In this document: piece by piece, positions 1-64,000 of the stretch | How positions within the stretch are numbered: the first letter of the stretch is position 1 | Layout of the letters: every line of letters begins with the position of its first letter | Assembly: GCA_012490745.1 (NCBI GenBank) | Contig: GCA_012490745.1_3925.1 | DNA from: a phage | Strand: one strand, 5' to 3' | Length of the DNA: 64,000 nucleotides | Notes under the pieces: generated by a model | Told to the model about the DNA's origin: nothing | Database searches by the model: none | What the model saw: only the letters and a program-made list of their open reading frames with translations | Program-made: the position numbers and the translations under genes

Positions 1-1
1 A

Positions 2-1024
2 AAAAAACTTCCCGATTCAGTTACACATGTCTTTATTGACTCTGATAGTATTGCCTATAAAGGTGCTTGTGTAGTTGAGAAAGCAAAATATAAATATGTC
101 AATAAACTCACAGCAGAAGAATCTGAACCATTTGATAATGCAAAAGATGCTGCAAGATGGTTAGCAGACCAGAGAATCCTTGTAGAAGAGCTTGGCCTGA
201 CATTTGATGAAGATGAATGGGAAAGACAGACTTGGAAAGAAGCTAAGAGTGAAAAAGAAGCTATCATGGCTACTCAGCAGGTTCTTCAGGAATGGCTTAA
301 GGTTGTTGGTAAAGAAAGAACTTGGGTAGGTTATTTAACAGAGAAGGGTGTACATAAACATAAAGACATTAAAGGTCTTGAGCACCAATATCAAGGTAAC
401 CGTAAAGAGGCTGTTACACCAACACACTTAGTTGCTTGTCGTGAATATCTTCTATCAAGACCAGAGTTCAAACTCTTAAAGGGAGGCTTCGAAGCCGATT
501 CCATCGTAATTGCTAAAGCTGAAAAGATGGGTAAGAAGGCTGCTCTTATGAGTATTGACAAAGACCTTCGACAAGCTGAAGGGACTTACTGCATTGATAT
601 GACCTATGAAAAATCACCACTAATCTTTATTGCTGACAATAATGTTGGTGATATCTGGGATTGCCCTATCAAATCAAAACCAAAAGCTGCAAAAACAGTT
701 GGCGTAGGTTTTAAATTCTTGTGTTATCAGGCTGTTGCTGGAGATAATGCAGACAACTACTTCGGCCTAAAAGGTGCTGGTAAAGTAGCTGTGATGAATG
801 CTTTAGAGGGTAAAGAGACCTACAAAGAGTGTCTTGACGCTATCTATGAACTTTATGCTAAAAAAGATTCTTATACCTATGTGTCATGGGATGGACAGAC
901 TGTTACCAAAACACCATTAGAGTTAATGGAACAGCACTTCTGGATAGCATATCAAGAGAGAAATCCAAAAGACAATTTCTCTTTCAAGAAATATAATTGG
1001 GAGCCGTGTATGAATGAAGATTAA
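2..1024 (+). CDS. 5'-3' exonuclease / flap endonuclease (T5 D15 / T4 RNase H family); 5' end lies outside window
   Basis: Frame is open from window start to stop at 1024. Motifs HVFIDSDSIAYKG, QYQGNRKE, GFEADSIVIA...SIDKD and AVAGDNADNYFGLKGAGKVAV follow the order of conserved blocks in phage 5' nucleases (recalled from the family, not searched). Confidence 0.7.
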   Translation, partial: KKLPDSVTHVFIDSDSIAYKGACVVEKAKYKYVNKLTAEESEPFDNAKDAARWLADQRILVEELGLTFDEDEWERQTWKEAKSEKEAIMATQQVLQEWLKVVGKERTWVGYLTEKGVHKHKDIKGLEHQYQGNRKEAVTPTHLVACREYLLSRPEFKLLKGGFEADSIVIAKAEKMGKKAALMSIDKDLRQAEGTYCIDMTYEKSPLIFIADNNVGDIWDCPIKSKPKAAKTVGVGFKFLCYQAVAGDNADNYFGLKGAGKVAVMNALEGKETYKECLDAIYELYAKKDSYTYVSWDGQTVTKTPLELMEQHFWIAYQERNPKDNFSFKKYNWEPCMNED

Positions 1025-1511
1025 AGGATTTGGCAATTGCCCTACCTACGGTCATTGGGTATCTTTATGTGGGGAAGTTGACCCCACTAAACATTTTGGC
1101 TTTGTCTATTTAGTGCACTGTAAGAAGACTGGACAATATTATATCGGAAAGAAACAGCTTAACAGTGTGACAAAAAGAAAAGTTGCTGGGAAGACTCGGA
1201 AGAAGGTAGTCACTAAGGAGAGTGATTGGATGACTTACGAAACCTCTTCTGAGTATATTAAAAAAGATATTGAAAGCTTTGGAAAAGAATCTTTTGATTT
1301 TTACATTATTCAAACCTACTACACAAAAGGTGGTCTAGTCTATGGTGAAGCAAACCTTCAACATAAATTCGATGTAATGACAAAAAGGATTGACTCGAAG
1401 CTCAGGCTCTTCTACAATGCCAATATTGCAGCAATTAAGTTTATTACTAAAGAAACTTATGAAGATGCTGAAAAAAGAATCCATAAGGTAATGAAAGCAA
1501 ATTATGCTTGA
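1014..1511 (+). CDS. putative GIY-YIG-type endonuclease-like protein
   Basis: N-terminal FGFVYLVHCKKTGQYYIGKK resembles the GIY...YIG motif; small free-standing ORF beside replication genes. Weak. Confidence 0.4.
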   Translation: MKIKGFGNCPTYGHWVSLCGEVDPTKHFGFVYLVHCKKTGQYYIGKKQLNSVTKRKVAGKTRKKVVTKESDWMTYETSSEYIKKDIESFGKESFDFYIIQTYYTKGGLVYGEANLQHKFDVMTKRIDSKLRLFYNANIAAIKFITKETYEDAEKRIHKVMKANYA

Positions 1512-1517
1512 TAACTA

Positions 1518-1781
1518 TTGAGAGAGAATAAAATGTTTAACAAAAGCAAAGCTGTGAGTCATGTAGCAAAAGTTGACAGCAAGATTGAAGAACTTGAGCG
1601 CATTCTTGCAAATGCTAGAGAGTCAATAATTAAAGAAGTTGAAGCTGTTGAATCTCAAATGCAACACCTAATGCTTAAACGTCAAGAGCTACGTGAGCAT
1701 CTAGAATATATCGAAACACGAGAGCTAAAGGTTAACAGATATTTTAAGGAGCCAAAATGTTTAACTCAAGAGAATCAGTAA
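1518..1781 (+). CDS. hypothetical protein, predicted coiled coil
   Basis: ORF with AGAGA-type SD upstream; charged heptad-like sequence. Confidence 0.4.
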   Translation: MRENKMFNKSKAVSHVAKVDSKIEELERILANARESIIKEVEAVESQMQHLMLKRQELREHLEYIETRELKVNRYFKEPKCLTQENQ

Positions 1782-2512
1782 AAAACTGGAACCTTCGTTG
1801 TGGAAACACTCAAAAGCAACCTTACAGTAATGAGTATTGGGAATCTTTAAAATCTCAATCTCTGTGTATGCTTGAAGAAGCAAAAGAGCTTGTAAAAGCA
1901 ATTGAAGAGAAAGACCCCATTGAGACACTGGATGCTCAGGCAGATTTACAATATGTTCTTGACGGTTTGATTTACCTGTCACAACATGACCATAACGGTG
2001 CTATGGAAGCTGTTTGCCATAATAATGACCTGAAGTACACAGATGACTATGAAGAAGCTTTAAAACGTCTTGCAGACATTGAAAAGCGTACTGGTCAAGA
2101 GTGTATTATTCGAATGTCAGTGGTTGATGGTAAAGAGTGGTATGCGATTGTCCGTGCAGCCGATGGGAAGATTATGAAGCAATCAAATCTCCCTAAAGTA
2201 CAGCTTGGTGAATACATTGTAGAGCTTGAAAGCCAAGAACTTTTTGTGGTAGTATCTGAGACATGCGTTATCTGCAAAGGTATTGTAGGTAGCTTAAAGG
2301 ATTTGGGTGTAGATGGTTTTGTAGAAGTTAATCCAATTACCTCTAAAGCAGATAAAGACTTCTGTAAAGAGAATGGACTATGGATTGCAGATATTGTCTA
2401 CTATGATGGTGAGCAGTTCCATGTAACCTCATACCCGAAACTGAATTATGATGCTAATAACCTGAAGTGCTGGTTAAAAGGGGTTGGTTATAATGGATTC
2501 ACAGAACATTAA
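1757..2512 (+). CDS. hypothetical protein with possible MazG-like NTP-pyrophosphohydrolase N-terminal domain
   Basis: LEEAKELVKAIEEKD...DAQADLQYVLDGL resembles the acidic EExxE...E..D helix pair of MazG-type enzymes; start codon uncertain. Confidence 0.35.
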   Translation: MFNSRESVKNWNLRCGNTQKQPYSNEYWESLKSQSLCMLEEAKELVKAIEEKDPIETLDAQADLQYVLDGLIYLSQHDHNGAMEAVCHNNDLKYTDDYEEALKRLADIEKRTGQECIIRMSVVDGKEWYAIVRAADGKIMKQSNLPKVQLGEYIVELESQELFVVVSETCVICKGIVGSLKDLGVDGFVEVNPITSKADKDFCKENGLWIADIVYYDGEQFHVTSYPKLNYDANNLKCWLKGVGYNGFTEH

Positions 2513-2816
2513 TAAAGAGGGTGTGGCTCAGAAGAGCCACTTCTCAAACTACAATATTTCTATGACGGTGTTTATGAATGACCCGTTACTTGAAAAGTAT
2601 GGTGAGACTCCAGATACACTTCTGGATAATGAACAAGTTTTAAAAGCAGTCCTGTACAAATACGGGATTGACATTGAGAAAGAGTATTCTTTTGAAATCT
2701 GCCAACACAGGAATACTTTTGGTAAAGTTGTGATGGCTCCACTTTTTATGGGTGTAGAAAGGACTGACTACGGTTGGTTATATCTAAAAAGAAACTTGGA
2801 GAAATACCGTGTTTAA
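2484..2816 (+). CDS. hypothetical protein
   Basis: ORF in co-directional operon context. Confidence 0.35.
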   Translation: MVIMDSQNINKEGVAQKSHFSNYNISMTVFMNDPLLEKYGETPDTLLDNEQVLKAVLYKYGIDIEKEYSFEICQHRNTFGKVVMAPLFMGVERTDYGWLYLKRNLEKYRV

Positions 2817-3144
2817 AGCAAAGAAGTTAGATTACGATGCCATTATCTCTGGTGCTAAATTAGGTGTTGACAGTCTCGGACGAGACGTTAAACACGGAGA
2901 CACAGTTATGTACTGTGATGACCGAAGAGGAAGAAGTGCAATCTTGTTTGGAAAAGTTGTATGTAAAATACGCGGTAATTATGTTGTTTCAGATATGGAT
3001 GGCAACGTCGCACAAAAGCTCAAAATAATCATGGATAGCAAGACTCCATCATGGCTCTTAAATTGTATGCACGCTTCGTCTATCACAAAAGTAAGTGATA
3101 AGTTTTACGATATGTGGCAGAATGAGCAAATTTTCAAGATTTAA
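2809..3144 (+). CDS. hypothetical protein
   Basis: ORF ending just before terminator hairpin at 3149. Confidence 0.4.
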   Translation: MFKAKKLDYDAIISGAKLGVDSLGRDVKHGDTVMYCDDRRGRSAILFGKVVCKIRGNYVVSDMDGNVAQKLKIIMDSKTPSWLLNCMHASSITKVSDKFYDMWQNEQIFKI

Positions 3145-3148
3145 ACTA

Positions 3149-3174
3149 GGGAGCCTCTTCGGAGGCTCTTTTCA
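3149..3174 (+). terminator. rho-independent terminator (GAGCCTC-TTCG-GAGGCTC + T-run)
   Basis: Perfect 7-bp GC-rich stem with TTCG tetraloop followed by TTTT. Confidence 0.7.
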
Positions 3175-3190
3175 TCTGTAGGATTCGAAA

Positions 3191-5425
3191 ATGATTAAGA
3201 CAATTAAAAAATCAAATGGTACAGTAGTAAGCTTTGACCCAGAAAGACTGAATAAGTGGGCATCATGGGCAGATAAACGTGGAATTATCTGGTCAGAAGT
3301 CACTATGGAAGCTATGAAACGTGTCTATGAAGGTTGCACTACAAAAGAGATGCACCAAGCCATGATTGATGTTTGTGTTGATAAACAAACGCAAGAGTAC
3401 TCAGATATGGCTGGACGGCTACTTCTGGGGATTATCTACAAAGAAGCCTTTGGAGGCTTTACTAAGGTTCCTACACTGATTACCTTCGTTAAAAATATGG
3501 AGAGGGCAGGACTTTGGGAGAAGATGGATTATTCACAGGAAGAACTTGAATACCTGCAAGGTTACATCGTACACTCAAAAGATATCTCTTACGGCTATGC
3601 GGTCTTGAAACAGTTCAGAGACAAGTATGGTATCCGTGATATTAAAACGGGAAGACTTTTTGAGTCACCACAATTTATGTTTATGGGTATGGCTATGAAA
3701 GCCTTTGAGAAGCAACCAAAGCACCGTAGACTGCAAGATGTTATCAAGCTGTACACTTACCTATCTGACCTGAAGATTAATGCCCCTACGCCTTATCTGA
3801 ATGGTTTAAGAGCTACTAAATCAGGTTATGCGTCATGTTGTTTGATTAAGGCGAACGATACTGCTGAATCTCTAGGTATTGCTGCAAAGGTTGCTTATGA
3901 CATGACTACAAAGCAAGCTGGTATCGGGATGCTGATGGAGACTCGCACTATTGGTGATGGTATCCGTCAAAATACTATTGAACACATGGGTAAGCTACCT
4001 TATTACAAGCTTGTACGTTCATCTGTAGAGGCAAACAAACAGAAGAGTCGTGGTGGTTCAGCTAACAACTTCTATACTGCTCTAGACCCGCAGATTGAAG
4101 ATTTACTGCGTTTGAAGCACCCTACAACGGTTCCTTCGAAACGTATTAACGAGATGGACTACTCATTTGGTACAAATGATTATTTCTGGCAGTGTGTTCA
4201 ATATGATACAGACTGGTTGCTATTCTCTTACAAGGATGCACCAAAACTCTATGACATGTTCTACACAGCATCTGCTGATGAGTTTGCTATGGCAGTTGGT
4301 CACGCAGTACATTCAGGAGTTAAGCACAGACGAGTAAAGGCTCGTGAAATTGCCAAGCTGTTTATTCAACAGCGTTATGCTACAGGTCGTGTGTATCCAT
4401 TCTTCACTAACAATGCGAACACACATACACCATTTAAAGAACCTTTGAAGATGTCAAATCTTTGTATGGAAATTGTGTTGCCAGTGTACGGCTTTGAGAA
4501 AGAGACAGACCTTTACAGAGATGATGCTGTGAAAGAGGATGGTGAGGTAGCTCTTTGCTTCCTAGCTAGTTTGGTTGCAGGGAGAATTTCAGAAGATGAA
4601 TACGCTGACGTTGCTTATTATGCTCTTGCAATGGTTGACTCCGTTATTGACCTTATGGATTATCCGTATCCGTCGATGCGTAACCATGTTCAGAAGCGTC
4701 GTTCTGTTGGTATTGGCCTTACAAATGTGGCTCATTACCTTGCAAAAAACTACGTGAACTACTCTTCAAGAGCAGGTAAGACGAAGCTTCATGAGCTTGC
4801 TGAAATGCACTCTTACTACTTACACGAAGCTTCTTTAAGACTTGCTAAAGAACGTGGTGTACCTGAGTATATGCAGTTCACTAAGTATCCTGAAGGCTGG
4901 GTTCCTCCAAAGACAGCTAACAAGAAGATTGATGAGAAGCATGATGCAAAACTTCGTTATGATTGGGATGACTTAGCACAACGTATTAAAGAAAATGGTG
5001 GAATCCGTAACTCTGTATTAGAGGCTTACATGCCTAATGAGAGTTCTTCACTGGCAACTAATACGACAAACGGCTTGTACCCAATTCGTGACTTTATTTT
5101 AACTAAAAAGTCTGCAACTGGTAACGTACTGTTTATTGTTCCAGATTACGAAGAGTTGAAGTATGTCTATGAAATTGCTTGGGATATTGACACCTTTGAC
5201 CTGATTGATTGTTATGCAATTGTTCAAAAGTTCACTGGTCAAGCTATCTCTTCAGACTTCTATGTTGACTATGCAAAGTCTAAGAAGGTATCATTGGCTC
5301 AAGCTCTGAAGTACATGATTTATGCCAACTCGGTAGGTATGAAAACCATGTACTATCTGAACAGCCGTATCGGTGTAGGTAAATCTGCACTGCAAGATGC
5401 TTATTGCGAGGGTTGTGGTGTTTAG
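3191..5425 (+). CDS. nrdA: ribonucleotide reductase class Ia large subunit
   Basis: 744 aa; N-terminal ATP-cone-like region (MIKTIKKSNGTVVSFDPERLNKW); active-site SNLCMEI block; followed by small subunit gene. Confidence 0.9.
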   Translation: MIKTIKKSNGTVVSFDPERLNKWASWADKRGIIWSEVTMEAMKRVYEGCTTKEMHQAMIDVCVDKQTQEYSDMAGRLLLGIIYKEAFGGFTKVPTLITFVKNMERAGLWEKMDYSQEELEYLQGYIVHSKDISYGYAVLKQFRDKYGIRDIKTGRLFESPQFMFMGMAMKAFEKQPKHRRLQDVIKLYTYLSDLKINAPTPYLNGLRATKSGYASCCLIKANDTAESLGIAAKVAYDMTTKQAGIGMLMETRTIGDGIRQNTIEHMGKLPYYKLVRSSVEANKQKSRGGSANNFYTALDPQIEDLLRLKHPTTVPSKRINEMDYSFGTNDYFWQCVQYDTDWLLFSYKDAPKLYDMFYTASADEFAMAVGHAVHSGVKHRRVKAREIAKLFIQQRYATGRVYPFFTNNANTHTPFKEPLKMSNLCMEIVLPVYGFEKETDLYRDDAVKEDGEVALCFLASLVAGRISEDEYADVAYYALAMVDSVIDLMDYPYPSMRNHVQKRRSVGIGLTNVAHYLAKNYVNYSSRAGKTKLHELAEMHSYYLHEASLRLAKERGVPEYMQFTKYPEGWVPPKTANKKIDEKHDAKLRYDWDDLAQRIKENGGIRNSVLEAYMPNESSSLATNTTNGLYPIRDFILTKKSATGNVLFIVPDYEELKYVYEIAWDIDTFDLIDCYAIVQKFTGQAISSDFYVDYAKSKKVSLAQALKYMIYANSVGMKTMYYLNSRIGVGKSALQDAYCEGCGV

Positions 5426-5480
5426 TTTTAACAACTATGAGGGTCGTAAAAGACCCTCTAAAAATAACTTTGGAGAGAGT

Positions 5481-5738
5481 ATGAAGGACTTAATAGCAAA
5501 TCATGAGTGGCCAATTTATCTGCTCTACAAACCTCGGAAAACGTTGTACTATGTAAGTAGTACAGATATGATGATAAAACAAAATGATGACTCATGGGTC
5601 GATGGTGTGTCATACATCTCTACAGCAGATGGTAAAATCTATGCAAGACCATATGAGATGTTCAATGAAGAAAATTGGGAAGTTCTAGACCGAAAACAAG
5701 CCTTAGAAATGATAAAGAAAGGAGAAATCACACTATGA
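5481..5738 (+). CDS. hypothetical small protein between nrdA and nrdB
   Basis: ATG at 5481 preceded by GGAGAGAG SD; the track ORF start at 5397 overlaps nrdA and is less likely. Confidence 0.35.
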   Translation: MKDLIANHEWPIYLLYKPRKTLYYVSSTDMMIKQNDDSWVDGVSYISTADGKIYARPYEMFNEENWEVLDRKQALEMIKKGEITL

Positions 5739-6808
5739 TTAACCAACACCCAATCTTTTTAGGTGGTGAGAGAAAGACATTTGACTCACTTAATAAACAC
5801 TACCCAAAAATCTTTGAGCTTTATAAACAACAAAAAGCACAAGATTGGTCAGAAGATGAGTTCCCTTTTGAACAATCACGTCTTGATTTTGAGAGTGTCC
5901 CAGCATCAATGTCAGGTGTAATGCTTGAGATTCTTAAGTGGCAGTGGGAAGCAGATACCCAAGTTGCTAAGAGCTTGGCATTCGCCTTTGCACCATTCAT
6001 CTCTGATGACATCTATGCAACTGCAATTATGAAGCAGTCTGAGATTGAAAACCTACATGCTCTTACTTACTCAGAGATTGTAAGGCAATGTATTAAAAAC
6101 CCTGAAACAATCTTAGATGAGATTAACCAGAATGTTGCTGTGCAAGACCGATTAAAAACTGTGAATCGTGTTCTTGAAGAATTACTGGATGAAGGCATAA
6201 ACTATCGTCTCAGTTATGTGCGTGACTCACTTCTGGACAAAGACCCATTACACTTCCATAAAGTGATTCTAAAAGGTCTATTTGCAGTGACTGCACTTGA
6301 AGGTATTTCCTTCATGGCATCCTTTGCATGTACCTTTGCACTTGATGCTCAGGATAAATTTCAGGGTATTGCTCAAGCTGTCCAGAAAATTATGCTTGAT
6401 GAAATCCTTCACACCAAGATTGATATTGAAGTTTTAAAAGAAACTTTAAGAGATGATGAGTGGCAGAAAGCTTTTCAACAAATTCTTCCAGAGATTAAAG
6501 TAATCTTAGATGAAGTAGTTGAAAGTGAAGAAAAATGGTCGTATTATATCTTCTCCGAAGGACGTGCTGTAGTTGGTTTAAATACAAAGCTTCTTCATGA
6601 GTGGGTTTACTATAATGCTGCCCCACTGTATGATATGTTTGGCATTCCCAGAGATTTTATAGCTCCTAAAGAACCACCTTTGAAGTATATGATTAAGAAG
6701 ATGGAAATTGATAAAGAGCAGAATGCTAATCAGGAGCAACAGAACGGTGCGTACCTGTTGAATACTGTTGTAGATGATTTGAATAGTGGATTTTTAGAGG
6801 TTCCTTAA
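5735..6808 (+). CDS. nrdB: ribonucleotide reductase class Ia small subunit
   Basis: About 357 aa from ATG 5735 (SD AAAGGAGAAA); helical ferritin-like sequence with E/H ligand motifs (EILHTK etc.); directly downstream of nrdA. Confidence 0.8.
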   Translation: MINQHPIFLGGERKTFDSLNKHYPKIFELYKQQKAQDWSEDEFPFEQSRLDFESVPASMSGVMLEILKWQWEADTQVAKSLAFAFAPFISDDIYATAIMKQSEIENLHALTYSEIVRQCIKNPETILDEINQNVAVQDRLKTVNRVLEELLDEGINYRLSYVRDSLLDKDPLHFHKVILKGLFAVTALEGISFMASFACTFALDAQDKFQGIAQAVQKIMLDEILHTKIDIEVLKETLRDDEWQKAFQQILPEIKVILDEVVESEEKWSYYIFSEGRAVVGLNTKLLHEWVYYNAAPLYDMFGIPRDFIAPKEPPLKYMIKKMEIDKEQNANQEQQNGAYLLNTVVDDLNSGFLEVP

Positions 6809-7050
6809 TGACTTATGTGATTTACTCCAAAACTGGATGCCCTCAGTGTGAGACTGCAAAGAATTTTGCAAAAGCTCGTGGTATTGACCATGTTGTGAGA
6901 ATGTTAGGGCAGGACTATGAACTGTCAGACCTGATGGATATTGCACAGATGCCAGTTCGTCAGATGCCATTCATCATGAAAACTGATGGACAAAACCTAA
7001 AACCTGTTGGGACGCTACAGAATTTTATGGCAGAGGTGAATAATGCTTAA
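6808..7050 (+). CDS. glutaredoxin / NrdH-like redoxin
   Basis: 80 aa, N-terminal CPQC redox motif (VIYSKTGCPQCETAK); located between the nrd genes. Confidence 0.7.
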   Translation: MTYVIYSKTGCPQCETAKNFAKARGIDHVVRMLGQDYELSDLMDIAQMPVRQMPFIMKTDGQNLKPVGTLQNFMAEVNNA

Positions 7051-7249
7051 ACGCATTTGGGAAGGTTTGGTTGTCGATGCACCAGCTATTGTGATTGGTA
7101 TGCTGATTGTTAACCTATTTACTGATTTTGAACAAGGTTCATTGTTTGGGGCCATGTTACTATGGGTTATCTTTGAAATATTAGAGATACAGCTAGGCAT
7201 CACTGAAAAACTGAGAAAACTCGTTTCTAAGTTTTCTAAAAAGATTTAA
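7043..7249 (+). CDS. hypothetical small hydrophobic protein
   Basis: 68 aa, one predicted TM helix; ends before terminator. Confidence 0.3.
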   Translation: MLKRIWEGLVVDAPAIVIGMLIVNLFTDFEQGSLFGAMLLWVIFEILEIQLGITEKLRKLVSKFSKKI

Positions 7250-7256
7250 AATGAAA

Positions 7257-7278
7257 GGGTCTCTTCGGAGACCTTTTT
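7257..7278 (+). terminator. rho-independent terminator (GGTCTC-TTCG-GAGACC + T-run)
   Basis: Perfect stem, TTCG loop, TTTTT tail. Confidence 0.7.
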
Positions 7279-7297
7279 AGCATGTAAAGGGGCAATA

Positions 7298-9442
7298 ATG
7301 AACAAAGTACAGATTATTAAAAAGAATGGCTCACTTGAAGAACCTGATATCAAAAAAGTTTTAGCAGCAGTCACAAAGTCAGCTAACAGAGTTGGTTATA
7401 AAGAGCTTCCACCAGATGTTACTCAAGCTCTTGAGTCAGCATTTATGAGGATTCTGGTAAAGTCCACTAAGCAGAATAATTTGCTAATTTCGGTAAATGA
7501 TATTCACAGTATTGTTGAGGGTGCTTTGGCAGAAGTCAATCACGAGATTTATGAGTCTTACTCAACATATAGAAATTACCGTAAAGAGGTTGCTCAAAAT
7601 TGGGATGAACTCTACCAGAAGACTAAAGATACACTCTTCTTAGGTGACCGTGAAAATGCTAACTTTGACAGCAGTTTAATTTCTACGAAAGGTTCAATTA
7701 TCCGTGGTTACCTGACTAAAGAAATCTTTAAACAGTATCATCTAACACCAGAGGAACTTGAAGCCATTGAGAAAGGCTTTATCTATATCCATGATTTAAG
7801 AGACCTGATTTTTGGTGGTATTAACTGTTGCCTGTTTGACATTGGTAAAGTACTAAAAGGTGGCTTTGAAATGTCCGGCATTGAGTACTGTGAACCTAAA
7901 TCTGTACTGTCAGCGTTGCAGGTTATTGGTGACGTAGTACTTTCAGCAACTGCACAGCAATTTGGTGGTTTTACTTTAGCAGAGATTGATAAGGTACTTG
8001 TACCGTATGCTAAGAAGTCTCTACGCTATCATGCTGAGAAAGCATCATCTTATGGTATTCCTAAAGAGCATTACCACAATTATGTAATGGAGCAGTTACA
8101 AATTGAATTAACTCAAGGTTTTCAGTCACTTGAAATGAAACTGAACACTGTACCTTGTAGCCGTGGTGATTTCGCATTCACAACTTTAACATTTGGTTTA
8201 CTTGACTCAGACATGTCTAATGAAGACAACCGGCTACAATACATGATTGCAAACACCATTCTTGATGTTCGCATGAATGGACAAGGTAAGAGTAAGAAGC
8301 CTGTTGTATTCCCTAAACTGGTTTATATTCATGACCAGAAGAGACACGATGAGAATATCTGTCAAGGCCAACTGTACAGTAAAGCTATTGAGTGTTGCTC
8401 TAAAGCAATGTATCCAGATTTCTTAAGCGTATCTGGTCATGGTGCTGTAGCAGAGGCTTTTGAGCGTTCTGGCAAGGTAATTTCACCGATGGGTTGCAGA
8501 GCTTTCTTATCCCCATATCTTAACGAGAATGGAGAAGAGTTCTACGTTGGTCGTGCTAACATTGGTGCTGTGTCTTTGAACTTACCAATGATTTACCAGT
8601 ATTCTAAAGAGAATGGTTTAGATTTCTGGAAAGAGCTTGACAAGTACCTAGAGATGATTCGCAGCTTCCACAAGAAACGCTACGAAATGATTGCTAATAT
8701 GCCAGCAAGCTCTAACCCTCTTGCATTCACACAAGGTGGTCTGTACAAAGGGACCAAGAAACCTACTGACAAGGTTGGTTGGGATATCGTGAAGTCTTTC
8801 ACAGCTTCTTTTGGGGTTACTGCGCTTGATGAGTTATCTGTTCTTGCTGAAGGTAAACGGCTGCATGAAGTTGGGAGCTATAGTTTTGCATACGATGTTC
8901 TGGCATACATTAACATGAAAACTGAAGAGTTTAAAAATGAAGATGGCTTCTTATATGCTGTCTATGGTACTCCAGCAGAATCACTTTGTGGAACTCAGCT
9001 AAAACAGTTCAGAGAAATGTTTGGTGTTATCAAAGGTGTTTCTGACAAGGAATACTTTACAAACAGTTTCCATATGAATGTTGCAGCAGACATCTCACCA
9101 TTTGAGAAGCAGGACTTAGAAGAGCCATTCTTCCATATCTGTAGAGGTGGCAGAATCCAGTATGTCAGGGTAGCTAACCCAGAAAACTTACCAGCACTTA
9201 AAAGCTGTATTACCAGAGGGATGTTGAAAGGTTTCTATCAGGGACTTAACTTTGACTTAGCAATCTGTGAGCATTGTGGTAACAGACCAAAATCAGATGT
9301 TGAAGAGTGTGAAGTTTGTCACTCACATGATATCTCTGTGATTAACAGGGTGTGTGGGTATCTTGGATGGACTAAGATTAAAGGTGAATCCCGAATGAAC
9401 GATGCAAAAATCGCTGAGATTCGTGACAGAGTTTCTATGTAA
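7298..9442 (+). CDS. nrdD: anaerobic ribonucleotide reductase class III
   Basis: 714 aa; C-terminal Cys cluster (CEHCGN...CEVCHSHD) followed by glycyl-radical motif RVCGYLGW. Confidence 0.9.
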   Translation: MNKVQIIKKNGSLEEPDIKKVLAAVTKSANRVGYKELPPDVTQALESAFMRILVKSTKQNNLLISVNDIHSIVEGALAEVNHEIYESYSTYRNYRKEVAQNWDELYQKTKDTLFLGDRENANFDSSLISTKGSIIRGYLTKEIFKQYHLTPEELEAIEKGFIYIHDLRDLIFGGINCCLFDIGKVLKGGFEMSGIEYCEPKSVLSALQVIGDVVLSATAQQFGGFTLAEIDKVLVPYAKKSLRYHAEKASSYGIPKEHYHNYVMEQLQIELTQGFQSLEMKLNTVPCSRGDFAFTTLTFGLLDSDMSNEDNRLQYMIANTILDVRMNGQGKSKKPVVFPKLVYIHDQKRHDENICQGQLYSKAIECCSKAMYPDFLSVSGHGAVAEAFERSGKVISPMGCRAFLSPYLNENGEEFYVGRANIGAVSLNLPMIYQYSKENGLDFWKELDKYLEMIRSFHKKRYEMIANMPASSNPLAFTQGGLYKGTKKPTDKVGWDIVKSFTASFGVTALDELSVLAEGKRLHEVGSYSFAYDVLAYINMKTEEFKNEDGFLYAVYGTPAESLCGTQLKQFREMFGVIKGVSDKEYFTNSFHMNVAADISPFEKQDLEEPFFHICRGGRIQYVRVANPENLPALKSCITRGMLKGFYQGLNFDLAICEHCGNRPKSDVEECEVCHSHDISVINRVCGYLGWTKIKGESRMNDAKIAEIRDRVSM

Positions 9443-9465
9443 AACTTGACATGGTGGTGTGAGTC

Positions 9466-9849
9466 TTGATAGGCTTACATCACCTTTTTTATTGGAGTTG
9501 TATCATGGACTTGTGGCTTTATGTAGCAGTTTGTGGCCTTGCATGTCTCATCATATTAATCATTATCGGTGTCATGCGTTTTAAAGACATTATTTGCTCA
9601 GATTTTTGGCCTGAGTTTATCTTTAAAGCTATGGTAGTGGTATTCCTTATATTTTGTGCTTTTGTTGTATATGATTCGTATAAGGTAATGGCATGGATGG
9701 ATGCAAACAATTGTGTAAAAACCTCTCAAAACCGTGAGGTCACTTATTTTGTGAGCGTGCTTAGTGGGAGTACCACTATACTTGTTCCACAAACTTCTGT
9801 AGAATATCTTTACACATGTGATAATGGGAAAACTATATGGTGGAATTAA
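9466..9849 (+). CDS. hypothetical membrane protein
   Basis: Multiple hydrophobic segments; start codon uncertain. Confidence 0.3.
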   Translation: MIGLHHLFYWSCIMDLWLYVAVCGLACLIILIIIGVMRFKDIICSDFWPEFIFKAMVVVFLIFCAFVVYDSYKVMAWMDANNCVKTSQNREVTYFVSVLSGSTTILVPQTSVEYLYTCDNGKTIWWN

Positions 9850-10052
9850 TTATGTCTAAGCTTTTAAAGGTGTCGATACCCATACTGCATATAGCGGTAT
9901 TCTTCATTGGGGTTAGTGTCACAGTATGGGGTTTCTCAGACCCACAATGGGAGTTTTCATATCAGGGTCAGATGGATTTGTGGTCATGCTTCAAACCATT
10001 TTTAGGGTTAACTATTGCATTTTCTGCAATACCAACTAAGGTCAAATTATGA
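9837..10052 (+). CDS. hypothetical membrane protein
   Basis: 71 aa, two hydrophobic helices. Confidence 0.3.
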   Translation: MVELIMSKLLKVSIPILHIAVFFIGVSVTVWGFSDPQWEFSYQGQMDLWSCFKPFLGLTIAFSAIPTKVKL

Positions 10053-10444
10053 TTAAGTTAAGCCAAAAACAATTAGAGTGGATTAAAGATTACGCCTCAG
10101 AGTGTGGCTCTTGCGAAAAGAATCACGTAAAATACTCAACATTTCATACGACCTTCACATTGTATGTTGGTGACAACGTTCTAAGTGATTCCGTAGAAGA
10201 TGGTGTAGCTTTGCCTAATGAATTACTTGACAAATTAGCTGTAGTCACTGGAACTTGGTCTGAAGAAGATGGTCACGAGCTATCTGACGATGTTGTCTTC
10301 TACAGTCTTGAAAATATTATGAATCCAGAGTACATTATGCTAATGACTTGTGCACAAGACTGTGTGCCATTACAAAACTTCATTAAAGAGCACTGCGAAG
10401 AGTTTATTACTAAACAGGTTCCTTGTCAGGTGGTGTTTGAATGA
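10049..10444 (+). CDS. hypothetical protein
   Basis: ORF with overlapping start/stop coupling to neighbours. Confidence 0.4.
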   Translation: MIKLSQKQLEWIKDYASECGSCEKNHVKYSTFHTTFTLYVGDNVLSDSVEDGVALPNELLDKLAVVTGTWSEEDGHELSDDVVFYSLENIMNPEYIMLMTCAQDCVPLQNFIKEHCEEFITKQVPCQVVFE

Positions 10445-10740
10445 GTAAAACAATTCGAAGAAAAGGTTTGAAGAACGTTCATGGACTCTATGAGTGGAGA
10501 AATGAGGTACATAACAGAGAAAATGCTTCAGATGTCTACTTCCATTCTGATATGATGTCCAGAAAAGGTGGCTCTTATGACTTCACAAGCCAGCCTTGTA
10601 GAGAGATTAAGGAGGCTACTAAACGTCTTACAAGAACACAAATCAGGCAGCTTTCTAAGACATCCTTCTTAGATGAAGACTTTGACATTGATAGTAAGTC
10701 TCCAAAGAAAGCCGCTAAGAACACTTATATGTATTGGTGA
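10441..10740 (+). CDS. hypothetical protein
   Basis: ORF, ATGA overlap with upstream gene. Confidence 0.4.
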   Translation: MSKTIRRKGLKNVHGLYEWRNEVHNRENASDVYFHSDMMSRKGGSYDFTSQPCREIKEATKRLTRTQIRQLSKTSFLDEDFDIDSKSPKKAAKNTYMYW

Positions 10741-10749
10741 GGTAACTAG

Positions 10750-11235
10750 ATGAATTACATGGAGATTCGACCATTTGACACAGCTAATGGTGAAGGGGTT
10801 CGTGTAAGCCTCTTCGTAGCTGGTTGTAAGCATCACTGTGAAGGCTGCTTTAACAGGGAGTCTTGGAAGTTTAATGCCGGTAAAGTGTTTACTTATGCAA
10901 ACCTCTACGGCATCATTAAGTTAATGGATGATAATGCCATCAGTGGGCTGTCAATACTTGGTGGAGAACCTCTGGATGATAGAAACATTCAAGAGGTTAC
11001 CAACATATGCAAACGTATTAAAACCGTTTACCCAGAAAAATCTATCTGGCTCTGGACAGGTTTTCAGTTACATGAAAAAATTCACCTTGATGTGATGAAA
11101 TATGTTGACGTGGTGATTGATGGTAAGTATGATTCATCTAAACCAACAGTTAAACCATATCGTGGTTCTGATAACCAAAACCTCTGGAGAAAAGAGTATG
11201 GGTGGCAAGGTGATTGTCAGTGGAGAGCAGAGTGA
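10750..11235 (+). CDS. nrdG: anaerobic RNR activating protein (radical SAM)
   Basis: 161 aa; CKHHCEGC matches the CxxxCxxC radical-SAM cluster motif; follows nrdD. Confidence 0.8.
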   Translation: MNYMEIRPFDTANGEGVRVSLFVAGCKHHCEGCFNRESWKFNAGKVFTYANLYGIIKLMDDNAISGLSILGGEPLDDRNIQEVTNICKRIKTVYPEKSIWLWTGFQLHEKIHLDVMKYVDVVIDGKYDSSKPTVKPYRGSDNQNLWRKEYGWQGDCQWRAE

Positions 11236-11331
11236 TTATTCTGGCAAATGGACTAAGGTATAACTCCAATTGGTATCACTGAAGAAGAACTTCATAAGTT
11301 CTGTATTAAACTTTAATGAGAGAGACTAAAA

Positions 11332-11598
11332 ATGGGAATTTTAGGTAATATGAAAGCTGGATTCTTGAAGGCACTCGAAAAAGCAGCAGCAATTGTTTCT
11401 ATGACTGGAAAGCAGGTCGGTGTAGATGCTTCAGCGGTTGCACAGGTTCTTGCAAGCCAAATTGAACAGCAGCCTTACATCTACGTAGGACGTGGTAAAG
11501 GTGGTAAGAAACAAGCCCACCGCCAATCTGGTGCAGCAGCTATTAAACGAGCAGCTAAGAAAGCTCGTAACCGTAAACGTAACAAGAAGGTTAAATAA
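11332..11598 (+). CDS. hypothetical protein with lysine/arginine-rich tail
   Basis: 88 aa; basic C-terminus (KKARNRKRNKKVK). Confidence 0.4.
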   Translation: MGILGNMKAGFLKALEKAAAIVSMTGKQVGVDASAVAQVLASQIEQQPYIYVGRGKGGKKQAHRQSGAAAIKRAAKKARNRKRNKKVK

Positions 11599-11600
11599 CC

Positions 11601-11921
11601 ATGAGCAAAGTTTATAACACTCGTAAATTACAGATTTTCGTACTGTGCCAGTTTATGGCTAAAGAATACAACTTCTACTATTGTGGTACAGGTTTTATTA
11701 GCGATGATGATGGCTCATACCTCCCATTCAAAGAAGCTGTAAAACTCTTTAATGAAGAGAAAAGCTCTAAGAAAGATATTGAAAAGGTTAAGCTAACCTA
11801 CAGCAAGAAAGATAAGAAGATTATCTGCCTAGATAACTTTGTGAAAGTTACTGGAGAAGCAAAAGAGTTTATGGATGAGAGTGATATTTCATTCACAAGC
11901 ATCTTGAAAGTAGCTCAGTAA
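11601..11921 (+). CDS. hypothetical protein
   Basis: ORF with GTTAAATAACC-ATG coupling. Confidence 0.4.
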   Translation: MSKVYNTRKLQIFVLCQFMAKEYNFYYCGTGFISDDDGSYLPFKEAVKLFNEEKSSKKDIEKVKLTYSKKDKKIICLDNFVKVTGEAKEFMDESDISFTSILKVAQ

Positions 11922-11933
11922 ACAGATACTATA

Positions 11934-11960
11934 AGGGGACTGTAAAGGTTCCCTTTTTAT
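11934..11960 (+). terminator. possible rho-independent terminator
   Basis: Imperfect hairpin AGGGGAC...GTTCCCT followed by TTTTTATTTT. Confidence 0.35.
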
Positions 11961-11972
11961 TTTGGAGGTAAA

Positions 11973-12488
11973 ATGTATCTGTCAAACCTGAAACGTTCGG
12001 TTGCAATATCTGTTCTGAGACTAAGCTTTGAAGAGCGTCAAGAGTTCATTGATTCTCACCAATATGACCCTTCCAATTCCAATCACATGATTCTCTGGAA
12101 CCGTGATAACTTCCGTGAAAGAGCACTTGTCCGTTATTACCCACACTACACAATAGATAACCTGTATGAATGGTGTGTTGTGAAGAACACTATTGCAACA
12201 CTTAACAATCTTTGCAGGTATACAGGCAAGCAAACATTTACACTAGGTCACCACAAGCCTGTTACAAAAGGTGGTGAACATCACTGTGCAAACTGGTTTA
12301 TCCAAACTAAAGCTGATAACCAGAAGCAAGGAGATAGACTCCTAAGCATCCCTAAGATGACCTATGAAGAGCAAGAGAGATATATCAAAAATAATATGCC
12401 AGATGTGCTTGACAACAACTATACAGATTTGGCAATATCTCTCCTGTTGAAGTTCGAGACAGTTTATAGGGCAACTTACAATGGCTAA
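11973..12488 (+). CDS. putative HNH endonuclease
   Basis: GHHKPVTKGGEHHCANWFIQTKADNQKQG resembles an HNH nuclease core; free-standing gene between metabolic genes. Confidence 0.5.
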   Translation: MYLSNLKRSVAISVLRLSFEERQEFIDSHQYDPSNSNHMILWNRDNFRERALVRYYPHYTIDNLYEWCVVKNTIATLNNLCRYTGKQTFTLGHHKPVTKGGEHHCANWFIQTKADNQKQGDRLLSIPKMTYEEQERYIKNNMPDVLDNNYTDLAISLLLKFETVYRATYNG

Positions 12489-12759
12489 AGAAAAGTGGGA
12501 GATTTTACCATTAGTCAGTGAAGGTGGTAATGGTTGTGAGATGTACATGATACGTGGTCATGTTCCAGAACCAATTGCACTTGAGATGGTAAACAACTTT
12601 ACAGATGGTTCTTACAAAGACTTAGGAGAGCCAACTATAAAGCATCAATGGGTAAAGCCTGTACCAGACAGCACAGGTAACTGTAGTGTACTTTACCACG
12701 TTGTAGACCCTGTAAAATGCAAATCTGCAATGGCAGTAACAAACGTAACTTTTGATTGA
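12481..12759 (+). CDS. hypothetical protein
   Basis: ORF. Confidence 0.35.
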   Translation: MAKEKWEILPLVSEGGNGCEMYMIRGHVPEPIALEMVNNFTDGSYKDLGEPTIKHQWVKPVPDSTGNCSVLYHVVDPVKCKSAMAVTNVTFD

Positions 12760-12770
12760 GAGAGAAAACT

Positions 12771-13652
12771 ATGAAAACATCTATCCGTGTCACAATTCAT
12801 TCACCGACTAAAGGAACTCATGAAGAAGAGTTTAACATCATCCAATTCCCTTCTGGTGAGATTGGTGGCCACTTTTCACAAGAGCTTGTTGATTTTACTG
12901 CTTATGCAGCATCATCTATTAACAATGTGGTTATGATTGTAAAGGGTTATGATAAAGACACATTGTTTGCTGTGGCACTTGCTAAAGAAGCAATTGATGA
13001 TTTAATTCCTCATGATTATGCTTTAAAGACTATCATCTTTTACTACTTACCAAATGCACGATATGACCGTCACATGTTTAAAGGCGACGCAGCAGCTTTA
13101 AAGGTTTTTGCTAAACAGGTAAATGCAATGGGATTTGGTGCAGTCTGTGCAGTTGACCCTCACAGTTACGTTCCAGATAACCTGTTTAACTGCTTCCAGA
13201 GTATTCCTCAAAAGGAGATTGCAGTCCACTATGCAAATGACCCACTGGTTGATTACTTAGTGGCCCCAGATGCAGGTGCTGCTAAGAAGATTGTAGAGAC
13301 TGCTAAAGAGGTGGATAAACCATATATCACAATGTCTAAGGTGCGTAACCTTAAGACTGGCGAAATTACTGGTATGCGAATCCTTGACGATGTTGATTTG
13401 ACAGATAAAACCGTCATGATACTGGATGACATTTGCGATGGTGGTAGAACATTTATTGAGGCAGCTAAACATCTTCGTGAAGCAGGTGCAAAACGTGTGG
13501 AACTCTATGTAACACACGGTATCTTCTCTAAAGATGTTGAAAACTTGCTTGACAATGGTATTGACCATATCTACACTACAAACTCTTTAGGGGAAGCTGA
13601 AGACCGTGGCTTAACACATTATAGCCAAGTTACTGTAGCAAACCTTGATTAG
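12771..13652 (+). CDS. PRPP-synthetase-like phosphoribosyl pyrophosphokinase (Prs homolog; possibly ADP-ribose pyrophosphokinase of an NAD+ reconstitution pathway)
   Basis: About 293 aa; type-I PRT PRPP-binding motif VMILDDICDGGRTF; ATG at 12771 with SD (the track start at 12756 is TTG). Confidence 0.75.
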   Translation: MKTSIRVTIHSPTKGTHEEEFNIIQFPSGEIGGHFSQELVDFTAYAASSINNVVMIVKGYDKDTLFAVALAKEAIDDLIPHDYALKTIIFYYLPNARYDRHMFKGDAAALKVFAKQVNAMGFGAVCAVDPHSYVPDNLFNCFQSIPQKEIAVHYANDPLVDYLVAPDAGAAKKIVETAKEVDKPYITMSKVRNLKTGEITGMRILDDVDLTDKTVMILDDICDGGRTFIEAAKHLREAGAKRVELYVTHGIFSKDVENLLDNGIDHIYTTNSLGEAEDRGLTHYSQVTVANLD

Positions 13653-13660
13653 GTAACAGT

Positions 13661-14152
13661 ATGAATAAGGGTTATTTTGAAAGATACCTAATATATGAAC
13701 CAGATACAGGTTTATTAATTTGGAGAGTAACCCTTTGCAGTACCGCTATTGCTGGTAATGTGGCTGGCACAAGGTCTAAGAAGGGTTATATCCAAGTCCA
13801 GATAAATAAGAAGAGGTACTATGCACATAATATTGCATGGATTATGTCTGGAGGTGAGATACCAAGTGGATATGAGATAGACCACATAGACCTTGATAAA
13901 TCTAATAATAAGTTGGAGAATTTAAGACTTAGCACAAAGTCACAAAATCAGAGGAATAGGGGTATATACAAGAATAATAAAACTGGTGTGAAGGGTGTAA
14001 GTTTTTGTAAACAAACAGGTCTTTACAAAGCAAGAGTCATGCTTTACCATAAAGAATACTTTTGTGGAAGATTTAAAACGGTAGAAGAAGCAAAAGAAGC
14101 TGTAATTAAAAAGCGAATAGAACTTCATGGTGAGTTTGCAAGACATAACTAA
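13661..14152 (+). CDS. HNH homing endonuclease with AP2 DNA-binding domain
   Basis: YEIDHIDLDKSNNKLENLRLSTKSQNQRN (HNH_3-type motif) followed by GVKGVSFCKQTGLYKARVMLYHKEYFCGRFKTVEEAKEAV (AP2-like). Inserted between the two NAD-related genes. Confidence 0.8.
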   Translation: MNKGYFERYLIYEPDTGLLIWRVTLCSTAIAGNVAGTRSKKGYIQVQINKKRYYAHNIAWIMSGGEIPSGYEIDHIDLDKSNNKLENLRLSTKSQNQRNRGIYKNNKTGVKGVSFCKQTGLYKARVMLYHKEYFCGRFKTVEEAKEAVIKKRIELHGEFARHN

Positions 14153-14166
14153 GAGAGAGATAAAAT

Positions 14167-15948
14167 ATGAGTAAGTCACTTTACGCAGTACCAGCAGGTC
14201 TTAATGCAGATGCTTACAAGGCATCACATATATATCAGTATCCAGATGCTACGCAATATCTTATGTTGAACCTGACACCACGTAGTGACAAATGGTTTAA
14301 CAGCCCCTTAGCAATTGATGGTGTAGTAGCTTTTGGTATTCAACGTTTTGTTAAAGATTACTTGATAGACCACTGGAATGCTACGTTCTTTGAACGTGAC
14401 AAAAAAGAAGCAATTGACGAAATCTTAGAAGTCATGAATGGTGTTCTGGGCAAAGATGCTATCGGTCGAGAGCATTGGGAAGCACTCCACGATTTAGGTT
14501 ATCTACCAGTTGAAGTATATGCTGTAGAAGAAGGTACAGTTGTCCCGATGCGTGTCCCAATGATTGTCTTCCAGAACACTGTTTCAGGCTTCCATTGGGT
14601 AGCAGGTTATCTGGAAGATGCTTTCTCTGCTGAGATTTGGAAGGCTTGCACCATTGCGACTATTGCATTGCACTACAAACGTATATGTAAGAAGTGGGCT
14701 GACCTTACTTGTGACAACGACCTACATTTACCTTATCAGTGTCACGACTTTGCTATGCGTGGTATGTCCGGCTTTACTGATGACGCATTTAACGCTGTAG
14801 GTCACTTAACCAGCTTTAAAGGAACCGATAGCTTCCCTGCTGTATACACGGCTAAACGCATCTATGGACAGTCTTACCCAATCTCTGATATTGGTAGTTC
14901 TGTACCAGCCACTGAACACTCTGTAATGTGTGCAAACATTGCTTGGGAAGGTGGTAATGAGTTGATTGAAGAAGAAAGACGCTTTAAAGGTGAGTTACAA
15001 ACCTTCCGTCGTTTCTTAACAGAAACTTACCCAACTGGTATTGCAAGTGTTGTTTCAGACACTTATAACTTCTGGAGAACTGTGTCAGAAATTTTACCAG
15101 CACTCCGTAAAGAAATTATGGAACGTGATGGCAAACTGGTAATTCGTCCTGACTCTGGAGACCCTGTACATATTGTCACAGGTTATAAAGCAATCCACTT
15201 AGAATGTGCTAAGAAGGCTTATTACGAGCACCTAAGCAAGCTGGAAGCCAGTGACACAATGTTGAATGCTGTTCTGAACATGAAGCTTGAGAACATCAAC
15301 TATGGTATTGCTGGATGGCTACTGTCAGAAGGCTACGAGATGGTTGTTGACAGAGAAGACTTTGAAGTTGCTGATACAGTGATGTTGAAGAACGCTTATA
15401 TGGTTGGCTCTGCAAACGTTGTAACACGCCCTGTAGCTGAGATTGATGGAGCTATTAAGACACTGTACAACATCTTTGGAGGAACTATTAACTCTAAAGG
15501 TTTTAAGGTACTGGATGAGCACATTGGCCTTATCTATGGCGACTCTATCACGCTGGAACGTGCAAACGAAATCCTGAAGCGTCTGTATGAAATGGGTTTT
15601 GCAAGCTCTAACGTAGTGTTTGGCGTAGGCTCTTACACTTACCAGTACATGACTCGTGACACCTTTGCATTTGCTGTTAAAGCAACTCTTGCAAGCATTG
15701 GTGGTAAAGAGATTATGCTTGCAAAAGACCCTAAAACAGATAGTGGTGTTAAGAAGTCTGCTTTTGGTGGTGTAGCACCTATGTGGGATGGTGATAAGTT
15801 GAAAGCTGTAGATGGCTATGGATTCCAGAGCTTTGCAGATGTACTTGAACATCCAGCTTGTGCTTTACGTTTAGTCTTTAGCGACTCTGAGCAGTTCGGT
15901 TACACAACGCTTGGTGATATTCGAAATAATATTGACAAGCAGCTTTAA
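14167..15948 (+). CDS. nicotinamide phosphoribosyltransferase-like enzyme (NAMPT/NadV family; possibly Namat-type)
   Basis: 593 aa; long NAPRTase-family-like sequence adjacent to the Prs-like gene. The pairing is the classic phage NAD-salvage arrangement. Assignment is by context and overall resemblance, not alignment. Confidence 0.7.
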   Translation: MSKSLYAVPAGLNADAYKASHIYQYPDATQYLMLNLTPRSDKWFNSPLAIDGVVAFGIQRFVKDYLIDHWNATFFERDKKEAIDEILEVMNGVLGKDAIGREHWEALHDLGYLPVEVYAVEEGTVVPMRVPMIVFQNTVSGFHWVAGYLEDAFSAEIWKACTIATIALHYKRICKKWADLTCDNDLHLPYQCHDFAMRGMSGFTDDAFNAVGHLTSFKGTDSFPAVYTAKRIYGQSYPISDIGSSVPATEHSVMCANIAWEGGNELIEEERRFKGELQTFRRFLTETYPTGIASVVSDTYNFWRTVSEILPALRKEIMERDGKLVIRPDSGDPVHIVTGYKAIHLECAKKAYYEHLSKLEASDTMLNAVLNMKLENINYGIAGWLLSEGYEMVVDREDFEVADTVMLKNAYMVGSANVVTRPVAEIDGAIKTLYNIFGGTINSKGFKVLDEHIGLIYGDSITLERANEILKRLYEMGFASSNVVFGVGSYTYQYMTRDTFAFAVKATLASIGGKEIMLAKDPKTDSGVKKSAFGGVAPMWDGDKLKAVDGYGFQSFADVLEHPACALRLVFSDSEQFGYTTLGDIRNNIDKQL

Positions 15949-15960
15949 AAGTATATGATA

Positions 15961-15986
15961 AGAGGCTCCTACGGGAGCCTTTTTAA
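15961..15986 (+). terminator. rho-independent terminator (AGGCTCC-TACG-GGAGCCT + T-run)
   Basis: Perfect 7-bp stem, tetraloop, TTTTT. Confidence 0.7.
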
Positions 15987-16001
15987 TTTCTGGAGAAAAC
16001 T

Positions 16002-16337
16002 ATGAAAATCAAAGAAATGAACATCAACATTGTCTTAGAAGAACGTTGGGAGAACATCAAGAAGACTGAAGATGGTCATAAGTTCCTCAACAAAATTTTA
16101 GTAGCAGCTAAAGAAGAACTGACTGGAAAGGTTGCAGCAGCAATCACAATAAAGGTTTGTGTAAAAGGTCTTCCACAACATCACCAGTTTGCGCTTGACG
16201 AGTTTAAAAAAAGCTTCTACAATCCAAACAAACAGATGCTTGAAAGTAACTTTGCAGTATCTACAAGTATCGTTCATGACAGAAGCTTTATCCTTTACAA
16301 AAACATGAGAGGTGAGTCATGCAAGCATATTGGATAG
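16002..16337 (+). CDS. hypothetical protein
   Basis: ORF with SD GGAGAAAACT. Confidence 0.4.
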   Translation: MKIKEMNINIVLEERWENIKKTEDGHKFLNKILVAAKEELTGKVAAAITIKVCVKGLPQHHQFALDEFKKSFYNPNKQMLESNFAVSTSIVHDRSFILYKNMRGESCKHIG

Positions 16338-16495
16338 AAATTTTACTGTCACTTGGTAGTGTAGCAGTATTTGTCTACCTCCTTTGTAAGTACTTTGCAG
16401 AGCACAAAAAATGTGACTACTGTAATGGAGAGGGGTACATAAGGGCAGGTTGTTGCCCTATGTGTGGTGGTTCTGGTAAAATGTTTAATAAGTAA
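16319..16495 (+). CDS. hypothetical small zinc-ribbon protein (not in supplied ORF track, <60 aa)
   Basis: 58 aa; N-terminal TM segment plus CDYCNGEGYIRAGCCPMCGGSG (CxxC...CxxC); overlaps stop of upstream gene. Confidence 0.3.
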   Translation: MQAYWIEILLSLGSVAVFVYLLCKYFAEHKKCDYCNGEGYIRAGCCPMCGGSGKMFNK

Positions 16496-16523
16496 TTTAA
16501 CAGTAAACTAAGAGGAAAGTATT

Positions 16524-18890
16524 ATGCGCATGGTAAACGACCACGCAGAAGTGATTAAGAGTTCAACTTCTTTAGAGACGTCTCAAGCACAGATTACAAT
16601 GACACCTGAAATGTTCAGCCTTTTGAGTTCCGGTGTATACACATTTAAAGAAAGGGCAGTGATTCGTGAACTGTCATGTAACGCAGTAGATGCTCAAAAA
16701 GAAGCTGGAAAAGAGAACATCCCGTTCCATGTGCATTTACCTACTCGATTTGAGCCTTACTTTGAAGTCCGTGACTTTGGAACTGGTTTAACCCATGACA
16801 AAGTAATGAGTTTGTATCTGAACTATGGGGCTTCTACGAAGAATGACTCTAATGACTACATTGGTGCAATGGGTATCGGCTCAAAGTCACCGTTTGCGAT
16901 TGCTCAGTCATTCACAGTGTCTAGCTATGTTGATGGTGTTGTTAATAAGTACTCTGTTTACCTTGAGAATGGTATTCCTCAAGTAACTAAGCTTACTACT
17001 AACCAAACAAATGAACCTAATGGTTTAGCTGTACGTGTGGCAGTTGCTGACCACCGTATTTCAAAGTTCTTTGAAGAGGCTGGTAATGTATACTCATACT
17101 TTGCTGTAAAACCAGAGAGTAATGTGGAGTATAATGATATATTAGCAGATATGGATGTGATTGCTCGTGAAGAAGGTGTCTATGATGCCATGACTCATAA
17201 GCATAGCTGGCGTTCAAGCAGCAATAGAACAGAGTTTAACGTGGTTATGGGTAATATTGCCTACCCAGTTAATATGGAGGCATTACTTGGTGATGATTTC
17301 TTCAAAGTATTACCAGAATTTTTCCGCAGGAGCATAGACCTTGTAAACATCTACATGCCTATTGGTTCAGTTGCTATTGCAGCTTCTCGTGAAGCATTGC
17401 AGATGAATGACACGACAAAAAATGTTATCATCGAGGCTACTAAAAAGATAACTGAAGCAATTACAAAGGATGTTATCAAGAAAGTTAATAGTCAACCTAC
17501 ACTCATGGATGCTGCACAGGCTTATGCTGAGTTACGCTTGAACTCACGAGAGATGTTTAATGCTGTGTGTCCAAAGCTAGAGTGGGGAGGCGTTAAGCTT
17601 GATTCTCTGGAAGAAGAATTACTAAACATTCGTCGTGGGATTATCTACGCAGAAGACGGCTCAGTCATTTATGAACGTGACGGCAAAGGCAATATTAAGG
17701 TTGACAGCAAAGGAAACAATATCCCTAAAGTTGACTACCTATACAATCCAGTTGCTTATGTCAAGTTCAACTCTTTAGAGAGTAAGATTCGTGCAACAGC
17801 ACTTTCCTACACTCAAGAGGCAAGTATGTTCAATATCTTTGGTGCAATGCGTAAAAGTCAAATTGAACAGTTTTTGTTTGTTATTAATGACCGTCGCAAT
17901 AAAAACGGTACTGAGAAGACTGTAGGCCGCAATCAGATTCTGCGTGGTGCATGTCGAGACTACGCCAGTGAGTCCAGTCTGTTTCACAGATATAATGGCA
18001 TTGTGTTTGTATTCTCGACTGAAAAAGAGTTAGATGATTTAATCAATCTACACAAACTTGATAAAAGCTTGTTAAAGATTGTGAAAATGTCTGATAAGGA
18101 GCACCATTACCAGCGTAAAGAAGCTGTAAGGGGTGTTGTAAAACTCTGGAAAGCTGTTCCAGCAGAAGGTGTAGCTTCCTATAAAGAGGTTTCAGAGGAC
18201 TTTGATACAATTGAAGAGCCTCAGCTTTACATTAAGGCAGTTGGCGACACAGTTGATGGCGAATGTTTTTGCTCATCTCCAGAAGATGTAGCCAAGTCAG
18301 TTGCTAATGTTACAGGGAAGACAGTCTATGTTTTCCGAAAAGCAAATTGGAAAAAGATACCAGAAGACTGGATTGAAGTAGATGAGAAACTCTTGAACGA
18401 CAGCTTAACTGATGTTCATTGGATTAATCATAACAGATATATGACACGCATCTACATGAATGGTGTTCTTGACCTGACAAGCAGTTGGATTATTGCCAGA
18501 AACTTTACGTTCAATAACAGGAAGATTTCTCGTGGCTATTGCTATTCACGGGATACAAACAAAACTATCTTCCTAGAAGGAAATGAAGATGCTGTAGAGG
18601 CAATGTTTGGTAAAATCCAATACGTTGCTGCACCATTTGCATACACTTATACTATTAGTGTATTGAAAACTTTGAAAGACTGTCTTGACAATGATACAAA
18701 GCTTTACAAGAAAATTAAGAAAGCTGGTGACCGTATGGTCATTAAGGTGACAAACTACCTTTCAAAAAGAAAACAAGAAAACTTCTTGCTTTCTCATTTG
18801 GATTGGAATAAAGTGTCACCCATCGAAGTGAGTAAGTTCTTAGGCTTTGATGTAAAATGTGTTCCAGAAGGGACTACAATTTACGATTAA
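16524..18890 (+). CDS. rIIA: rIIA-like protein with GHKL-type ATPase N-terminal domain
   Basis: 788 aa; N-box-like RELSCNAVDA, G1-like VRDFGTGL, G2-like GAMGIGSKS in the order expected for a histidine-kinase-like ATPase fold as found in rIIA. Confidence 0.6.
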   Translation: MRMVNDHAEVIKSSTSLETSQAQITMTPEMFSLLSSGVYTFKERAVIRELSCNAVDAQKEAGKENIPFHVHLPTRFEPYFEVRDFGTGLTHDKVMSLYLNYGASTKNDSNDYIGAMGIGSKSPFAIAQSFTVSSYVDGVVNKYSVYLENGIPQVTKLTTNQTNEPNGLAVRVAVADHRISKFFEEAGNVYSYFAVKPESNVEYNDILADMDVIAREEGVYDAMTHKHSWRSSSNRTEFNVVMGNIAYPVNMEALLGDDFFKVLPEFFRRSIDLVNIYMPIGSVAIAASREALQMNDTTKNVIIEATKKITEAITKDVIKKVNSQPTLMDAAQAYAELRLNSREMFNAVCPKLEWGGVKLDSLEEELLNIRRGIIYAEDGSVIYERDGKGNIKVDSKGNNIPKVDYLYNPVAYVKFNSLESKIRATALSYTQEASMFNIFGAMRKSQIEQFLFVINDRRNKNGTEKTVGRNQILRGACRDYASESSLFHRYNGIVFVFSTEKELDDLINLHKLDKSLLKIVKMSDKEHHYQRKEAVRGVVKLWKAVPAEGVASYKEVSEDFDTIEEPQLYIKAVGDTVDGECFCSSPEDVAKSVANVTGKTVYVFRKANWKKIPEDWIEVDEKLLNDSLTDVHWINHNRYMTRIYMNGVLDLTSSWIIARNFTFNNRKISRGYCYSRDTNKTIFLEGNEDAVEAMFGKIQYVAAPFAYTYTISVLKTLKDCLDNDTKLYKKIKKAGDRMVIKVTNYLSKRKQENFLLSHLDWNKVSPIEVSKFLGFDVKCVPEGTTIYD

Positions 18891-18895
18891 AGTGT

Positions 18896-18925
18896 TTGAC
18901 AAGGGGCTTCAAAGCCCCTTAAAAT
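18896..18925 (+). promoter_or_regulatory. sigma70-like promoter with palindrome in spacer (TTGACA-18-TAAAAT)
   Basis: TTGACA at 18896-18901, 18-nt spacer consisting of palindrome AGGGGCTTCAAAGCCCCT, TAAAAT at 18920-18925. Confidence 0.4.
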
Positions 18926-18969
18926 GGCATCACAAAATGATTTATTAACTAACAAGAGAGAGTAATAAG

Positions 18970-20079
18970 ATGACTACTAAAACTAAAGCACAGATTGACG
19001 CAGAAATTTACAAACTGGTTAAAGAGGGCAAGCTGACTAAAACCGCTATTGCACAGAAATTTAACACCTCAACCCGTTCAGTCGGTCGTGCTGTAGAGCG
19101 TCATGAAGCAACCTTAAAAGGGAATAAGAAGGTGACTTCTACACCAGCTACGAAGACTTTGAAGCAAGTTGCTAAGACCTTTAAAAAGAAAGCTGACAAA
19201 CCAGTTGAAAAGGTTGTTAAAGATGCTGTACAGAAAGCTCCAGTAAATAAACTGCATGAAGCTATGCAGAAAGATGACAAGATTGAGTACATGATTACTG
19301 GTGACTCTGTAATTATGACTTACGGTTCAGAGTCTGAAATTGTTGAATCTACTCATCCGAACTATCAAGAGATTGTAGTTCATGTTGTGAAAGGTGAGTT
19401 TAAGAAAGCCTTTGAACTGATGAACATTCGTAAGTCTATCGAAAACTTCACTCAGGGTGCTATCACAATCAAAGGCGACAAACTATTCTACGGTGCTGTT
19501 GAGATGCGTTCTACTCTGGTTGACCGTATTCTTCACATGATGAAGACTGGAGATAAAGGTTTCGAACGCCTTGTGATGTTCTTCGAAAAACTGATGGAAA
19601 ACCCATCTAAAGATTCCGTAGAACAACTTTGGGGCTTCGTATCTCACCTTGATGTTGAAATTGATGAAGAAGGCTACATCATTGGTTGGAAGAAAGTATC
19701 TACTCGTGAAGGCAAGCTGGTTGACTCCCACACCTACAGAGTACCTAATGATTTGGGTAACATTGTAGAAATGCCACGTTGGATGGTTGATAATAACCGT
19801 AACGTGACTTGCTCTCAAGGTCTTCATGTTGGTGCTTGGGATTATGTTCGTTGTTTCTCAGGTGATACAATTCTGAAGGTTCGTGTCCATCCACGAGACG
19901 TTGTATCCGTACCAACTGATTACAACGATATGAAGATGCGCTCGTCTCGTTATGAAGTTGCAGCAATCGTTGATAATCAACGTAAAGTGCTGAAAGCATG
20001 GGATGGCAAGACTGAAGCTTTACATGTCATCGTTGGTACTGCTGGAGAACTTATCTCCCAACGTAAACGTGAAATCTAA
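18970..20079 (+). CDS. rIIB: rIIB-like protein
   Basis: 369 aa immediately downstream of the rIIA-like gene; assignment mainly by synteny and size. Confidence 0.45.
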   Translation: MTTKTKAQIDAEIYKLVKEGKLTKTAIAQKFNTSTRSVGRAVERHEATLKGNKKVTSTPATKTLKQVAKTFKKKADKPVEKVVKDAVQKAPVNKLHEAMQKDDKIEYMITGDSVIMTYGSESEIVESTHPNYQEIVVHVVKGEFKKAFELMNIRKSIENFTQGAITIKGDKLFYGAVEMRSTLVDRILHMMKTGDKGFERLVMFFEKLMENPSKDSVEQLWGFVSHLDVEIDEEGYIIGWKKVSTREGKLVDSHTYRVPNDLGNIVEMPRWMVDNNRNVTCSQGLHVGAWDYVRCFSGDTILKVRVHPRDVVSVPTDYNDMKMRSSRYEVAAIVDNQRKVLKAWDGKTEALHVIVGTAGELISQRKREI

Positions 20080-20094
20080 TAAGTAATTTCTTAA

Positions 20095-20120
20095 AAGGCT
20101 GCTTCGGCGGCCTTTTTTAT
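20095..20120 (+). terminator. rho-independent terminator (GGCTGC-TTCG-GCGGCC + T6)
   Basis: GC stem with TTCG loop and TTTTTT. Confidence 0.7.
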
Positions 20121-20148
20121 TTGTATTTTGTGCAGAGTGCTGTATAAT
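20121..20148 (+). promoter_or_regulatory. sigma70-like promoter (TTGTAT-16-TATAAT, TG upstream of -10)
   Basis: Perfect TATAAT at 20143-20148 preceded by TG; -35-like TTGTAT at 20121-20126. Confidence 0.45.
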
Positions 20149-20179
20149 TGTTGTCACGATAAACTAAACAGGAGAACCA

Positions 20180-20728
20180 ATGAAGAAATTGATTCTAGGT
20201 TTGTGCTTAATGTTTACAGCACACTTATCTTATGCAGTTGACTGCCCAGAGCTATCAATTAGCCAAAAAGTAAACATGTTAAAAGCTTACCAGTATGGTG
20301 AGAATAACATGGGTAAAGGTTGGGGTATCACTCTAGCTGCTATAGCCTTACAAGAGTCAGAGTTAGGTCTGAAGGTAGAGAATAAAAAGACACATGATTA
20401 TGGTATTTTCCAGAATCACTTGAAGACTGTTGTAAAGCGTAACAAAATTAGTCCTAATGTGGCTAAAAAGAAACTCTTAAGAGACTTTGACTATGCTGCA
20501 AAGGAAACGCACAAAGAACTTGAATTTTGGACAAAGGTGCATGGTCAGCCAAAGTCAAAGAAAACTTTACAAAAAGTTTTAGCATCATATAATGCTGGGT
20601 ATTCGTACAGAATCCCTAAAGCTAAAAAATATTCTCAAGATGTCTATAACAACATGAAAGTTATCGCTCAATGTGAATTTGCAACAAACATTTCTAAGGT
20701 AAATCATGAAAAAATTAAGAAAGTCTGA
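20180..20728 (+). CDS. secreted protein with possible lytic-transglycosylase (SLT-like) domain
   Basis: Signal peptide MKKLILGLCLMFTAHLSYA; AIALQESELG...DYGIFQN resembles the SLT E-S ... G-L/I-x-Q motifs. Confidence 0.4.
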   Translation: MKKLILGLCLMFTAHLSYAVDCPELSISQKVNMLKAYQYGENNMGKGWGITLAAIALQESELGLKVENKKTHDYGIFQNHLKTVVKRNKISPNVAKKKLLRDFDYAAKETHKELEFWTKVHGQPKSKKTLQKVLASYNAGYSYRIPKAKKYSQDVYNNMKVIAQCEFATNISKVNHEKIKKV

Positions 20729-21401
20729 TGAAGTACTGTGTCATGCTTATGACTTACATCCTCATGAGTTAGGTCTTGATTCCTGTGTATGGACTCCAGA
20801 ACAGTGTAGGGATTTTGAAGACACTGCAAGAGAAGTTGTATGTTCACTTGAAGAGTTTCACACATCAGAGCCAATTGTGAATGTTGTAGATAAAGAGACT
20901 GGACAAACTATAGGGGTAAGTCGTGATAGTTTAGTCATAGTCAATAAAGACCTTGTAGAAAAAGGTAACCTCATCTTAGCAGATATTGATGGTGTTCTTA
21001 CAAATTTTAATCACGAAGATTGCTCAACGGAATTGACTGATGGGTCATTCTCACAGTACACTAATCTTCTTGACTCTGTAAGAGCAAAACCAACGTATGT
21101 TTTTAGTATTATTGATGCAATTGCTAATCATGCTGCCATTGGACTCTTGACAGCGAGAGGTGAATCTCAGAGAATACCTACTGAGATGTTTTTAAGGCAT
21201 AACATAGAGCATGACTACATGCTTTTTATGCGTGGTTTTGGAACTAACTCTATAAGTGCAGAAAGTTTGAAAGTGAGGATGATTCAGTCTTGCATCCTGC
21301 CTTACTTTAATATAGTATGTTTTATAGAAGACACAGAGAAGAATGTGCAGAAGGTGAACAGAATCCTTCCACACATTAAAACCATGTTAGTTAAACATTG
21401 A
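20706..21401 (+). CDS. hypothetical protein
   Basis: ORF overlapping upstream stop. Confidence 0.4.
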   Translation: MKKLRKSDEVLCHAYDLHPHELGLDSCVWTPEQCRDFEDTAREVVCSLEEFHTSEPIVNVVDKETGQTIGVSRDSLVIVNKDLVEKGNLILADIDGVLTNFNHEDCSTELTDGSFSQYTNLLDSVRAKPTYVFSIIDAIANHAAIGLLTARGESQRIPTEMFLRHNIEHDYMLFMRGFGTNSISAESLKVRMIQSCILPYFNIVCFIEDTEKNVQKVNRILPHIKTMLVKH

Positions 21402-21411
21402 GAGAAAACTT

Positions 21412-21876
21412 ATGAACAATATCATTACGGTAGCACTGGACGATACGGTAAACAAATCCGCAGTAGTTCGTAAAATGATTCAAGGTAACTTTGAAGGTAA
21501 AATTTTTCGTGCTGTTAATGTAAAAGCTGATGGCAGCATTCGTGAATATCGTGCATTGTTGAACGTTAAGAAGCACGTAAAAGGTGTTGGTTCAACGACT
21601 GCACACAAAGAAAACCTGATGACTATCTATGATATGGGTAAGGCTTCAGAGTTAGGTGCTGAAGGTATCGTTAAAGAAGGTGCTCCGTATCGCTCTTTCA
21701 ATCTGGAAACTACTCTTATGCTTTCCTTTACAAGTGGTTCCAAAACAATCACTTATCTCTTTACTGATGCTGCAACGGTATCTGCTATTAAGGATAGCAC
21801 TGTCAAAGCTGGCGTAGTTGCTGCTGCAAAAGCTTCTTCGATGGCTGCGAATATCCTTGCTAAAGTCCTCGGTTAA
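21412..21876 (+). CDS. hypothetical protein
   Basis: ORF followed by strong terminator. Confidence 0.45.
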   Translation: MNNIITVALDDTVNKSAVVRKMIQGNFEGKIFRAVNVKADGSIREYRALLNVKKHVKGVGSTTAHKENLMTIYDMGKASELGAEGIVKEGAPYRSFNLETTLMLSFTSGSKTITYLFTDAATVSAIKDSTVKAGVVAAAKASSMAANILAKVLG

Positions 21877-21885
21877 GGTTAAGAT

Positions 21886-21910
21886 ACAGGCTCCTTCGGG
21901 AGCCTTTTTC
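21886..21910 (+). terminator. rho-independent terminator (AGGCTCC-TTCG-GGAGCCT + T5)
   Basis: Perfect stem and TTCG loop, TTTTT. Confidence 0.75.
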
Positions 21911-21928
21911 ATTTCAGGAGATTGTTAA

Positions 21929-22276
21929 ATGACATTTAAAGAGTTCTGTCAAGCTACTTTCATAATTGTTTTCTTAGTTGGGGCGGGTGTCTGGGGAGGG
22001 TACTCTTACAGAGACTACCAAGTTGCTGAAACTGAGCTAAACAATCAAAAGCTCATAAGTGTTGCTAAAGATGCTTATCAGGAAGGATTAGTTACACTGA
22101 GCGCCAATTACAAAAATGATTTGAAAGATGTGCTTGCTAAGAATAAGCACACAAAAGAGGTACTAACATATGAAAAAACTAAGCCAGAGTTTTATAATGT
22201 TTGTGTTACTGATAATTATGTCAGGGTGTTCAACGAACAAAGTGAACAGTACATTCAAAAACTCCCAAGTAAGTGA
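21929..22276 (+). CDS. i-spanin-like protein (Rz-like)
   Basis: N-terminal TM helix (FIIVFLVGAGVWGG) followed by charged helical periplasmic region; the next gene starts inside it in another frame. Confidence 0.4.
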   Translation: MTFKEFCQATFIIVFLVGAGVWGGYSYRDYQVAETELNNQKLISVAKDAYQEGLVTLSANYKNDLKDVLAKNKHTKEVLTYEKTKPEFYNVCVTDNYVRVFNEQSEQYIQKLPSK

Positions 22277-22439
22277 GAGTGATAAGTACACTCAAGAAGA
22301 ATCACGGTATATCATCAAAGGCAACACAGGCAGTGATGTAGCAGCAGCACTTGAGTTCTACCGTGACGGCTTTTACCAGTGTACAATTAAAGCTAATAAC
22401 CTTATTGACATGATTTTATTAGGGAATAAGCAGCAATGA
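22170..22439 (+). CDS. o-spanin-like lipoprotein (Rz1-like), embedded/overlapping in a different frame
   Basis: Signal peptide with lipobox-like IIMSGC; start lies within the preceding ORF. Confidence 0.4.
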   Translation: MKKLSQSFIMFVLLIIMSGCSTNKVNSTFKNSQVSESDKYTQEESRYIIKGNTGSDVAAALEFYRDGFYQCTIKANNLIDMILLGNKQQ

Positions 22440-22705
22440 CAGAGAATCAAGACACTTTCTATGTAGAAGGTTACTTACTGTTGCCACGACCAAAAGAAAC
22501 TTATATGCGAATCGATTTCTTACCAACCATTATGGATAATGTGATGTGTCATATCTTTATGCAAGGTGTCACAGCACAGCTTAAGCATGTTGGTAAAGAT
22601 TGCAAAATAAAGGTTGACACTCATCCAGAAATCAAAGAGAATCACTACACATGGTTCTTACCAGATTCTAAAGAAATCTTAGCAGTTCTTAAAACGAGGA
22701 AGTAA
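22436..22705 (+). CDS. hypothetical protein
   Basis: ORF, ATGA overlap. Confidence 0.4.
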   Translation: MTENQDTFYVEGYLLLPRPKETYMRIDFLPTIMDNVMCHIFMQGVTAQLKHVGKDCKIKVDTHPEIKENHYTWFLPDSKEILAVLKTRK

Positions 22706-22707
22706 CT

Positions 22708-23034
22708 ATGCAGATTAATGGAAGAGACTTTGTAGCCGTTTACTACGAGAAAGATAAAGAAGTTGGCGTAGCACAAGTAACTTACGGCAATGGTAAGTGG
22801 CTATATGGAACAATTGCAGTGGTCGGAACAAGAAGTGACACAAAAACTTTTAAAGATTGTGTTGACCTTCTTGAAGAATCCATTCAGAATCATTGGTGTC
22901 TGATATGGATGACTGACAACGAAGTGATAGAACGCTTCAAAAAGATTGATATCAACATTGATAGTATTGAGCATGTTGATTTATATGAGCTAACTGAGAA
23001 GGTAAACTATGAAAGTAATACTAGCCAGAGATAA
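22708..23034 (+). CDS. hypothetical protein
   Basis: ORF. Confidence 0.4.
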   Translation: MQINGRDFVAVYYEKDKEVGVAQVTYGNGKWLYGTIAVVGTRSDTKTFKDCVDLLEESIQNHWCLIWMTDNEVIERFKKIDINIDSIEHVDLYELTEKVNYESNTSQR

Positions 23035-23236
23035 AAAGACACGAAAGCTTATCAGGTCAGCAGTGTTCATTGGACGAAATGAGGTCATCCCATTTACAGC
23101 AAATGATGTGATAGCTTACAGGAAGAACTTAGTATTCACTGACTGCTTACGTGGCTTCATCTCTGAACCATTGGAAGACTTTAAAAGTCGTTGTGGTAAA
23201 GGTATCATCATTCAAGAGGCAATTATTCATGGCTGA
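23009..23236 (+). CDS. hypothetical protein
   Basis: ORF. Confidence 0.3.
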   Translation: MKVILARDKKTRKLIRSAVFIGRNEVIPFTANDVIAYRKNLVFTDCLRGFISEPLEDFKSRCGKGIIIQEAIIHG

Positions 23237-23429
23237 CTTCTGTAAAGATTGTTCTATCGAAATGTTCGGACGTGATACAGGTGACTTAAAAGGTCTTATC
23301 ACTGAAGATGACTTTAAAGCTGGCTACGCAATGCCAGTAATCTGTGAAGGTTGTGGGTGCGTCTGGGTAGACCACGAAGGGCAACGTGTAAAACCTTCAG
23401 AAGATAAAGAATCTTGGGAGAGATGTTAA
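23229..23429 (+). CDS. hypothetical small Cys-rich protein
   Basis: 66 aa from ATG 23229; CKDC ... CEGCGC pairs suggest a Zn ribbon. Confidence 0.35.
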   Translation: MADFCKDCSIEMFGRDTGDLKGLITEDDFKAGYAMPVICEGCGCVWVDHEGQRVKPSEDKESWERC

Positions 23430-24215
23430 ATGGGTATTGTAAAAATCATCAATGGCGATATCTTTGCAGCATTTGATAAAGGTAAGTTTGACATCATTGG
23501 TCACGGTTGCAACTGTATGAATTTAATGGGTGCAGGTATCGCTGACAAGATTTCTAAACTTTACCCAAAAGCATATGAGACCGATACAGAAGTTTACCTC
23601 TATGCAGGTGGTATAGGTCACAAACCCTGTGAAAATCTACTGGGTAATTTCTCTGTAGCACGTTTAGAACAAGGCCGTATAGCTAACCTTTACACTCAGC
23701 TTAAGACTGGTAAAGATGCCCGATACAGTGCTTTAGAGTCATCTTTGAAACAACTTAACAGATACTGTGAAGTCAATCAGTTGAAGAAAGTTGGGTTACC
23801 TATGATTGGTGCAGGTATCGGTGGACTAGACCCTCAAGCCGTCACAGTTATCATTAATCAGGTGATGAAGAGTGTAGATGTGTATCTTTATGTCTACGAA
23901 GGAGAGATGTACCACAAGTTACGCTCAGGTTGGAAGAACTACTGTGAACCAGAATACTTTGCAGGTGTAGCAGTGTTCACAGATAACGCAGTTACCCTCT
24001 TCAGACGAAGAAAAGGTAAGATACATCAAAGTAACCCTCCGGTTGAAAAGATGTCTCTAAGTAACGCTCTAGTTACCCACCTGTCGAAGAGCAATCACAG
24101 GATTGCAGTAACATTTGGCAGTGATGCAGATACTTATATCTATGCAAGAACTGATGAGGATATCGAGACAGTTTTCTCTTCACCAGAAGTTACCTTCTTA
24201 GACGCAAAGAACTAA
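23430..24215 (+). CDS. macro-domain protein (ADP-ribose binding/processing)
   Basis: INGDIFAAFDKGKFDIIGHGCNCMNLMGAGIADKI and VGLPMIGAGIGGLDPQ resemble the two Gly-rich macro-domain signature blocks; about 100-aa C-terminal extension. Confidence 0.55.
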   Translation: MGIVKIINGDIFAAFDKGKFDIIGHGCNCMNLMGAGIADKISKLYPKAYETDTEVYLYAGGIGHKPCENLLGNFSVARLEQGRIANLYTQLKTGKDARYSALESSLKQLNRYCEVNQLKKVGLPMIGAGIGGLDPQAVTVIINQVMKSVDVYLYVYEGEMYHKLRSGWKNYCEPEYFAGVAVFTDNAVTLFRRRKGKIHQSNPPVEKMSLSNALVTHLSKSNHRIAVTFGSDADTYIYARTDEDIETVFSSPEVTFLDAKN

Positions 24216-24287
24216 GAAACTCTGTAGGATATTCACAATAGCCTAAGCCTTTCTTATCTGGTAAATTTTTCAGGTAAGGAGGGCTTT

Positions 24288-24470
24288 TTCATTTCAGAAT
24301 TGTGCAGGTAGAGTTCTGTAGAGAAATCTGTAGAGAGAATTTTGAACTCCAAAGAGAAAATTCATTTTCAAACTGTGCAGATAATCTCCAAAGAGCTTTT
24401 TCATTTTCAAAACGTGCAGACCACACTCAGGTCGGGCAAGAAAAATCATTTTAGATTTGTGCAGGTAGGT
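24288..24470. repeat. four direct repeats of about 20 bp (TTCATTTTCAAAnnGTGCAG-type), iteron-like
   Basis: Copies near 24288, 24361, 24399, 24445; also duplicated CTCCAAAGAG and TCTGTAGAGA words; followed by C-rich tract (24491-24530) and AT-rich DNA. Confidence 0.6.
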
Positions 24471-24642
24471 TTTTATAGAGAGCCAGACCAACCCCTCTCC
24501 CCCTCTTACTCCCCCTCTCCCCAAAAATCAAGAGAAAAATTTGTAGCGGATTGAAAAATAATTCTTGATTTGTGTTCTGTTTTGTGGTAGTCGTGTGCGC
24601 CCGTTTCATTACAGTTTTGCCAAAAATATTTTTAAAATTTTT

Positions 24643-24736
24643 TCTTGACTCTTTGAACGTGGTTATCTAGTATTTGCATCAACGGGGAGGGAATGACCTT
24701 CCCCACTAAATAAAGTCCTAAACTGGAGATTCAAAA
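24643..24736 (+). promoter_or_regulatory. cassette A1: promoter (TTGACT-17-TAGTAT) + leader stem-loop GGGGAGGGAATGACCTTCCCC + conserved SD
   Basis: Hairpin 24684-24704; leader CCACTAAATAAAGTCCTAAACTGGAGATTCAAAA-ATG ending at ATG 24737. Confidence 0.6.
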
Positions 24737-25120
24737 ATGGCATATCGTGCACCTAAATTCATCAACAAAGACAACTTTCGCAACGCACTGGAGAAGTCAC
24801 TTGATGAGAATTTTAAAGGTAACATTATCGTTGTTCACGCATTCAATTTTAAGTATGATGTAAACGGGAATAGAATCAACCATTACACGGCAACCATGTT
24901 AGATGGTACACTTTCAAGTGAAAAAGCCGTACTAAATGCACTGGCAGGACGTGGAAAGGTATTAGTAAGATGTGATAAGAGACGTTATCAGGGCGGCGCA
25001 TATGGTTATGATGATGCTGTTTACCATCTTGAAAATATGGGCTATCAAGTAGAAAAAGCTGGAGCATCACAAATCATCGGCAGCGATGGTTATGTAACTA
25101 TCTTCAAAATTAACAAATAA
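24737..25120 (+). CDS. hypothetical protein (cassette-linked)
   Basis: ATG placed 8 nt after the conserved GGAG of cassette A1. Confidence 0.55.
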   Translation: MAYRAPKFINKDNFRNALEKSLDENFKGNIIVVHAFNFKYDVNGNRINHYTATMLDGTLSSEKAVLNALAGRGKVLVRCDKRRYQGGAYGYDDAVYHLENMGYQVEKAGASQIIGSDGYVTIFKINK

Positions 25121-25205
25121 AGTACTTTACAAGGGGCTTATAGTTCGATAAAGTAAGCCCCAGATAAAGAGCTTTACCACTAAATCCTAAACTGGAGATT
25201 CAAAA
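25121..25205 (+). promoter_or_regulatory. cassette B1: TTTACA-17-TAAAGT promoter-like element overlapping hairpin GGGGCTTA(13)TAAGCCCC + conserved SD leader
   Basis: Hairpin 25133-25161 with 8-bp perfect stem; leader AGATAAAGAGCTTTACCACTAAATCCTAAACTGGAGATTCAAAA-ATG. Confidence 0.5.
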
Positions 25206-25718
25206 ATGAAAACTGTAGACGCTACCTTTGAAGTTGTAAAAGAAAAATTTTCCATCATTTACGAAGCAGTTAATTGCTTTGAAGCAAGCCATAATCTTGA
25301 TAATTGGGAATTTACAGATGACCATCAAGGCGGTGTGACGATTAAAAATCCTAGCTGTCAGCGTAATGAATTTAAATATGCAATCCCTTTACATTACAGC
25401 CTTAAACAGCTTTCAAGTGACTATGCAAAACAAGGCCGGGAAAACCCATCAAAAGAGGCTTACATCAGCTTACAGAAAGAACTAGAAAGAGATTTAGAGG
25501 CTTCAGAATATAACATCGCCGCGAAAGTTGTAGATGCAAACGGTAGCACGGTTTTAGAGAGTTTTTATATTGGTTATGCTTTCGATTGGTGCTATCATGA
25601 CGGCGATGATTTAGAGGATAGACTAAAAGAAGAGGTGAACAACGCAGACGCAGAATCTGAAGTATTAGAACGTTTGGAATCGTTGAAAGACTCAGTGATG
25701 AATATCTTTAAGAACTAA
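25206..25718 (+). CDS. hypothetical acidic protein (cassette-linked)
   Basis: 170 aa, acidic (many D/E), ATG at conserved cassette position. Confidence 0.55.
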   Translation: MKTVDATFEVVKEKFSIIYEAVNCFEASHNLDNWEFTDDHQGGVTIKNPSCQRNEFKYAIPLHYSLKQLSSDYAKQGRENPSKEAYISLQKELERDLEASEYNIAAKVVDANGSTVLESFYIGYAFDWCYHDGDDLEDRLKEEVNNADAESEVLERLESLKDSVMNIFKN

Positions 25719-25721
25719 ATA

Positions 25722-25810
25722 GATTTCTTTACACGGGGTTATCAGACTGATAAGATAGCCCCAGATAAAGAGCTTTATTCAAATCAACCCTTAAACTAGG
25801 AGATTCTAAA
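25722..25810 (+). promoter_or_regulatory. cassette B2 (variant): TTTACA-17-TAAGAT + hairpin GGGGTTATC...GATAGCCCC + SD
   Basis: Hairpin 25735-25762 with one G-U pair; same downstream leader. Confidence 0.45.
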
Positions 25811-26107
25811 ATGAAATTATCAAATCAAGTGCGTGAGAATCTGAGCAAATTACTCAACAAAATTGATTTCATTGAAACATCAAGGAATAGTCATGATGTT
25901 ATGGAATGGTTACACGGCAAAATAAAAGGCCGTCGTGTAGTGATTTGCTTATGGAACAGTTGCAGGGAGTATAAAAAACCTGTATTGCAAGTCAATATCT
26001 ATGATGATACTTTTAAAAGCCCTGTAAAGTCTAAAAACGACTTATTAGAATCCTATGAGATAACTGTAAGTGGCAAAGTATCACGTAAAGAGGAAACACC
26101 ATGTTAA
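25811..26107 (+). CDS. hypothetical protein (cassette-linked)
   Basis: ATG at conserved cassette position. Confidence 0.5.
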   Translation: MKLSNQVRENLSKLLNKIDFIETSRNSHDVMEWLHGKIKGRRVVICLWNSCREYKKPVLQVNIYDDTFKSPVKSKNDLLESYEITVSGKVSRKEETPC

Positions 26108-26433
26108 TGACTGGTATCACTGCAATCATTGCCATTTTCGCGCTATATAAGGCATATAAAGCCTATAATCTAGCAAATAAGGCAATCACACAGCAGGTTA
26201 GAAATAACCTTGTAGAGAGCTTTCTAGGGCGTCTCAGTGATGAGCAAATAAAGCGGCTAGAGATGAGCTTCAGATACAAAGCGAAAACCTATCAGATAAG
26301 TGACATCTTCAAAGATAATTTTCAGTTAGTTGATGATTATAATTCTCTGATAAATGCTTTAAATGTCAGTGACTTAAAAGACTACTACGCTGTAATTGTT
26401 CAAGAGTTGAGCAAACGAAAACAAAACTGTTGA
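26107..26433 (+). CDS. hypothetical membrane protein
   Basis: TAATG stop/start overlap with upstream gene; N-terminal TM helix (GITAIIAIFALY). Confidence 0.4.
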   Translation: MTGITAIIAIFALYKAYKAYNLANKAITQQVRNNLVESFLGRLSDEQIKRLEMSFRYKAKTYQISDIFKDNFQLVDDYNSLINALNVSDLKDYYAVIVQELSKRKQNC

Positions 26434-26522
26434 CACTGGTTTTTAGATAGATTAAATTACACATCAACGGGGAGGGAATGACCTTCCCCACTAAATAAAG
26501 TCCTAAACTGGAGATTCTGAAA
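26430..26522 (+). promoter_or_regulatory. cassette A2: TTGACA-17-TAAATT promoter + leader hairpin + SD
   Basis: TTGACA 26430-26435; hairpin 26469-26489; conserved leader to ATG 26523. Confidence 0.6.
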
Positions 26523-26795
26523 ATGTATACTACTAACAACGGTCGCACCTTAAATGTCACCTTGCGTCACTATGTAGACGGTGTGATGTGCTTTGAAGAT
26601 TTACGGGCTGAGCAACACATCTTAAATTGGCAAGTTGCAGGACTCCAAAAAACTGCTACAGGATACGGGAAAAAGATTCCAACCAGTTGGAAAGTACACT
26701 ACGAAGGACGTTTGCGCAGAATTTATCAGGATGTGCAAAGCAATAGCGCATCGAGTTACATTATAGTAAAAGGCAAAAAACTGCATTTAATGTAA
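26523..26795 (+). CDS. hypothetical protein (cassette-linked)
   Basis: ATG at conserved cassette position. Confidence 0.5.
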   Translation: MYTTNNGRTLNVTLRHYVDGVMCFEDLRAEQHILNWQVAGLQKTATGYGKKIPTSWKVHYEGRLRRIYQDVQSNSASSYIIVKGKKLHLM

Positions 26796-26796
26796 A

Positions 26797-26881
26797 GTAC
26801 TTTACAAGGGGCTTATAGTTCGATAAAGTAAGCCCCAGATAAAGAGCTTTACCACTAAATCCTAAATTGGAGAACTTAAAA
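26797..26881 (+). promoter_or_regulatory. cassette B3
   Basis: Hairpin 26808-26836 (GGGGCTTA...TAAGCCCC); near-identical to B1. Confidence 0.5.
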
Positions 26882-27286
26882 ATGGCTATTAATAACCGTG
26901 AATTATCAATTTTAAAAGCACGTTTGACCGTTAACCGGATTAATGTTATCACGTCATCAGCACCAGATGAAACACTGCAAAACATTATTGGGAAGATTCA
27001 AAGTGTTATCTTAGACGTTGAAAGCGTAAAAAATTCATTGGCTGACGTTGCAGCAGGTATCACACTAGACGGTGCGCAATATGAAATGTCCGACATGTTA
27101 GGCAAATCTAAGGTAATGAATAAAGAGTTAGATTTGAAAATGTTCCGATTTGCTGTTAAAGTGTGGCTATCTGTCGAGTATGATGCTAACTTTGCAATCG
27201 CTGACTTTTTCGCCACTTGGTTGCAGCGTAATTTGACTAATCATGACTTCCGCGATATCTGTGATGCAATTTATGCAGAACTCTAA
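26882..27286 (+). CDS. hypothetical protein (cassette-linked)
   Basis: ATG 26882 at cassette position (the track start 26867 is TTG). Confidence 0.5.
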   Translation: MAINNRELSILKARLTVNRINVITSSAPDETLQNIIGKIQSVILDVESVKNSLADVAAGITLDGAQYEMSDMLGKSKVMNKELDLKMFRFAVKVWLSVEYDANFAIADFFATWLQRNLTNHDFRDICDAIYAEL

Positions 27287-27296
27287 AAAAATTTTG

Positions 27297-27388
27297 TTGA
27301 CACTGGTTTTTAGATAGATTAAATTACACATCAACGGGGAGGGAATGACCTTCCCCACTAAATAAAGTCCTAAACTGGAGATTCAAAA
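27297..27388 (+). promoter_or_regulatory. cassette A3: TTGACA-17-TAAATT + hairpin + SD
   Basis: Near-identical copy of A2; hairpin 27336-27356. Confidence 0.6.
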
Positions 27389-27592
27389 ATGGCTATTATT
27401 AATGGTTTAACCATTGAAACTACACACATCAAAGATATCAAAGTTGGCGATATAGTCCTTTCCCACGGCGTAGAAAAAACTGTCACTGCAAAGGATATCA
27501 AAGAGGATTCTTTCATGGGTAGGACTCTCTTCGGTGATTCTTATTGCTTAGGCTATCTTGCAGTTTTAAAAGTTGTCAAAAATAACAAATAA
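27389..27592 (+). CDS. hypothetical small protein (cassette-linked)
   Basis: 67 aa; ATG at cassette position. Confidence 0.5.
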   Translation: MAIINGLTIETTHIKDIKVGDIVLSHGVEKTVTAKDIKEDSFMGRTLFGDSYCLGYLAVLKVVKNNK

Positions 27593-27678
27593 AGTACTTT
27601 ACAAGGGGCTTAAAAGTTGATAACTTAAGCCCCAGATAAAGAGCTTTACCACTAAATCCTAAACTGGAGATTCTAAAA
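27593..27678 (+). promoter_or_regulatory. cassette B4 (variant loop)
   Basis: Hairpin 27605-27633 GGGGCTTAA...TTAAGCCCC (9-bp stem). Confidence 0.5.
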
Positions 27679-27927
27679 ATGATGAACTACTTTAACATTC
27701 CCGATACCTGTAGATTATTGACACAAGAAGAAAATTTGGGTAAACCTTTCATTTACCACATGCCAGATAACACGGCAAAAACTTATAGTTACAATGTTAA
27801 CCGTTTCACCGCATACGCTGCAAAGAACGGCTATAGGTTGGTTACTCAAAAAGTAATGCTGGTTACAACTGCTGGCGAGATTCCTACAGTTGCAGTCAAA
27901 CTAGTTTTCTCAAAGAAAGTTAAATAA
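27679..27927 (+). CDS. hypothetical small protein (cassette-linked)
   Basis: 82 aa. Confidence 0.5.
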   Translation: MMNYFNIPDTCRLLTQEENLGKPFIYHMPDNTAKTYSYNVNRFTAYAAKNGYRLVTQKVMLVTTAGEIPTVAVKLVFSKKVK

Positions 27928-28012
27928 AGTACTTTACAAGGGGCTTATAGTTCGATAAAGTAAGCCCCAGATAAAGAGCTTTACTACTCAATCCTAAACT
28001 GGAGATTCAAAA
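27928..28012 (+). promoter_or_regulatory. cassette B5
   Basis: Hairpin 27940-27968; same as B1/B3. Confidence 0.5.
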
Positions 28013-28555
28013 ATGAAATGTTATCACGGAACTACTCAAGAAAATTTCCTCAACCTGATTAATAACGGTGATAAACCATCAGGCGCATGGAATTGTTCGG
28101 ATATGGACGGCAATTTTTACGTGTATCCAGAAAATAAAATCTATGGCGACGATGATGAAGAGATAACATCGGAGGGCATTCAGCAAGCTCTAGGGAACGC
28201 CACTATTACGGCGGCCTTCCAGATGAAAACCCAAAATATTGTTATCTTAGAACTCGATATTCCAGATGATGAGCTAAATGATGATTATTCTTGTGATAAT
28301 ATGTCGAGTGTAGCAAGTTTTACAGAGTACTTTGATGTAAACTGGATTAAAAAGGTCTATACAACAGAGTTTAACGCTATGTATTCGCCTTTTTGTCTTC
28401 CTTCACTGGATAACCCAAATATGAACTATCTTGATGAGACATTAGAACTACTTGCTAAAAGTGTTCAACAGTCGGACAGTATTCAGGTTTTTTGTGACAT
28501 CATGGATACACTGACAGGAAACATCGCAGAAGAGGATTTAAAGAGCTTTTTCTAA
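28013..28555 (+). CDS. hypothetical highly acidic protein (cassette-linked)
   Basis: 180 aa; D/E-rich stretches (DDDEEITSEG, DIPDDELNDDY). Confidence 0.55.
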   Translation: MKCYHGTTQENFLNLINNGDKPSGAWNCSDMDGNFYVYPENKIYGDDDEEITSEGIQQALGNATITAAFQMKTQNIVILELDIPDDELNDDYSCDNMSSVASFTEYFDVNWIKKVYTTEFNAMYSPFCLPSLDNPNMNYLDETLELLAKSVQQSDSIQVFCDIMDTLTGNIAEEDLKSFF

Positions 28556-28587
28556 AAACCTATGCAATCACCTTATAAACACTATTT

Positions 28588-28607
28588 AGCCCCTTACAGG
28601 GGCTTTT
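28588..28607 (+). terminator. rho-independent terminator (AGCCCCT-TAC-AGGGGCT + TTTT)
   Basis: Perfect 7-bp stem then T-run; followed by SD GGGAGG and ATG 28622. Confidence 0.6.
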
Positions 28608-28621
28608 GGGAGGCTTAAATC

Positions 28622-28855
28622 ATGCTTACAACCGTTTACCTCATCCTTTCTATTTGTAACGGTCATTCATGCGATTTTAAAGGGCTTGAAGAGTTTACAG
28701 GAAGTAAAGAAAATGCTATTCAAGTTTGCCAGATAGCAAGACAAGACTATCCCGCTAGTGATGATATACAATGTTACTTTAAGACAGAAGATGAAGACGG
28801 TATCTATTTTGACAGCGTAGATGGTCAGTATGAAATTATCATTGAAAAAGACTAG
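28622..28855 (+). CDS. hypothetical small protein
   Basis: 77 aa; SD GGGAGG 8 nt upstream. Confidence 0.45.
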   Translation: MLTTVYLILSICNGHSCDFKGLEEFTGSKENAIQVCQIARQDYPASDDIQCYFKTEDEDGIYFDSVDGQYEIIIEKD

Positions 28856-28869
28856 ACAAGCCTGATAAA

Positions 28870-28946
28870 AATCTGTAAATTGTCAATCAACGGGGAGGGA
28901 ATGACCTTCCCCACTAAGTACAATCCTTAAACTAGGAGATTCAAAA
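28870..28946 (+). promoter_or_regulatory. cassette A4: (TAGACA-17-TAAATT) + hairpin + SD
   Basis: Hairpin 28892-28912 GGGGAGGGAATGACCTTCCCC. Confidence 0.5.
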
Positions 28947-29288
28947 ATGGCTTATGTAACCGTAATTACCGATAAAGAAAATTCATCTTGGTCAACTCAA
29001 GTAAGTGATAAGATGTCACCTATGCAGTGCCTAAAATACTTTGAGCAGTGGAACAAAGGCGAGGATGTCAGCCCCTTTCAAGTGATGCAAATCATCCATA
29101 CAGATAACGAAGGGAATAAAACGGTTTTAAATAGTGAGTACTACGCAAGCCGTTTTGAAACTAGAAGTAAAACAATGAAGCTTTTACGTGAATCCGGTTA
29201 TGCCCATATCGCCGCGCTAATCTGGGATGACCTGCTAAAAAGACAGCGTATCAGCTATGTAAAACCTGAAAAAATATTCATCAGTTAA
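28947..29288 (+). CDS. hypothetical protein (cassette-linked)
   Basis: 113 aa. Confidence 0.5.
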   Translation: MAYVTVITDKENSSWSTQVSDKMSPMQCLKYFEQWNKGEDVSPFQVMQIIHTDNEGNKTVLNSEYYASRFETRSKTMKLLRESGYAHIAALIWDDLLKRQRISYVKPEKIFIS

Positions 29289-29410
29289 TCAATAACTTAC
29301 AAAAAACTTTTAAAAAAGTGTTGACAATACCCATTGACATTGGTAACTTTGTTCGAGGGGGTTATCTAAAAGGGATTCACTTAAAAGATTCTTTATAGAT
29401 AAGCTTAAAA

Positions 29411-29507
29411 AATTGCTTGCAATCAGCTATCAAAACAAGTAAATTACTAATCAACGGGAGGGATGACCTCCCCACTAAATAAAAATCCTTAAACTAGGAG
29501 AGTCAAA
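29411..29507 (+). promoter_or_regulatory. cassette A5: TTGCAA-17-TAAATT + hairpin GGGAGG-GATGA-CCTCCC + SD
   Basis: Hairpin 29456-29473; conserved TAAATTACTAATCAACGGG and leader. Confidence 0.55.
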
Positions 29508-30038
29508 ATGAACAAGTTTAAAGCTATCAACTTCATTCGTTCAAATGCTGTAATGTCTAAGCCTGTAAAAGATACATATGAATTCCGTTGTAATGGGGTA
29601 CATTTCGCAACAATCACCAAATCAGAAAACGGGGCTTATTACGTTCATCGTCGTAATGTCTCAACCGTTGTAGTCTCTCACTTTATGCAAGCTGTAGCGG
29701 AATTATTACCGTTATTCTTAGAGATTTATCTAGATGAGTGTAAAAACGTTCACAACCACGTTAAAAACCTTTTAAACGGTTATAAAATGGCTTATGAACG
29801 TTCTATCAAGTCACTAAACAAGTTTTACAATGCACCTGCAAATACTGTTTCAATGGCTTATGATGTAAACGGTGAGTTAGTTAGTCTCTTTAAAGTGGAA
29901 GAAATTAAACTGTATAATTTACGTCCTAGTGGTTACTCTAAGACTCTTGGTGAAGGTTTAACGTTCAATATCAAGAACTTAGAAAAAACTTTAAAAGATA
30001 TTGAAAAAGATATTGACGAGACAATCAAAAGTCTGTAA
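29508..30038 (+). CDS. hypothetical protein (cassette-linked)
   Basis: 176 aa. Confidence 0.5.
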   Translation: MNKFKAINFIRSNAVMSKPVKDTYEFRCNGVHFATITKSENGAYYVHRRNVSTVVVSHFMQAVAELLPLFLEIYLDECKNVHNHVKNLLNGYKMAYERSIKSLNKFYNAPANTVSMAYDVNGELVSLFKVEEIKLYNLRPSGYSKTLGEGLTFNIKNLEKTLKDIEKDIDETIKSL

Positions 30039-30103
30039 ATTACTAATCAACGGGAGGCGATAACCTCCCCACTAAATAAAACCCTTAAACTAGGAGATTC
30101 AAG
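30013..30103 (+). promoter_or_regulatory. cassette A6: TTGACG-17-TAAATT (promoter overlaps 3' end of upstream gene) + hairpin + SD
   Basis: Hairpin 30052-30070 GGGAGG-CGATAA-CCTCCC. Confidence 0.55.
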
Positions 30104-30367
30104 ATGGAAAACGTAGAATTAACCACACTTTTACAAATTGCAACCGACAAAGAAGATGTAGCATTATTTCACCGTATTGAAAGTGATTTGTTCAATGGTG
30201 AAATCATCAAAGAATCTTACGAAGTTGTCGGATTCAAAGATGGTAAAGCGTTTGGCTTTTTTGACCTCGATAAAGGCAACGCTGTTACAAAATATGATGT
30301 TTTATCTTGTGAGATTCTTACAAAATACAACGAAAAAAGGCTTGCAACATACGCCAATATGCAGTAA
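30104..30367 (+). CDS. hypothetical protein (cassette-linked)
   Basis: 87 aa. Confidence 0.5.
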   Translation: MENVELTTLLQIATDKEDVALFHRIESDLFNGEIIKESYEVVGFKDGKAFGFFDLDKGNAVTKYDVLSCEILTKYNEKRLATYANMQ

Positions 30368-30432
30368 ATTACTAATCAACGGGAGGGATGACCTCCCCAC
30401 TAAATAAAACCCTTAAACTAGGAGATTCAAAA
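30333..30432 (+). promoter_or_regulatory. cassette A7: TTGCAA-17-TAAATT + hairpin + SD
   Basis: Hairpin 30381-30398; leader to ATG 30433. Confidence 0.55.
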
Positions 30433-30681
30433 ATGGCAACTATCCGCGCTACTGTTAACGAGTTCGGTTTTTCCTCTCTGGATGTTAAATTTGACATTGC
30501 AGGCACTGATAACGCCTTTGAAATGGTGAAATGTCTTATCAGTCAGACCATCAAAGACTATAATCCTTCGGATGAGTTCTGGGAGGAAACAAAACAAGAA
30601 GTTCTCAAGGATGGTTATACTTATCACTATTGGGGAGAAAAAATCGTCTCCCTGTACTACAACAAACAAGATTATAACTAA
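30433..30681 (+). CDS. hypothetical protein (cassette-linked)
   Basis: 82 aa from ATG 30433 (the track start 30388 lies inside the cassette). Confidence 0.5.
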   Translation: MATIRATVNEFGFSSLDVKFDIAGTDNAFEMVKCLISQTIKDYNPSDEFWEETKQEVLKDGYTYHYWGEKIVSLYYNKQDYN

Positions 30682-30719
30682 TCGACGCAGCGGGGCTATT
30701 TAGCCCCAGATACCCTAAC

Positions 30720-30745
30720 AGCCCCTATTTAAAGGGGCTTTTTTA
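30720..30745 (+). terminator. rho-independent terminator (AGCCCCT-ATTTAA-AGGGGCT + T6)
   Basis: Perfect 7-bp stem and TTTTTT; preceded by a second hairpin GGGGCTATTTAGCCCC (30692-30707). Confidence 0.7.
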
Positions 30746-30749
30746 CGTC

Positions 30750-32340
30750 TATCGAATCCTTATACAATCCCTTTCCCTCACCTTTCCAGAATCTTATCAG
30801 ACCTTAAAAGCAATAACTCTATAGTCTACTCTATAACCTCTTATCAAATCAACTTAAATATAAGCCCATAACCCGAAAGGGAAGGGCAACCCCTTAAACG
30901 CTCTATAACGCCCTATAACAGCCTTATCAACCTAACTTAAGGGGTTGCATTAACTCACCCTAAAAAGCCCTTCCTAGAGCTTCCTAGAACCTTAAAAGAA
31001 TCTTATAAGGGTGTAAGCTTTATTATCTCGTTAGCTATCTTGTGAACTACTAAACAAGCCCCTTGATAGTAACTGAAAAGTATGTTATAGGGGCTATAAA
31101 GTTACTTCAAAGTTGCTTAAAAGTTACGTAAATGCTAGCCCCCTTAACATTTTCTTAACAATTTCTTAACAAACCCTACATAGTTATGCTTTTAAGGCAC
31201 TTGTTAGCAACTTGTTAGCCCCTTGTTAAATCTCTGTCAAGACCACGTAAAAGCCTTGTAAGAACCTTTGACATAGTCTTTAAAGCCCCTGTAAAGCCCT
31301 ATAAAGAGGTATCTGTACAGTTGGGGTGTAATTACTAGGAAGAGGCTTAAAAGAGCTTACAAGGGGCTATAGAGAGCTTTTAAGAGGGCTATTTAGAGAA
31401 TCACTAAGAAAGAGAGGGAACGATAAGAAAAGAGATAGTGACCATGTTAATAGCTTGTTAAAAAGATTAAACACTTGTTAGAAACTTGTTAATTATCTTA
31501 ACAAAATAACTCTTAAAAATTAACTTGTTAGCTCTTGTTAGTCATCTGTTAAGACTCTGTAAAGACCATGTATCGTCTGTTAAGAAACTGTTAAGCCCTT
31601 GTTAGTTATGTTAAGAATCTGTTAAGACCTCTGAAGAGATGTTAAGAGATTGAGAGAGTTGTTAAGAGATTGTTAAGGATATTTTAAAATTCTGCAAAGT
31701 ACTTGTAAGGGAGCTGTTAAGGGCTACCAAGCAGATATACATCTTCTACAGATATTTTTCAGTTCCTTCAAAGACCCTAAAAAATGACTTGATAGTCCTA
31801 TTTTATAAAAATTTTAAAAATCTGAATAATTACCTATACAGTCTTTCTAAAATACAGGTAATAACAGGCTTATAAGATACCTTGTTAGTACCGTGTTAGA
31901 CCTTGTGAGATAAGGTCTGTAAAGATATTCCTGTTAAGTTTGTTAAAACAGTCTATATAGAGGCTTAGTAGCACCTAGTGAACACCTATAGAGAGTATCA
32001 TAGCTGACATAATGGGTTACTGTTAAGTAACACAGATAACCTAGAGATTAAGAGGTGTATAGGAGCTTCTAAGAGAGTGTAGAGAGATGGTTAAGGTGAT
32101 TGTATAGGTTGTTAAGAAGGCTTGTTAGAAGAGTGTTTAGAGGGCTATTTAGAAGGGCTATACAGAGGGCTATTAAGACCACTAGATAGTTACTAAGATA
32201 CTATATAGTACTATATAACTATATAGAGAGTAAGATTAAGAAGGTTGTTAAGAAGGGTAGATATTTTATTCACATATGATGGTGACCCAGAGGTTGGGAC
32301 AACCGATAAAATTTTACTCAATAAAAAGCCCCCGATTAAG
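30750..32340. repeat. 1.6-kb ORF-free region densely packed with short degenerate repeats
   Basis: No ORF of 60 aa or more on either strand. Repeated words: CTTGTTAG / CTGTTAAG / TTGTTAAGA (over 20 copies, both orientations), GGGCTAT(T/A)NAG, CTATATAG / CTATAAC, CCTTAAAAG. Confidence 0.7.
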
Positions 32341-32357
32341 GAGGCTCTTAAGATATT

Positions 32358-32981
32358 TTAAATCAGTGTTTCCAGAACTGTTTTTAGGGATGACTTGGTT
32401 GTCTGATAAAAATGAGTGAATCCGTTGTTGTTATCGAATATCTGCATCATGATATCATCTCCCTTGATTGGGTACACTCGGATATCATAGTGAAAACCAT
32501 TAAAGACACAAGAACCACTACAGAATGCACTAAAGTCAGCCACTGAGATATACTCTTCATGTCCTGTGATTTTTATACAAACACCTTTACTCGGTCTCTT
32601 AGGGTTGATATCTTCCATCACAGACATACTCTGTCCACCAAGAGATACCATAGTGACCACTTTACGGTTCTTCTGTTTAAAGTACATCTTAACTTTCTGC
32701 AAAGTGTCTTCATAGAATGGATAAGACCTTTCTACAAAGATTCCTTCAAGTGGCTCTTTACCATTTTCAACTTCTCGGTTATGCCGTACTGCAAAGATAA
32801 TTTGTTCGAACCAGTCAAGATTTTCTTCGGAGAGTGCTTCCCGAACATCCTTCCAGTCAAGTACTAAGTAGTTACCTTCAACTTCTTTTAAGTTATCTTT
32901 TTCCATATCTATCACACCATTATCGTAAAACTTGATATTCTGGTACTGCGAATTTATTACTATTGTTCTTGATGAGGTCAT
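32358..32981 (-). CDS. hypothetical protein
   Basis: 207-aa ORF; start may be an internal Met (overlaps next gene). Confidence 0.4.
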   Translation of the reverse strand: MTSSRTIVINSQYQNIKFYDNGVIDMEKDNLKEVEGNYLVLDWKDVREALSEENLDWFEQIIFAVRHNREVENGKEPLEGIFVERSYPFYEDTLQKVKMYFKQKNRKVVTMVSLGGQSMSVMEDINPKRPSKGVCIKITGHEEYISVADFSAFCSGSCVFNGFHYDIRVYPIKGDDIMMQIFDNNNGFTHFYQTTKSSLKTVLETLI

Positions 32982-33384
32982 CCTCTGAAACTAAAAATGT
33001 AATACCACATAAGTGTCTGTAACGACTATCATACTCGAATATCTTAAACAGATATTTACCATCATGATAAACCTGTTGCACTTCACCTTCTGCAACAATC
33101 TCGCCTGTAATAAAATTTTTTAGTTTATATACATTACCAACTTTAGGTACTGTTTTCATCTCAGGCTCTTTTAGTGCTACACCTATTTTTGCATCACCGA
33201 GTAAATGAGAACTCTCAAAAGCTACGTGTTTCATATAAGCTTCTGAGCATTCCCAAATAAAACAGTGTACAAGAACCTTAGCAGCATGTCTTGAGCAGTT
33301 CAACTTATCACAAATTTCTGTGTACATCTCATCTTTAGTAGAATTGTCAAGCATTGCTCTTTGCACTACTTCTTTAATTTTCAT
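32920..33384 (-). CDS. hypothetical protein
   Basis: 154-aa ORF. Confidence 0.4.
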   Translation of the reverse strand: MKIKEVVQRAMLDNSTKDEMYTEICDKLNCSRHAAKVLVHCFIWECSEAYMKHVAFESSHLLGDAKIGVALKEPEMKTVPKVGNVYKLKNFITGEIVAEGEVQQVYHDGKYLFKIFEYDSRYRHLCGITFLVSEDDLIKNNSNKFAVPEYQVLR

Positions 33385-33796
33385 AAGCTCTCCGAATAAC
33401 CCTATTAAGCATCTCTAAAGTCAGCTTTCCAGATTCTAAATGCGGCATAACAAGCTTTAAAGCTTTTTCAACATCATGCACAATATCAATTATACCTTCT
33501 TCATAGGCTTCTACGAGGATATCTTTTACACCGATATAGCCTTCATTGATAAGGATTTGCATATCAAAATCTTCTGATTGCTTGTTTAACTTACCTCTCC
33601 AATACCCATCAGCATTAAAAGATATCACTTCACATTCTTTAAAATCCATATCATCTGCGTTGAATGGAGTAATTATTGTGCATTGGATTGGATACTCTAC
33701 ACCAGTGTCGTCAACATCAAAGACCTTCACAGAAGTAAGTGGTTTCTTTGTTTTAGAGCAGTAAACTGTCAATCTTTTACCAATAAGCTCTTTCAT
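33374..33796 (-). CDS. hypothetical protein
   Basis: 140-aa ORF. Confidence 0.4.
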   Translation of the reverse strand: MKELIGKRLTVYCSKTKKPLTSVKVFDVDDTGVEYPIQCTIITPFNADDMDFKECEVISFNADGYWRGKLNKQSEDFDMQILINEGYIGVKDILVEAYEEGIIDIVHDVEKALKLVMPHLESGKLTLEMLNRVIRRAYEN

Positions 33797-33849
33797 TTCG
33801 CTACCTTCTAAGTTCCTACAAAGGGGCTATCAAGTAACCCCTCAAGCTA

Positions 33850-34074
33850 TTACTCAGACTTTTCAGTCTTCTTATCGGATTTCTTGCTAGTCTTCTTCTC
33901 AGCTTTCTGTTCAGGCTCCTTCTCAGAAGTTGCCTTAATAACCATATCAAGAAGCTCTGATAAGTCACTCTTCAGCAAAGTAACAGGTTGCTCGTTGTAG
34001 AAGTTTTTGTCAAGATAAACTTTGAACTCTTCAATAGATGGAAATCCAAAAATTGGTACAGGTGTCTTAATCAT
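33850..34074 (-). CDS. hypothetical small protein with K/E-rich tail
   Basis: 74-aa ORF. Confidence 0.35.
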   Translation of the reverse strand: MIKTPVPIFGFPSIEEFKVYLDKNFYNEQPVTLLKSDLSELLDMVIKATSEKEPEQKAEKKTSKKSDKKTEKSE

Positions 34075-34150
34075 TACTTAGTTTCTCCATAGGCATCTTT
34101 TAAGATTGCCTTGTTAATCATTTCAGCGATTGCAAAACGAACACATACAG

Positions 34151-34684
34151 CTATAATTGTAGGTTGCATTCTTTACTTACCTCTTCAAGTTTAACTTCAG
34201 AGTCCTTAAGTCGTTTCTTATGAACTATGAATCTTAGTAGTGAGATTATGATACCAGCTAAAGGAACAGCATACAAGTACCAAACATCATATACCTTTGC
34301 AGTAATCTGTGTAATAGTCAAGTCTTGAGCTATGTAGCTGATTGCTGATACGGCTAGTAATGTTGCTAAGAAGAAAACCAGTATCATAGCAATATTCAGA
34401 CAACCTCTGGCATGGTATTCATGCTTAATGCACTTATTCTTCTCTTCAACAACACTGTTGTAGTCATTTGTAAAGTCTCTGTAGAAAGCTTTTAAGTATT
34501 CTTGAGTGTAGCCTTCAAAGCAACCTGTACCGTACCAATAATCACCACCAAAATGTGCTATGATACCAGTATCCCCATTTGGTTTGGTTACTCTTAGTGA
34601 AGTATGATGACCAGTCTTCTGATAATCTATCTTGTATCTTTCTTCGTAAATCATTTCCCAACCCCTCTCAATCGTTTGTTCCAC
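34151..34684 (-). CDS. hypothetical membrane protein
   Basis: 177 aa; two C-terminal hydrophobic helices. Confidence 0.4.
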   Translation of the reverse strand: MEQTIERGWEMIYEERYKIDYQKTGHHTSLRVTKPNGDTGIIAHFGGDYWYGTGCFEGYTQEYLKAFYRDFTNDYNSVVEEKNKCIKHEYHARGCLNIAMILVFFLATLLAVSAISYIAQDLTITQITAKVYDVWYLYAVPLAGIIISLLRFIVHKKRLKDSEVKLEEVSKECNLQL

Positions 34685-34869
34685 TCAAGGTCAACAAGTC
34701 TTTGCAGGACTTTCCCTCTAGGTGTTACACCTTTTAAATCTGCATCGTAGCAACGGTAAAAGTCACCTTCAGCGTGTTTACCGTAGCATTTTCTGATATT
34801 CTGGCTCCTACGATACTGCTCTAACAGGGACAGTTTGTAGTAGTCTTCAACTGTAGTTAGTTTTTTCAT
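34651..34869 (-). CDS. hypothetical small protein
   Basis: 72-aa ORF. Confidence 0.35.
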   Translation of the reverse strand: MKKLTTVEDYYKLSLLEQYRRSQNIRKCYGKHAEGDFYRCYDADLKGVTPRGKVLQRLVDLEWNKRLRGVGK

Positions 34870-35411
34870 TCTTTCACCATAGCGTTTCTGAACTGGCGTT
34901 GTGTTTCTCTTGTAATTTCGTTTGGAGTAAAACCAGCTTTTAGCATATCTCTGAAAAGAACTTCTAAATGGTTCCTCTCAATGATGTAAATAGCATTCTG
35001 AATAGCTGTTTTGCGCTCCTTCAGGTCACTACTAATCTCTTCGCACTTACTGGTAAGTTCTGTATCAACTTTCTTATAGACTGGCATAACATGTGCGTAG
35101 CAACCTTTATTAGTCTCCATGAAAAATTTAAAAGATTCTTCAGAGTCCTTTAGAGCAATCCCTATAAAGTTTTTGTAAGCACCTGTGAAAGATAAGGAAT
35201 CAATCTCAGCAGTTGAGTATACAGTCCCTGCACACAGTCTTGCAGAAGTACTGAATGTGTGGTTTGGTGTTGTGTCAAAGTCTAAGTTCTTCAGTGGTCG
35301 GAAATAAACTGTACCATTGTGTGAGATGTGTGTTACAACAGCCTCAACACTCTTTGAAGGGTTCTGTTTAACATACAAAATAATTTTATCGTGCTCTTTC
35401 ACTTTAGCCAT
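34866..35411 (-). CDS. hypothetical protein
   Basis: 181-aa ORF. Confidence 0.4.
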   Translation of the reverse strand: MAKVKEHDKIILYVKQNPSKSVEAVVTHISHNGTVYFRPLKNLDFDTTPNHTFSTSARLCAGTVYSTAEIDSLSFTGAYKNFIGIALKDSEESFKFFMETNKGCYAHVMPVYKKVDTELTSKCEEISSDLKERKTAIQNAIYIIERNHLEVLFRDMLKAGFTPNEITRETQRQFRNAMVKE

Positions 35412-35483
35412 AACTATTCTCCAGAAACTAAAAAGGGAACTACCTCTCGATAGCTCCCATCATAGTCAATATTGTATACTCGG

Positions 35484-36065
35484 TCAAGAGTATTTTTTAG
35501 GCAGTAATGCACTGCGCTTGTTACTCTCTTCACTCAATAGTGCAATGAAATCATCACTTTTACCTTTCCACGGGCTGAATGAAGGGATATGCTCACGAAT
35601 GGCTTCAATCACCGTTTTCAGTGCTGTATTTTTCATCCACCAATCAGAATCTGCTGATGCTACCACGTAGTATCCACCGTCATCAGTTAAAATTGGCTCT
35701 GAAATACATGGTGAAATCAAAGTGGTGATGATTGAACCGTTGTTCATGTAGTATGTGCGCTTCATAACCTTTTCAAGAAGCTTGTGAAGGTCACCAAACA
35801 GTGTTACAAGCTCTTTGTGGTCAATGTCTTTTTCGAGATTTGCACGATACTTCAACAAAGCTGCATCAACTTCTCTGTCATTGAACTTGAAGTACTGAAC
35901 TTCATCAACAAGGCAAACACTGATATTGTTGACATTCATAGTCAACTTACAAACTTTTGCGGGAGAGTTAATACTTGGCTGAAAAAGTGCAATACACCCT
36001 TCAATGTTTCCAAAATGTTGTACTAATGTCACTTGTGGAGTGATACTTTGTTGCTCTTCGGACAT
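35484..36065 (-). CDS. hypothetical protein
   Basis: 193-aa ORF. Confidence 0.4.
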   Translation of the reverse strand: MSEEQQSITPQVTLVQHFGNIEGCIALFQPSINSPAKVCKLTMNVNNISVCLVDEVQYFKFNDREVDAALLKYRANLEKDIDHKELVTLFGDLHKLLEKVMKRTYYMNNGSIITTLISPCISEPILTDDGGYYVVASADSDWWMKNTALKTVIEAIREHIPSFSPWKGKSDDFIALLSEESNKRSALLPKKYS

Positions 36066-36409
36066 TACAGTTTCCTCATTAAATACTTTTTAAGTTGTGT
36101 GTTAGGTTTCTCAAAAACTTCTACAGAAGATATCTTGACAGCTTCACCACGCATACCTGTATGTTTGAATATATAGTACTCTAACATCCCTATATACTTT
36201 GCTGGTAAGTCATGTTTGACATACACTGTTATAGAATCTTCAAATTCAACAACCTTTGTACCATCTTTGTAGTTGAACTCTTTAGGATGGTTGTAGTTGT
36301 CAATATCGTACATTAAAAATAGTCTTTTCCGTTGAATGTCAAGCTTGTTGGTTAGAGACTCTTTGATATCTGAGAAGTTTTTGTAGACTACGACATGGAG
36401 CTTACTCAT
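36065..36409 (-). CDS. hypothetical protein
   Basis: 114-aa ORF, coupled stop/start. Confidence 0.4.
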   Translation of the reverse strand: MSKLHVVVYKNFSDIKESLTNKLDIQRKRLFLMYDIDNYNHPKEFNYKDGTKVVEFEDSITVYVKHDLPAKYIGMLEYYIFKHTGMRGEAVKISSVEVFEKPNTQLKKYLMRKL

Positions 36410-36695
36410 CGTTAAACTCTCTGACGAAGAAATAGTTGACTTTGTTGTTACCTACCATAAGGTCAAAGCAGGTATTCTCAAAAGGTTTGTTGTAGGCATC
36501 ATATGAAGTGTATGTATCAGCTACTTGCTTAGTAGTGAGCTTTTTACTTGATGGATTTAAGAGGCCACCATACAGTTTCTTGATAGCCTCTTCTACAACA
36601 GACCAGATAATTTCGTCAGTAATTTCTTCGTACAGGTCAAGTTCACGCTCTAGTGAGAAGTCACAAATAGGGAAAATAACCTGTACTTTACTCAT
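36402..36695 (-). CDS. hypothetical protein
   Basis: 97-aa ORF. Confidence 0.4.
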   Translation of the reverse strand: MSKVQVIFPICDFSLERELDLYEEITDEIIWSVVEEAIKKLYGGLLNPSSKKLTTKQVADTYTSYDAYNKPFENTCFDLMVGNNKVNYFFVREFNDE

Positions 36696-44390: not shown

Positions 44391-44473
44391 CGGGGCGTAT
44401 CTCAGCGGTCTTCTAAACCGCCGTTAACCGAGTAAGTGGAGTATGCGGGTTCGAGTCCTGCCGCCTCGACCAA
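44391..44473 (+). tRNA. atypical tRNA-like gene (possible Arg, anticodon TCT), D-arm irregular
   Basis: Good acceptor CGGGGCG/CGCCTCG, T-arm GCGGG-TTCGAGT-CCTGC and CCA; hairpin GCGGT-CTTCTAA-ACCGC; no canonical D-stem found. Confidence 0.35.
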
Positions 44474-44614
44474 TTTAGTTAGCAGATTACTTAGACGACC
44501 TAAGCGGGTCTTCCTGTAGGGAGGTGGTCTGTATCTCATGTTTTCCAGAACATGTAAATAATCTGAGAAGGGGCTTTACAGTGTTGAGATAATACGGTAA
44601 GCTTCGAATTATAG

Positions 44615-44699
44615 TATGGGACGATGTTAAGACTCTAAGGCATGAGCAACGGCCTCCAAAACCGTTTCAAAGGGGTTCAACTCCTCCGTCCCATGCCAA
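44615..44699 (+). tRNA. atypical tRNA, possibly Trp (CCA), about 7 extra nt before D-arm
   Basis: Perfect acceptor ATGGGAC/GTCCCAT + CCA; D-arm ACTC-TAAGGCAT-GAGC; anticodon arm ACGGC-CTCCAAA-ACCGT; T-loop TTCAACT. Confidence 0.4.
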
Positions 44700-44711
44700 A
44701 GTCTTATTAGG

Positions 44712-44799
44712 GGTAGGTAGCGGCTAATGGCAGCCAAACAGTCTTGAAAACTGTTGCCACTGTAGAGATACGGTGAGGGTTCGACTCCTTTACTTACCG
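44712..44799 (+). tRNA. tRNA-Ser (TGA), class II
   Basis: D-arm AGCGGCTAATGGCAGCC; anticodon stem ACAGT/ACTGT, loop CTTGAAA; about 20-nt variable arm; T-loop TTCGACT; no encoded CCA. Confidence 0.7.
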
Positions 44800-45058
44800 C
44801 CTAATAAGATTTTTAAAGCCAAGCTTCATTCGGATGTTGCTTTGGTATACCGCGTGTATTGTCGTACACACAGATAAAGCACCTAGTAGGTGTCACGGAG
44901 AAGAGATAATATCAAGCTCTCCAAAGGTTCTAGTCACCGGATTAAACAAGACTATGCAAAGGCCTTTTTAGGTCTTTTTAGAGGGCTTCTAAGGTTATTA
45001 CAGCTTGTTGTGGAACCTTGTTGCTTAGGTTCTTAGAAGTTCTCTAAAAAGATTTAAT

Positions 45059-45136
45059 GGGAGATTGACGGTAATTGGTAAACCTACCATCCTTAGAAGT
45101 TGGTGTTTGAGGGTTCGAATCCCTTGTCTCCTACCA
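45059..45136 (+). tRNA. tRNA, anticodon TAG (Leu?) but short variable arm, identity uncertain
   Basis: Acceptor GGGAGAT/GTCTCCT, anticodon loop CTTAGAA, T-arm GAGGG-TTCGAAT-CCCTT, CCA. Confidence 0.5.
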
Positions 45137-45143
45137 AATTAAT

Positions 45144-45219
45144 GCAGGTGTAGCAAAATGGTTATGCGGCTGACTCTTAATCAGTAAGACGATGGGTTCA
45201 ATTCCCTCCACCTGTACCA
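45144..45219 (+). tRNA. tRNA-Lys (CTT)
   Basis: Anticodon stem GCTGA/TCAGT, loop CTCTTAA; same bulged T-stem as the other Lys tRNA. Confidence 0.65.
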
Positions 45220-45225
45220 AACAAT

Positions 45226-45301
45226 GGGGATGTAGTTTACATGGTTAAAACATAAGTTTTGCAAACTTAAGTACAGGGTTCAATTCCCTGCTTCTCCACC
45301 A
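45226..45301 (+). tRNA. tRNA-Ala (TGC)
   Basis: Anticodon stem TAAGT/ACTTA, loop TTTGCAA; T-arm CAGGG-TTCAATT-CCCTG; CCA. Confidence 0.75.
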
Positions 45302-45307
45302 ATTAGT

Positions 45308-45382
45308 GCATCCATAGTTTAAACGGGAAAATTACAGTCTTCCAAACTGAGGTTGAGGGTTCGATTCCCTCTGGATGCTCCA
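45308..45382 (+). tRNA. tRNA-Gly (TCC)
   Basis: Perfect acceptor GCATCCA/TGGATGC; anticodon loop CTTCCAA; T-arm GAGGG-TTCGATT-CCCTC. Confidence 0.8.
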
Positions 45383-45388
45383 AACAAT

Positions 45389-45465
45389 GCTGCTTTCGTA
45401 TAATTGGCTATTACACATCCCTTGTAAGGATGGAAATGCAGGTTCGAGTCCTGTGAGCAGCACCA
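45389..45465 (+). tRNA. tRNA-Thr (TGT)
   Basis: Anticodon stem CATCC/GGATG, loop CTTGTAA; T-loop TTCGAGT. Confidence 0.8.
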
Positions 45466-45468
45466 ATT

Positions 45469-45556
45469 CAGAGGTCAAGTGAAAGACCGCTTTGAGTCAA
45501 CTGAAGACCGTAACAAATTCCACGGAGTTGAGTTAGCGGCACAACTCCAGACCTCT
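45469..45556 (+). ncRNA. divergent structured element (outer stem AGAGGTC/GACCTCT, inner hairpin GGAGTTG/CAACTCC; contains CTGAAGACCGT box)
   Basis: Two nested inverted repeats between tRNA-Thr and tRNA-Val. Confidence 0.35.
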
Positions 45557-45561
45557 TTCAT

Positions 45562-45636
45562 ACTCGCTTAGTTTATATGGTAAAACATCACCCTTACAAG
45601 ATGAAGAAAAAGGTTCAAGTCCTTTAGTGAGTACCA
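45562..45636 (+). tRNA. tRNA-Val (TAC)
   Basis: Acceptor ACTCGCT/AGTGAGT; anticodon loop CTTACAA; T-arm AAAGG-TTCAAGT-CCTTT. Confidence 0.7.
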
Positions 45637-45637
45637 T

Positions 45638-45715
45638 GTTCCAGTATCCCAATTGGCAGAGGATGCAAGCTCAAACCTTGTACTAGTGACGGTTCGAATC
45701 CGTCTTGGAACACCA
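45638..45715 (+). tRNA. tRNA, anticodon CAA (Leu?) with short variable arm, identity uncertain
   Basis: Acceptor GTTCCAG/TTGGAAC; anticodon stem GCAAG/CTTGT, loop CTCAAAC; T-arm GACGG-TTCGAAT-CCGTC. Confidence 0.5.
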
Positions 45716-45720
45716 ATTTT

Positions 45721-45796
45721 GCAGGATTAGTTCAAATGGATAGAGCAACAGTCTACGAAGCTGTTAATAGGGGTTCGAATCCCTTATCCTGCGCCA
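45721..45796 (+). tRNA. tRNA-Arg (ACG)
   Basis: Perfect acceptor GCAGGAT/ATCCTGC; anticodon loop CTACGAA; T-loop TTCGAAT. Confidence 0.8.
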
Positions 45797-45815
45797 ATTT
45801 AAAGAGGCTATTTAG

Positions 45816-46373
45816 ATGAGATATTTGAAGTATGCTTCATGGATTTTCTTAGCTTTGTTAGAGCCATTTGCAGCAATCTTAGCAGTTATCTTAGCACCTT
45901 TTGTAGTTCCATTCTACAGTGAGAAGAAAGGACACTTACCTTTCGGGTTCAGATGGATGGAGACATATGACAACCCAATTGATGGTGATGAAGGTCACGT
46001 TAAAAGATGGGCTAATATTAGATGGATTGGTAAACTAGGTGTCTACATGCAAAGAGTCGGATGGCTCTGGAGAAACAAAGCTTATAACTTCTCTTACCAT
46101 GTATTAGGAAGAGATGTAAGAGATGTTACTAAGTGGAAAGGTAATATCAACGTAAGTTCTGACCCCGAAGATAATCAGACAGGTTATCTCCTAATGTGGA
46201 ACAGTAATGCTTGGGGATTATTCGCTTTTATCCCATCAATTAAAATCTTTGGTAAACAGTTTTACTGGAGAATTTATATTGGATGGAAACTTAAAAGTGT
46301 TGTCCCAGAAGAAAGAGCATTCTCAAGGGAAAGAGTTATGTTGGCATTCTTTATTCATCCACTGAGAAAGTAA
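45816..46373 (+). CDS. hypothetical membrane protein embedded in tRNA array
   Basis: 185 aa; SD AGAGG 9 nt upstream; N-terminal hydrophobic helix (IFLALLEPFAAILAVILAPFVV). Confidence 0.5.
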   Translation: MRYLKYASWIFLALLEPFAAILAVILAPFVVPFYSEKKGHLPFGFRWMETYDNPIDGDEGHVKRWANIRWIGKLGVYMQRVGWLWRNKAYNFSYHVLGRDVRDVTKWKGNINVSSDPEDNQTGYLLMWNSNAWGLFAFIPSIKIFGKQFYWRIYIGWKLKSVVPEERAFSRERVMLAFFIHPLRK

Positions 46374-46381
46374 AGATTTAA

Positions 46382-46457
46382 AGGGGATTAGTTTACAAGG
46401 TTAAAACCTCGGTCTTTGAAATCGAAGAAGTTGGTTCAATTCCAACATCCCCCGCCA
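46382..46457 (+). tRNA. tRNA-Gln (TTG)
   Basis: Anticodon stem TCGGT/ATCGA, loop CTTTGAA; T-arm GTTGG-TTCAATT-CCAAC. Confidence 0.7.
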
Positions 46458-46459
46458 AT

Positions 46460-46538
46460 GCTCCATTACTCCAATTGGCAGAGAGGCCAGACTTAAAATC
46501 TGTGTTATGTATCGGTTCGAATCCGATATGGAGTACCA
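46460..46538 (+). tRNA. tRNA, anticodon TAA (Leu?) with short variable arm, identity uncertain
   Basis: Acceptor GCTCCAT/ATGGAGT; anticodon loop CTTAAAA; T-arm ATCGG-TTCGAAT-CCGAT. Confidence 0.5.
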
Positions 46539-46543
46539 AATTT

Positions 46544-46619
46544 AGCGGTATAGCATAACTGGCAATGCAACAGTCTCTGAAGCTGTCCTATTAAGGTTCA
46601 AATCCTTATGCCGCTGCCA
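46544..46619 (+). tRNA. tRNA-Gln (CTG)
   Basis: Anticodon stem ACAGT/GCTGT, loop CTCTGAA; T-arm TAAGG-TTCAAAT-CCTTA. Confidence 0.6.
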
Positions 46620-46650
46620 CTTCTAAGGATTCTTACGAGAGTCCTTAAAT

Positions 46651-46726
46651 GTGGCCTTATCATAAAAGGTAATGACCCATGCTGTGAACATGGTCTATAC
46701 GGGTTCAAATCCCGTAGGTCACCCCA
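46651..46726 (+). tRNA. tRNA-His (GTG)
   Basis: Anticodon stem CCATG/CATGG, loop CTGTGAA; T-arm ACGGG-TTCAAAT-CCCGT. Confidence 0.8.
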
Positions 46727-46731
46727 ATTTA

Positions 46732-46808
46732 TAGTCCAAGTAGCTTATATGGTTAAAGCGCGTGTCTGAAAAACATGAGAAGAGGGTTCAAATCCCACTG
46801 GACTACCA
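46732..46808 (+). tRNA. tRNA-Phe (GAA)
   Basis: Anticodon stem CGTGT/ACATG, loop CTGAAAA; T-loop TTCAAAT. Confidence 0.7.
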
Positions 46809-46824
46809 ATTTCAAAGGTGCTTA

Positions 46825-47559
46825 ATGAAAGAGATGACAGAACAAGGTAAGGAGATTTTTAATCTCTTAAAAACTGGTAAAGGGTTTTCTAACCCCCTTA
46901 TTACTGGTGCAGCAGTTCTCGGTGGAACCGTAGCTGCCTCTACATCACTTGTAAGCTCTATTAGCTCTGTATCAGACCCTACAGTAAAGGATAAGCTTGT
47001 TGCTGCTGGACTTACAACAGTTCTGCTTAACAGCTTTACCACGAGTCTGACAAGCACTACATCAACTACCAAAACACTAACAGATTACGGTCAAAAGTCC
47101 ATTGATGAGTTTTCATCACGTATGCAGGTAGCAAAAGGTTATTCTAATGTTATGGGTGCAGCAGGTGAACAAGTTGGCTGTACACCATTTAGTGGTATTA
47201 TGGGTGTTGCTACAGAGTATGGTCAAAAAGCTATTGATACGATTAACAGTACACTAGATAGTGTTAATGGTGTGTTAAGTGACTTACAAGATGCTATTGA
47301 TAAGGGTCTTGATACTGTTTCTGATTTAGCTAATCAGGCTGTTAGCAAGATTAATGAAGGTATCTCAAAGATTACAGCTTATGCAGATGAAGTTGTGCAG
47401 ATGATTGAAGAAGAAGCTGCCCTTATTGCAGAGTACCTTAAAACGAATATCAATGGGTTCTTAGCAGGTATCTTACCAGACTGGTTTGATGATGCTTGTA
47501 AAACTGGTGTGATTGACACTATTGCAACACCAGAAATGAAGAACGCATTACAGAAATAA
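46825..47559 (+). CDS. hypothetical Ser/Thr-rich protein
   Basis: About 244 aa from ATG 46825 (SD AAAGG); the track start 46762 would overlap tRNA-Phe. Confidence 0.45.
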   Translation: MKEMTEQGKEIFNLLKTGKGFSNPLITGAAVLGGTVAASTSLVSSISSVSDPTVKDKLVAAGLTTVLLNSFTTSLTSTTSTTKTLTDYGQKSIDEFSSRMQVAKGYSNVMGAAGEQVGCTPFSGIMGVATEYGQKAIDTINSTLDSVNGVLSDLQDAIDKGLDTVSDLANQAVSKINEGISKITAYADEVVQMIEEEAALIAEYLKTNINGFLAGILPDWFDDACKTGVIDTIATPEMKNALQK

Positions 47560-47560
47560 T

Positions 47561-47653
47561 GGAAGATTAACCCTAAAAGGTAAGGGAGCAGTTTGCTAAA
47601 CTGCCAGTAGCTGAGAAATCGGTGTACCAGTTCAAGTCTGGTATCTTCCTCCA
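47561..47653 (+). tRNA. tRNA-Ser (GCT), class II
   Basis: Perfect acceptor GGAAGAT/ATCTTCC; anticodon stem GCAGT/ACTGC, loop TTGCTAA; long variable arm; T-arm TACCAG-TTCAAGT-CTGGTA. Confidence 0.8.
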
Positions 47654-47657
47654 ATTT

Positions 47658-47733
47658 GAATCCGTGACAGAAATGGCTATGTGCCTGTCTGCAAAACAGG
47701 TTTATAAGGGTTCGAGTCCCTTCGGATTCTCCA
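47658..47733 (+). tRNA. tRNA-Cys (GCA)
   Basis: Perfect acceptor GAATCCG/CGGATTC; anticodon stem CCTGT/ACAGG, loop CTGCAAA; T-arm AAGGG-TTCGAGT-CCCTT. Confidence 0.8.
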
Positions 47734-47770
47734 AGTTATTTTACTCTCTCTCAATTAAAATAATAATAAT

Positions 47771-47830
47771 GCCCTGCTATAAGTATTCTTCCTTTCGCTA
47801 CCGAAGAGTATTTTTAGACAGGGCTTTTTT
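47771..47830 (+). terminator. rho-independent terminator closing the tRNA array
   Basis: Long hairpin GCCCTG...CAGGGC followed by TTTTTT. Confidence 0.6.
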
Positions 47831-47955
47831 ACAGAGCTATACTTTATAAGAAGACTTATACAGTATGTCTCTGACGTACATTGTGGTTTCTCCTTGACGG
47901 TCTCTGTGCCGTCTTTTTTAAGGGGAAACATGGTTAATTATTTGGAGAAAACATA

Positions 47956-48156
47956 ATGAGCGAGACCGTTTATAAAGAACTTTATGAAGCTAACAAGAAG
48001 CTAGAATTTATGCAGAATACTATCATGGCAATTGCAGACAGATTATCTGTAGCAACAGGCATTGATATTAAAGAAGCATCTATGGATGCACTTCTTGATG
48101 CTGTTGATGCAAAGTTCGAAGTTAAGAAAGAAGAGACTGCTACAGACTCTGAATAA
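47956..48156 (+). CDS. hypothetical small protein upstream of terminase (possible small terminase subunit or accessory)
   Basis: 66 aa; position only. Confidence 0.3.
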   Translation: MSETVYKELYEANKKLEFMQNTIMAIADRLSVATGIDIKEASMDALLDAVDAKFEVKKEETATDSE

Positions 48157-48177
48157 TTCTATTTGCGGAGGTGCTTA

Positions 48178-49779
48178 ATGGACTTAAATGCTGTTAAGCA
48201 GAAGCGAGTGGAAGATGTTAGGAAAGTCCTAGCTGGAGAGTTGGGGCTTTCTGATGAAGTAAAAGAAATTATCAAATCATTCGGTAAAGACCCCTCTAAA
48301 TTCCTTCCAACTCAAATTCTGACTTTATTAAGATACACACCAGACCAAGTTAGACTTATCTTCAAATTGATGACTGATAAGAACTATGTAGCCCCTCAGC
48401 CGGGTTCTCAAGAGGTCTTTTTAAATACTAATGCTGACTTGGTTCTCTATGGTGGTGCTGCGGGTGCTGGTAAGACTGCTGCATTGTTAATGGACTCTTT
48501 AAGGTTTATTGAAGACCCTAACTATAATGCTGTATATTTCCGTCGAAATACAACACAGTTACAAGGTGGTTTATGGCCTGCTGCAAAGAAACTATTTGGT
48601 AAGTTTGGTGGGGTTCCTCACGAGCAGAAGATGACTATCACATTCCCTTCTGGGGCAACTATCAAGTTTACCTATCTAGAACTTGAAAAGCACGCTGAAG
48701 GTCATCAGGGTATTGAATACTCAGCTATTTACTTTGACGAAGGTACACACTTCTCTGCTTCACAGATTTCATACCTACAGACTCGTCTACGTTCTGGGGC
48801 TGAAGGTGATTCATACATGAAGATTTCTATGAACCCAGACAGAGACCACTTTATTTACGATTGGGTAGAACCATTCTTAGATGAAGAAGGTTATCCAGAC
48901 CCTGAAAAGTGTGGTCGTATTCGTTGGTATGTAATGAATGACGGTGTGATGGTTTCTGATTGGGAGAGAGACAAGATTCTTGAAATGTTCCCTCTTGAGA
49001 TTCCTCAAACATACACCTTTATCTCTGGTACGATTGATGATAACCCAATCCTTGACTTCTTAGAGCCTAAGTACCGTGGTAAGTTGGAAAACAACACCCC
49101 TGTAAACGTTGCAAGACTTCGTTTCGGTAACTGGAAGGCTCGTGCAGAAGGTTCAAACTATTGGCAAAGACAATGGTGTGAGATTGTTGATTCACTCCCA
49201 GAAGATGTATTCGATGTTAGAGCATGGGACTTAGCAGCAACTTTACCATCTGAGGTTAACCCTAATCCAGACTGGACAGCAGGTGTTAAGATGGGTAAAT
49301 CTAAAAAAGACGGTTGCTATTATATCATTGATGTAGTAAGATTTAGAGATAGACCCTCTGGAGTCGAAACACAAATTAATTTGACTGCTGAAAGTGACGG
49401 TAAGCGAACTGGTATTTTTATCCCTCAAGACCCAGGCGCTGCTGGTAAATCCTACGCAACATCCCTCATCAGGAAACTTGCCGAGAAAGGCTATCGTGCA
49501 AGAGCTAAACCAACAAATAAAGATAAAGTTACCCGCTTTGCGGGATTTTCTGCTGCTTCTGAAGCTGGACTTGTAAAAGTCTTGAGAGGTAGTTGGAATG
49601 AAGCTTACTTTCAAGAGCTTGAAGGCTTTTGTGGTGATGGCAAAACTAAAGATGACCAAGTGGATGCTACCAGTGATGCTTTCAACAGTCTTAACGAAGT
49701 TAAATTATTCAAGCCACCATCAATGGGTGCTCACACAGACTTAGTGAGGGGAAACCCATATGAGGGGCTTAGACGTTGA
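48178..49779 (+). CDS. terminase large subunit
   Basis: About 533 aa from ATG 48178 (SD GGAGG); Walker A-like LVLYGGAAGAGKT; C-terminal nuclease-like acidic motifs; precedes portal. Confidence 0.8.
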   Translation: MDLNAVKQKRVEDVRKVLAGELGLSDEVKEIIKSFGKDPSKFLPTQILTLLRYTPDQVRLIFKLMTDKNYVAPQPGSQEVFLNTNADLVLYGGAAGAGKTAALLMDSLRFIEDPNYNAVYFRRNTTQLQGGLWPAAKKLFGKFGGVPHEQKMTITFPSGATIKFTYLELEKHAEGHQGIEYSAIYFDEGTHFSASQISYLQTRLRSGAEGDSYMKISMNPDRDHFIYDWVEPFLDEEGYPDPEKCGRIRWYVMNDGVMVSDWERDKILEMFPLEIPQTYTFISGTIDDNPILDFLEPKYRGKLENNTPVNVARLRFGNWKARAEGSNYWQRQWCEIVDSLPEDVFDVRAWDLAATLPSEVNPNPDWTAGVKMGKSKKDGCYYIIDVVRFRDRPSGVETQINLTAESDGKRTGIFIPQDPGAAGKSYATSLIRKLAEKGYRARAKPTNKDKVTRFAGFSAASEAGLVKVLRGSWNEAYFQELEGFCGDGKTKDDQVDATSDAFNSLNEVKLFKPPSMGAHTDLVRGNPYEGLRR

Positions 49780-49795
49780 TAGCTAGGTGAGAAGA

Positions 49796-51262
49796 ATGGC
49801 AGATATTACAGAAACACAAGAAAGCTTACCACCATTTAGAATGGGTGAAGTAGGTTCTTTGGGTCTGAAGGTTAAGAATGGAAGAATCTATGAAGAACCT
49901 CGTCAGGCACTAAGGTTCCCTGAAAGTATTAAAACTTTCCAATTAATGATGCGTGACCCTGCTGTAGCAGCATCTGTAAATATTATTAAGATGTTTGTCA
50001 GAAAAGTCAACTGGAGATTCGTACCTCCAAAGGGAAAAGAGCAAGACCCTAAAATGCTTGAAAGAGCAGACTTCTTTAATTCTTTAATGGATGACATGGA
50101 GCATGATTGGGCAGATTTTATTAATTCTGTAATGTCATTCTGCACTTATGGGTTCTGTGTTAACGAGAAAGTTTATAAGAAGCGACAGGGTAAAAAAGGA
50201 AAGTACCAGTCAAAATTTGATGATGGTCTAATTGGATGGGCTAAATTACCAATCAGAAACCAATCAACACTTGATAAGTGGTATTTTGACGAAGACTTTA
50301 GAAAAGTTACTGGTGTCAGACAGAATCTGAGAAATGTTTCACATATTGCTGGAGCAATTAATCTTGGAGAGAGACCATTAACAAGAAAACTTCCACGAGC
50401 TAAATTCATGCTGTTTAAGTATGACGATGAATATGGAAACCCAGAAGGTCGTTCACCATTACTCAATGCCTATGTACCGTGGAAGTATAAAGTTCAGATT
50501 GAAGAGTACGAAGCTGTTGGTGTTTCAAGAGACTTGGTAGGTATGCCAAAAATTGGTTTACCACCAGATTATCTGGATGAAAATGCAGAACCTGAAAAGA
50601 AAGCTTTCGTACAATACTGCAAAACTGTTGTTAACGATATGATTGCTAACGATAGAGCAGGTTTAATCTGGCCTAGATATATCGACCCAGATACTAAAGA
50701 GGATATTTTCGAGTTCTCATTAGTTTCTAGACAGGGTGCTAAAGCATACGATACAGGTTCTATTATTGACAGATATTCCAAGCAGATTATGATGGCATTT
50801 ATGTCAGATGTTCTTGCTATGGGTCAGTCAAAATATGGTTCATTCTCTCTTGCAGATTCTAAGACGAGTTTACTAGCAATGTCAGTAGATATTCTGCTGA
50901 AGCAAATTAAGAACGTAATTAACCGTGATTTAGTTGCACAGACTTATGCTCTTAATATGTGGGATGATGAAGAACATGTACAAATCACATATGATGATAT
51001 CGAAACTCCAGACCTTGAAGCAATTGGTTCTTATATTCAGAAGACTGTTGCAGTAGGTGCTTTGGAAGTTGACAAAGAGCTATCTAACAAACTTAGAGAG
51101 CATATTGGTCTCCCTCCTGCTGATGAGTCTCAGCCAGTATCTGAAAAGCTTTCTCCAAATAGCCAAAGCCGCTCAGGAGATGGTTATAAGACCGCTGGAG
51201 AAGGTACTGCAAAGACACCTTCAGCGAAAGACCCAAGCACAGCAAATAAGGCAAATAAATAA
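49796..51262 (+). CDS. portal protein
   Basis: About 488 aa directly after terminase; ATG 49796 preferred over the track GTG 49787. Confidence 0.55.
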   Translation: MADITETQESLPPFRMGEVGSLGLKVKNGRIYEEPRQALRFPESIKTFQLMMRDPAVAASVNIIKMFVRKVNWRFVPPKGKEQDPKMLERADFFNSLMDDMEHDWADFINSVMSFCTYGFCVNEKVYKKRQGKKGKYQSKFDDGLIGWAKLPIRNQSTLDKWYFDEDFRKVTGVRQNLRNVSHIAGAINLGERPLTRKLPRAKFMLFKYDDEYGNPEGRSPLLNAYVPWKYKVQIEEYEAVGVSRDLVGMPKIGLPPDYLDENAEPEKKAFVQYCKTVVNDMIANDRAGLIWPRYIDPDTKEDIFEFSLVSRQGAKAYDTGSIIDRYSKQIMMAFMSDVLAMGQSKYGSFSLADSKTSLLAMSVDILLKQIKNVINRDLVAQTYALNMWDDEEHVQITYDDIETPDLEAIGSYIQKTVAVGALEVDKELSNKLREHIGLPPADESQPVSEKLSPNSQSRSGDGYKTAGEGTAKTPSAKDPSTANKANK

Positions 51263-51762
51263 TGGCTGAAGTTATCTCTATTTCAAATGCTACACGAGTG
51301 CATTCGTATAGGGGTGTCCTTATCATTACTGACAAGTTATCTGTAGAGGCTGGCTCAAGGGTCAGTCTTTCAGGTTATGTAAGTGATGGTGGAACCTCTG
51401 ACGTTTTCACTATTTGCAGGTTACTTGATGCACCAATGAGTGGAAAACCGTTTATTTTAGGAAATTGTAGTGAAATTGTTAAAATTCCATTTGACAGTTC
51501 ATGCCTTTTGGGTGTAAAGTTATATAACTGCGAGAATAAACGTATCAATGTTAATAGCATTGAAGCCGCTTTCATTACCCTCGACACTGCATTTCAATCT
51601 CCAATGACAGTTAATAAAGAAACAAACAGACTTGAATACATTTTTTCACAAAATGATTACAAAGTACTTGTCAAAGGTAAAGTATATGCTATGATTGTAA
51701 ATGTGGTAGATGAATCTGGTAACCATTCAACAGTCCTTAAACAAAAAGTAAGGTTTAATTAA
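51262..51762 (+). CDS. hypothetical virion-associated protein
   Basis: 166-aa ORF between portal and protease. Confidence 0.4.
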   Translation: MAEVISISNATRVHSYRGVLIITDKLSVEAGSRVSLSGYVSDGGTSDVFTICRLLDAPMSGKPFILGNCSEIVKIPFDSSCLLGVKLYNCENKRINVNSIEAAFITLDTAFQSPMTVNKETNRLEYIFSQNDYKVLVKGKVYAMIVNVVDESGNHSTVLKQKVRFN

Positions 51763-52094
51763 TGGGAACATTAACTATTGATGGTAAGAATAAAATCCTC
51801 GCCACGCTAAACCCAACGACTATTATTTTACACAATGTAGACCCAACGGCAGACCCTACAGCAAATAAGGTTACTCAGCCAGTGGCTATTTATTTTTCTG
51901 AACCGGATAATGGCTTAATTGCCTCAGAAGACACAGTTAATATTACTGTTCCAGCTTCTGCAACGGTCTCACACTATAGCTTGTGGGATGCTAACGATAA
52001 ATGCGTGGCAACTGGTGCTCTTAGCAAACCTCAATTCTTTGCTGAAGAAGGTATCTATGTTATCTCTTCAGTCTCTGTAGATTTAAACAAATAG
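51762..52094 (+). CDS. hypothetical virion-associated protein
   Basis: 110-aa ORF, coupled start. Confidence 0.4.
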   Translation: MGTLTIDGKNKILATLNPTTIILHNVDPTADPTANKVTQPVAIYFSEPDNGLIASEDTVNITVPASATVSHYSLWDANDKCVATGALSKPQFFAEEGIYVISSVSVDLNK

Positions 52095-52105
52095 GGTGAG
52101 TAAAA

Positions 52106-64000: not shown

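What the first reader, a model, noticed from the sequence alone, without database searches (positions are those of the whole stretch)
13661..14152. HNH-AP2 homing endonuclease inserted between the two NAD-pathway genes
A free-standing endonuclease (HNH motif plus AP2-type DNA-binding domain) occupies the intergenic position of what would otherwise be a two-gene operon. Together with a second HNH gene at 11973-12488 and a GIY-YIG-like ORF at 1014-1511, this indicates active homing-endonuclease traffic in the nucleotide-metabolism block.
Basis: partly seen in the sequence, partly recalled or inferred. Interest (0 to 1): 0.4.

Follow-up and report, generated by a model that had tools for sequence, protein, structure and literature searches.

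The report
Mobile HNH-AP2 endonuclease gene in NARP1
The ORF is a real, intact HNH-AP2 homing-endonuclease gene of a Felix O1-like phage, a selfish element present in about a quarter of relatives, always between the two genes of the NAD+-rebuilding anti-defence operon; this kind of gene is already known and annotated, so the finding is correct but ordinary.

Summary
Window 13661-14152 (+) is an intact 163-codon ORF with an N-terminal HNH_3 nuclease domain and a C-terminal AP2-fold DNA-binding domain. The window is a Felixounavirus.

The flanking genes are the Prs-like Adps and the Nampt-like Namat. Together they form the NARP1 NAD+-reconstitution operon shown experimentally in phage Bas63; the window Namat is 98% identical to Bas63's.

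Among 253 related GenBank records, 62 carry the gene and 191 lack it. It is always at this same junction. It replaces a conserved 31-35 bp stretch that holds a GC-rich hairpin.

Several features fit a site-specific mobile homing endonuclease gene:
- The gene is under purifying selection (dN/dS about 0.1).
- Its residues match the I-HmuI catalytic positions.
- It is more conserved across genera than its flanks.
- It drags a 60-90 nt tract of namat 5' sequence with it.
- It is patchily distributed on flanking-gene trees.

Cleavage, target site and nick-versus-break chemistry are inferred, not shown.

One of them has no convincing HNH signal. Endonuclease-gene traffic in this block is better shown by two other sites that are empty in this window.

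The kind is already known: Felix O1 HNH-AP2 endonucleases were reported in 2004, and this gene is annotated in many records.

The parts
12756..13652 (+). adps (Prs-like ADPR-pyrophosphate synthetase), first gene of the NARP1 operon. The likely true start is the ATG at 12771, as annotated in wV8 and Bas63. Its stop codon is TAG in all insert-carrying alleles examined and TGA/TAA in insert-free alleles.
   Evidence: Pfam Pribosyltran/Pribosyl_synth and PHROG 619. 80% aa identity to Bas63_0079. Stop-codon fixed difference.
13651..14152 (+). The inserted segment (502 bp). It runs from the second base of the adps stop codon to the endonuclease gene's stop codon. In insert-free relatives it is replaced by 31-35 bp containing the hairpin GGGGCT-N4-AGCCCC followed by AYTTT.
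   Evidence: Alignments. All sampled insert-free rows (45 of 191) start aligning at query position 93-97, mostly 94, which is window 14153.
13661..14152 (+). Homing endonuclease gene: 163-aa HNH(HNN)-AP2 endonuclease. GC is 34.6% against 40-42% in the flanks.
13817..13954 (+). HNH_3 / His-Me-finger nuclease core (residues 53-98). D74, H75, N87 and N96 align with the same-numbered residues of I-HmuI.
   Evidence: Pfam. Profile alignment to 1U3E, E=1.1e-9. Foldseek top hit 1U3E, probability 1.00. D74/H75/R89/N99 invariant and N83/N87/N96 at least 90% conserved in 79 homologues.
13982..14131 (+). AP2-fold DNA-binding domain (residues 108-157; model strands 113-116, 121-128, 131-138 and helix 141-159).
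   Evidence: Many 40%-identical full-length homologues carry a precomputed PF00847 hit.
14153..14166 (+). Retained namat ribosome-binding spacer (GAGAGAGATAAAAT). It is shared with insert-free alleles but carries insert-linked substitutions.
14167..14266 (+). Insert-linked 5' tract of namat (nt 1 to about 60-100). The fixed difference is codon 2, AGT versus ACT. Nt 18 (C versus T) is near-fixed. Codon 20 is TCA versus GGY. This tract is co-transferred with the endonuclease gene into Moogle/Susp-like backgrounds. Together with the deleted hairpin, it is the candidate target and immunity region.
14167..15948 (+). namat (Nampt-like nicotinamide ADPR-transferase), second gene of NARP1.
   Evidence: Pfam NAPRTase/NAMPT_N and PHROG 448. 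98% aa identity to Bas63_0080. Closest solved structures are phage-type Nampt/Namat entries.
15960..15983 (+). Terminator-like hairpin plus T-run ending the adps-endonuclease-namat transcription unit. The previous one upstream is at 11933-11955.

Best explanation
The ORF is a free-standing, site-specific homing endonuclease gene of the HNH(HNN)-AP2 family, resident in the spacer between adps and namat of a Felixounavirus NARP1 operon.

Proposed mechanism (inferred):
1. During mixed infection with a relative that lacks the gene, the 163-aa protein binds the insert-free adps-namat junction. The AP2 domain supplies sequence recognition, possibly at the GGGG/CCCC hairpin stem.
2. Its His-Me-finger site (D74/H75/N87/N96) nicks or cuts nearby. 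The likely place is within about 100 bp, in the spacer or the first ~60-100 nt of namat.
3. Recombinational repair from the insert-carrying genome copies the gene, plus a short stretch of namat 5' sequence, into the recipient. This deletes the hairpin.
4. Insert-carrying genomes are immune because the site is split and the adjacent namat bases differ.

The gene is expressed as the middle cistron. Its weak Shine-Dalgarno sequence (AGG) is built from the TAG stop codon of adps. The namat ribosome-binding site is kept, so the operon stays functional.

Shown: domain identity, intact catalytic residues, presence/absence polymorphism at one locus, purifying selection, cross-genus transfer with a flanking tract.
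Inferred: cleavage itself, the target position, and nick versus double-strand break.
For: Domains and fold.

Locus polymorphism: 62 records carry the gene and 191 lack it. All 62 span the same junction between the gene's 3' end and namat, with one place per record. The right boundary is the same in the insert-free rows sampled.

Insert-free junction: it has a conserved hairpin in 24 of 24 alleles, and in Bas63.

Intactness and selection: all 9 sequenced copies examined are intact 163-codon ORFs. dN/dS is 0.06-0.27, typically about 0.1, at up to 10% nt divergence.

Cross-genus transfer: the gene is about 90% identical between the window and the Moogle/Susp-like phages, while their adps 3' ends are only 79-81% identical. 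In those phages the first 60 nt of namat are 97% identical to the window, against 80-82% in their insert-free sisters. Identity falls to background after about 90 nt.

Patchy distribution: parsimony changes of the presence/absence state on local trees are 2 for namat nt 1-100, 5 for the rest of namat and 7-9 for adps, against a random mean of 8.

Orthologue at the same junction in Pectobacterium phage Arno162. A 46%-identical homologue in Erwinia phage Omen sits at a different locus, upstream of DNA polymerase, as expected for a different specificity.

Composition: lower GC than the flanks.

Literature: Felix O1 has six HNH copies (PMC3185647). HNH-AP2 endonucleases were reported in Felix 01 (Magnani 2004, as cited in PMC5318435). 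The IPA-HNH class and the preference of AP2 domains for GC-rich DNA are described in PMC10448857.
Against: No cleavage or homing experiment exists for this protein, and no closer relative has been characterised.

The AP2 Pfam score of this single sequence is below the curated cutoff.

The flanking tract could be ordinary linkage from the lineage in which the gene first inserted. Roughly 30 insert-free records, including L006, L012 and L013, carry the insert-type namat 5' haplotype, so that haplotype is not exclusive to insert carriers.

The 10% divergence among copies shows long residence, so spread by ordinary recombination cannot be excluded.

In Arno162 the gene is about as diverged as its flanks (53-56% against 45-50% aa), which also fits old vertical inheritance there.

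GenBank/RefSeq duplicate records inflate the raw counts.
Confidence: 0.85

Rival explanations
1. It is a decaying or inactive remnant of a homing endonuclease gene. It no longer cuts, and persists only by linkage to NARP1 and ordinary homologous recombination.
For: Copies differ by up to 10% at the nucleotide level, so residence at the site is old. The gene is at an intermediate frequency of about 25% rather than sweeping. One draft genome yields a 109-aa truncated product (P0004).
Against: All 9 copies examined in detail are full-length, with dN/dS about 0.1. All 62 GenBank copies align over the full length. The catalytic D74/H75/N87/N96 are intact. An inactive selfish gene would be expected to accumulate frameshifts and deletions.
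Confidence: 0.08
2. It is a domesticated protein with a phage-beneficial role. For example, it could be an AP2-type regulator of the NARP1 operon, or an insertion selected because it removes the internal hairpin or terminator and changes namat expression.
For: The insert always deletes the conserved hairpin between adps and namat. Purifying selection is strong. AP2 domains are DNA-binding modules that plants reuse as transcription factors.
Against: The gene is absent from about 75% of close relatives, including Bas63, whose NARP1 is experimentally functional without it. The nuclease active site is conserved, which a pure regulator would not need. Its closest fold match is a homing endonuclease.
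Confidence: 0.05
3. It is an intron- or intein-associated endonuclease, or a packaging-type HNH that works with terminase, rather than a free-standing intergenic homing gene.
For: Bas63 carries an endonuclease gene inside a split nrdD in the same block. Some phage HNH proteins assist terminase (general knowledge).
Against: The ORF lies between two complete genes that are contiguous in relatives. No Rfam intron or other RNA family scores in 11000-17000. The ORF is not in frame with, or fused to, its neighbours. No terminase gene is adjacent.
Confidence: 0.02

Closest known systems
HNH(HNN)-AP2 free-standing homing endonucleases of phages: Magnani et al. 2004 (Felix 01, RB49); Xp10/OP1/Xop411 'HNN-AP2' genes (PMC2248197); 'IPA-HNH' class of ICP1 and others (PMC10448857)
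   Same: The architecture is the same: an N-terminal HNN-type HNH_3 domain without Cys dyads and a C-terminal AP2 domain, about 160-170 aa, free-standing and next to conserved metabolic or replication genes. The conserved boxes correspond: AHNIAW to HRLAWLL, DH to DH, SNN to DNR, NLRL to NLRE, QN to EN. The gene itself is already annotated 'HNH homing endonuclease' in many Felixounavirus records.
   Different: Nothing categorical. What is specific here is the site, the spacer of the NARP1 adps-namat operon, with replacement of a conserved hairpin. The target has not been mapped for this lineage or, to my knowledge, for any close relative.
I-HmuI (PDB 1U3E), intron-encoded HNH nicking endonuclease of Bacillus phage SPO1
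   Same: It is the best structural match (Foldseek E=2.4e-4, probability 1.00). The profile match is E=1.1e-9 over the nuclease half, and D74/H75/N87/N96 align residue for residue. It shares the extended two-module layout of nuclease plus a separate DNA-binding domain.
   Different: I-HmuI is intron-encoded, and its C-terminal DNA-binding module is not an AP2 domain. Sequence identity is 19%. Whether the window protein nicks one strand, as I-HmuI is reported to do (my recollection of the literature), is untested.
T4-type free-standing homing genes (seg and mob genes such as segF, segG, mobE)
   Same: They are intergenic and polymorphic among relatives. They act on the insert-free allele near the insertion point and co-convert flanking markers. 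They sit in nucleotide-metabolism gene blocks. This is general knowledge of the T4 literature, reviewed in the Edgell et al. 2010 paper cited.
   Different: The seg genes are GIY-YIG enzymes, and the mob genes are HNH enzymes without AP2 domains. There is no sequence relationship beyond the HNH core.
NARP1 operon (Adps + Namat) of Bas63/JohannRWettstein (Osterman et al., bioRxiv 10.1101/2024.02.11.579819)
   Same: The flanking genes are its orthologues. Namat is 98% and Adps 80% identical, with the same order and the same neighbours.
   Different: Bas63 has the uninterrupted form with a 45-bp spacer and hairpin. The window has the endonuclease gene in place of the hairpin. That paper's text does not mention endonucleases.

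Membership tests
HNH_3 / His-Me finger nuclease (PF13392) | Pfam model score above the curated gathering threshold | tested here: met
   69.6 bits against a cutoff of 24.8, E=1.7e-19, full model 1-46 matched.
HNH_3 / His-Me finger nuclease (PF13392) | Catalytic/metal residues (Asp-His general-base pair, structural Asn, metal-binding Asn) present | tested here: met
   D74, H75, N87 and N96 are present. They align to D74/H75/N87/N96 of I-HmuI. D74/H75 are invariant and N87/N96 at least 90% conserved in 79 homologues. The roles of these I-HmuI residues are from my recollection of the structure paper.
HNH_3 / His-Me finger nuclease (PF13392) | beta-beta-alpha-metal fold | tested here: met
   The model (pLDDT 92) has strands 71-75 and 88-92 and helix 93-98. 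Foldseek top hit is 1U3E, followed by I-PpoI entries.
HNH_3 / His-Me finger nuclease (PF13392) | Metal-dependent DNA nicking or cleavage | not testable with these tools
   Needs biochemistry.
AP2 DNA-binding domain (PF00847) | Pfam model score above the curated gathering threshold | tested here: not met
   20.9 bits against a cutoff of 33.3 for this single sequence. The match covers model positions 1-53 of 54.
AP2 DNA-binding domain (PF00847) | Family-level sequence homology to bona fide AP2 domains | tested here: met
   The profile of 79 homologues hits WRI1 at 2.9e-13, TEM1 at 3e-7, ERF096 at 3.3e-5 and AtERF1 at 7e-4. About half of the full-length homologues carry a precomputed PF00847 hit.
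AP2 DNA-binding domain (PF00847) | Three-stranded antiparallel sheet packed on a C-terminal helix | tested here: met
   Model strands 113-116, 121-128 and 131-138 plus helix 141-159. RMSD is 1.2 A to TEM1 (7ET5) and 1.4 A to AtERF1 (1GCC), probability 1.00.
AP2 DNA-binding domain (PF00847) | Sequence-specific (GC-rich) DNA binding | not testable with these tools
   There is only a suggestive GGGG/CCCC hairpin at the insert-free site.
Free-standing homing endonuclease gene (functional class) | Presence/absence polymorphism at one homologous locus among close relatives | tested here: met
   62 records with and 191 without, at the same junction, one copy per genome.
Free-standing homing endonuclease gene (functional class) | Horizontal movement: gene phylogeny and distribution discordant with the flanks | tested here: met
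   The gene is about 90% identical across genera whose adps 3' ends are about 80% identical. At least 5 state changes occur on flanking-gene trees of 33 genomes, and linkage is lost within 300 bp on the adps side.
Free-standing homing endonuclease gene (functional class) | Co-conversion of flanking markers | tested here: inconclusive
   A 60-90 nt namat tract travels with the gene into Moogle/Susp-like genomes. However, the same haplotype also occurs in some insert-free phages, so hitchhiking from the original host cannot be separated from break-induced conversion.
Free-standing homing endonuclease gene (functional class) | Site-specific cleavage of the insert-free allele, with immunity of the insert-carrying allele | not testable with these tools
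   The sequence differences fit immunity: hairpin deleted, namat nt 5, nt 18 and codon 20 changed. There is no assay.
Intron- or intein-encoded homing endonuclease | Embedded in a self-splicing intron or in frame within a host protein | tested here: not met
   The ORF lies between two complete ORFs. No Rfam family scores anywhere near threshold in 11000-17000.
NARP1 operon (flanking genes) | Adjacent Adps-clade Prs homologue and Namat-type Nampt homologue, orthologous to an experimentally tested operon | tested here: met
   Namat is 98% and Adps 80% identical to Bas63_0080 and Bas63_0079, in the same synteny. The Bas63 operon deletion phenotype is reported.

The most novel reading that the evidence does not exclude
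The endonuclease gene may be more than a passenger. It could act as a gene drive for part of an anti-defence operon. By homing into the adps-namat spacer, it would carry a particular N-terminal Namat variant (S2, S20 and others) between Ounavirinae genera. It would also delete the internal hairpin or terminator, fusing adps, the endonuclease gene and namat into one uninterrupted transcript and altering NARP1 output. On this reading, a selfish nuclease would shape how phages counter NAD+-depleting immunity.
Probability: 0.12. Interest if true: 0.5.

Novelty: already known. Interest (0 to 1): 0.28.

Why it matters
As an annotation it matters little. The gene is already labelled 'HNH homing endonuclease' in dozens of Felix O1-like genomes, and the HNH-AP2 class has been known since 2004.

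Two points have modest value.

First, the insertion lies inside NARP1, a recently discovered counter-defence operon. Natural variants with and without the insert differ in an internal hairpin and in the Namat N-terminus. Anyone comparing NARP1 activity among Felixounaviruses should be aware of this.

Second, the data set offers a clean natural experiment for mapping the target of an uncharacterised HNH-AP2 enzyme. It has 62 carriers and 191 non-carriers, a defined 502-bp insert, a short linked tract, and non-carrier alleles of two haplotypes.

Tried and rejected
- Single-sequence search against PDB sequences found nothing. A family profile was needed.
- NCBIfam has no model for this protein or for the other two ORFs.
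- I looked for paralogues in the window with an HMM of 79 homologues against all six-frame ORFs. Only the ORF itself matched, so the window holds one HNH-AP2 gene.
- I looked for an RNA structure hiding the endonuclease gene's ribosome-binding site. A hairpin can be drawn in the window, but it is no better than shuffled sequence (z = -0.6) and is not conserved in the other allele type. Rejected.
- The Rfam scan for a group I intron or other RNA around the insert found only sub-threshold noise.
- I tested the 11973-12488 ORF as a 'second HNH'. It has no Pfam HNH hit, even on the motif-bearing fragment at E up to 1. hhalign probability against the HNH-AP2 profile is 0.1. Only PHROG 2214 matches, at 2.9e-6. 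It is present in most relatives. It is not accepted as a mobile HNH gene.
- The sigma-70-like promoter hit at 13549-13577 upstream of the endonuclease gene lies in coding sequence that insert-free phages share, so I did not use it.
- Strict 'fixed difference' mapping of the target yielded only the two bases abutting the insert. The wider tract is strongly but not perfectly associated, so the target cannot be pinned down in silico.
- The Magnani 2004 paper is not in the held library. It is cited through secondary sources.

Full report
**What is there.** The window is a Felix O1-like myophage (Felixounavirus). A 4-kb query around the finding matches 259 phage records, the best at 96% identity, nearly all Escherichia, Salmonella, Shigella or Citrobacter Ounavirinae. 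The ORF listing gives an ATG-started ORF at exactly 13661-14152 (+), 163 aa. It begins 8 nt after the stop of a Prs-like ORF (12756-13652) and ends 14 nt before a Nampt-like ORF (14167-15948). Pfam finds HNH_3 at E=1.7e-19 (residues 53-98) and AP2 at 20.9 bits, below the 33.3 cutoff (residues 108-157). PHROG 99 'HNH endonuclease' scores 2.9e-68.

**Protein.** Homologues are very common: 3,963 phage records by tblastn, including the T7 putative HNH endonuclease. There are 181 clusters in the metagenome collection, and about half of the full-length ones carry precomputed PF00847 plus PF13392 hits.
- In an alignment of 79 homologues, D74, H75, R89 and N99 are invariant, and H56, N83, N87 and N96 are at least 90% conserved.
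- The profile hits solved AP2 domains (WRI1 2.9e-13, TEM1 3e-7, ERF096 3.3e-5, AtERF1 7e-4). It also hits the HNH homing endonuclease I-HmuI at 1.1e-9, with D74/H75/N87/N96 aligned to the same-numbered I-HmuI residues.
- AlphaFold2 gives pLDDT 92 and pTM 0.75. The model has a beta-beta-alpha core at residues 71-98 and a three-strand sheet plus helix at 113-159.
- Foldseek against PDB ranks I-HmuI first (E=2.4e-4, probability 1.00). Plant AP2 domains follow, at 1.2-1.4 A RMSD, then I-PpoI.

This is the Cys-less 'HNN-AP2' type described for Xanthomonas phages.

**Flanking genes.** The two neighbours are not merely 'NAD-pathway genes'. They are orthologues of Bas63_0079 and Bas63_0080, the Adps/Namat pair of the NARP1 NAD+-reconstitution operon. 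Deleting that operon sensitises Bas63 to SIR2-HerA. Bas63 is a Felixounavirus with the same gene order. The window Namat is 98% identical and Adps 80% identical to the Bas63 proteins. Bas63 itself lacks the insert.

**Comparative anatomy of the insertion.** A 231-nt query spanning the gene's 3' end and namat nt 1-124 finds 253 records. Sixty-two cover it fully. In the other 191, every sampled row begins aligning at query position 93-97, mostly 94, which is window 14153, the base after the gene's stop codon. Searches with a larger flank and with the gene alone give the same 62. All copies are full length, with one place per record. GenBank/RefSeq duplicates inflate both classes somewhat.
- In 24 of 24 insert-free alleles fetched (plus Bas63), the 45-bp spacer contains a GC-rich hairpin, GGGGCT-N4-AGCCCC. 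The loops vary and an AYTTT tail follows, then the namat ribosome-binding site GAGAGAGAT. Folding energy is -12.6 to -14 kcal/mol.
- In all 9 carrier alleles examined, the segment from the second base of the adps stop codon through the hairpin tail is replaced by 502 bp (window 13651-14152).
- The only strictly fixed flanking differences abut the insert. The adps stop is TAG (part of an AGG Shine-Dalgarno sequence for the endonuclease gene) instead of TGA/TAA. Namat codon 2 is AGT instead of ACT.

**Evidence for mobility.**
1. All nine copies are intact, with dN/dS of 0.06-0.27 at up to 10% nt divergence.
2. The copies in Moogle, phiSUSP1 and S.Kent 1-2-1 are about 90% identical to the window's copy. 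In those phages the last 300 nt of adps are only 79-81% identical to the window. The first 60 nt of namat are 97% identical, against 80-82% in their insert-free sister phages, and identity returns to background after about 90 nt. No such tract exists on the adps side.
3. In most insert-free Felixounaviruses, namat nt 30-100 are only 68-82% identical to the window, while the rest of the gene is 90-97% identical. Seven of the 13 Namat amino-acid differences from Bas63 fall in the first 34 residues. Codon 20 differs at all three positions (TCA against GGY).
4. Parsimony changes of the presence/absence state are 2 on the tree of namat nt 1-100, 5 on the rest of namat and 7-9 on adps. The random mean is 8. 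Linkage therefore decays within a few hundred bases and is asymmetric.
5. An orthologue (56% aa) sits at the same adps|namat junction in Pectobacterium phage Arno162, where Adps is 45% and Namat 50% identical. The next-nearest homologue (46%, Erwinia phage Omen) sits upstream of DNA polymerase.
6. GC content is 34.6% against 40-42% in the flanks.

**Where the target may be.** Two models remain.
- Model A: the recognition site is the spacer itself. The GGGG/CCCC stem is a plausible AP2 docking site, because AP2 domains of this class are reported to prefer GC-rich DNA. Immunity then comes from the insertion splitting the site.
- Model B: the cut is in namat nt ~20-100 and immunity comes from the linked substitutions.

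About 30 insert-free records, including L006, L012 and L013, have the hairpin and the insert-free bases at nt 5 and 18 but the insert-type sequence from nt 34 onward. These could be one-sided repair products, which favours B. They could equally be descendants of the lineage first invaded, which fits A. This cannot be settled in silico. Whether the enzyme nicks, as its best structural match I-HmuI is reported to do (my recollection), or makes a double-strand break is also open.

**The ancillary claims.**
- ORF 1014-1511 does have a SegE-type GIY-YIG domain (4.9e-28). It is present in 222 of 253 relatives and is often annotated 'NAD synthetase'.
- ORF 11973-12488 has no Pfam HNH hit. Its only HNH signal is PHROG 2214 at 2.9e-6. 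It is unrelated to the HNH-AP2 profile and is present in most relatives.

Neither is evidence of traffic. Traffic is real, however. Many relatives (Mushroom, HY02, garuso and others) carry a second HNH-AP2 gene, 39% identical, between the exonuclease and the GIY-YIG-like ORF. The window is empty at that site. Bas63 carries an endonuclease gene inside a split nrdD, whereas the window's nrdD is uninterrupted.

**Known or new.** Felix O1 was reported to carry six HNH endonuclease copies. HNH endonucleases with an AP2 domain were reported from Bacteriophage Felix 01 in 2004. The class was renamed IPA-HNH and surveyed in 2023. The very gene is annotated 'HNH homing endonuclease' in many records. 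It is therefore already known in kind and as an annotation. What I did not find stated is its position inside NARP1, the hairpin replacement, and the linked namat tract (one search has no mention of endonucleases).

**Verdict.** The finding is correct and ordinary. Confidence is about 0.85 that this is a functional, or recently functional, site-specific homing endonuclease gene. Interest is 0.28.

Noticed in passing
window 1000-1030 (junction of exonuclease 266-1024 and ORF 1014-1511); L035 1009-1509: This is a second polymorphic HNH-AP2 endonuclease-gene site. Mushroom, HY02, garuso, VSe102 and many others carry a ~500-bp HNH-AP2 gene here (39% aa identity to the window's). The window is empty at the site, and the two flanking ORFs overlap.
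   Followed up: partly
window 7298-9442 (nrdD); L037 2631-5517: Bas63 nrdD is annotated as a joined two-piece CDS with a 'putative homing endonuclease' (bas63_0068) inside, presumably an intron. The window's nrdD is a single uninterrupted 714-aa ORF.
   Followed up: partly
window 12756-15948: The 'Prs' and 'Nampt' genes are orthologues of the experimentally studied NARP1 Adps/Namat pair of Bas63 (Namat 98%, Adps 80% identity). They are therefore probably an anti-defence NAD+-reconstitution operon rather than classical PRPP/NMN salvage.
   Followed up: yes
window about 15193-15480 (Namat residues ~343-437): The Namat is 593 aa, against about 495 aa for solved Nampt/Namat structures. PDB matches come in two stretches that leave roughly 95 extra residues in the middle. 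Arno162 has the extra residues too. Their function is unknown.
   Followed up: no
window 1014-1511: The ORF has a clear SegE-type GIY-YIG domain (Pfam 4.9e-28), yet many GenBank records annotate it 'NAD synthetase' (PHROG 447). It is near-universal in the genus, so it may be a fixed or domesticated GIY-YIG gene.
   Followed up: partly
window 11973-12488 and 11601-11921: Different GenBank records place the label 'putative HNH endonuclease' on one or other of these two small conserved ORFs. Neither has a Pfam HNH hit. The second is DUF7390.
   Followed up: partly
between window 15948 and 16002; L037 11509-11853: Bas63 and several relatives have an extra ~345-bp ORF (bas63_0081) directly after namat that the window lacks. 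This accounts for the +350 bp seen in some hits.
   Followed up: no
window 14282-14403: A 122-bp stretch of namat is 91% identical to a segment near the end of 'Escherichia phage Lambda_ev058' (LR597651), an evolved-phage record. The cause could be an odd recombinant or an assembly chimera.
   Followed up: no
L015 3906-4397 (IMG/VR contig 3300045988_024527): This copy of the endonuclease gene looks recombinant. Its first ~27 codons match the Felix O1-type allele and the rest match the window-type allele.
   Followed up: no

What the first reader, a model, noticed from the sequence alone, without database searches (positions are those of the whole stretch)
20180..22439. Probable lysis cluster: secreted SLT-like protein and overlapping spanin-like gene pair, separated from the lysozyme
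ORF 20180-20728 has a signal peptide and E-S ... G-I-F-Q motifs reminiscent of lytic transglycosylases. ORF 21929-22276 has an N-terminal TM helix and helical periplasmic region, and a lipoprotein-like ORF (lipobox IIMSGC) starts inside it in another frame, as in Rz/Rz1 spanins. The T4-type lysozyme lies 15 kb away on the other strand, so the phage may carry two muralytic enzymes or a split lysis system. No holin was identified.
Basis: partly seen in the sequence, partly recalled or inferred. Interest (0 to 1): 0.45.

Follow-up and report, generated by a model that had tools for sequence, protein, structure and literature searches.

The report
Felix O1-type spanins plus Vs.1-like transglycosylase
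This stretch of a Felix O1-like phage genome carries a genuine, already catalogued pair of overlapping outer-membrane-disruption (spanin) genes and, 1.2 kb upstream, a secreted cell-wall-cutting enzyme that is the counterpart of the uncharacterised phage T4 gene vs.1; it is ordinary for this phage group rather than a new lysis system.

The parts
20093..20116 (+). Terminator-like GC-rich hairpin plus T-run after rIIB; it closes the rIIA-rIIB unit upstream of the SLT-like gene
   Evidence: Consensus scan, 10-bp stem with 5 GC pairs; sequence read. Function is inferred, not shown.
20121..20148 (+). Promoter-like TTGTAT-16 nt-TATAAT, 31 nt upstream of the SLT-like start codon
   Evidence: My reading of the sequence. 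The tool did not call it because the -35 element is weak. Inference only.
20180..20728 (+). Vs.1-family secreted GH23 (SLT-type) lytic transglycosylase, 182 aa; Sec signal peptide residues 1-19 (nt 20180-20236); catalytic Glu59
21888..21905 (+). Terminator-like hairpin (AGGCTCC-TTCG-GGAGCCT plus T-run) 23 nt before the i-spanin start
   Evidence: A terminator is also annotated here in phage Meda's record (H39). Function is inferred.
21929..22276 (+). i-spanin, 115 aa: N-terminal transmembrane segment (residues 6-24), periplasmic domain, conserved C-terminal motif KPxF(Y/T)NVCxTDxYVxxFNE with Cys92
   Evidence: PHROG 1152 'Rz-like spanin' E=2e-41. 33-34% identity to i-spanins of Kuravirus Paul and Yersinia peduovirus vB_YenM_324, E=3e-16 and 3e-13. 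Listed in the JH2 i-spanin family in PMC6139136. Hydropathy.
22170..22439 (+). o-spanin, 89 aa, +1 frame, overlapping the i-spanin by 107 nt: lipoprotein signal MKKLSQSFIMFVLLIIMSG|C20, Ser at +2, conserved periplasmic Cys71
   Evidence: PHROG 4180 E=3e-51 and PHROG 456 'Rz-like spanin' E=2e-4. 28% identity to the phage Paul o-spanin, E=6e-12. Homologue present in 80 of 80 loci, with a lipobox in the 73 of 80 that my rule-based filter could score. Purifying selection and reduced diversity in the overlap. Shine-Dalgarno AGAGGT upstream.
37527..37991 (-). Soluble GH24 (T4/P22-type) endolysin, 154 aa, no signal or SAR segment; the principal muralytic lysis enzyme, encoded 15 kb away
   Evidence: PHROG 7 endolysin E=8e-58. 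E15-x8-D24-x5-T30 read from the sequence. No hydrophobic segment. Felix O1 gp35 'lysin' in PMC3185647.

Best explanation
The interval holds two independent envelope-directed modules of a Felix O1-like virulent myophage, not one cassette.

(A) Genes 21929-22276 and 22170-22439 encode a two-component spanin. The i-spanin is anchored in the inner membrane by its N-terminal helix. The o-spanin is a lipoprotein whose Cys20 is lipid-modified, and Ser at +2 predicts sorting to the outer membrane. The two would bind through their periplasmic domains (each has one conserved periplasmic cysteine) to form a bridge across the periplasm. After the soluble GH24 endolysin (37527-37991, minus strand) is let through by a still unidentified holin and destroys the murein, the spanin complex would fuse the inner and outer membranes, which is the last step of lysis. 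As in T4, the lysis genes are dispersed.

(B) Gene 20180-20728 encodes a Sec-exported periplasmic GH23 lytic transglycosylase of the T4 Vs.1 family. It is probably made from its own promoter in an early or middle gene block. I infer that it cuts glycan strands in a limited way, independent of the holin, as an accessory murein-remodelling enzyme. It would not be the endolysin and not a virion enzyme.

Shown here: gene structure, homology, fold, motif conservation, selection on both frames, gene contexts. Inferred: lipidation, membrane topology, membrane fusion, enzymatic activity, timing and physiological role.
For: Spanins:
- PHROG 1152 E=2e-41.
- Homology to i- and o-spanins of phiEco32-like and P2-like phages.
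- In 45-49 of 52 P2-like loci the pair follows holin and endolysin homologues directly.
- All 80 of 80 loci keep the +1-frame lipoprotein ORF.
- dN/dS-like ratio about 0.10 in each gene and a 3-5-fold diversity drop in the overlap.
- Shine-Dalgarno site before ATG 22170.
- Already catalogued as an overlapped spanin family including Felix01, wV8, UAB_Phi87, Moogle and phiEco32 (PMC6139136).
- Annotated as i-/o-spanin in many relatives.
- Dispersed lysis genes are stated for Felix O1-like phages (PMC4319497; PMC6486253; PMC3185647).

SLT-like protein:
- PHROG 600 E=1e-57, and T4 vs.1 is also PHROG 600 (PMC11879866 supplement).
- Pairwise E=2e-16 to T4 Vs.1.
- Motif residues invariant across 14 homologues down to 30% identity and in 21 of 21 Felix-like variants.
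- Best PDB profile hit is EtgA.
- The viral structure library returns small SLT proteins of T4-like phages.
- N-terminal signal-like segments appear in all aligned homologues.
- A Cys22/Cys165 pair is present together or absent together in most homologues, which fits a periplasmic disulfide.
- Gene context is early or DNA-metabolism in T4, Cba120, SUMAE and L087.
Against: - There are no functional data for this phage.
- Knock-down of the SUSP1 orthologues of the SLT-like gene and of both spanins scored 'Not Fit' in liquid culture. That is expected for spanins, but it gives no positive support.
- The window's SLT-like protein on its own misses the Pfam SLT gathering score (18.9 versus 21.3 bits) and has no single-sequence PDB hit.
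- The single-sequence i-spanin model is low-confidence (pLDDT 46), so the helical periplasmic domain is only weakly supported.
- Promoter, terminators and expression timing come from consensus reading only.
- The -3 Met of the lipobox is less common than Leu.
- No holin has been identified, so the lysis pathway is incomplete.
Confidence: 0.82

Rival explanations
1. The SLT-like protein is a second, Sec-exported endolysin. It accumulates in the periplasm and is unleashed at the end of infection, for example by membrane depolarisation, so that together with the spanins downstream it forms a genuine lysis module.
For: It has a GH23 fold with an intact catalytic Glu and a signal peptide. No canonical holin has been found in Felix O1-like phages. 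It lies 1.2 kb from the spanins on the same strand. Nolan et al. suggested 'some role in cell lysis' for vs.1. T4 vs.1 knock-down is 'Semi-Fit'.
Against: The homologue in T4 is far from every lysis gene, and the gene sits in early or DNA-metabolism contexts in four phage groups. It co-occurs with this spanin family only in Felix-like genomes. Two unrelated genes and a terminator-like hairpin separate it from the spanins. The phage already has a canonical soluble GH24 endolysin. From established T4 genetics (my own knowledge), e-minus T4 does not lyse although vs.1 is intact, so a Vs.1-type enzyme is not sufficient as an endolysin. The SUSP1 orthologue is 'Not Fit'.
Confidence: 0.12
2. The SLT-like protein is a virion-associated murein hydrolase used during DNA injection, like T7 gp16, PRD1 P7 or phiKZ gp144.
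Against: A conserved cleavable Sec signal would send it to the periplasm of the producing cell, away from assembling virions. It is not among the 17 Felix O1 structural proteins found by proteomics; Felix O1 gp3 is absent from the list (with gene numbering). It is a small single-domain protein encoded beside rIIB in a non-structural block.
Confidence: 0.03
3. The +1-frame ORF 22170-22439 is not expressed, or is not a lipoprotein, and the 115-aa membrane protein acts alone or has a function other than lysis.
For: No direct expression data exist. Several GenBank records omit the ORF or start it at the Met just before the lipobox, which removes the signal peptide. The o-spanin has no proline, unlike lambda Rz1.
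Against: There is strong purifying selection on the non-overlapping 162 nt and reduced diversity in the overlap. A Shine-Dalgarno site sits at the right distance. The homologue is kept in all 80 of 80 loci across three phage groups, with the lipobox and C-terminal Cys motif retained in the 73 loci my filter could score. The pair follows holin and endolysin in P2-like phages.
Confidence: 0.03

Closest known systems
JH2 / phiEco32 / Felix O1 two-component spanin family (Kongari et al. 2018, SpaninDB)
   Same: This is the family the window pair belongs to. It shares the overlapped +1-frame architecture, the i-spanin C-terminal motif KPxFxNVCxTDxYVxxFNE, and the o-spanin lipobox (M/L)S(G/A)C-S/T with the C-terminal Y..C.(A/K).(H/N)N.L motif.
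   Different: The Felix O1-type o-spanin has one periplasmic Cys (C71), whereas the phiEco32-like and P2-like members have two or three. Its overlap is 107 nt, against 116-191 nt in the others.
Phage P2 LysB/LysC and lambda Rz/Rz1 spanins
   Same: Same functional class: a type II inner-membrane protein plus an outer-membrane lipoprotein encoded in another frame of the same DNA. P2 shares the 'overlapped' layout.
   Different: Lambda Rz1 is fully embedded and proline-rich. Here the o-spanin extends 163 nt beyond the i-spanin stop and has no proline. There is no detectable sequence similarity: Pfam gives nothing significant for either protein.
Phage T4 PseT.3/PseT.2 spanins and the T4 dispersed lysis system
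   Same: The spanins lie beside a pseT-type (polynucleotide kinase/phosphatase) gene and far from the endolysin. The sizes are similar (117/99 aa versus 115/89 aa). Lysis genes are scattered, and rIIA/rIIB are present.
   Different: The T4 genes are separated, not overlapped. There is no sequence similarity apart from the lipoprotein signal. The PHROGs differ: 739/812 versus 1152/4180.
Phage T4 Vs.1 (PHROG 600)
   Same: Homologous over the full length (32% identity, E=2e-16), about 181 aa, with an N-terminal signal-like segment, the SLT motifs ES / G.FQ / SYN.G, and a location in a non-structural early-type gene block.
   Different: The Felix-type protein has a Cys22/Cys165 pair that T4 Vs.1 lacks. 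Its neighbours are rIIB and pnk rather than regB and vs.
Specialised small lytic transglycosylases of secretion systems (EtgA, IagB, IpgF, VirB1, P19)
   Different: Similarity is distant (about 20% identity). No secretion-system partner is evident. This is an analogy of architecture, not family membership.

Membership tests
Two-component spanin (functional class) | i-spanin: small protein with a single N-terminal transmembrane segment and a periplasmic C-terminal domain | tested here: met
   Kyte-Doolittle 19-residue window peak of 1.75 at residues 6-24, with nothing elsewhere. The helical nature of the periplasmic part is only weakly supported (AF2 single sequence, all-helical, pLDDT 46).
Two-component spanin (functional class) | o-spanin: lipoprotein signal with a lipobox Cys and no Asp at +2 (outer-membrane sorting) | tested here: met
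   MKKLSQSFIMFVLLIIMSG|C20-S21. The 73 of 80 related loci that my rule-based filter could score all show the pattern [MLIT][SC][GAS]C followed by S or T. Lipidation itself was not tested.
Two-component spanin (functional class) | The two genes are adjacent, overlapped or embedded, and both are under selection | tested here: met
   +1 frame, 107-nt overlap. dN/dS-like ratio about 0.10 for each gene, and pi of 0.021 in the overlap versus 0.058 and 0.096 in the flanks.
Two-component spanin (functional class) | At least one periplasmic cysteine for intermolecular disulfide bonds (507 of 528 systems in Kongari 2018) | tested here: met
   i-spanin C92 is invariant in the 'NVC' motif. o-spanin C71 is conserved. 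The statistic is from PMC6139136. Bond formation was not tested.
Two-component spanin (functional class) | Genetic linkage with holin and endolysin in at least some genomes | tested here: met
   Homologues in the Yersinia peduovirus follow an annotated holin and endolysin. 45-49 of 52 P2-like loci have homologues of those two genes directly upstream. There is no such linkage in this window.
Two-component spanin (functional class) | Required for outer-membrane disruption; complements lambda Rz/Rz1 mutants | not testable with these tools
   Needs the lambda Rz-am Rz1-am complementation assay in Mg2+. The SUSP1 knock-downs were 'Not Fit' in liquid culture, which is uninformative for spanins.
JH2/phiEco32/Felix O1 spanin sequence family | Significant sequence similarity to catalogued members | tested here: met
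   i-spanin E=3e-16 and o-spanin E=6e-12 to Kuravirus Paul. Family list is in PMC6139136. About 99% identity to UAB_Phi87 and wV8.
Lambda Rz/Rz1 family | o-spanin gene wholly embedded in the i-spanin gene; proline-rich Rz1 | tested here: not met
   The o-spanin ends 163 nt after the i-spanin stop and has 0 Pro.
T4 PseT.3/PseT.2 family | Sequence similarity to PseT.3 and PseT.2 | tested here: not met
   BLASTP gives no alignment for the i-spanin. For the o-spanin only the signal peptide aligns (E=0.038).
GH23 / SLT family 1 lytic transglycosylase | Match to Pfam PF01464 above the gathering score | tested here: inconclusive
   The window protein scores 18.9 bits against a cut-off of 21.3. Its homologues T4 Vs.1, P0015, P0019 and P0020 score 25.1-45.2 bits.
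GH23 / SLT family 1 lytic transglycosylase | Catalytic Glu-Ser motif, G-x-x-Q motif and (A/S)-Y-N-x-G motif | tested here: met
   E59, Q78, Y137, N138 and G140 are invariant; S60, G75 and S136 are at least 90% conserved in 14 homologues. All are invariant in 21 Felix-like variants. There is no conserved second acidic residue, which favours a transglycosylase over a goose-type hydrolase (alignment; inference).
GH23 / SLT family 1 lytic transglycosylase | Lysozyme-like GH23 fold | tested here: met
GH23 / SLT family 1 lytic transglycosylase | Cleaves MurNAc-GlcNAc bonds with formation of 1,6-anhydroMurNAc | not testable with these tools
   Needs a purified-enzyme assay with muropeptide LC-MS.
T4 Vs.1 family (PHROG 600) | Full-length match to the family profile and to T4 Vs.1 | tested here: met
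   PHROG 600 E=1.1e-57, covering residues 1-170 of the protein against profile positions 1-176 of 178. T4 Vs.1 E=2e-16 over 174 aa. T4 vs.1 and SUSP1 agp083 are both assigned to phrog_600.
Canonical phage endolysin (for the SLT-like protein) | Cytoplasmic or SAR-anchored accumulation with holin-controlled release, linked to a holin or other lysis genes | tested here: not met
   The short hydrophobic core (13 residues) with a S-Y-A site indicates a cleavable Sec signal, not a SAR segment (inference). No holin is adjacent. The context is early or DNA-metabolism genes in four phage groups.

The most novel reading that the evidence does not exclude
The Vs.1-family protein (20180-20728) is a so far unrecognised, widely conserved infection function. 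In this reading it is a holin-independent periplasmic lytic transglycosylase that virulent phages (Felix O1-like, T4-like, Vi1-like, some jumbo phages; more than 2,100 records) export early to recondition the host sacculus. It might pre-weaken the wall so that lysis is abrupt once the holin fires, let infected cells enlarge, or clear murein for periplasm-spanning phage complexes such as the spanins. That would add a fourth player to Gram-negative phage lysis and envelope takeover. The evidence does not exclude this: the catalytic site and export signal are conserved, T4 vs.1 knock-down is 'Semi-Fit', and no function has been assigned.
Probability: 0.3. Interest if true: 0.55.

Novelty: already known. 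Interest (0 to 1): 0.2.

Why it matters
For genome annotation the value is modest but practical.
- It confirms that the correct o-spanin start is ATG 22170. Several deposited genomes truncate the signal peptide or omit the gene.
- 'Putative lysin' and 'hypothetical protein' labels on the SLT-like gene should read 'Vs.1-like secreted lytic transglycosylase (GH23)'.

Biologically, the only open question touched here is the role of the Vs.1 family. It is conserved in thousands of virulent phage genomes, is probably catalytically competent and exported, is mildly important in T4, and has no assigned function. Felix O1-like phages are used in Salmonella and E. coli biocontrol, so knowing their complete lysis gene set matters for engineering. 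The holin is still missing.

Tried and rejected
1. T4 PseT.3/PseT.2 homology for the spanins. I suspected this because of the neighbouring pnk-type gene. BLASTP found nothing beyond the lipoprotein signal, so I rejected it.
2. Pfam on both spanins gave only sub-threshold noise.
3. Single-sequence phmmer of the SLT-like protein against the PDB gave 0 hits. Only the 14-sequence profile reached EtgA and goose-type lysozymes.
4. The idea that the SLT-like gene and the spanins are an evolutionary unit. tblastn over 80 spanin loci shows the SLT-like gene only in the 23 Felix-like loci. Contexts in T4, Cba120, SUMAE and metagenomic contigs show no lysis neighbours. Rejected.
5. Holin hunt. A hydropathy scan gave five or six small membrane ORFs, but PHROGs calls them all 'unknown function' or 'membrane protein', and no deposited record annotates 7043-7249 as a holin. 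Unresolved.
6. The single-sequence AlphaFold model of the i-spanin has pLDDT 46, which is too weak to use as evidence for a coiled coil.
7. My first lipobox filter missed 7 of 80 loci. tblastn showed the o-spanin homologue is present in all of them, so the misses came from start-codon and charge rules in my filter, not from biology.
8. One of 22 distinct SLT gene copies was not read as intact by my ungapped extraction. I did not resolve whether this is an indel or a pseudogene.
Full report
**Identity of the window.** The 2.9 kb around the finding is 100 % identical to Felixounavirus LF110P2 and 92-99 % identical to more than 200 Felix O1-like phages of Escherichia, Salmonella, Shigella and Citrobacter. 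Around the finding the gene order on the + strand is:
- rIIA, 16524-18890
- rIIB, 18970-20079
- SLT-like ORF, 20180-20728
- 'polynucleotide kinase'-like ORF, 20706-21401
- ORF of unknown function, 21412-21876
- membrane ORF, 21929-22276, with an overlapping +1-frame ORF, 22170-22439
- several small ORFs
- a macro-domain phosphatase, 23430-24215

**Check of the observation.**
- The 182-aa ORF begins MKKLILGLCLMFTAHLSYA|VD and contains QE59S60ELG, YG75IFQ78N and S136YNAG140.
- The 115-aa ORF has one hydrophobic segment, residues 6-24.
- The 89-aa ORF starts 241 nt into it in the +1 frame, shares 107 nt with it, and begins MKKLSQSFIMFVLLIIMSGC-S.
- The lysozyme is at 37527-37991 on the minus strand. 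It has the E-x8-D-x5-T arrangement of GH24 phage lysozymes, no hydrophobic segment, and matches PHROG 7 'endolysin' at E=8e-58.

The lipoprotein ORF runs 163 nt beyond the stop of the membrane ORF, so the pair is 'overlapped' (the P2 LysB/LysC type), not 'embedded' (the lambda Rz/Rz1 type).

**Is the overlapping ORF real?** Four lines of evidence say yes.
1. A Shine-Dalgarno sequence (AGAGGT) lies 8 nt before ATG 22170. The internal Met17 that some GenBank records use as the start has none.
2. Among 23 distinct Felix-like sequences, the 162 nt of the ORF that lie outside the i-spanin gene show 45 synonymous and 19 nonsynonymous differences, where random change would offer 94 and 383. That is a ratio of about 0.10, the same as the i-spanin-only part (57 versus 22 observed; 153 versus 570 possible). 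Nucleotide diversity falls from 0.058 and 0.096 in the flanks to 0.021 in the doubly coding 107 nt.
3. A scan of IMG/VR with an i-spanin alignment returned 80 loci: 23 Felix-like, 5 phiEco32-like (Kuravirus) and 52 from contigs of roughly 30 kb that look P2-like. A rule-based search found a +1-frame lipoprotein ORF overlapping the 3' end of the i-spanin homologue in 73 of them. tblastn showed the homologue is present in all 80.
4. The only part of this region that cross-matches unrelated phages at the DNA level (about 80 % over 68 nt) is the doubly coding stretch.

**What the pair is.**
- The membrane protein matches PHROG 1152 'Rz-like spanin' (E=2e-41).
- It is 33-34 % identical (E=3e-16 and 3e-13) to the annotated i-spanins of Kuravirus Paul and of the Yersinia peduovirus vB_YenM_324. 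They share an invariant C-terminal motif, KPxFxNVCxTDxYVxxFNE.
- The lipoprotein is 28 % identical (E=6e-12) to Paul's o-spanin and shares its C-terminal Y..C...N.L motif.
- In the Yersinia phage the pair follows annotated holin and endolysin genes. In 45-49 of the 52 P2-like loci, homologues of those two genes lie immediately upstream.
- The i-spanin and the o-spanin each keep one periplasmic cysteine (C92 and C71), in line with the near-universal cysteine requirement reported for spanins.
- There is no sequence similarity to T4 PseT.3/PseT.2 beyond the lipoprotein signal, even though T4's spanins also sit next to its pseT gene.

**This is already published.** Kongari et al. 2018 list Felix01, FO1a, wV8, UAB_phi87, FSL_SP-010/012/107, Moogle and PhiEco32 together in the 'JH2' i-spanin family and place Felix01 among overlapped architectures (PMC6139136). 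Many deposited genomes annotate 'i-spanin' and 'o-spanin' at exactly these genes. The Moogle and Meda genome notes state that in Felix O1-like phages the endolysin, spanins and (putative) holin are scattered rather than in a cassette. The Felix O1 genome paper made the T4 comparison in 2010.

**The SLT-like protein.**
- On its own it misses Pfam's SLT threshold (18.9 versus 21.3 bits) and finds nothing in the PDB by sequence.
- Its homologues found in the 5.8-billion-protein set include members that carry the precomputed SLT domain.
- In a 14-sequence alignment reaching down to 30 % identity, the three family-1 transglycosylase motifs are invariant or nearly so: E59, S60; G75, Q78; S136, Y137, N138, G140. 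Y151 is also invariant.
- The profile's best PDB hit is EtgA, the small secreted transglycosylase of the EPEC type III system, followed by goose-type lysozymes.
- An AlphaFold model built on that alignment is confident (pLDDT 84, core above 90).
- Foldseek's first 40 PDB hits are all GH23 enzymes.
- No second acidic residue is conserved, which favours a transglycosylase over a hydrolase mechanism (inference).
- All aligned homologues have an N-terminal signal-like segment. The Cys22/Cys165 pair is present together in the Ounavirinae-type members and absent together in three of the five most distant homologues (the other two keep cysteines elsewhere) and in T4 Vs.1, as expected of a periplasmic disulfide.
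- Within Felix-like phages the gene is under purifying selection (ratio 0.14) and essentially universal.

**Its real relatives.**
- The protein matches PHROG 600 over its full length (E=1e-57).
- tblastn finds relatives in 2,124 phage records: T4-like phages of Escherichia, Klebsiella, Aeromonas, Acinetobacter and Vibrio, Vi1-like phages and others.
- The T4 member is vs.1 (181 aa), which is 32 % identical (E=2e-16) and passes Pfam's SLT cut-off.
- The viral structure library likewise returns small 'SLT domain' proteins of T4-like phages as best matches.
- In 2025 vs.1 was still listed as a gene of 'purely unknown function'. It was 'Semi-Fit' when knocked down in T4, while the orthologue in the Ounavirinae phage SUSP1 (agp083) was 'Not Fit' (PMC11879866 supplements).

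**Is it part of a lysis cluster?** The evidence says no.
- Terminator-like hairpins follow rIIB (20093-20116) and precede the i-spanin (21888-21905).
- A TTGTAT-16-TATAAT element precedes the SLT-like gene.
- On sequence grounds the units are therefore rIIA-rIIB | SLT-pnk-orf154 | spanins and onward.
- The SLT-like gene accompanies this spanin family only in Felix-like genomes (23/23, against 0/5 and 0/52).
- In a much more divergent phage (37 % identity) the order rIIA-rIIB-x-SLT-HAD phosphatase...macro is kept.
- In T4 the gene lies between regB and vs, in Cba120 beside gp46/gp47, and in Vibrio phage SUMAE beside dexA. These are always early or nucleic-acid-metabolism surroundings and never a lysis cassette.
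- From established T4 genetics (my own knowledge, not tested here), e-minus T4 fails to lyse although vs.1 is intact, so this kind of enzyme is not a sufficient endolysin.
- It is also absent from the Felix O1 virion proteome.

**Most likely mechanism.** Lysis in this phage follows the T4 pattern with dispersed genes:
1. An unidentified holin permeabilises the inner membrane.
2. The soluble GH24 endolysin (37527-37991) degrades the murein.
3. The i-spanin/o-spanin complex (21929-22439), pre-assembled across the periplasm, fuses the inner and outer membranes.

Separately, the Vs.1-type enzyme is exported by Sec, probably earlier in infection, and makes limited cuts in the glycan strands. I take it to be an accessory wall-remodelling factor whose precise benefit is unknown. 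Gene structure, homology, fold, conserved motifs and selection are shown. Lipidation, topology, fusion, catalysis, timing and role are inferred.

**Verdict.** It is wrong in the lambda-like 'embedded' analogy and in treating the SLT-like gene and the spanins as one lysis cluster. The finding rediscovers annotated and published features, so novelty is 'already known' and interest is low (0.2). The one genuinely open item is the function of the Vs.1 family.

Noticed in passing
window 7043-7249 (+); 34151-34684 (-); 9466-9849 (+); 9837-10052 (+); 16319-16495 (+): Small membrane-protein ORFs that could include the missing holin. ORF 7043-7249 (68 aa) has two transmembrane segments and a basic C-terminus like a class II holin. 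ORF 34151-34684 (177 aa) has two C-terminal transmembrane segments and lies 3 kb from the endolysin on the same strand. ORF 16319-16495 (58 aa) has one transmembrane segment plus CxxC...CxxC, just upstream of rIIA. PHROGs labels all of them 'unknown function' or 'membrane protein'.
   Followed up: partly
L001 5320-5541 (phage radambza); L006 2574-2762 (Yersinia phage vB_YenM_324): Deposited o-spanin annotations start at the Met immediately before the lipobox (MSGC...). That removes the whole signal peptide. Other records omit the gene. The Shine-Dalgarno site and conservation support the upstream start, which is ATG 22170 in the window.
   Followed up: yes
window 20706-21401 (+): The ORF annotated 'polynucleotide kinase' in relatives (231 aa, PHROG 3970) has a HAD-type DIDGV motif but no P-loop (no G-x4-GK[ST]). 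Only its residues 84-219 match T4-type Pnk profiles. It looks like the 3'-phosphatase half only. It overlaps the SLT-like ORF by 23 nt.
   Followed up: partly
window 16524-24215 versus T4 (L004, L093): Genes that are scattered over the T4 genome are contiguous within 8 kb here: rIIA/rIIB, vs.1, a pseT-type gene, the spanins, and the tk.4 macro-domain phosphatase (PHROG 335). The same order recurs in a distant relative (L087).
   Followed up: partly
window 22169-22236; L005 2501-2568; L006 2501-2574: The doubly coding start of the o-spanin gene is about 80% identical at the DNA level to phiEco32-like podophages and a P2-like Yersinia phage, while the rest of the region shows no DNA similarity to them. 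This points either to extreme constraint from dual coding or to exchange of the spanin module between phage families.
   Followed up: partly
L090 6001-6582 and 8019-9953: A Vs.1-family homologue (P0020) lies on a 215-kb contig deposited as Campylobacter coli that also encodes a chimallin (PhiKZ-type phage nucleus shell) protein. This suggests a jumbo phage inside a bacterial assembly.
   Followed up: no
phage records GU169904 (Staphylococcus phage SA1) and MG065664 (Campylobacter phage A132): Records named for Staphylococcus and Campylobacter phages carry 82-90% identical copies of a Felix O1-like membrane protein gene (and of the finding's region). The records are probably contaminated or mislabelled.
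   Followed up: no
window 21412-21876 (+): The 154-aa ORF between the 'pnk' gene and the spanins (PHROG 2267, unknown function) is labelled 'tail assembly protein' in a few deposited genomes. I saw no support for that label.
   Followed up: no

What the first reader, a model, noticed from the sequence alone, without database searches (positions are those of the whole stretch)
23430..24215. Macro-domain protein: possible ADP-ribose processing linked to the NAD module or to counter-defence
Both Gly-rich signature blocks of macro domains are present (GHGCNCMNLMGAGIADKI and IGAGIGGLD). A phage macro domain could remove ADP-ribose marks, hydrolyse ADPR-derived signals, or supply ADPR to the Prs-like/NAMPT-like pair. 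The 100-aa C-terminal extension has no recognisable motif.
Basis: partly seen in the sequence, partly recalled or inferred. Interest (0 to 1): 0.55.

Follow-up and report, generated by a model that had tools for sequence, protein, structure and literature searches.

The report
Anti-defence macrodomain with orphan C-terminal domain
This Felix O1-type phage gene encodes an ADP-ribose-cleaving macrodomain from the same family as two recently proven phage counter-defence enzymes, fused to a fast-evolving extra domain of unknown fold: a known kind of enzyme with an unstudied addition.

Summary
ORF 23430..24215 (+, 261 aa) is a real, conserved gene in a Felixounavirus. Residues 1-157 are a macrodomain by Pfam, by a confident AlphaFold2 model and by fold search. 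It belongs to the phage Tk.4-like family within the TARG1/DarG/SCO6735/Poa1p class. It has the His25/Asn28/Gln90 active site of SCO6735, a proven thymidine-ADP-ribose DNA hydrolase, not the Lys of TARG1/DarG.

Two family members have been characterised. T4 Tk.4 (AdfM) is needed to resist DarTG2. Vibrio phage Gary Adpp converts ADPR-1''-phosphate to ADPR for the NARP1 NAD+ pathway, defeating aRES. This phage's Prs-like/NAMPT-like pair is NARP1, but the macro gene lies 7.5 kb away in a separate transcription unit. Sequence slightly favours the AdfM role. Homology cannot exclude the Adpp role or both.

The C-terminal 104 residues form a folded domain with no detectable relative by sequence or structure. 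It is under purifying selection but about 5-fold less constrained than the macrodomain. Two deeply diverged alleles of the gene (42% identity) circulate in otherwise ~95-98% identical Felixounaviruses. Verdict: a new variant of a known kind, of moderate interest.

The parts
23430..24215 (+). Macro-CTD gene, 261 aa plus stop codon
   Evidence: ORF; PHROG 335 full-length match at E 2e-113; annotated as 'phosphatase' or 'macro domain protein' in relatives.
23430..23900 (+). Macrodomain, residues 1-157
   Evidence: Pfam PF01661 at 32.1 bits. Family profile against PDB: TARG1 4e-17, Mtb DarG 5e-16, SCO6735 2e-15, Poa1p 4e-15. Foldseek TM (target-normalised) 0.75-0.86 to TARG1, DarG and Poa1p. dN/dS median 0.048.
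23502..23516 (+). H25-G26-C27-N28-C29 active-site motif. His25 corresponds to SCO6735 His24, Poa1p His23 and Adpp His24. Asn28 corresponds to SCO6735 Asn27.
   Evidence: Invariant in the 31-sequence family alignment; alignments to TARG1, SCO6735 and Poa1p; functional data from the literature.
23526..23543 (+). M33-G-A-G-I-A38, the first Gly-rich diphosphate-binding loop
   Evidence: M33, G36 and A38 are invariant. The loop aligns with the MGAGIA loop of TARG1.
23685..23699 (+). N86-L-Y-T-Q90. Gln90 occupies the position of the catalytic TARG1 Lys84, DarG Lys80 and SCO6735 Gln85.
   Evidence: Invariant N86, L87, T89 and Q90; alignment to TARG1; SCO6735 Q85A is inactive on dT-ADPr DNA.
23799..23825 (+). 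P124-M-I-G-A-G-I-G-G132, the second Gly-rich loop. Gly131 sits where TARG1 has Asp125.
23901..24212 (+). C-terminal domain, residues 158-261: one helix, six beta-strands and a short helix; orphan fold
23229..23429 (+). Upstream 66-aa ORF with CxxC...CxxCxC (zinc-ribbon-like). Its stop TAA directly abuts the macro ATG, and a GGGAGAG Shine-Dalgarno-like sequence lies inside its 3' end.
   Evidence: Sequence; annotated in relatives; no Pfam or PADLOC hit. A 63-aa Cys-rich ORF sits at the same place in the distant long-form locus L004, but with no detectable homology.
24245..24286 (+). Intrinsic-terminator-like hairpin (17-bp stem then T-run), 30 nt after the stop codon. It closes the transcription unit.
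   Evidence: RNA fold -23.6 kcal/mol, z -5.6.
12756..13652 (+). Context: Adps-like gene (Prs-like), first gene of NARP1
   Evidence: Pfam PF14572 and PF00156. Same Pfam pair as Bas63 genes 79-80, in which NARP1 was defined. Bas63 is a Felixounavirus.
14167..15948 (+). Context: Namat-like gene (NAMPT-like), second gene of NARP1, followed by a terminator-like hairpin at 15960-15983
   Evidence: Pfam PF04095 and PF18127; terminator scan.

Best explanation
The gene encodes a catalytically competent macrodomain hydrolase of the phage Tk.4-like family, which acts at C1'' of the distal ribose of ADP-ribose and serves the phage as a counter-defence enzyme. Its most likely main job is the AdfM role. 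After a host DarT2-type toxin ADP-ribosylates thymidines in single-stranded phage DNA, the macrodomain binds the ADP-ribose in its cleft (the two Gly-rich loops hold the diphosphate). His25 and Asn28 position Gln90 against the distal ribose, and a water-mediated reaction releases free ADP-ribose and restores the base, so replication can proceed.

What is shown here: macro fold; membership of the ALC1-like/TARG1-DarG-SCO6735 class; an SCO6735-type His/Asn/Gln triad; closest characterised relative T4 AdfM; placement in a unit of its own that ends in a strong terminator.

What is inferred: the substrate. The same chemistry could also remove the 1''-phosphate of ADPR-1''-P (the Adpp role) and so feed the phage's own NARP1. 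I consider dual use plausible.

The C-terminal domain is inferred to be an accessory module for partner or substrate recognition. Its function is unknown.
For: - Macro fold and family.
- PADLOC and NCBIfam return DarG as the only hit, over the macro part only.
- Gln90 aligns with TARG1 Lys84, which is the position of SCO6735 Gln85. SCO6735 removes DarT-made ADPr from thymidine, and its Q85A, N27S and G128E mutants lose activity. His25, Asn28, Gln90 and Gly129 are invariant in the family.
- T4 Tk.4/AdfM is the closest characterised homolog: 82 bits and 34-35% identity, against 52 bits for Gary Adpp. It shares all 16 invariant family positions.
- tk.4 was the single DarTG2-specific hit in a T4 transposon screen, and a clean knockout sensitised T4 to DarTG2.
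- An unrelated phage macrodomain, PhiKZ gp104, biochemically strips DarT2-made ADPr from DNA, so this counter-defence strategy is established.
- The gene is not in the NARP1 operon. Three terminator-like hairpins separate them, and the gene has its own strong terminator.
- T4 keeps its Tk.4 gene in a tk-vs region with no NARP1 genes nearby.
- The bimodal allele replacement and the faster-evolving CTD fit a locus engaged with a variable host factor.
Against: - No experiment exists on any Felixounavirus macro protein or on Felixounavirus sensitivity to DarTG2.
- The evidence for T4 AdfM is genetic, and its enzymology is inferred.
- T4 AdfM is as similar to Gary Adpp (77 bits) as to this protein (82 bits), so the two characterised functions sit in one family and homology does not separate them.
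- The 'AdfM-type' signature (HGCNC / YTQ / IGAG) also occurs in NARP1-adjacent macro genes of Acinetobacter and Aeromonas phages.
- Bootstrap support for grouping this protein with T4 AdfM to the exclusion of NARP1-linked proteins is only 64%.
- Every long-form lineage examined also carries NARP1 upstream.
- The residue whose mutation inactivates Adpp (His24) is conserved here.
Confidence: 0.48

Rival explanations
1. Adpp role is primary. The protein is an ADPR-1''-phosphate phosphatase. When a host aRES (RES-domain NAD+ phosphorylase) converts NAD+ to nicotinamide plus ADPR-1''-P, which Adps cannot use, the macrodomain removes the 1''-phosphate. The phage's own NARP1 (Adps 12756..13652, Namat 14167..15948) can then rebuild NAD+. 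This is a split version of the NARP1-AP pathway.
For: Adpp of Vibrio phage Gary is a Tk.4-like macro protein with this activity, and it is required to overcome aRES. The inactivating mutation is H24A, which corresponds to the invariant His25 here. This phage has NARP1, and NARP1 alone fails against aRES. aRES is found in E. coli, Klebsiella and Enterobacter. All four long-form lineages keep NARP1 about 8-10 kb upstream in the same synteny. Some NARP1-adjacent macro proteins share the HGCNC/YTQ signature.
Against: The gene is not within two genes of NARP1. It lies about 15 genes and three terminator-like hairpins downstream. It is less similar to Gary Adpp (52 bits, 27%) and K470 Adpp (50 bits) than to T4 AdfM (82 bits). 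G26, T89, A128 and I130 differ from the Gary, Ceto, Brizo, Kat and K470 proteins. The co-occurrence with NARP1 in Ounavirinae reflects a shared syntenic core and is not independent evidence.
Confidence: 0.3
2. The enzyme acts on another ADP-ribose conjugate. It may reverse ADP-ribosylation of proteins or RNA by host toxins, or hydrolyse an ADPR-derived immune signal (for example His-ADPR of type II Thoeris), possibly also yielding ADPR for NARP1.
For: TARG1 and SCO6735 from the same class also de-modify proteins. Macrodomains bind His-ADPR in Thoeris II effectors. Other phage enzymes are reported to degrade ADPR-based signals and fuel NAD+ synthesis (abstract listed).
Against: No member of the Tk.4-like family has been shown to do this. 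The two members tested have other substrates. Nothing in the gene neighbourhood points to such a target.
Confidence: 0.12
3. The protein is a non-catalytic ADP-ribose binder (a sponge or sensor), or has a housekeeping Appr-1''-p phosphatase role linked to tRNA repair, as the database label 'phosphatase' (Poa1p-like) implies.
For: The 'phosphatase' annotation is widespread. A PNK-like gene and a tRNA cluster are present in the genome.
Against: All residues shown to be needed for catalysis in SCO6735 and Adpp are invariant, and the macrodomain is under strong purifying selection (dN/dS 0.048). Poa1p Ser30 and the GIFG Phe152 are not conserved. No Tpt1-type source of Appr-1''-p was seen in the annotated relatives.
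Confidence: 0.05

Closest known systems
T4 Tk.4 = AdfM (anti-DarT factor, macrodomain; HIDEN-SEQ preprint 10.1101/2025.11.20.689424)
   Same: Same phage Tk.4-like family (PHROG 335). 34-35% identity over the whole macrodomain. All 16 invariant family positions are shared, including HGCNC, MGxGxA, NLYTQ and PxIGAGIG.
   Different: T4 Tk.4 is a bare 155-aa macrodomain. This protein adds a 104-aa folded C-terminal domain and has a more basic loop after Gln90 (K92, K95, R98). T4's tk-vs region has no NARP1 genes, whereas this phage does carry NARP1.
Adpp of Vibrio phage Gary (NARP1-AP; preprint 10.64898/2026.01.28.702374)
   Same: Same broad family. The His (H24 in Adpp, H25 here), Asn and Gln are conserved. 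Both phages encode NARP1.
   Different: Only 27% identity and 52 bits. Adpp has HQCNC / NVYGQ / IGCGLAGG and sits between Adps and Namat. This gene lies 7.5 kb downstream in another transcription unit and has an extra domain.
SCO6735 (Streptomyces coelicolor; PDB 5E3B), a thymidine-ADPr DNA hydrolase
   Same: Same ALC1-like class (profile E 2.4e-15) and the same active-site solution: His24/Asn27/Gln85/Gly128 correspond to His25/Asn28/Gln90/Gly129.
   Different: A bacterial single-domain protein under SOS-type control. About 27% identity. It has IGCGLAGG rather than IGAGIGG.
DarG antitoxin of DarTG2, and PhiKZ gp104 'AdfM' (DarG-like)
   Same: The macrodomain matches the N-terminal half of the DarG models (PADLOC 3.5e-13; NCBIfam 48 bits) and the DarG structures 5M3E and 5M3I. 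The two-domain layout, a macrodomain plus a second domain, resembles DarG.
   Different: The catalytic Lys80 is replaced by Gln. The NCBIfam score is far below the equivalog cutoff (48 against 250). The C-terminal domain shows no similarity to the DarG C-terminal half. There is no adjacent darT. Similarity to PhiKZ gp104 is only 26 bits.
Human TARG1/OARD1 and yeast Poa1p
   Same: TARG1 is the best PDB sequence and fold match (E 4e-17; target-normalised TM 0.81-0.86). Poa1p His23 is conserved.
   Different: The TARG1 Lys84/Asp125 dyad is Gln90/Gly131 here. Poa1p Ser30 and Phe152 are Leu32 and Gly131 here.

Membership tests
Macro domain superfamily (Pfam PF01661) | Profile score above the curated gathering threshold | tested here: met
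   32.1 bits against a cutoff of 22, residues 25-141.
Macro domain superfamily (Pfam PF01661) | Three-layer alpha/beta/alpha macro fold | tested here: met
   AF2 pLDDT 89.6. Foldseek to TARG1, DarG, Poa1p and viral macrodomains at E 1e-8 to 1e-10.
ALC1-like class (TARG1 / DarG / SCO6735) | Closest solved relatives are members of this class | tested here: met
   Family profile against PDB: TARG1 3.9e-17, Mtb DarG 4.6e-16, SCO6735 2.4e-15, Taq DarG 1.4e-13.
TARG1 | Catalytic Lys84/Asp125 dyad | tested here: not met
   These positions align to Gln90 and Gly131.
DarG antitoxin (NCBIfam NF048014 equivalog; PADLOC DarG) | Full-length model score above the cutoff, including the C-terminal DarT-binding half | tested here: not met
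   48 bits against a cutoff of 250. Only profile positions 4-154 of 338 (NCBIfam) and 18-146 of 329 (PADLOC) are matched.
DarG antitoxin (NCBIfam NF048014 equivalog; PADLOC DarG) | Catalytic Lys (Taq DarG Lys80) | tested here: not met
   Gln90 occupies that position.
DarG antitoxin (NCBIfam NF048014 equivalog; PADLOC DarG) | Encoded next to a darT toxin gene | tested here: not met
   The neighbours are small phage ORFs with no Pfam or PADLOC hits, plus the spanins.
SCO6735-type dT-ADPr hydrolase active site | His24, Asn27, Gln85 and Gly128 equivalents present | tested here: met
   His25, Asn28, Gln90 and Gly129 are invariant. Equivalence follows from the TARG1 and SCO6735 alignments and the mutagenesis literature.
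Phage Tk.4-like / AdfM (T4) family | Sequence membership (PHROG 335, shared invariant motifs, significant pairwise similarity to T4 Tk.4) | tested here: met
   PHROG 335 at 2e-113. BLASTP 2e-24 and 35% identity. Motifs. Clade with T4 Tk.4 excluding NARP1-linked proteins in 64% of bootstraps.
Phage Tk.4-like / AdfM (T4) family | Confers resistance to DarTG2 / removes ADPr from thymidine in DNA | not testable with these tools
   Needs a phage knockout on a DarTG2 host and an in vitro de-ADP-ribosylation assay.
Adpp / NARP1-AP | Macro gene inside or within two genes of the Adps-Namat operon (criterion used by the authors) | tested here: not met
   The gene is 7.5 kb and about 15 genes downstream, separated by terminator-like hairpins at 15960, 20093 and 21888. 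It is absent from their Table S1 search terms.
Adpp / NARP1-AP | NARP1 (Adps + Namat) present in the same genome | tested here: met
   Pfam PF14572/PF00156 and PF04095/PF18127 pair at 12756..15948. NARP1 was defined in the Felixounavirus Bas63.
Adpp / NARP1-AP | Catalytic His (Adpp H24; Poa1p H23) | tested here: met
   His25 is invariant. The H24A primer entry is in the supplement.
Adpp / NARP1-AP | ADPR-1''-P phosphatase activity | not testable with these tools
   Needs purified protein and LC-MS.
Poa1p (yeast Appr-1''-p phosphatase) | His23, Ser30 and Phe152 (mutants in PDB 6LFS, 6LFT, 6LFU) | tested here: inconclusive
   His is conserved. The Ser30 position is Leu32, and GIFG is GIGG here (transitive alignment through T4 Tk.4). 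Adpp itself lacks Ser30, so the feature may not be required.

The most novel reading that the evidence does not exclude
One enzyme may defeat two unrelated defences, with a built-in arms-race module. The same C1''-directed chemistry would both strip DarT2 marks from phage DNA and turn aRES-made ADPR-1''-P into ADPR for the phage's NARP1. The fast-evolving, allelically dimorphic orphan C-terminal domain would bind a variable host protein (for example DarT2, as the unrelated C-terminal domain of DarG does) or dock onto Adps to channel ADPR.
Probability: 0.15. Interest if true: 0.65.

Novelty: new variant of a known kind. Interest (0 to 1): 0.4.

Why it matters
Felixounaviruses are widely used therapeutic and typing phages of E. 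coli and Salmonella, and Bas63 is the reference phage for NARP1. If this gene is an anti-DarT2 enzyme, it explains part of their host range on strains carrying DarTG2. If it also (or instead) supplies ADPR from ADPR-1''-P, then the original NARP1 phage lineage already carries a dispersed NARP1-AP pathway, and the count of phages able to beat aRES, based on gene adjacency, is an underestimate. The two-domain architecture and the clean two-allele polymorphism give a tractable handle on what determines specificity in phage macrodomain counter-defence. It also shows that the database label 'phosphatase' on some 2,800 phage genomes hides at least two distinct proven roles.

Tried and rejected
- **AdfM versus Adpp by catalytic residues.** This failed. 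His, Asn and Gln are shared by T4 AdfM, K470 and Gary Adpp, SCO6735 and BT1257.
- **AdfM versus Adpp by a four-residue signature (G26/T89/A128/I130).** It looked clean in my panel. It was undermined by the aRES paper's Table S1, where NARP1-adjacent Acinetobacter and Aeromonas phage proteins carry HGCNC/YTQ/IGAG.
- **Tree-based assignment.** The NJ bootstrap for the exact AdfM-type clade is only 14.5%, and 64% for the weaker statement. A pairwise matrix shows the two characterised proteins are as close to each other as to this one.
- **C-terminal domain as a known or mobile module.** No Pfam hit. Single-sequence phmmer against 1.84 billion representatives finds only its own family. Profile searches against 5.8 billion proteins and against PDB find nothing. 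The weak hit P0033 is a PPC-repeat protein that matches a 28-residue strand motif, which I judged uninformative.
- **C-terminal domain as a basic nucleic-acid-binding domain.** Not supported. Its pI ranges from 4.6 to 8.7 across homologs.
- **The upstream 4-Cys ORF as a conserved partner.** It is conserved only within Felixounavirus. The ORFs at the same position in distant long-form lineages are not homologous.
- **Rfam scan of the downstream intergenic repeats.** No match.
- **Other.** The afdb50 fold library was unavailable. A guessed accession for Bas63 was wrong and returned Bas34.

Full report
**Observation.** The window is a Felixounavirus, a Felix O1-like myovirus of E. coli and Salmonella. 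The 2.8 kb around the finding is 99.8% identical to Escherichia phage vB_EcoM_LMP33, and about 255 phage records carry the locus. ORF 23430..24215 (+) encodes 261 aa. Pfam Macro (PF01661) scores 32.1 bits against a gathering cutoff of 22. PHROG 335, labelled 'phosphatase', matches residues 1-260 at E 2e-113. GenBank relatives label the gene 'phosphatase', 'macro domain protein' or 'hypothetical protein'.

**Structure.** An AlphaFold2 model built on 31 homologs is confident (pLDDT 89.6, pTM 0.88) and shows two domains. Residues 1-157 are a macrodomain. Residues 158-261 form a compact domain of one helix, six strands and a short helix. Foldseek against the PDB aligns only the first ~155-179 columns. 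The best matches are TARG1 (2.5e-10), Thermus DarG (1.6e-9), Poa1p (1.9e-9) and M. tuberculosis DarG (2.5e-9).

**Which kind of macrodomain.** A profile of the family hits TARG1 (3.9e-17), Mtb DarG (4.6e-16), SCO6735 (2.4e-15), Poa1p (3.9e-15), BT1257 and Taq DarG (1.4e-13). This is the ALC1-like class. The only hit in PADLOC and in NCBIfam is DarG, and only over its macro half. The NCBIfam score is 48 bits against an equivalog cutoff of 250. In the alignment to TARG1, the catalytic Lys84 corresponds to the invariant Gln90 of the NLYTQ motif, and Asp125 corresponds to Gly131. The protein is therefore neither a TARG1-type nor a DarG-type (Lys) enzyme.

SCO6735 has Gln85 at this same position. 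It removes DarT-installed ADP-ribose from thymidine in DNA, and Q85A abolishes that activity. Asn27, which locks Gln85 in place, and Gly128 are also needed. The equivalents here (His25, Asn28, Gln90, Gly129) are invariant across the family (SCO6735 residues read from the alignment). The active site is thus of a type proven capable of dT-ADPr hydrolysis.

**Characterised phage relatives.** The N-terminal ~155 residues match macro proteins in about 2,800 phage records, including T4 Tk.4 (BLASTP 2e-24, 35% identity). A 2025 preprint found tk.4 as the single DarTG2-specific hit in a T4 transposon screen. It showed that a clean knockout sensitises T4 to DarTG2 and renamed the gene adfM. Removal of ADPr from DNA was inferred, not assayed.

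Independently, PhiKZ gp104 was shown biochemically to remove DarT2-made ADPr from DNA. It is a DarG-like, Lys-type macrodomain that is also called AdfM, and it scores only 26 bits against this protein.

A 2026 preprint showed that aRES (a RES-domain NAD+ phosphorylase) makes ADPR-1''-P, which NARP1 cannot use. In 15% of NARP1 phages a macro protein (Adpp) lies within two genes of the operon. Adpp of Vibrio phage Gary converts ADPR-1''-P to ADPR and is required to overcome aRES. The inactivating mutation was H24A, which corresponds to His25 here.

**The NAD module.** The Prs-like gene (12756..13652) and the NAMPT-like gene (14167..15948) carry the same Pfam pair as genes 79-80 of Bas63, in which NARP1 (Adps/Namat) was discovered. 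Bas63 is a Felixounavirus.

The macro gene is not part of it. It lies 7.5 kb and about 15 genes downstream, past rIIA, rIIB, a PNK-like gene and the spanins. Terminator-like hairpins on the + strand follow Namat (15960-15983), rIIB (20093-20116) and ORF 21412..21876 (21888-21905). The macro gene itself is followed 30 nt later by a 17-bp-stem hairpin with a T-run (24245-24286; -23.6 kcal/mol, z -5.6). It therefore closes a separate unit, roughly 21906-24286. Directly upstream, with its stop codon abutting the macro ATG, is a 66-aa ORF with a CxxC...CxxCxC pattern.

**AdfM or Adpp?** I built a panel with known context. It comprised T4 Tk.4; Adpp orthologs by synteny (K470, Ceto, Brizo; Brizo is in the same genus as Gary); Pakpunavirus Kat, whose macro gene is two genes after Namat; phi92, Barba9A and Kolesnikvirus; the Gary Adpp sequence itself; and the bacterial anchors.

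By pairwise score this protein is closest to T4 AdfM (82 bits). Kat scores 77, phi92 67, Gary Adpp 52 and K470 Adpp 50. It shares G26, T89, A128 and I130 with T4 AdfM and with all short forms found by sequence search. Every NARP1-linked protein in my panel differs at these four positions. A clade containing this protein and T4 AdfM but none of the NARP1-linked or bacterial proteins appears in 64% of NJ bootstraps.

Two results temper this. T4 AdfM is as similar to Gary Adpp (77 bits, 35%) as it is to this protein. The authors' Table S1 contains NARP1-adjacent proteins with HGCNC/YTQ/IGAG signatures, in Acinetobacter phiAbaA1-like and Aeromonas LAh_6 phages. The family is a continuum with two demonstrated roles. 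Both reactions displace a leaving group from C1'' of the distal ribose, so dual activity is chemically plausible (inference). I therefore rank the AdfM role first (about 0.48) and the Adpp role second (about 0.30), and I regard them as not mutually exclusive.

The two-domain form is monophyletic (97% bootstrap). It occurs across Ounavirinae-like lineages: Felixounavirus, Mooglevirus, Kolesnikvirus and three metagenomic lineages. In all of them it sits in the same synteny downstream of NARP1, rIIA/B and the PNK-like gene.

Among seven Felixounavirus alleles, median dN/dS is 0.048 for the macrodomain and 0.254 for the C-terminal domain. The C-terminal value is higher in 20 of 21 pairs. The domain is therefore selected but about five times less constrained. 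Variable sites cluster at residues 158-169, 181-187, 234-235 and 246-248. Among the closer relatives it diverges 2-3.5 times faster than the macrodomain.

**Allelic dimorphism.** Contig L012 is collinear with this window at 95.5% identity (window 12982-23015) and 97.7% identity (24401-24656). From about codon 48 of the macro gene through its terminator there is no nucleotide similarity. The encoded protein (P0009) is 42% identical overall (53.5% in the macrodomain, 22% in the C-terminal domain), and its catalytic motifs are intact.

This 'allele B' is present at >=95% identity in 13 named Felixounaviruses, including BPS17L1, Si3, finno, ECML-1 and phiWec172/174/177. All other 252 records are below 60%, with nothing in between. 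The laboratory-evolved VpaE1_ev035 carries allele B while VpaE1 carries the A type. Replacement of a single gene within a conserved backbone is what one expects of a locus interacting with a variable host factor. This supports a counter-defence role but does not say which one.

**Comparison with known systems and novelty.** The protein is a member of the macro superfamily and of the phage Tk.4-like family. It has an SCO6735-type active site. It is not a DarG equivalog, not a TARG1-type enzyme, and not an operonic Adpp by the authors' adjacency criterion. No paper in the searchable library addresses the Felixounavirus protein.

I classify it as a new variant of a known kind: a known counter-defence enzyme family, with an uncharacterised lineage-specific domain and a notable polymorphism. 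Interest is moderate (0.4). A specialist would not be surprised by a phage macrodomain acting in counter-defence. The open question of one enzyme with two roles, and the nature of the orphan domain, are directly testable in Bas63, which is already the NARP1 model phage.

**Limits.** Function is inferred from homology and context only. The trees are neighbour-joining on 151 columns with a small panel. The dN/dS values use seven sequences and the Nei-Gojobori method. Promoter and terminator calls are pattern matches. Model coordinates could not be inspected.

Noticed in passing
window 23572-24400 compared with L012 10144-10933; named phages: Two deeply diverged alleles of the macro-CTD gene (42% aa identity) occur within Felixounaviruses whose flanks are 95-98% identical. 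The distribution is bimodal: 13 records at >=95% to allele B, 252 below 60%, and none between. The lab-evolved VpaE1_ev035 has allele B and its parent VpaE1 has the A type.
   Followed up: yes
window 13661-14152 (+): A 163-aa HNH endonuclease ORF (Pfam HNH_3 at 1.7e-19, with a weak AP2-like DNA-binding part) is inserted between the two NARP1 genes, Adps and Namat. Many relatives lack it; they cover only 84% of the query, and L012 also lacks it.
   Followed up: partly
window 24289-24522: Just after the macro gene's terminator there are four to five copies of a ~35-45-nt repeat (core TCATTTYMRA..TGTGCAGR), followed by a C-rich tract CCCCTCTCCCCCTCTTACTCCCCCTCTCCCC. No Rfam family matches. In allele-B phages, similarity to this window resumes inside this region.
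   Followed up: partly
window 24633-30440: Repeated ~77-105-nt intergenic modules (promoter-like site, GC hairpin CGGGGAGGG...CCTTCCCC, then AAACTAGGAGATTCAAAAATG) precede most of the small ORFs downstream. They make an array of individually driven small early genes.
   Followed up: no
window 23229-23429 (+): A 66-aa ORF with six Cys (CxxC ... CxxCxC) whose stop codon abuts the macro start. It is 98.5% conserved even in allele-B phages. Distant long-form lineages have unrelated small ORFs at the same place, one of them also Cys-rich (L004 7810-8001).
   Followed up: partly
window 23016-23221 compared with L012 9567-9794: A second short segment (ORF 23009..23236, 75 aa), just upstream of the 4-Cys ORF, also lacks nucleotide similarity between the two otherwise near-identical phages.
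   Followed up: no
L008 (phage phi92) 1890-3456: phi92 gp185 is a macro protein with an ~85-aa N-terminal extension. It is encoded immediately after a ComF-like PRTase (Pfam PRTase_3 at 6e-41) and near a TerC-like membrane protein. This is a different macro-PRTase pairing from NARP1.
   Followed up: partly
L007 (Erwinia phage vEam_W_25, Kolesnikvirus) 11998-12780: The Kolesnikvirus 260-aa ortholog has Gln in place of the otherwise invariant His25 (GQGCNC). Its C-terminal half is not alignable by eye with the Felixounavirus C-terminal domain.
   Followed up: no

What the first reader, a model, noticed from the sequence alone, without database searches (positions are those of the whole stretch)
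24288..24640. Iteron-like direct repeats, C-rich tract and AT-rich segment upstream of the island: candidate replication origin or regulatory hub
Four copies of a 20-bp motif (TTCATTTTCAAAnnGTGCAG) at irregular 39-72 bp spacing, plus duplicated CTCCAAAGAG and TCTGTAGAGA words, are followed by a polypyrimidine run (CCCCTCTCCCCCTCTTACTCCCCCTCTCCCC) and an AT-rich stretch. Repeats plus an unwinding-prone element is an origin-like layout; it could equally be a regulator-binding array. GTGCAG also appears by the promoter at 20131.
Basis: seen in the sequence. Interest (0 to 1): 0.5.

Follow-up and report, generated by a model that had tools for sequence, protein, structure and literature searches.

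The report
Conserved repeat array in Felix O1-like phages
A non-coding gap in this Felix O1-like phage genome holds four copies of a 19-base motif that is kept in every known lineage of the phage subfamily, so it is almost certainly a docking array for an unidentified protein, but there is no specific evidence that it is a replication origin.

Summary
The window is a Felixounavirus genome (99% to phages LMP33/LMP25). The repeats are real. Four same-strand copies of TCATTTY-N6-GTGCAG lie at 24289, 24362, 24401 and 24446, in a 521-bp non-coding gap (24216-24736). The gap runs from the macro-domain gene's terminator to the first early promoter.

The core motif occurs nowhere else in the ~88-kb genome. 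One variant copy overlaps a sigma70-like promoter at 20117-20135.

Homologous arrays of 3-6 units are present in all Ounavirinae lineages examined, including four very divergent ones. Against Mooglevirus-like and Suspvirus-like contigs, fourfold-degenerate sites differ 36-44%. The cores differ 7-17%, the CTCCAAAGAG boxes 0-10% and the spacers 15-65%.

No ORF, Rfam family or RNA covariation explains the array.

The "origin-like" extras do not hold up:
- The AT-rich run is an unexceptional UP element of the promoter TTGACT-17-TAGTAT.
- The C-rich tract (a G-quadruplex motif on the minus strand) is replaced in one Felixounavirus subclade.
- No initiator gene was found.
- The least stable DNA in the window lies 7 kb away, in the terminal region.

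Best reading: a DNA-level binding-site array for a co-evolving, probably phage-encoded protein, most likely controlling early transcription. An origin remains the main rival. I found no published description.

The parts
24245..24294 (+). Intrinsic terminator of the upstream operon: a 17-bp stem (24245-24261 pairing with 24270-24286) plus a T-tract. The T-tract runs into array unit 1.
   Evidence: Found by the terminator scan and the fold. The 5' arm changes in step with the 3' arm in L033 and in Mooglevirus-like contigs. It matches terminator t13 of Felix O1, the most stable in that paper's table at -21.8 kcal/mol (PMC3185647).
24289..24307 (+). Array unit 1 core, TCATTTCAGAATTGTGCAG. This is the long form, followed by GTAGAG and two TCTGTAGAGA boxes.
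24315..24336 (+). Two tandem TCTGTAGAGA boxes with a 12-bp period. A third box of the same family starts at 24473. These belong to the YTRTWRAGA word family, which is also enriched in the terminal non-coding region.
   Evidence: The same word follows the last array unit in the distant lineage L104.
24347..24380 (+). Array unit 2: 5' box CTCCAAAGAG (24347-24356) plus core TCATTTTCAAACTGTGCAG (24362-24380).
   Evidence: The 5' box differs 0-10% from the Mooglevirus-like and Suspvirus-like contigs.
24386..24419 (+). Array unit 3: 5' box CTCCAAAGAG (24386-24395) plus core TCATTTTCAAAACGTGCAG (24401-24419).
24431..24464 (+). Array unit 4: 5' box GTCGGGCAAG plus core TCATTTTAGATTTGTGCAG (24446-24464). 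It corresponds to unit 3 of Erwinia phage phiEa21-4.
24492..24522 (+). C-rich tract. On the minus strand it reads as a canonical G-quadruplex motif, GGGG-N3-GGGGG-N7-GGGGG-N3-GGGG. It is present in most lineages but replaced by an unrelated ~60-nt block in one Felixounavirus subclade. Several assemblies break here.
24523..24593 (+). Conserved block D. It is A/T-rich and ends in a promoter-like element, TTGATT (24565-24570) - 17 nt - TAGTCG (24588-24593). The element is conserved as TTGAYW-17-TAnTnG but lacks the T at position -7.
   Evidence: (8-16% difference across genera)
24594..24614 (+). Deeply conserved TGTGCGCCCGTTTCATTACAG, just downstream of the promoter-like element. It is also present in the distant lineage L106.
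24616..24673 (+). The AT-rich stretch (24616-24644), acting as the UP element of the sigma70-type promoter TTGACT (24645-24650) - 17 nt - TAGTAT (24668-24673). This promoter drives the first gene of the small-gene island.
   Evidence: Other island promoters are also preceded by A/T runs. GenBank record MZ726791 annotates a promoter at the matching position.
24684..24739 (+). Leader of the first island gene: hairpin GGGGAGG...CCTTCCCC (24684-24704), Shine-Dalgarno GGAG (24725-24728) and start codon ATG (24737). This module is repeated before many island genes.
   Evidence: (repeat families D8, D9)
20117..20148 (+). Fifth, degenerate motif copy, TTATTTGTATTTTGTGCAG (20117-20135). It overlaps the -35 element and spacer of the promoter TTGTAT-16-TATAAT (20121-20148), just after the rIIB terminator.
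   Evidence: It is conserved in Felixounavirus and Mooglevirus-like contigs.

Best explanation
The four repeats are a cis-acting array of DNA binding sites for one sequence-specific protein.

Anatomy:
- Each site has an asymmetric bipartite core, TCATTTY-N6-GTGCA(G/T).
- Most units also carry a 5' box of about 10 bp that differs between lineages.
- Both boxes drift from lineage to lineage while the architecture stays the same. The binder is therefore more likely phage-encoded and co-evolving than a universal host protein.

Setting: the array belongs to a conserved non-coding control region. Its order is strong terminator, then the array, then a variable GC-rich spacer, then an A/T-rich block with a promoter-like element, then a UP element with an early sigma70 promoter.

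Most likely function: the bound protein controls transcription at the head of the early small-gene island, by repression or shut-off, activation, or insulation from read-through. It probably acts on the promoter at 20121-20148 as well, since a fifth site overlaps that promoter's -35 element and spacer.

Shown here: the repeats, their uniqueness in the genome, purifying selection on them, the absence of coding or structured-RNA signal, and the promoter and terminator context.

Inferred: that a protein binds, that it is phage-encoded, and that the output is transcriptional.
For: - The motif is statistically real and confined to this gap plus one promoter in the whole genome.
- Homologous arrays of 3-6 units, always on the gene strand and always after a terminator, occur in Felixounavirus, SUSP2 and Mooglevirus-like contigs, Kolesnikvirus phiEa21-4, Pectobacterium phage Arno162, and three uncharacterised lineages whose macro-domain proteins are only 35-44% identical.
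- For L104, the array is the only DNA with detectable similarity to any GenBank phage.
- Window against the cross-genus contigs: fourfold sites 36-44% different, cores 7-17%, 5' boxes 0-10%, spacers 15-65%.
- Information content peaks in two blocks, TCATTT and GTGCA.
- Spacing varies between lineages (37/37/39; 73/39/45; 75/41/45; 77/39/45). This argues for independent sites rather than a fixed structure.
- No conserved ORF exists. The array stretch has no plus-strand ATG in most lineages, and spacing changes between lineages are not multiples of three.
- There is no Rfam hit at E <= 1. RNAalifold finds no compensatory pair and an unfavourable covariation term.
- The fifth copy lies inside a promoter and is conserved in two genera.
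- The flanking genes are early: genes 13, 16, 20, 21 and 22 are maximally expressed at 5 min in Felix O1 (PMC3185647).
Against: - No binder is identified. Neighbouring proteins have no DNA-binding Pfam or PHROG annotation.
- The array lies 100-180 bp upstream of the nearest promoter elements, which is far for a classical operator.
- The fifth site matches the core at only about 13-14 of 19 positions and could be coincidental to the promoter.
- Nothing here separates a transcriptional output from a replicative one.
Confidence: 0.4

Rival explanations
1. Replication origin. The repeats would be iterons bound by an unidentified phage initiator. Unwinding would occur in the adjacent A/T-rich blocks, helped by transcription from the downstream promoters.
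For: - Direct, same-orientation 19-bp repeats under strong purifying selection across the subfamily.
- A/T-rich blocks (76% and 86% AT) and promoters within 60-180 bp.
- No origin has been described for these phages in the papers searched.
- A partial extra copy in a promoter would fit initiator autoregulation.
Against: - The AT-rich DNA is unexceptional (z = 2.2-2.5). The least stable DNA in the window is at 31.4-32.3 kb.
- Spacing is not in helical phase and changes between lineages.
- No Rep-, O- or DnaA-like protein is encoded nearby.
- The downstream gene differs between close relatives.
- The replisome genes are a fused primase/helicase and a DNA polymerase, with their own divergent, repeat-rich intergenic region elsewhere in the genome.
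- The match to the DnaA box is 8 of 9 in the phiEa21-4-type units but only 6 of 9 in Felix-type units (my reading of the sequences).
Confidence: 0.2
2. RNA-level element. The array would be transcribed, by read-through or from an unrecognised promoter. Its tandem units would act as unstructured protein-binding or processing modules, for example a decoy or sponge for a host or defence RNA-binding protein, comparable to ToxI-like antitoxin mimics.
For: - The units are 37-47 nt, and in phiEa21-4 they sit head to tail (37, 37, 39), as in type III antitoxin arrays.
- All copies are on the strand of the flanking genes in every lineage.
- Phage phiTE carries an RNA antitoxin mimic of this general kind (PMC3475682).
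Against: - The array starts inside the T-tract of the genome's strongest terminator, and no conserved promoter precedes it.
- There is no conserved RNA structure or covariation.
- There is no significant similarity to the ToxI repeat, which I recalled from memory; only the word GTGCAGnTAG is shared.
- A-rich cleavage-type motifs occur only in some units.
- A defence-specific decoy is unlikely to be kept across phages of Escherichia, Salmonella, Citrobacter, Erwinia and Pectobacterium.
Confidence: 0.12
3. A signal tied to the genome end. The array would mark the inner border of the DNA next to the right terminus. It lies about 7.3 kb, or about 8% of the genome, from the terminal-repeat homolog. 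It could act in DNA entry (a pause signal like the one in T5) or in terminus-related transactions.
For: - The terminal-repeat homolog maps to 31138-31728.
- The interval between the array and the terminus is filled with small early genes that each have their own promoter.
- The word family YTRTWRAGA is enriched both in the gap and in the terminal non-coding region.
- In L103 the array is followed directly by TTGTTA-type words like those of the terminal region, and the contig ends there.
Against: - No evidence of stepwise injection exists for these phages.
- Contig ends are unreliable markers of genome ends.
- In L106 ordinary genes follow the array.
- Packaging recognition sites normally lie within a few hundred bp of the cut site (general knowledge).
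Confidence: 0.07
4. Non-functional relic of duplicated intergenic cassettes (a terminator tail plus leader sequence), or a chance repeat.
For: Unit 1 resembles the terminator tail and leader at 21897-21925, CTTTTTCATTTCAGGAGATTGT. The island is full of duplicated intergenic modules (PMC3185647).
Against: - Units are conserved far above the neutral rate across lineages whose proteins are only 35-65% identical.
- The chance expectation is 0.52 hits against 7 observed.
Confidence: 0.03

Closest known systems
Iteron clusters of plasmid and phage origins (ori-lambda, P1 oriR, SPP1 oriL, T4 oriE). Comparison made from general knowledge.
   Same: Several direct, same-orientation repeats of about 19 bp with two conserved blocks, lying in non-coding DNA next to A/T-rich sequence and promoters.
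   Different: - Unit spacing is 37-47 bp (73-77 bp once), out of helical phase and variable between lineages.
- There is no adjacent or overlapping initiator gene.
- There is no outstanding unwinding element.
- DnaA-box likeness is seen only in some lineages.
Multi-site regulatory regions of lytic phages, such as the phi29 p4/p6 binding sites between early and late promoters. Comparison made from general knowledge.
   Same: An array of sites for a small phage protein in the non-coding region that organises early transcription, with sites both upstream of and overlapping promoters.
   Different: No sequence or protein homology is known. The binder is unidentified, and the distance to the promoters is larger.
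Type III toxin-antitoxin RNA repeats (ToxI) and the phage pseudo-ToxI of phiTE (PMC3475682)
   Same: Non-coding direct repeats of about 36-45 nt in a lytic phage genome, all on one strand.
   Different: - The units are degenerate, not near-identical.
- The array follows a terminator rather than a promoter.
- There is no significant sequence similarity and no conserved fold.
- It is conserved subfamily-wide instead of being patchy.
Injection stop signal region of phage T5, a repeat- and palindrome-rich non-coding DNA at about 8% of that genome. Comparison made from general knowledge.
   Same: A conserved, repeat-rich non-coding segment about 8% of the genome length from a terminus, bordering a block of small early genes.
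   Different: Two-step injection is not known for Felix O1-like phages. T5's region lies inside a 10-kb terminal repeat, whereas here the terminal repeat is about 0.6 kb and lies 6.7 kb away.

Membership tests
Iteron-type replication origin | Three or more direct repeats of about 17-22 bp in one orientation | tested here: met
   Four 19-bp cores on the plus strand.
Iteron-type replication origin | Regular spacing that places the sites in helical phase | tested here: not met
   Spacing is 73/39/45, 75/41/45, 77/39/45 or 37/37/39 bp depending on lineage.
Iteron-type replication origin | Adjacent, markedly unstable A/T-rich unwinding element | tested here: not met
   The best 40-60 bp stretch in the gap has z = 2.2-2.5, and 351-763 positions in the window are less stable. 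The stretch coincides with a promoter UP element.
Iteron-type replication origin | Cognate initiator gene next to or overlapping the repeats | tested here: not met
   No Rep-, O- or DnaA-like domain in 20 neighbouring proteins. The macro-domain protein's C-terminal domain has no DNA-binding fold match. The downstream gene is not conserved.
Iteron-type replication origin | Replication starts here (marker-frequency peak or autonomous replication) | not testable with these tools
   Needs experiments or raw read data from infected cells.
Transcription-factor operator array | Sites under purifying selection relative to the DNA between them | tested here: met
   Cores 7-17% and 5' boxes 0-10% different, against spacers 15-65% and fourfold sites 36-44%.
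Transcription-factor operator array | Sites overlap or lie close to the regulated promoters | tested here: inconclusive
   The fifth copy covers roughly -38 to -20 of the promoter at 20121-20148. The array itself is 100-180 bp upstream of the promoter elements at 24565 and 24645.
Transcription-factor operator array | Identified cognate regulator | not testable with these tools
   No candidate emerged from the domain or fold searches.
Type III antitoxin-like RNA repeat array | Near-identical head-to-tail repeats transcribed from an upstream promoter | tested here: not met
   The units are degenerate. The array begins in a terminator T-tract with no promoter.
Type III antitoxin-like RNA repeat array | Similarity to a known antitoxin repeat, or a conserved pseudoknot | tested here: not met
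   Local alignment to ToxI (sequence recalled from memory) is weak: shuffled units score as well in 9-141 of 500 trials. No covariation was found.
Structured non-coding RNA (Rfam families) | Match to a covariance model, or covarying helices | tested here: not met
   No Rfam hit at E <= 1 in 22000-27000. 0 of 40 predicted pairs are compensatory.
Direct terminal repeat / packaging site | Coincides with the physical genome ends | tested here: not met
   The 581-bp terminal repeat annotated in the Pr103Blw record, found by PhageTerm according to its paper, maps to window 31138-31728.
Cluster of sigma70 promoters (as T7 A1-A3) | Each unit carries -35 and -10 elements at 16-18 bp spacing | tested here: not met
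   The promoter scan finds no plus-strand promoter in 24288-24470. No conserved TAnnnT lies at a fixed distance from the core (my reading).
DnaA-box cluster | Matches to TTATNCACA conserved across lineages | tested here: not met
   The reverse complement of GTGCATAG gives 8 of 9 in the phiEa21-4-type units, but Felix-type units give only 6 of 9 (my reading of the sequences). Arno162 units have diverged further.

The most novel reading that the evidence does not exclude
The array is transcribed and works as RNA: a tandem set of unstructured protein-binding modules, conserved across the subfamily, that titrates a host or defence RNA-binding protein or nuclease. That would make it a non-coding anti-defence or host-takeover RNA kept by all Felix O1-like phages.
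Probability: 0.08. Interest if true: 0.8.

Novelty: new variant of a known kind. Interest (0 to 1): 0.55.

Why it matters
Felix O1-like phages are classical typing phages and are widely used for biocontrol and therapy. Even so, the Felix O1 genome paper states that how transcription is timed in this phage is not known, and none of the papers I searched identifies a replication origin.

This array is the most strongly conserved non-coding DNA found here across the subfamily. In one divergent lineage it is the only stretch still recognisable at the nucleotide level. It therefore gives a concrete, short probe for fishing out a key regulatory or replication protein. It is also a site that engineers of these phages should not disturb unknowingly.

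Tried and rejected
- **Genome terminus or packaging site.** Rejected: the terminal-repeat homolog maps to 31138-31728.
- **Small protein genes in the gap** (annotated in some GenBank records). Rejected: the ORFs change frame and length between lineages, start at TTG or GTG, and merely translate the repeats.
- **Known RNA families and conserved RNA folds.** None found.
- **Promoter cluster.** No -10 elements; sigma-E, sigma-54 and T4 MotA-type patterns, checked by eye, did not fit.
- **DnaA, IHF, Fis, CRP and marbox sites.** Checked by eye against consensus sequences recalled from memory. Only the phiEa21-4-type units resemble a DnaA box.
- **ToxI similarity.** Not significant.
- **The motif outside this phage group.** Scans of bacterial genomes and metagenomes returned only Ounavirinae-like contigs plus unrelated tandem repeats.
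- **Hairpin 24522-24574.** Its arms are not kept in the VpaE1-type allele.
- **Literature.** No paper in the library describes this array or an origin for these phages.

Full report
**What the window is.** The 2.4 kb around the finding matches 250 phage records. Escherichia phages LMP33 and LMP25 are the best at 99%, and nearly all the rest are Felixounavirus (Felix O1-like myoviruses). The finding lies in a 521-bp gap without genes, 24216-24736. Upstream is a macro-domain gene (23430-24215; Pfam Macro). Downstream is the first gene of a run of small genes of unknown function (24737 onward).

**Checking the observation.** All the listed words are present.
- The 19-mer TCATTTTCAAANNGTGCAG with up to three mismatches gives 7 hits in the window against 0.52 expected. 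The only plus-strand hits are the clustered four at 24289, 24362, 24401 and 24446, with spacing of 73, 39 and 45 bp.
- Units 2 and 3 carry the box CTCCAAAGAG.
- Unit 1 is followed by two TCTGTAGAGA boxes, and a third box of that family follows unit 4.
- The C-rich run 24492-24522 has 22 C and no G.
- GTGCAG at 20130 belongs to a fifth, weaker copy at 20117-20135.
- The remaining ~24 kb of the genome, read from LMP33, has no further copy.

**What the surroundings are.**
- The gap opens with a 17-bp hairpin and T-tract (24245-24294). This is terminator t13 of Felix O1, the most stable in that paper's table (PMC3185647). Unit 1 starts inside its T-tract.
- The gap closes with a sigma70-type promoter, TTGACT-17-TAGTAT (24645-24673), followed by a leader hairpin and ribosome-binding site that recur before many island genes.
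Other island promoters have the same A/T run, so it is best read as a UP element.
- As an unwinding element it is ordinary: z = 2.2-2.5, with hundreds of less stable positions. The minima are at 31.4-32.3 kb.
- In Felix O1 the macro-domain gene (13) and island genes 16, 20, 21 and 22 peak at 5 min. This is an early region.

**Not the genome end.** Felix O1-like phages have short direct terminal repeats: 608 bp in UAB_Phi87 (PMC4837284) and 581 bp in Pr103Blw (PMC8303462). The Pr103Blw repeat maps to window 31138-31728. That is 6.7-7.4 kb to the right of the array.

**Comparative evidence.**
- Spread: the gap is present at 88-99% identity in about 200 records, and parts of it in 292. Loci fetched through the macro-domain protein and through a two-copy DNA pattern show the array in Felixounavirus, in SUSP2-like and Mooglevirus-like contigs, and in Kolesnikvirus phiEa21-4. 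A few genomes have three units; phiEa21-4 has four contiguous 37-39-bp units ending in GTGCATAG.
- Divergent lineages: macro-domain protein relatives at 35-44% identity led to three uncharacterised lineages with arrays of 4-6 units (L103, L104, L106). Pectobacterium phage Arno162 has four units. In L104 the array is the only DNA similar to any GenBank phage.
- Shared layout: in every case the array follows a terminator, is on the gene strand, and precedes a GC-rich variable stretch and promoters.
- What drifts: the 5' box of the unit is lineage-specific (CTCCAAAGAG, GGTCTGGCAAG, GGACTAACGAG, GGCACGAGRC, GTCACATYG). The core itself has drifted in Arno162.
- Outside this group: scans of bacterial genomes and metagenomes returned only such phage contigs plus unrelated tandem repeats.

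**Selection.** The window was compared with Suspvirus-like and Mooglevirus-like contigs.

| Segment | Difference |
|---|---|
| Fourfold-degenerate sites of the macro-domain gene | 36-44% |
| The four cores | 7-17% |
| CTCCAAAGAG boxes | 0-10% |
| Block 24523-24572 | 8-16% |
| Spacers | 15-65% |

The units are therefore functional. Information content peaks in TCATTT and GTGCA.

**DNA or RNA, coding or not.**
- The gap ORFs that some records annotate change frame and length between lineages and use TTG or GTG starts. The array has no plus-strand ATG in most lineages.
- Rfam gives nothing.
- The plus strand folds only slightly better than shuffles (z = -2.3, terminator included), and the minus strand folds worse than shuffles.
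- RNAalifold on eight cross-genus sequences finds no compensatory pair.
- No promoter precedes the array.

A DNA-level protein-binding array is the simplest reading. An unstructured RNA role is not excluded.

**The C-rich tract.**
- On the minus strand it is a textbook G-quadruplex motif.
- Of 32 distinct sequences, 21 carry the C-rich form (19 of them with the motif). The other 11, all apparently from one Felixounavirus subclade, carry an unrelated block. One sequence shows slippage-type expansion of the tract.
- Two IMG/VR contigs end at window 24512, one running into a Nextera adapter. A Mooglevirus-like contig ends just past the tract. The LMP34 record ends at 24501.
- The tract is old but dispensable, and it disturbs sequencing or assembly. 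It is not a fixed part of an origin layout.

**Origin or regulator.**

For an origin:
- direct 19-bp repeats;
- nearby A/T-rich DNA and promoters;
- no origin known for these phages.

Against an origin:
- spacing out of helical phase and variable between lineages;
- an ordinary AT-rich block;
- no initiator-like neighbour;
- a variable downstream gene;
- a T7-type fused primase/helicase and a polymerase with their own repeat-rich divergent intergenic region;
- a far more unstable and repeat-dense terminal region.

For a regulator:
- the position between the strongest terminator and early promoters;
- a fifth copy covering the -35 element and spacer of a promoter, conserved in two genera.

I favour a regulatory binding array (0.4) over an origin (0.2), an RNA role (0.12), a terminus-linked signal (0.07) and a relic (0.03). 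The remainder is left open.

**Novelty.** The Felix O1 and UAB_Phi87 papers, and the GenBank annotations I examined, mention the terminator, a promoter and other repeats, but not this array. Literature searches found no description of it.

Noticed in passing
window 30682-32357 (terminal-repeat homolog 31138-31728): This 1.6-kb stretch has no listed ORF of 90 aa or more and holds the homolog of the phage's direct terminal repeat. It is packed with short words (CTTGTTAG 8 times, TGTTAAG about 13 times, YTRTWRAGA 11 times on the plus strand). It also contains the least stable DNA of the window. It is a better candidate than the finding for an unwinding or packaging region.
   Followed up: partly
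window 24316, 24328, 24473 and 31299-32245: The 9-mer family YTRTWRAGA (for example TCTGTAGAGA) is enriched on the plus strand both beside array units 1 and 4 and in the terminal non-coding region. It also follows the last array unit in the distant lineage L104 (near 4165). This could be a second site type linking the array to the genome end.
   Followed up: partly
window 24492-24522; loci L019, L020, L034, L102; GenBank MK482690 and KT184313: Several independent assemblies end inside this gap. Two end at window 24512 (one continues into a Nextera adapter), LMP34 ends at 24501, and L102 ends at the promoter with adapter sequence. This suggests a coverage drop at the C-rich / G-quadruplex tract, or an unusual DNA feature there.
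   Followed up: partly
window 24565-24614: The promoter-like element TTGATT-17-TAGTCG is conserved in all lineages as TTGAYW-17-TAnTnG, but always lacks the usual T at position -7. It is followed by the deeply conserved TGTGCGCCCGTTTCATTACAG. This may be an unusual promoter and transcript start.
   Followed up: partly
[not shown]
   Followed up: partly
window 24737-30681: This island of about 14 small genes of unknown function has nearly every gene preceded by one of two recurring promoter, hairpin and ribosome-binding-site cassettes. The first gene after the array differs between closely related phages, so the region is mosaic.
   Followed up: partly
locus L025 (IMG/VR contig 3300045988_004180), from about base 2507: The contig switches abruptly from the phage gap (after CAGGTCGGG, between units 3 and 4) to unrelated GC-rich sequence. 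It is probably a chimeric assembly.
   Followed up: no
locus L101 (LMP33 record 18593-18960 and 20046-20340, outside the window): Two further non-coding stretches near the ligase gene consist of ACCTNACC-type short periodic repeats plus shared words such as CTCTTAAAAGAC. Their function is unknown.
   Followed up: no
window 42784-47733: A cluster of 25 tRNA genes on the plus strand, as expected for Felix O1-like phages.
   Followed up: no

What the first reader, a model, noticed from the sequence alone, without database searches (positions are those of the whole stretch)
24643..30432. Seven copies of a conserved promoter + 5'-leader stem-loop + SD cassette (type A), resembling promoter-stem-loop shuffling cassettes
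Each copy has a sigma70-like promoter with exact 17-bp spacing (TTGACA/TTGCAA/TTGACG/TAGACA/TTGACT - 17 - TAAATT or TAGTAT), then the conserved string TAAATTAC(N)AATCAACGGG, a GC hairpin (GGGGAGGG-AATGACC-TTCCCC or GGGAGG-GATGA-CCTCCC), and an invariant leader CCACTAAATAAA...CCTAAACT-GGAG-ATTCAAAA-ATG. Each fronts a different small ORF. Near-identical regulatory cassettes flanking unrelated cargo genes is the arrangement described for PeSL elements in T4-type hyperplastic regions, and would give recombination-driven gene shuffling plus uniform early expression.
Basis: seen in the sequence. Interest (0 to 1): 0.75.

Follow-up and report, generated by a model that had tools for sequence, protein, structure and literature searches.

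The report
Repeated promoter–hairpin gene cassettes, Felix O1-type phage
A Felix O1-type phage puts the same ~95-base "promoter + RNA hairpin + ribosome-binding site" cassette in front of seven unrelated small genes, and related phages have gained and lost single genes by recombining between these cassettes, an arrangement so far described only for T4-type phages.

Summary
Seven + strand copies of a ~95-bp cassette lie only between 24645 and 30435; chance expects none.

Each copy has, in order:
- an A-tract;
- a -35-like hexamer, exactly 17 bp, then TAAATT (TAGTAT in copy 1);
- 10 nt ending ATCAAC;
- a 6-8-bp GC hairpin;
- an A-rich leader and GGAG 7-9 nt before ATG.

The window is a Felixounavirus. 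The cassettes sit in a 6-kb array of 14 small genes of unknown function, alongside five copies of a second cassette (type B) that shares the leader/SD module.

Only 8 of 256 related phage records cover 80% or more of this region, against 76-85% for control segments. All 13 genomes compared differ in gene content. All eight indel junctions examined are chimeric cassettes.

The PeSL analogy holds for modular gene gain and loss. It fails on anatomy: the hairpin lies downstream of the -10 and has no U-tract, so it is not a terminator.

Best reading: a host sigma-70 promoter whose transcript starts 2-4 nt before a protective 5' hairpin. That hairpin position is kept in 39 sequence variants across three genera. 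No transcript mapping exists.

Felix O1's 2010 genome paper listed the repeats without interpreting them. I rate this a new variant of a known kind, of moderate interest.

The parts
24645..24739 (+). Type A cassette 1: -35 TTGACT 24645-24650, -10 TAGTAT 24668-24673, hairpin 24684-24704 (8 bp, -13.7 kcal/mol), GGAG 24725-24728, ATG 24737. Fronts a 127-aa ORF (24737-25120).
26430..26525 (+). Type A cassette 2: -35 TTGACA 26430-26435 (contains the TGA stop of the upstream ORF), -10 TAAATT 26453-26458, hairpin 26469-26489, GGAG 26510-26513, ATG 26523. Fronts a 90-aa ORF.
27297..27391 (+). Type A cassette 3: identical to cassette 2 from the -35 through the leader. -35 27297-27302, -10 27320-27325, hairpin 27336-27356, GGAG 27377-27380, ATG 27389. 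Fronts a 67-aa ORF.
28853..28949 (+). Type A cassette 4: -35 TAGACA 28853-28858 (TAG is the stop of the upstream ORF), -10 TAAATT 28876-28881, hairpin 28892-28912, AGGAG ending 28938, ATG 28947. Fronts a 113-aa ORF.
29417..29510 (+). Type A cassette 5: -35 TTGCAA 29417-29422, -10 TAAATT 29440-29445, hairpin 29456-29472 (6 bp, -11.2 kcal/mol), AGGAG ending 29500, ATG 29508. Fronts a 176-aa ORF.
30013..30106 (+). Type A cassette 6: -35 TTGACG 30013-30018 lies inside the upstream coding sequence; -10 TAAATT 30036-30041, whose TAA is the stop codon of that ORF; hairpin 30052-30069; AGGAG ending 30096; ATG 30104. Fronts an 87-aa ORF.
30342..30435 (+). Type A cassette 7: -35 TTGCAA 30342-30347 lies inside the upstream coding sequence; -10 TAAATT 30365-30370 (TAA is the upstream stop); hairpin 30381-30397; AGGAG ending 30424; ATG 30433. 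Fronts an 82-aa ORF (to 30681).
25117..25208 (+). Type B cassette 1 (companion element). Stop codon, then TTTACA-17-TAAAGT overlapping an interrupted hairpin (inner stem GGGGCTTA/TAAGCCCC), then the same leader/SD module as type A. ATG 25206.
25720..25813 (+). Type B cassette 2, a variant with inner stem GGGGTTATC/GATAGCCCC. ATG 25811.
26792..26884 (+). Type B cassette 3. ATG 26882.
27589..27681 (+). Type B cassette 4. ATG 27679.
27924..28015 (+). Type B cassette 5. ATG 28013.
24737..30681 (+). Array of 14 small cargo ORFs (67-180 aa). They fall in 14 different PHROGs, all of unknown function. This is the hyperplastic accessory region of the phage.
24245..24286 (+). Canonical hairpin + T-run terminator bounding the array upstream (Felix O1 t13 equivalent).
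   Evidence: PMC3185647 Table 2
30720..30739 (+). Canonical hairpin + T-run terminator bounding the array downstream (Felix O1 t23 equivalent).
   Evidence: PMC3185647 Table 2

Best explanation
The seven elements are paralogous copies of a portable ~95-bp expression cassette of Felix O1-type (Ounavirinae) phages.

1. Promoter (inferred from sequence, strongly supported). Host sigma-70 RNA polymerase uses an upstream A-tract, a -35-like hexamer and a TAAATT -10 spaced exactly 17 bp apart. Each cargo gene or gene pair therefore has its own host-type promoter.

2. Hairpin (inferred). Transcription should start at the A/C of ATCAAC, 7-9 nt after the -10. The RNA would then begin 2-4 unpaired nt before a 6-8-bp GC hairpin. 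I propose the hairpin acts in the RNA as a 5'-terminal protective structure against 5'-end-dependent decay. In read-through RNAs from upstream cassettes it would act as a 3'-exonuclease barrier. It is not a terminator.

3. Translation (sequence level). An A-rich, weakly structured leader and a GGAG/AGGAG Shine-Dalgarno 7-9 nt before the ATG give every cargo gene the same translation start.

4. Recombination (shown by comparative genomics). Because the cassettes, and the type B cassettes that share their 3' module, are 60-100 bp of near-identical DNA, homologous recombination between them deletes, inserts or re-fronts single-gene modules. Each event leaves a chimeric but intact cassette.

My rough sub-confidences: the repeat family is real, 0.99; promoter, 0.8; recombination substrate, 0.85; 5'-stabiliser role of the hairpin, 0.4.
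For: Repeat family:
- 7 of 7 sites on one strand, with chance expectation about 0.

Promoter:
- The scan tool lists six of the seven; the seventh (29417) is read directly from the sequence.
- The 17-bp spacers are mostly unrelated between copies (3-11 of 17 identical), apart from the identical pair of copies 2 and 3.
- Even so, every copy has a 4-6 of 6 match to TTGACA at exactly 17 bp. The product of background tail probabilities over six spacer contexts is 8e-13.
- An A5-6 tract lies just upstream of the -35 in 7 of 7 copies, against 11% of background windows. This holds even where it falls inside coding sequence.
- The same -35/17/-10 geometry recurs in Mooglevirus Michonne.
- Felix O1 ORFs 21 and 22, which are type-A fronted, are maximally expressed at 5 min (PMC3185647 Table 3).

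Hairpin:
- The MFE folds put the hairpin at nt 4 onward of the predicted RNA, with the SD left open.
- I compared 39 distinct leader variants (36 distinct hairpin sequences) from 13 genomes in three genera. All keep a hairpin starting 3-6 nt after nominal +1, and 32 of 39 start at exactly 4 nt. Median dG is -12.3 kcal/mol and median z is -4.6.
- Unrelated stems occupy the same position: GGGC/GCCC, GGGGC/GCCCC, GGGA/TCCC, GGGGCTA/TAGCCCC, and GGTTGA/TCAACC in an Erwinia phage.
- One clean G-C to U-A compensatory change occurs, in the Seyj1-1 variant GGGGAGGU...AACUUCCCC.
- Loops vary freely (AAUGA, GAUGA, CGAUAA, GAAA, AAUA). This argues for a structural role rather than a sequence-specific one.

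Recombination:
- Only 8 of 256 records cover 80% or more of 24600-30700, against 211 of 278 and 251 of 297 for equal-length controls.
- Thirteen genomes give thirteen different arrangements.
- At eight indel junctions the sequence switches from the left parental cassette to the right one inside the conserved part. In Felix O1, for example, the promoter of the cassette that fronts F8 in the window is fused to the leader and gene of F12.
- The same cargo gene is fronted by type A in some genomes and type B in others (F2, F9).
- A two-indel SD-module haplotype is polymorphic at 14 of 16 orthologous loci.
- The cassettes are absent from the rest of the genome.
Against: - No transcription start, half-life or reporter data exist for any Felix O1-type phage in the library searched.
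- The -10 (TAAATT) matches the consensus at only 4 of 6 positions. The Felix O1 genome paper did not list these sites among its predicted promoters.
- RT-PCR timing of type-A-fronted Felix O1 ORFs is mixed: ORFs 21 and 22 peak at 5 min, ORFs 19 and 23 at 25 min.
- Some natural variants carry weakened hairpins (down to -5.4 kcal/mol) or mismatches, so selection on the stem is not absolute.
- The copies are too similar, with register slips in G/C runs, for a formal covariation test. RNAalifold on a MAFFT alignment found no consensus pairs.
- Sense versus antisense stability does not clearly favour an RNA on the + strand.
- Ends of perfect-identity tracts between relatives lie inside genes as well as in cassettes. 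The cassettes are therefore not the only recombination sites.
Confidence: 0.55

Rival explanations
1. True PeSL: the hairpin is a transcription terminator or attenuator that insulates each module, paired with an early promoter as in RB49/phi1.
For: - The stems are GGGG...CCCC-type, like RB49 PeSLs (PMC2839356).
- The GenBank records of ASO1A and KhF1 annotate these hairpins as rho-independent terminators.
- Plasticity is cassette-bounded.
Against: - The hairpin lies 10 nt downstream of the -10, so it would terminate its own transcript.
- It is followed by ACTAAATAAA, not a U-run.
- The terminator scan finds only the two flanking terminators on the + strand and none of the seven hairpins.
- KhF1 places its 'terminators' on the opposite strand from the genes.
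Confidence: 0.08
2. The hairpin and its invariant flanks (ATCAAC, CCCCACUAAAU) are an operator for a phage-encoded factor. Candidates are a translational repressor of early mRNAs (RegA-like), a boxB/nut-like antitermination site, a site-specific RNase target, or a recombinase site on DNA.
For: - The whole leader, not only the SD, is conserved across paralogues and across two genera.
- ATCAAC is invariant in all seven copies.
- How Felix O1 transcription passes its many terminators is unknown (PMC3185647).
- Arbiol et al. speculated that GGGG...CCCC stem-loops are recombination-protein targets.
Against: - Loop sequence and stem sequence both vary widely, and the hairpin is replaced by unrelated hairpins at the same position. 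That pattern is not expected for a specific protein-RNA contact.
- No boxA-like partner motif was seen.
- Crossover points are spread over the hairpin, the leader and the SD module. This fits general homologous recombination rather than a site-specific enzyme.
- Leader conservation can be maintained by inter-cassette gene conversion.
Confidence: 0.15
3. There are no internal promoters. The array is one long transcript, started at cassette 1 or further upstream, and the cassettes are only intercistronic RNA stability, processing and translation-start elements.
For: - The -10 is weak.
- Promoters 6 and 7 sit inside coding sequence.
- Hairpins followed by AU-rich single-stranded RNA are typical RNase E contexts (my own knowledge, not checked here).
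- Type B elements fold into ~17-20-bp interrupted stems with three compensated pairs, like processing sites.
Against: - -35-like hexamers and A-tracts are kept at fixed distance in otherwise unrelated upstream sequence and in Michonne.
- This is hard to explain without promoter function.
- Type B also keeps an invariant TTTACA-17-TAnnnT across 60 distinct variants.
Confidence: 0.12
4. The repeats are neutral leftovers of recent tandem duplications with no function of their own.
For: Cassettes 2 and 3 are identical over about 100 bp, including the spacer.
Against: - The architecture is conserved in three genera whose flanking phosphatase protein (F1) is only 44-65% identical to the window's.
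- The cargo genes are unrelated.
- Spacers differ while the functional hexamers stay in place.
Confidence: 0.03

Closest known systems
PeSL (promoter-early stem-loop) cassettes of T4-type phages (Arbiol et al. 2010, PMC2839356; Comeau et al. 2014, PMC4122927)
   Same: - Multi-copy intergenic cassettes of 50-100 bp with an AT-rich stretch, a sigma-70-like -35/-10 at 17 bp, SD and ATG.
- G-run/C-run stem-loops.
- Concentrated in a hyperplastic region of small ORFs of unknown function.
- Indels between close relatives have crossovers inside the cassettes.
   Different: - The stem-loop is downstream of the -10, in the transcript leader, not upstream of the promoter.
- It has no terminator features.
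- The phage lineage is different (Ounavirinae, about 88 kb, no T4-like transcription factors).
- Two cassette types share one 3' module, so A/B hybrids arise.
- Mini-circle formation is untested.
5'-terminal stem-loop mRNA stabilisers, such as the E. coli ompA 5' UTR and the phage T7 gene 10 leader
   Same: - A GC hairpin within a few nt of the predicted 5' end.
- It is followed by an A/U-rich unstructured leader and a strong SD.
- Structure and position are conserved, but not sequence.
   Different: - The 5' end has not been mapped here, so the defining proximity to the 5' terminus is only predicted.
- Here the element is a multi-copy module coupled to a host-type promoter.
Felix O1 'direct repeats' (Whichard et al. 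2010, PMC3185647)
   Same: These are the same elements. Their 39-bp repeat TTGACACTGGTTTTTAGATAGATTAAATTACACATCAAC is the promoter part of type A. Their 57-bp repeat is type B.
   Different: The paper lists them only as direct repeats of 24 bp or more. It assigns no promoter, hairpin or recombination role and leaves them out of its promoter list.
Host-takeover module of Bacillus phage SPO1 and the early regions of T4 and T7 (from my own knowledge, not checked here)
   Same: A compact array of small early or accessory genes, each with a strong host-type promoter and strong SD. For type B, the intercistronic long hairpins are reminiscent of T7 RNase III sites.
   Different: Those arrays are not built from near-identical, interchangeable cassettes.

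Membership tests
PeSL (T4-type promoter-early stem-loop) | Multi-copy intergenic cassette with a sigma-70-like -35/-10 at about 17 bp, an AT-rich upstream stretch, SD and ATG | tested here: met
PeSL (T4-type promoter-early stem-loop) | Stem-loop located upstream of the promoter and acting as terminator for incoming transcription | tested here: not met
   The hairpin starts 10 nt downstream of the -10 in all 7 copies. It has no U-tract and is not flagged by the terminator scan.
PeSL (T4-type promoter-early stem-loop) | Clustered in hyperplastic regions, with indels between close relatives that have crossovers inside cassettes | tested here: met
   8 of 256 records against 211 of 278 and 251 of 297 for full coverage. 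Eight chimeric junctions.
PeSL (T4-type promoter-early stem-loop) | Formation of excised mini-circles by cassette-cassette recombination | not testable with these tools
   Needs inverse PCR or long reads on infected cells.
PeSL (T4-type promoter-early stem-loop) | Host genome is a T4-like myovirus | tested here: not met
   The window is a Felixounavirus (Ounavirinae).
Sigma-70 (host) promoter | -35 and -10 hexamers with 17 +/- 1 bp spacing, conserved against a variable background | tested here: met
   promoter activity itself was not tested.
Intrinsic (rho-independent) terminator | GC-rich hairpin immediately followed by a U-run | tested here: not met
   The hairpin is followed by ACTAAATAAA. 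One search finds only 24245-24286 and 30720-30739 on the + strand.
5'-terminal stem-loop mRNA stabiliser | Hairpin within about 0-4 nt of the RNA 5' end, with position and structure conserved but not sequence | tested here: inconclusive
   Position relative to the -10 and structure are conserved in 39 variants. The transcription start site is predicted, not mapped.
boxB/nut-type antitermination hairpin | Conserved loop sequence recognised by an N-like protein, plus a boxA partner | tested here: not met
   Loops vary (AAUGA, GAUGA, CGAUAA, GAAA, AAUA, GCAG). No boxA-like motif was seen.
RNase III processing site | About 20 bp of (interrupted) double-stranded RNA | tested here: not met
   Type A stems are 6-8 bp. 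The companion type B element has 17 consensus pairs, 3 of them with compensatory changes. Its status is open.
Any Rfam family | Match to a curated covariance model | tested here: not met
   The only hit is a chance-level miRNA match, E = 0.52.

The most novel reading that the evidence does not exclude
Types A and B together form a subfamily-wide 'plug-and-play' system that evolved independently of T4 PeSLs. Under this reading the hairpins are not just passive stabilisers. They would mark phage early mRNAs for a phage-encoded factor, for example one that protects them while host mRNA is degraded, or one that targets recombination. Gene gain and loss in this accessory-gene array would then be an actively promoted process.
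Probability: 0.12. Interest if true: 0.7.

Novelty: new variant of a known kind. Interest (0 to 1): 0.5.

Why it matters
- It extends the PeSL idea, that conserved regulatory cassettes double as recombination linkers for single-gene modules, from T4-type phages to an unrelated myovirus subfamily used in Salmonella and E. coli typing, biocontrol and therapy. The architecture differs: the hairpin sits in the leader rather than upstream as a terminator.
- It explains why the accessory-gene region differs between nearly every pair of Felix O1-type isolates.
- It offers an explanation for assemblies that break in this region. One record, phage Andreotti, ends there.
- It corrects database annotations that call these hairpins terminators.
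- It gives a compact natural promoter, 5' hairpin and RBS module that could be tested as a phage-engineering part, and natural insertion points for payload genes.
- Cargo genes here are 'toolbox' genes. The Bas63 homologue of the 180-aa ORF is conditionally essential on one host (PMC11482910).

Tried and rejected
- **RNAalifold on type A.** A MAFFT alignment of 39 type A variants gave no consensus structure, because G/C-run register shifts misalign the arms. I used per-sequence folding instead.
- **Rfam.** Nothing relevant was found.
- **IMG/VR pattern scan.** A strict hairpin pattern returned only 9 stretches on 6 Felix O1-sized contigs. This added little and was not used further.
- **Andreotti 'deletion'.** Phage Andreotti appeared to lack 12 of the 14 array genes. 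Its record ends inside the array with an inverted copy of the leader, so I treated it as an assembly break, not a deletion (E7).
- **Two apparent deletions.** F11 in LF110P2 and F6 in SWJM-02 were misses of my own gene caller, not real events (E6b and E10).
- **Strand asymmetry.** Sense versus antisense hairpin stability, tried as a test of an RNA-level role, was inconclusive.
- **Leader peptide.** An ATG in the loop could give MTFPTK* in copies 1-4. Copy 6 has no ATG there, so I rejected this.
- **T4 MotA-box middle promoter.** TGCTTG occurs upstream of copy 5 only (copy 7 has GGCTTG). I rejected this because the spacing to the -10 is wrong and Felix O1 lacks MotA/AsiA.
- **SD/anti-SD mimicry.** The two arms (GGAGG / CCUCC) resemble SD and anti-SD sequences. 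This is not general, because other stems such as GGGGC/GCCCC replace them.
- **Recombination only at cassettes.** Identity-tract ends also fall inside genes, so this was not upheld.
- **Transcriptomics literature.** Searches for Felix O1-type transcriptomics found none.

Full report
**What the window is**

Megablast of 24600-30700 hits 256 phage records, all Felix O1-type myoviruses of E. coli, Salmonella, Shigella and Citrobacter. The best is Escherichia phage LMP33 at about 95% identity. The wider window fits this: rIIA/rIIB, a macro-domain 'phosphatase' gene at 23430-24215, a 25-tRNA cluster and structural genes. The finding lies between two canonical terminators, 24245-24286 and 30720-30739. 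These correspond to t13 and t23 of Felix O1 (PMC3185647).

**Checking the observation**

The seven copies are real and confined to this interval.
- ATCAACGGGRRG occurs 7 times in 64 kb, all on the + strand, with 0 expected from shuffles.
- CCCCACTAARTAMA marks the same seven sites, with 0.06 expected.
- The alignment and coordinate extraction show the same order of parts in every copy:
  - an A5-6 tract;
  - a -35-like hexamer (TTGACT, TTGACA, TTGACA, TAGACA, TTGCAA, TTGACG, TTGCAA);
  - exactly 17 bp, then TAAATT (TAGTAT in copy 1);
  - exactly 10 nt ending in the invariant ATCAAC;
  - a hairpin;
  - CCACTAAAT-type leader, and GGAG/AGGAG 7-9 nt before ATG.
- The hairpin is GGGGAGGG/AATGA/CCTTCCCC in copies 1-4, 8 bp including one G.U pair, at -13.7 kcal/mol. 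It is GGGAGG/GATGA/CCTCCC in copies 5 and 7, and GGGAGG/CGATAA/CCTCCC in copy 6.
- The seven downstream ORFs (67-176 aa) are unrelated. All 14 ORFs of the array fall in 14 different PHROGs of unknown function, and none of the ten scanned has a Pfam match.
- No copy occurs elsewhere in the window, nor in the first 50 kb of LMP33, which covers the part of the genome outside the window.

**A second cassette in the same interval**

Five genes are fronted by a different repeat, which I call type B. It runs: stop codon, TTTACA, 17 bp, TAAAGT, with a hairpin (inner stem GGGGCTTA/TAAGCCCC) filling the spacer, then AGATAAAGAGCTTTA. It ends in the same CCACTAAATCCTAAACTGGAGATTCAAAAATG module as type A.

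So the array is built from two 5' modules and one shared 3' leader/SD module. Only two genes lack either cassette. One overlaps its neighbour's stop. The other follows a terminator-like hairpin.

**Is type A a promoter?**

There is no experiment, but the sequence evidence is strong.
- The 17-bp spacers are mostly unrelated between copies (3-11 of 17 identical), apart from the identical pair of copies 2 and 3.
- Every copy nevertheless has a 4-6 of 6 match to TTGACA at exactly 17 bp from the -10. The product of background tail probabilities over six spacer contexts is 8e-13.
- An A5-6 tract, like the proximal UP-element subsite, precedes the -35 in 7 of 7 copies against 11% of background windows. 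This includes copies 6 and 7, where it lies inside the upstream coding sequence.
- Stop codons of upstream genes are built into the -35 (copies 2 and 4) or into the TAA of the -10 (copies 6 and 7).
- The same geometry, with TAAAGT or TAGTAT as the -10, recurs in the Mooglevirus Michonne.
- In Felix O1, ORFs 21 and 22 (type A fronted) are maximally expressed at 5 min. ORFs 19 and 23 peak at 25 min in an end-point RT-PCR. Early expression is therefore plausible, but 'uniform' expression is not shown.
- The Felix O1 paper listed these sequences only as 39-bp and 57-bp 'direct repeats' and not among its promoters.

**What is the hairpin?**

It is not a terminator. It lies downstream of its own -10 and is followed by ACTAAATAAA. 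The terminator scan picks up only the two flanking terminators on the + strand. Database records that label these hairpins as rho-independent terminators, on either strand, rest on automatic predictions.

With a start 7-9 nt after the -10, at the C/A/A of ATCAAC, the RNA would begin 2-4 nt before the stem. Predicted folds show the hairpin plus an essentially open SD region.

Across 13 genomes in three genera I collected 39 distinct leader variants carrying 36 distinct hairpin sequences.
- All fold into a hairpin whose first paired base is 3-6 nt after nominal +1, and 32 of 39 are at exactly 4 nt.
- Median dG is -12.3 kcal/mol, and median z is -4.6 against shuffles.
- Variation includes G-C to G.U changes, paired insertions and deletions that convert 8-bp stems to 7- and 6-bp stems, and one clean G-C to U-A compensation.
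- Six variants carry a mismatch or a lost terminal pair.
- Unrelated stems occupy the same slot: GGGC/GCCC and GGGGCTA/TAGCCCC in Felixounavirus, GGGGC/GCCCC and GGGA/TCCC in Michonne, and GGTTGA/TCAACC 9 nt after a TATACT -10 in an Erwinia Kolesnikvirus.
- Loops are not conserved.

Position and structure are kept while sequence is not. That fits a generic physical role, and the most economical one is a 5'-terminal protective stem-loop. The comparison with ompA and T7 gene 10 leaders is from my own knowledge, not checked here. This step is inferred, not shown. A formal covariation test failed because register slips in G/C runs defeat alignment. The sense versus antisense stability comparison was inconclusive.

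**Do the cassettes drive gene gain and loss?**

- *Hyperplasticity.* Only 8 of 256 matching records cover 80% or more of the region in one place, with 4.5 matching places per record. Two equal-length control segments (rII region, head genes) give 211 of 278 and 251 of 297, with 1.1 and 1.0 places per record.
- *Arrangements.* Thirteen genomes give thirteen different gene/cassette strings. Order is largely colinear, so the variation is mostly presence/absence. Michonne shows one translocated gene and one tandem duplication.
- *Junctions.* For eight indels I aligned the junction cassette of the genome lacking the segment with the two flanking cassettes of a genome that has it. In every case the sequence follows the left cassette, passes through a stretch identical in both, and continues as the right cassette.
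  - Felix O1 lost four genes by joining the promoter of one type A cassette to the leader of another.
  - It lost a fifth gene in the same way.
  - VpaE1_ev035 lost one gene by an A x B exchange in the shared SD module.
  - LMP33 differs from the window by one type-B-flanked gene.
  - A 52-aa ORF is inserted using only the roughly 10-25-nt SD module as homology.
- *Re-fronting.* The same cargo gene is fronted by A in some genomes and B in others.
- *Gene conversion.* A two-indel haplotype of the SD module (CCTAAACTGGAG versus CCTTAAACTAGGAG) is polymorphic at 14 of 16 orthologous loci. This implies exchange among cassettes.
- *Mosaicism.* The nearest relative of the window changes at least seven times across 15 genes.
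- *Caveat.* Ends of perfect-identity tracts lie inside genes as well as in cassettes. General homologous recombination acts everywhere. The cassettes matter specifically for joining non-homologous cargo.
- *Crossover positions.* They are spread over hairpin, leader and SD. This argues for ordinary homologous recombination rather than a site-specific enzyme.

**Comparison with what is known**

PeSLs of T4-type phages (PMC2839356, PMC4122927) share the repeated promoter/SD cassette, G-run/C-run stem-loops, hyperplastic location and crossovers inside the cassettes. They differ in the defining placement and role of the stem-loop, which is upstream and acts as a terminator. They also differ in phage lineage. 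Type A therefore works like a PeSL as a recombination linker, but it is not a member of that family.

Type B is anatomically closer to a PeSL, since stem-loop and promoter-like element overlap.
- Its invariant TTTACA-17-TAnnnT is kept in 60 distinct variants.
- Its consensus structure has 17 pairs, three of them with compensatory changes, one of which separates genera.
- This suggests it is both a real RNA structure and a promoter-like site. I did not resolve this.

Full-text searches found PeSLs discussed only for T4-like phages and cyanophages. The cassette sequences appear in no paper other than the Felix O1 genome report.

**Cargo**

All cargo genes are of unknown function. The Bas63 homologue (gp107) of the 180-aa ORF at 28013-28555 is reported as conditionally essential on E. 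coli S17-1 (PMC11482910). This fits an accessory 'toolbox' region.

**Verdict**

- The PeSL interpretation is partly supported: right on modular plasticity and promoter, wrong on what the hairpin is.
- Novelty: a new variant of a known kind.
- Interest is moderate. The main open point, promoter activity and hairpin function, is directly testable with standard 5'-end mapping and reporter assays.

Noticed in passing
window 25117-25208, 25720-25813, 26792-26884, 27589-27681, 27924-28015: Type B cassette, five copies. It folds into a ~17-20-bp interrupted hairpin (z -3.3 to -3.9), with 3 compensated pairs across genera. It also carries an invariant TTTACA-17-TAnnnT across 60 variants in three genera. 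It could be a promoter with a hairpin in its spacer, an RNase III-like processing site, or both. A palindrome TAAAGTACTTTA sits at the upstream stop codon.
   Followed up: partly
window 24216-24640: A ~430-bp non-coding stretch upstream of cassette 1. It holds 3-4 direct repeats of ~35-39 nt (TTCATTTTCAAACTGTGCAGA-type) and a C-rich tract CCCCTCTCCCCCTCTTACTCCCCCTCTCCCC (24492-24522), whose complement resembles the hairpin 5' arm GGGGAG.
   Followed up: no
window 30740-32300: About 1.6 kb of non-coding DNA after the array, dense in short direct repeats (CTGTTAAGA / CTTGTTAG families). The equivalent stretch of phage Andreotti is annotated only as 'repeat_region'. It may be an origin, iteron or packaging region.
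   Followed up: no
window 29289-29416: The conserved ~220-nt intergenic region before cassette 5 contains a further good promoter-like site (TTGACA 29321-29326, 17 bp, TAACTT 29344-29349) with no cassette leader and no ORF of 40 aa or more. Michonne and LMP33 annotate tiny ORFs here. It could encode a small RNA or peptide.
   Followed up: no
window 28588-28621: The only array gene with a different front end. A hairpin AGCCCCTTACAGGGGCT followed by TTTT runs directly into the SD GGGAGG of the 77-aa ORF at 28622. This looks like a terminator-like hairpin coupled to a translation start.
   Followed up: no
window 30692-30714: After the last cargo ORF there is a type-B-like hairpin remnant (GGGGCTATTTAGCCCC + AGATACC) just before the real terminator. 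It looks like the decayed end of the cassette array. In one relative (not identified) a type A promoter is fused to a similar GGGGCTA...TAGCCCC hairpin.
   Followed up: no
locus L023/L024 (MN850610, phage Andreotti): The record is 83.4 kb and ends inside the cassette array, with an inverted copy of the leader and of the start of the 176-aa gene. This is probably an assembly break at the repeats. Cassette repeats can corrupt short-read assemblies of these phages.
   Followed up: partly
window 24693-24713 (and the same place in copies 2-5 and 7): The hairpin loop contains an ATG that opens a 6-9-codon mini-ORF (MTFPTK* in copies 1-4). It is absent in copy 6 (loop CGATAA) and in several relatives, so it is probably incidental.
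   Followed up: partly
window 16504-16526: The translation start region of rIIA (TAAACTAAGAG...ATG) resembles the cassette SD module, the only similar site outside the array.
   Followed up: no
locus L021 (Erwinia phage vEam_W_25) about 14690-14800: A composite with a true terminator (GGGGCTTTACAGCCCC + T-run) whose loop is a TTTACA -35. It is followed by 18 bp, TATACT, 9 nt, a GGTTGA/TCAACC hairpin, a leader and an SD. This is the most PeSL-like arrangement seen in the subfamily.
   Followed up: partly
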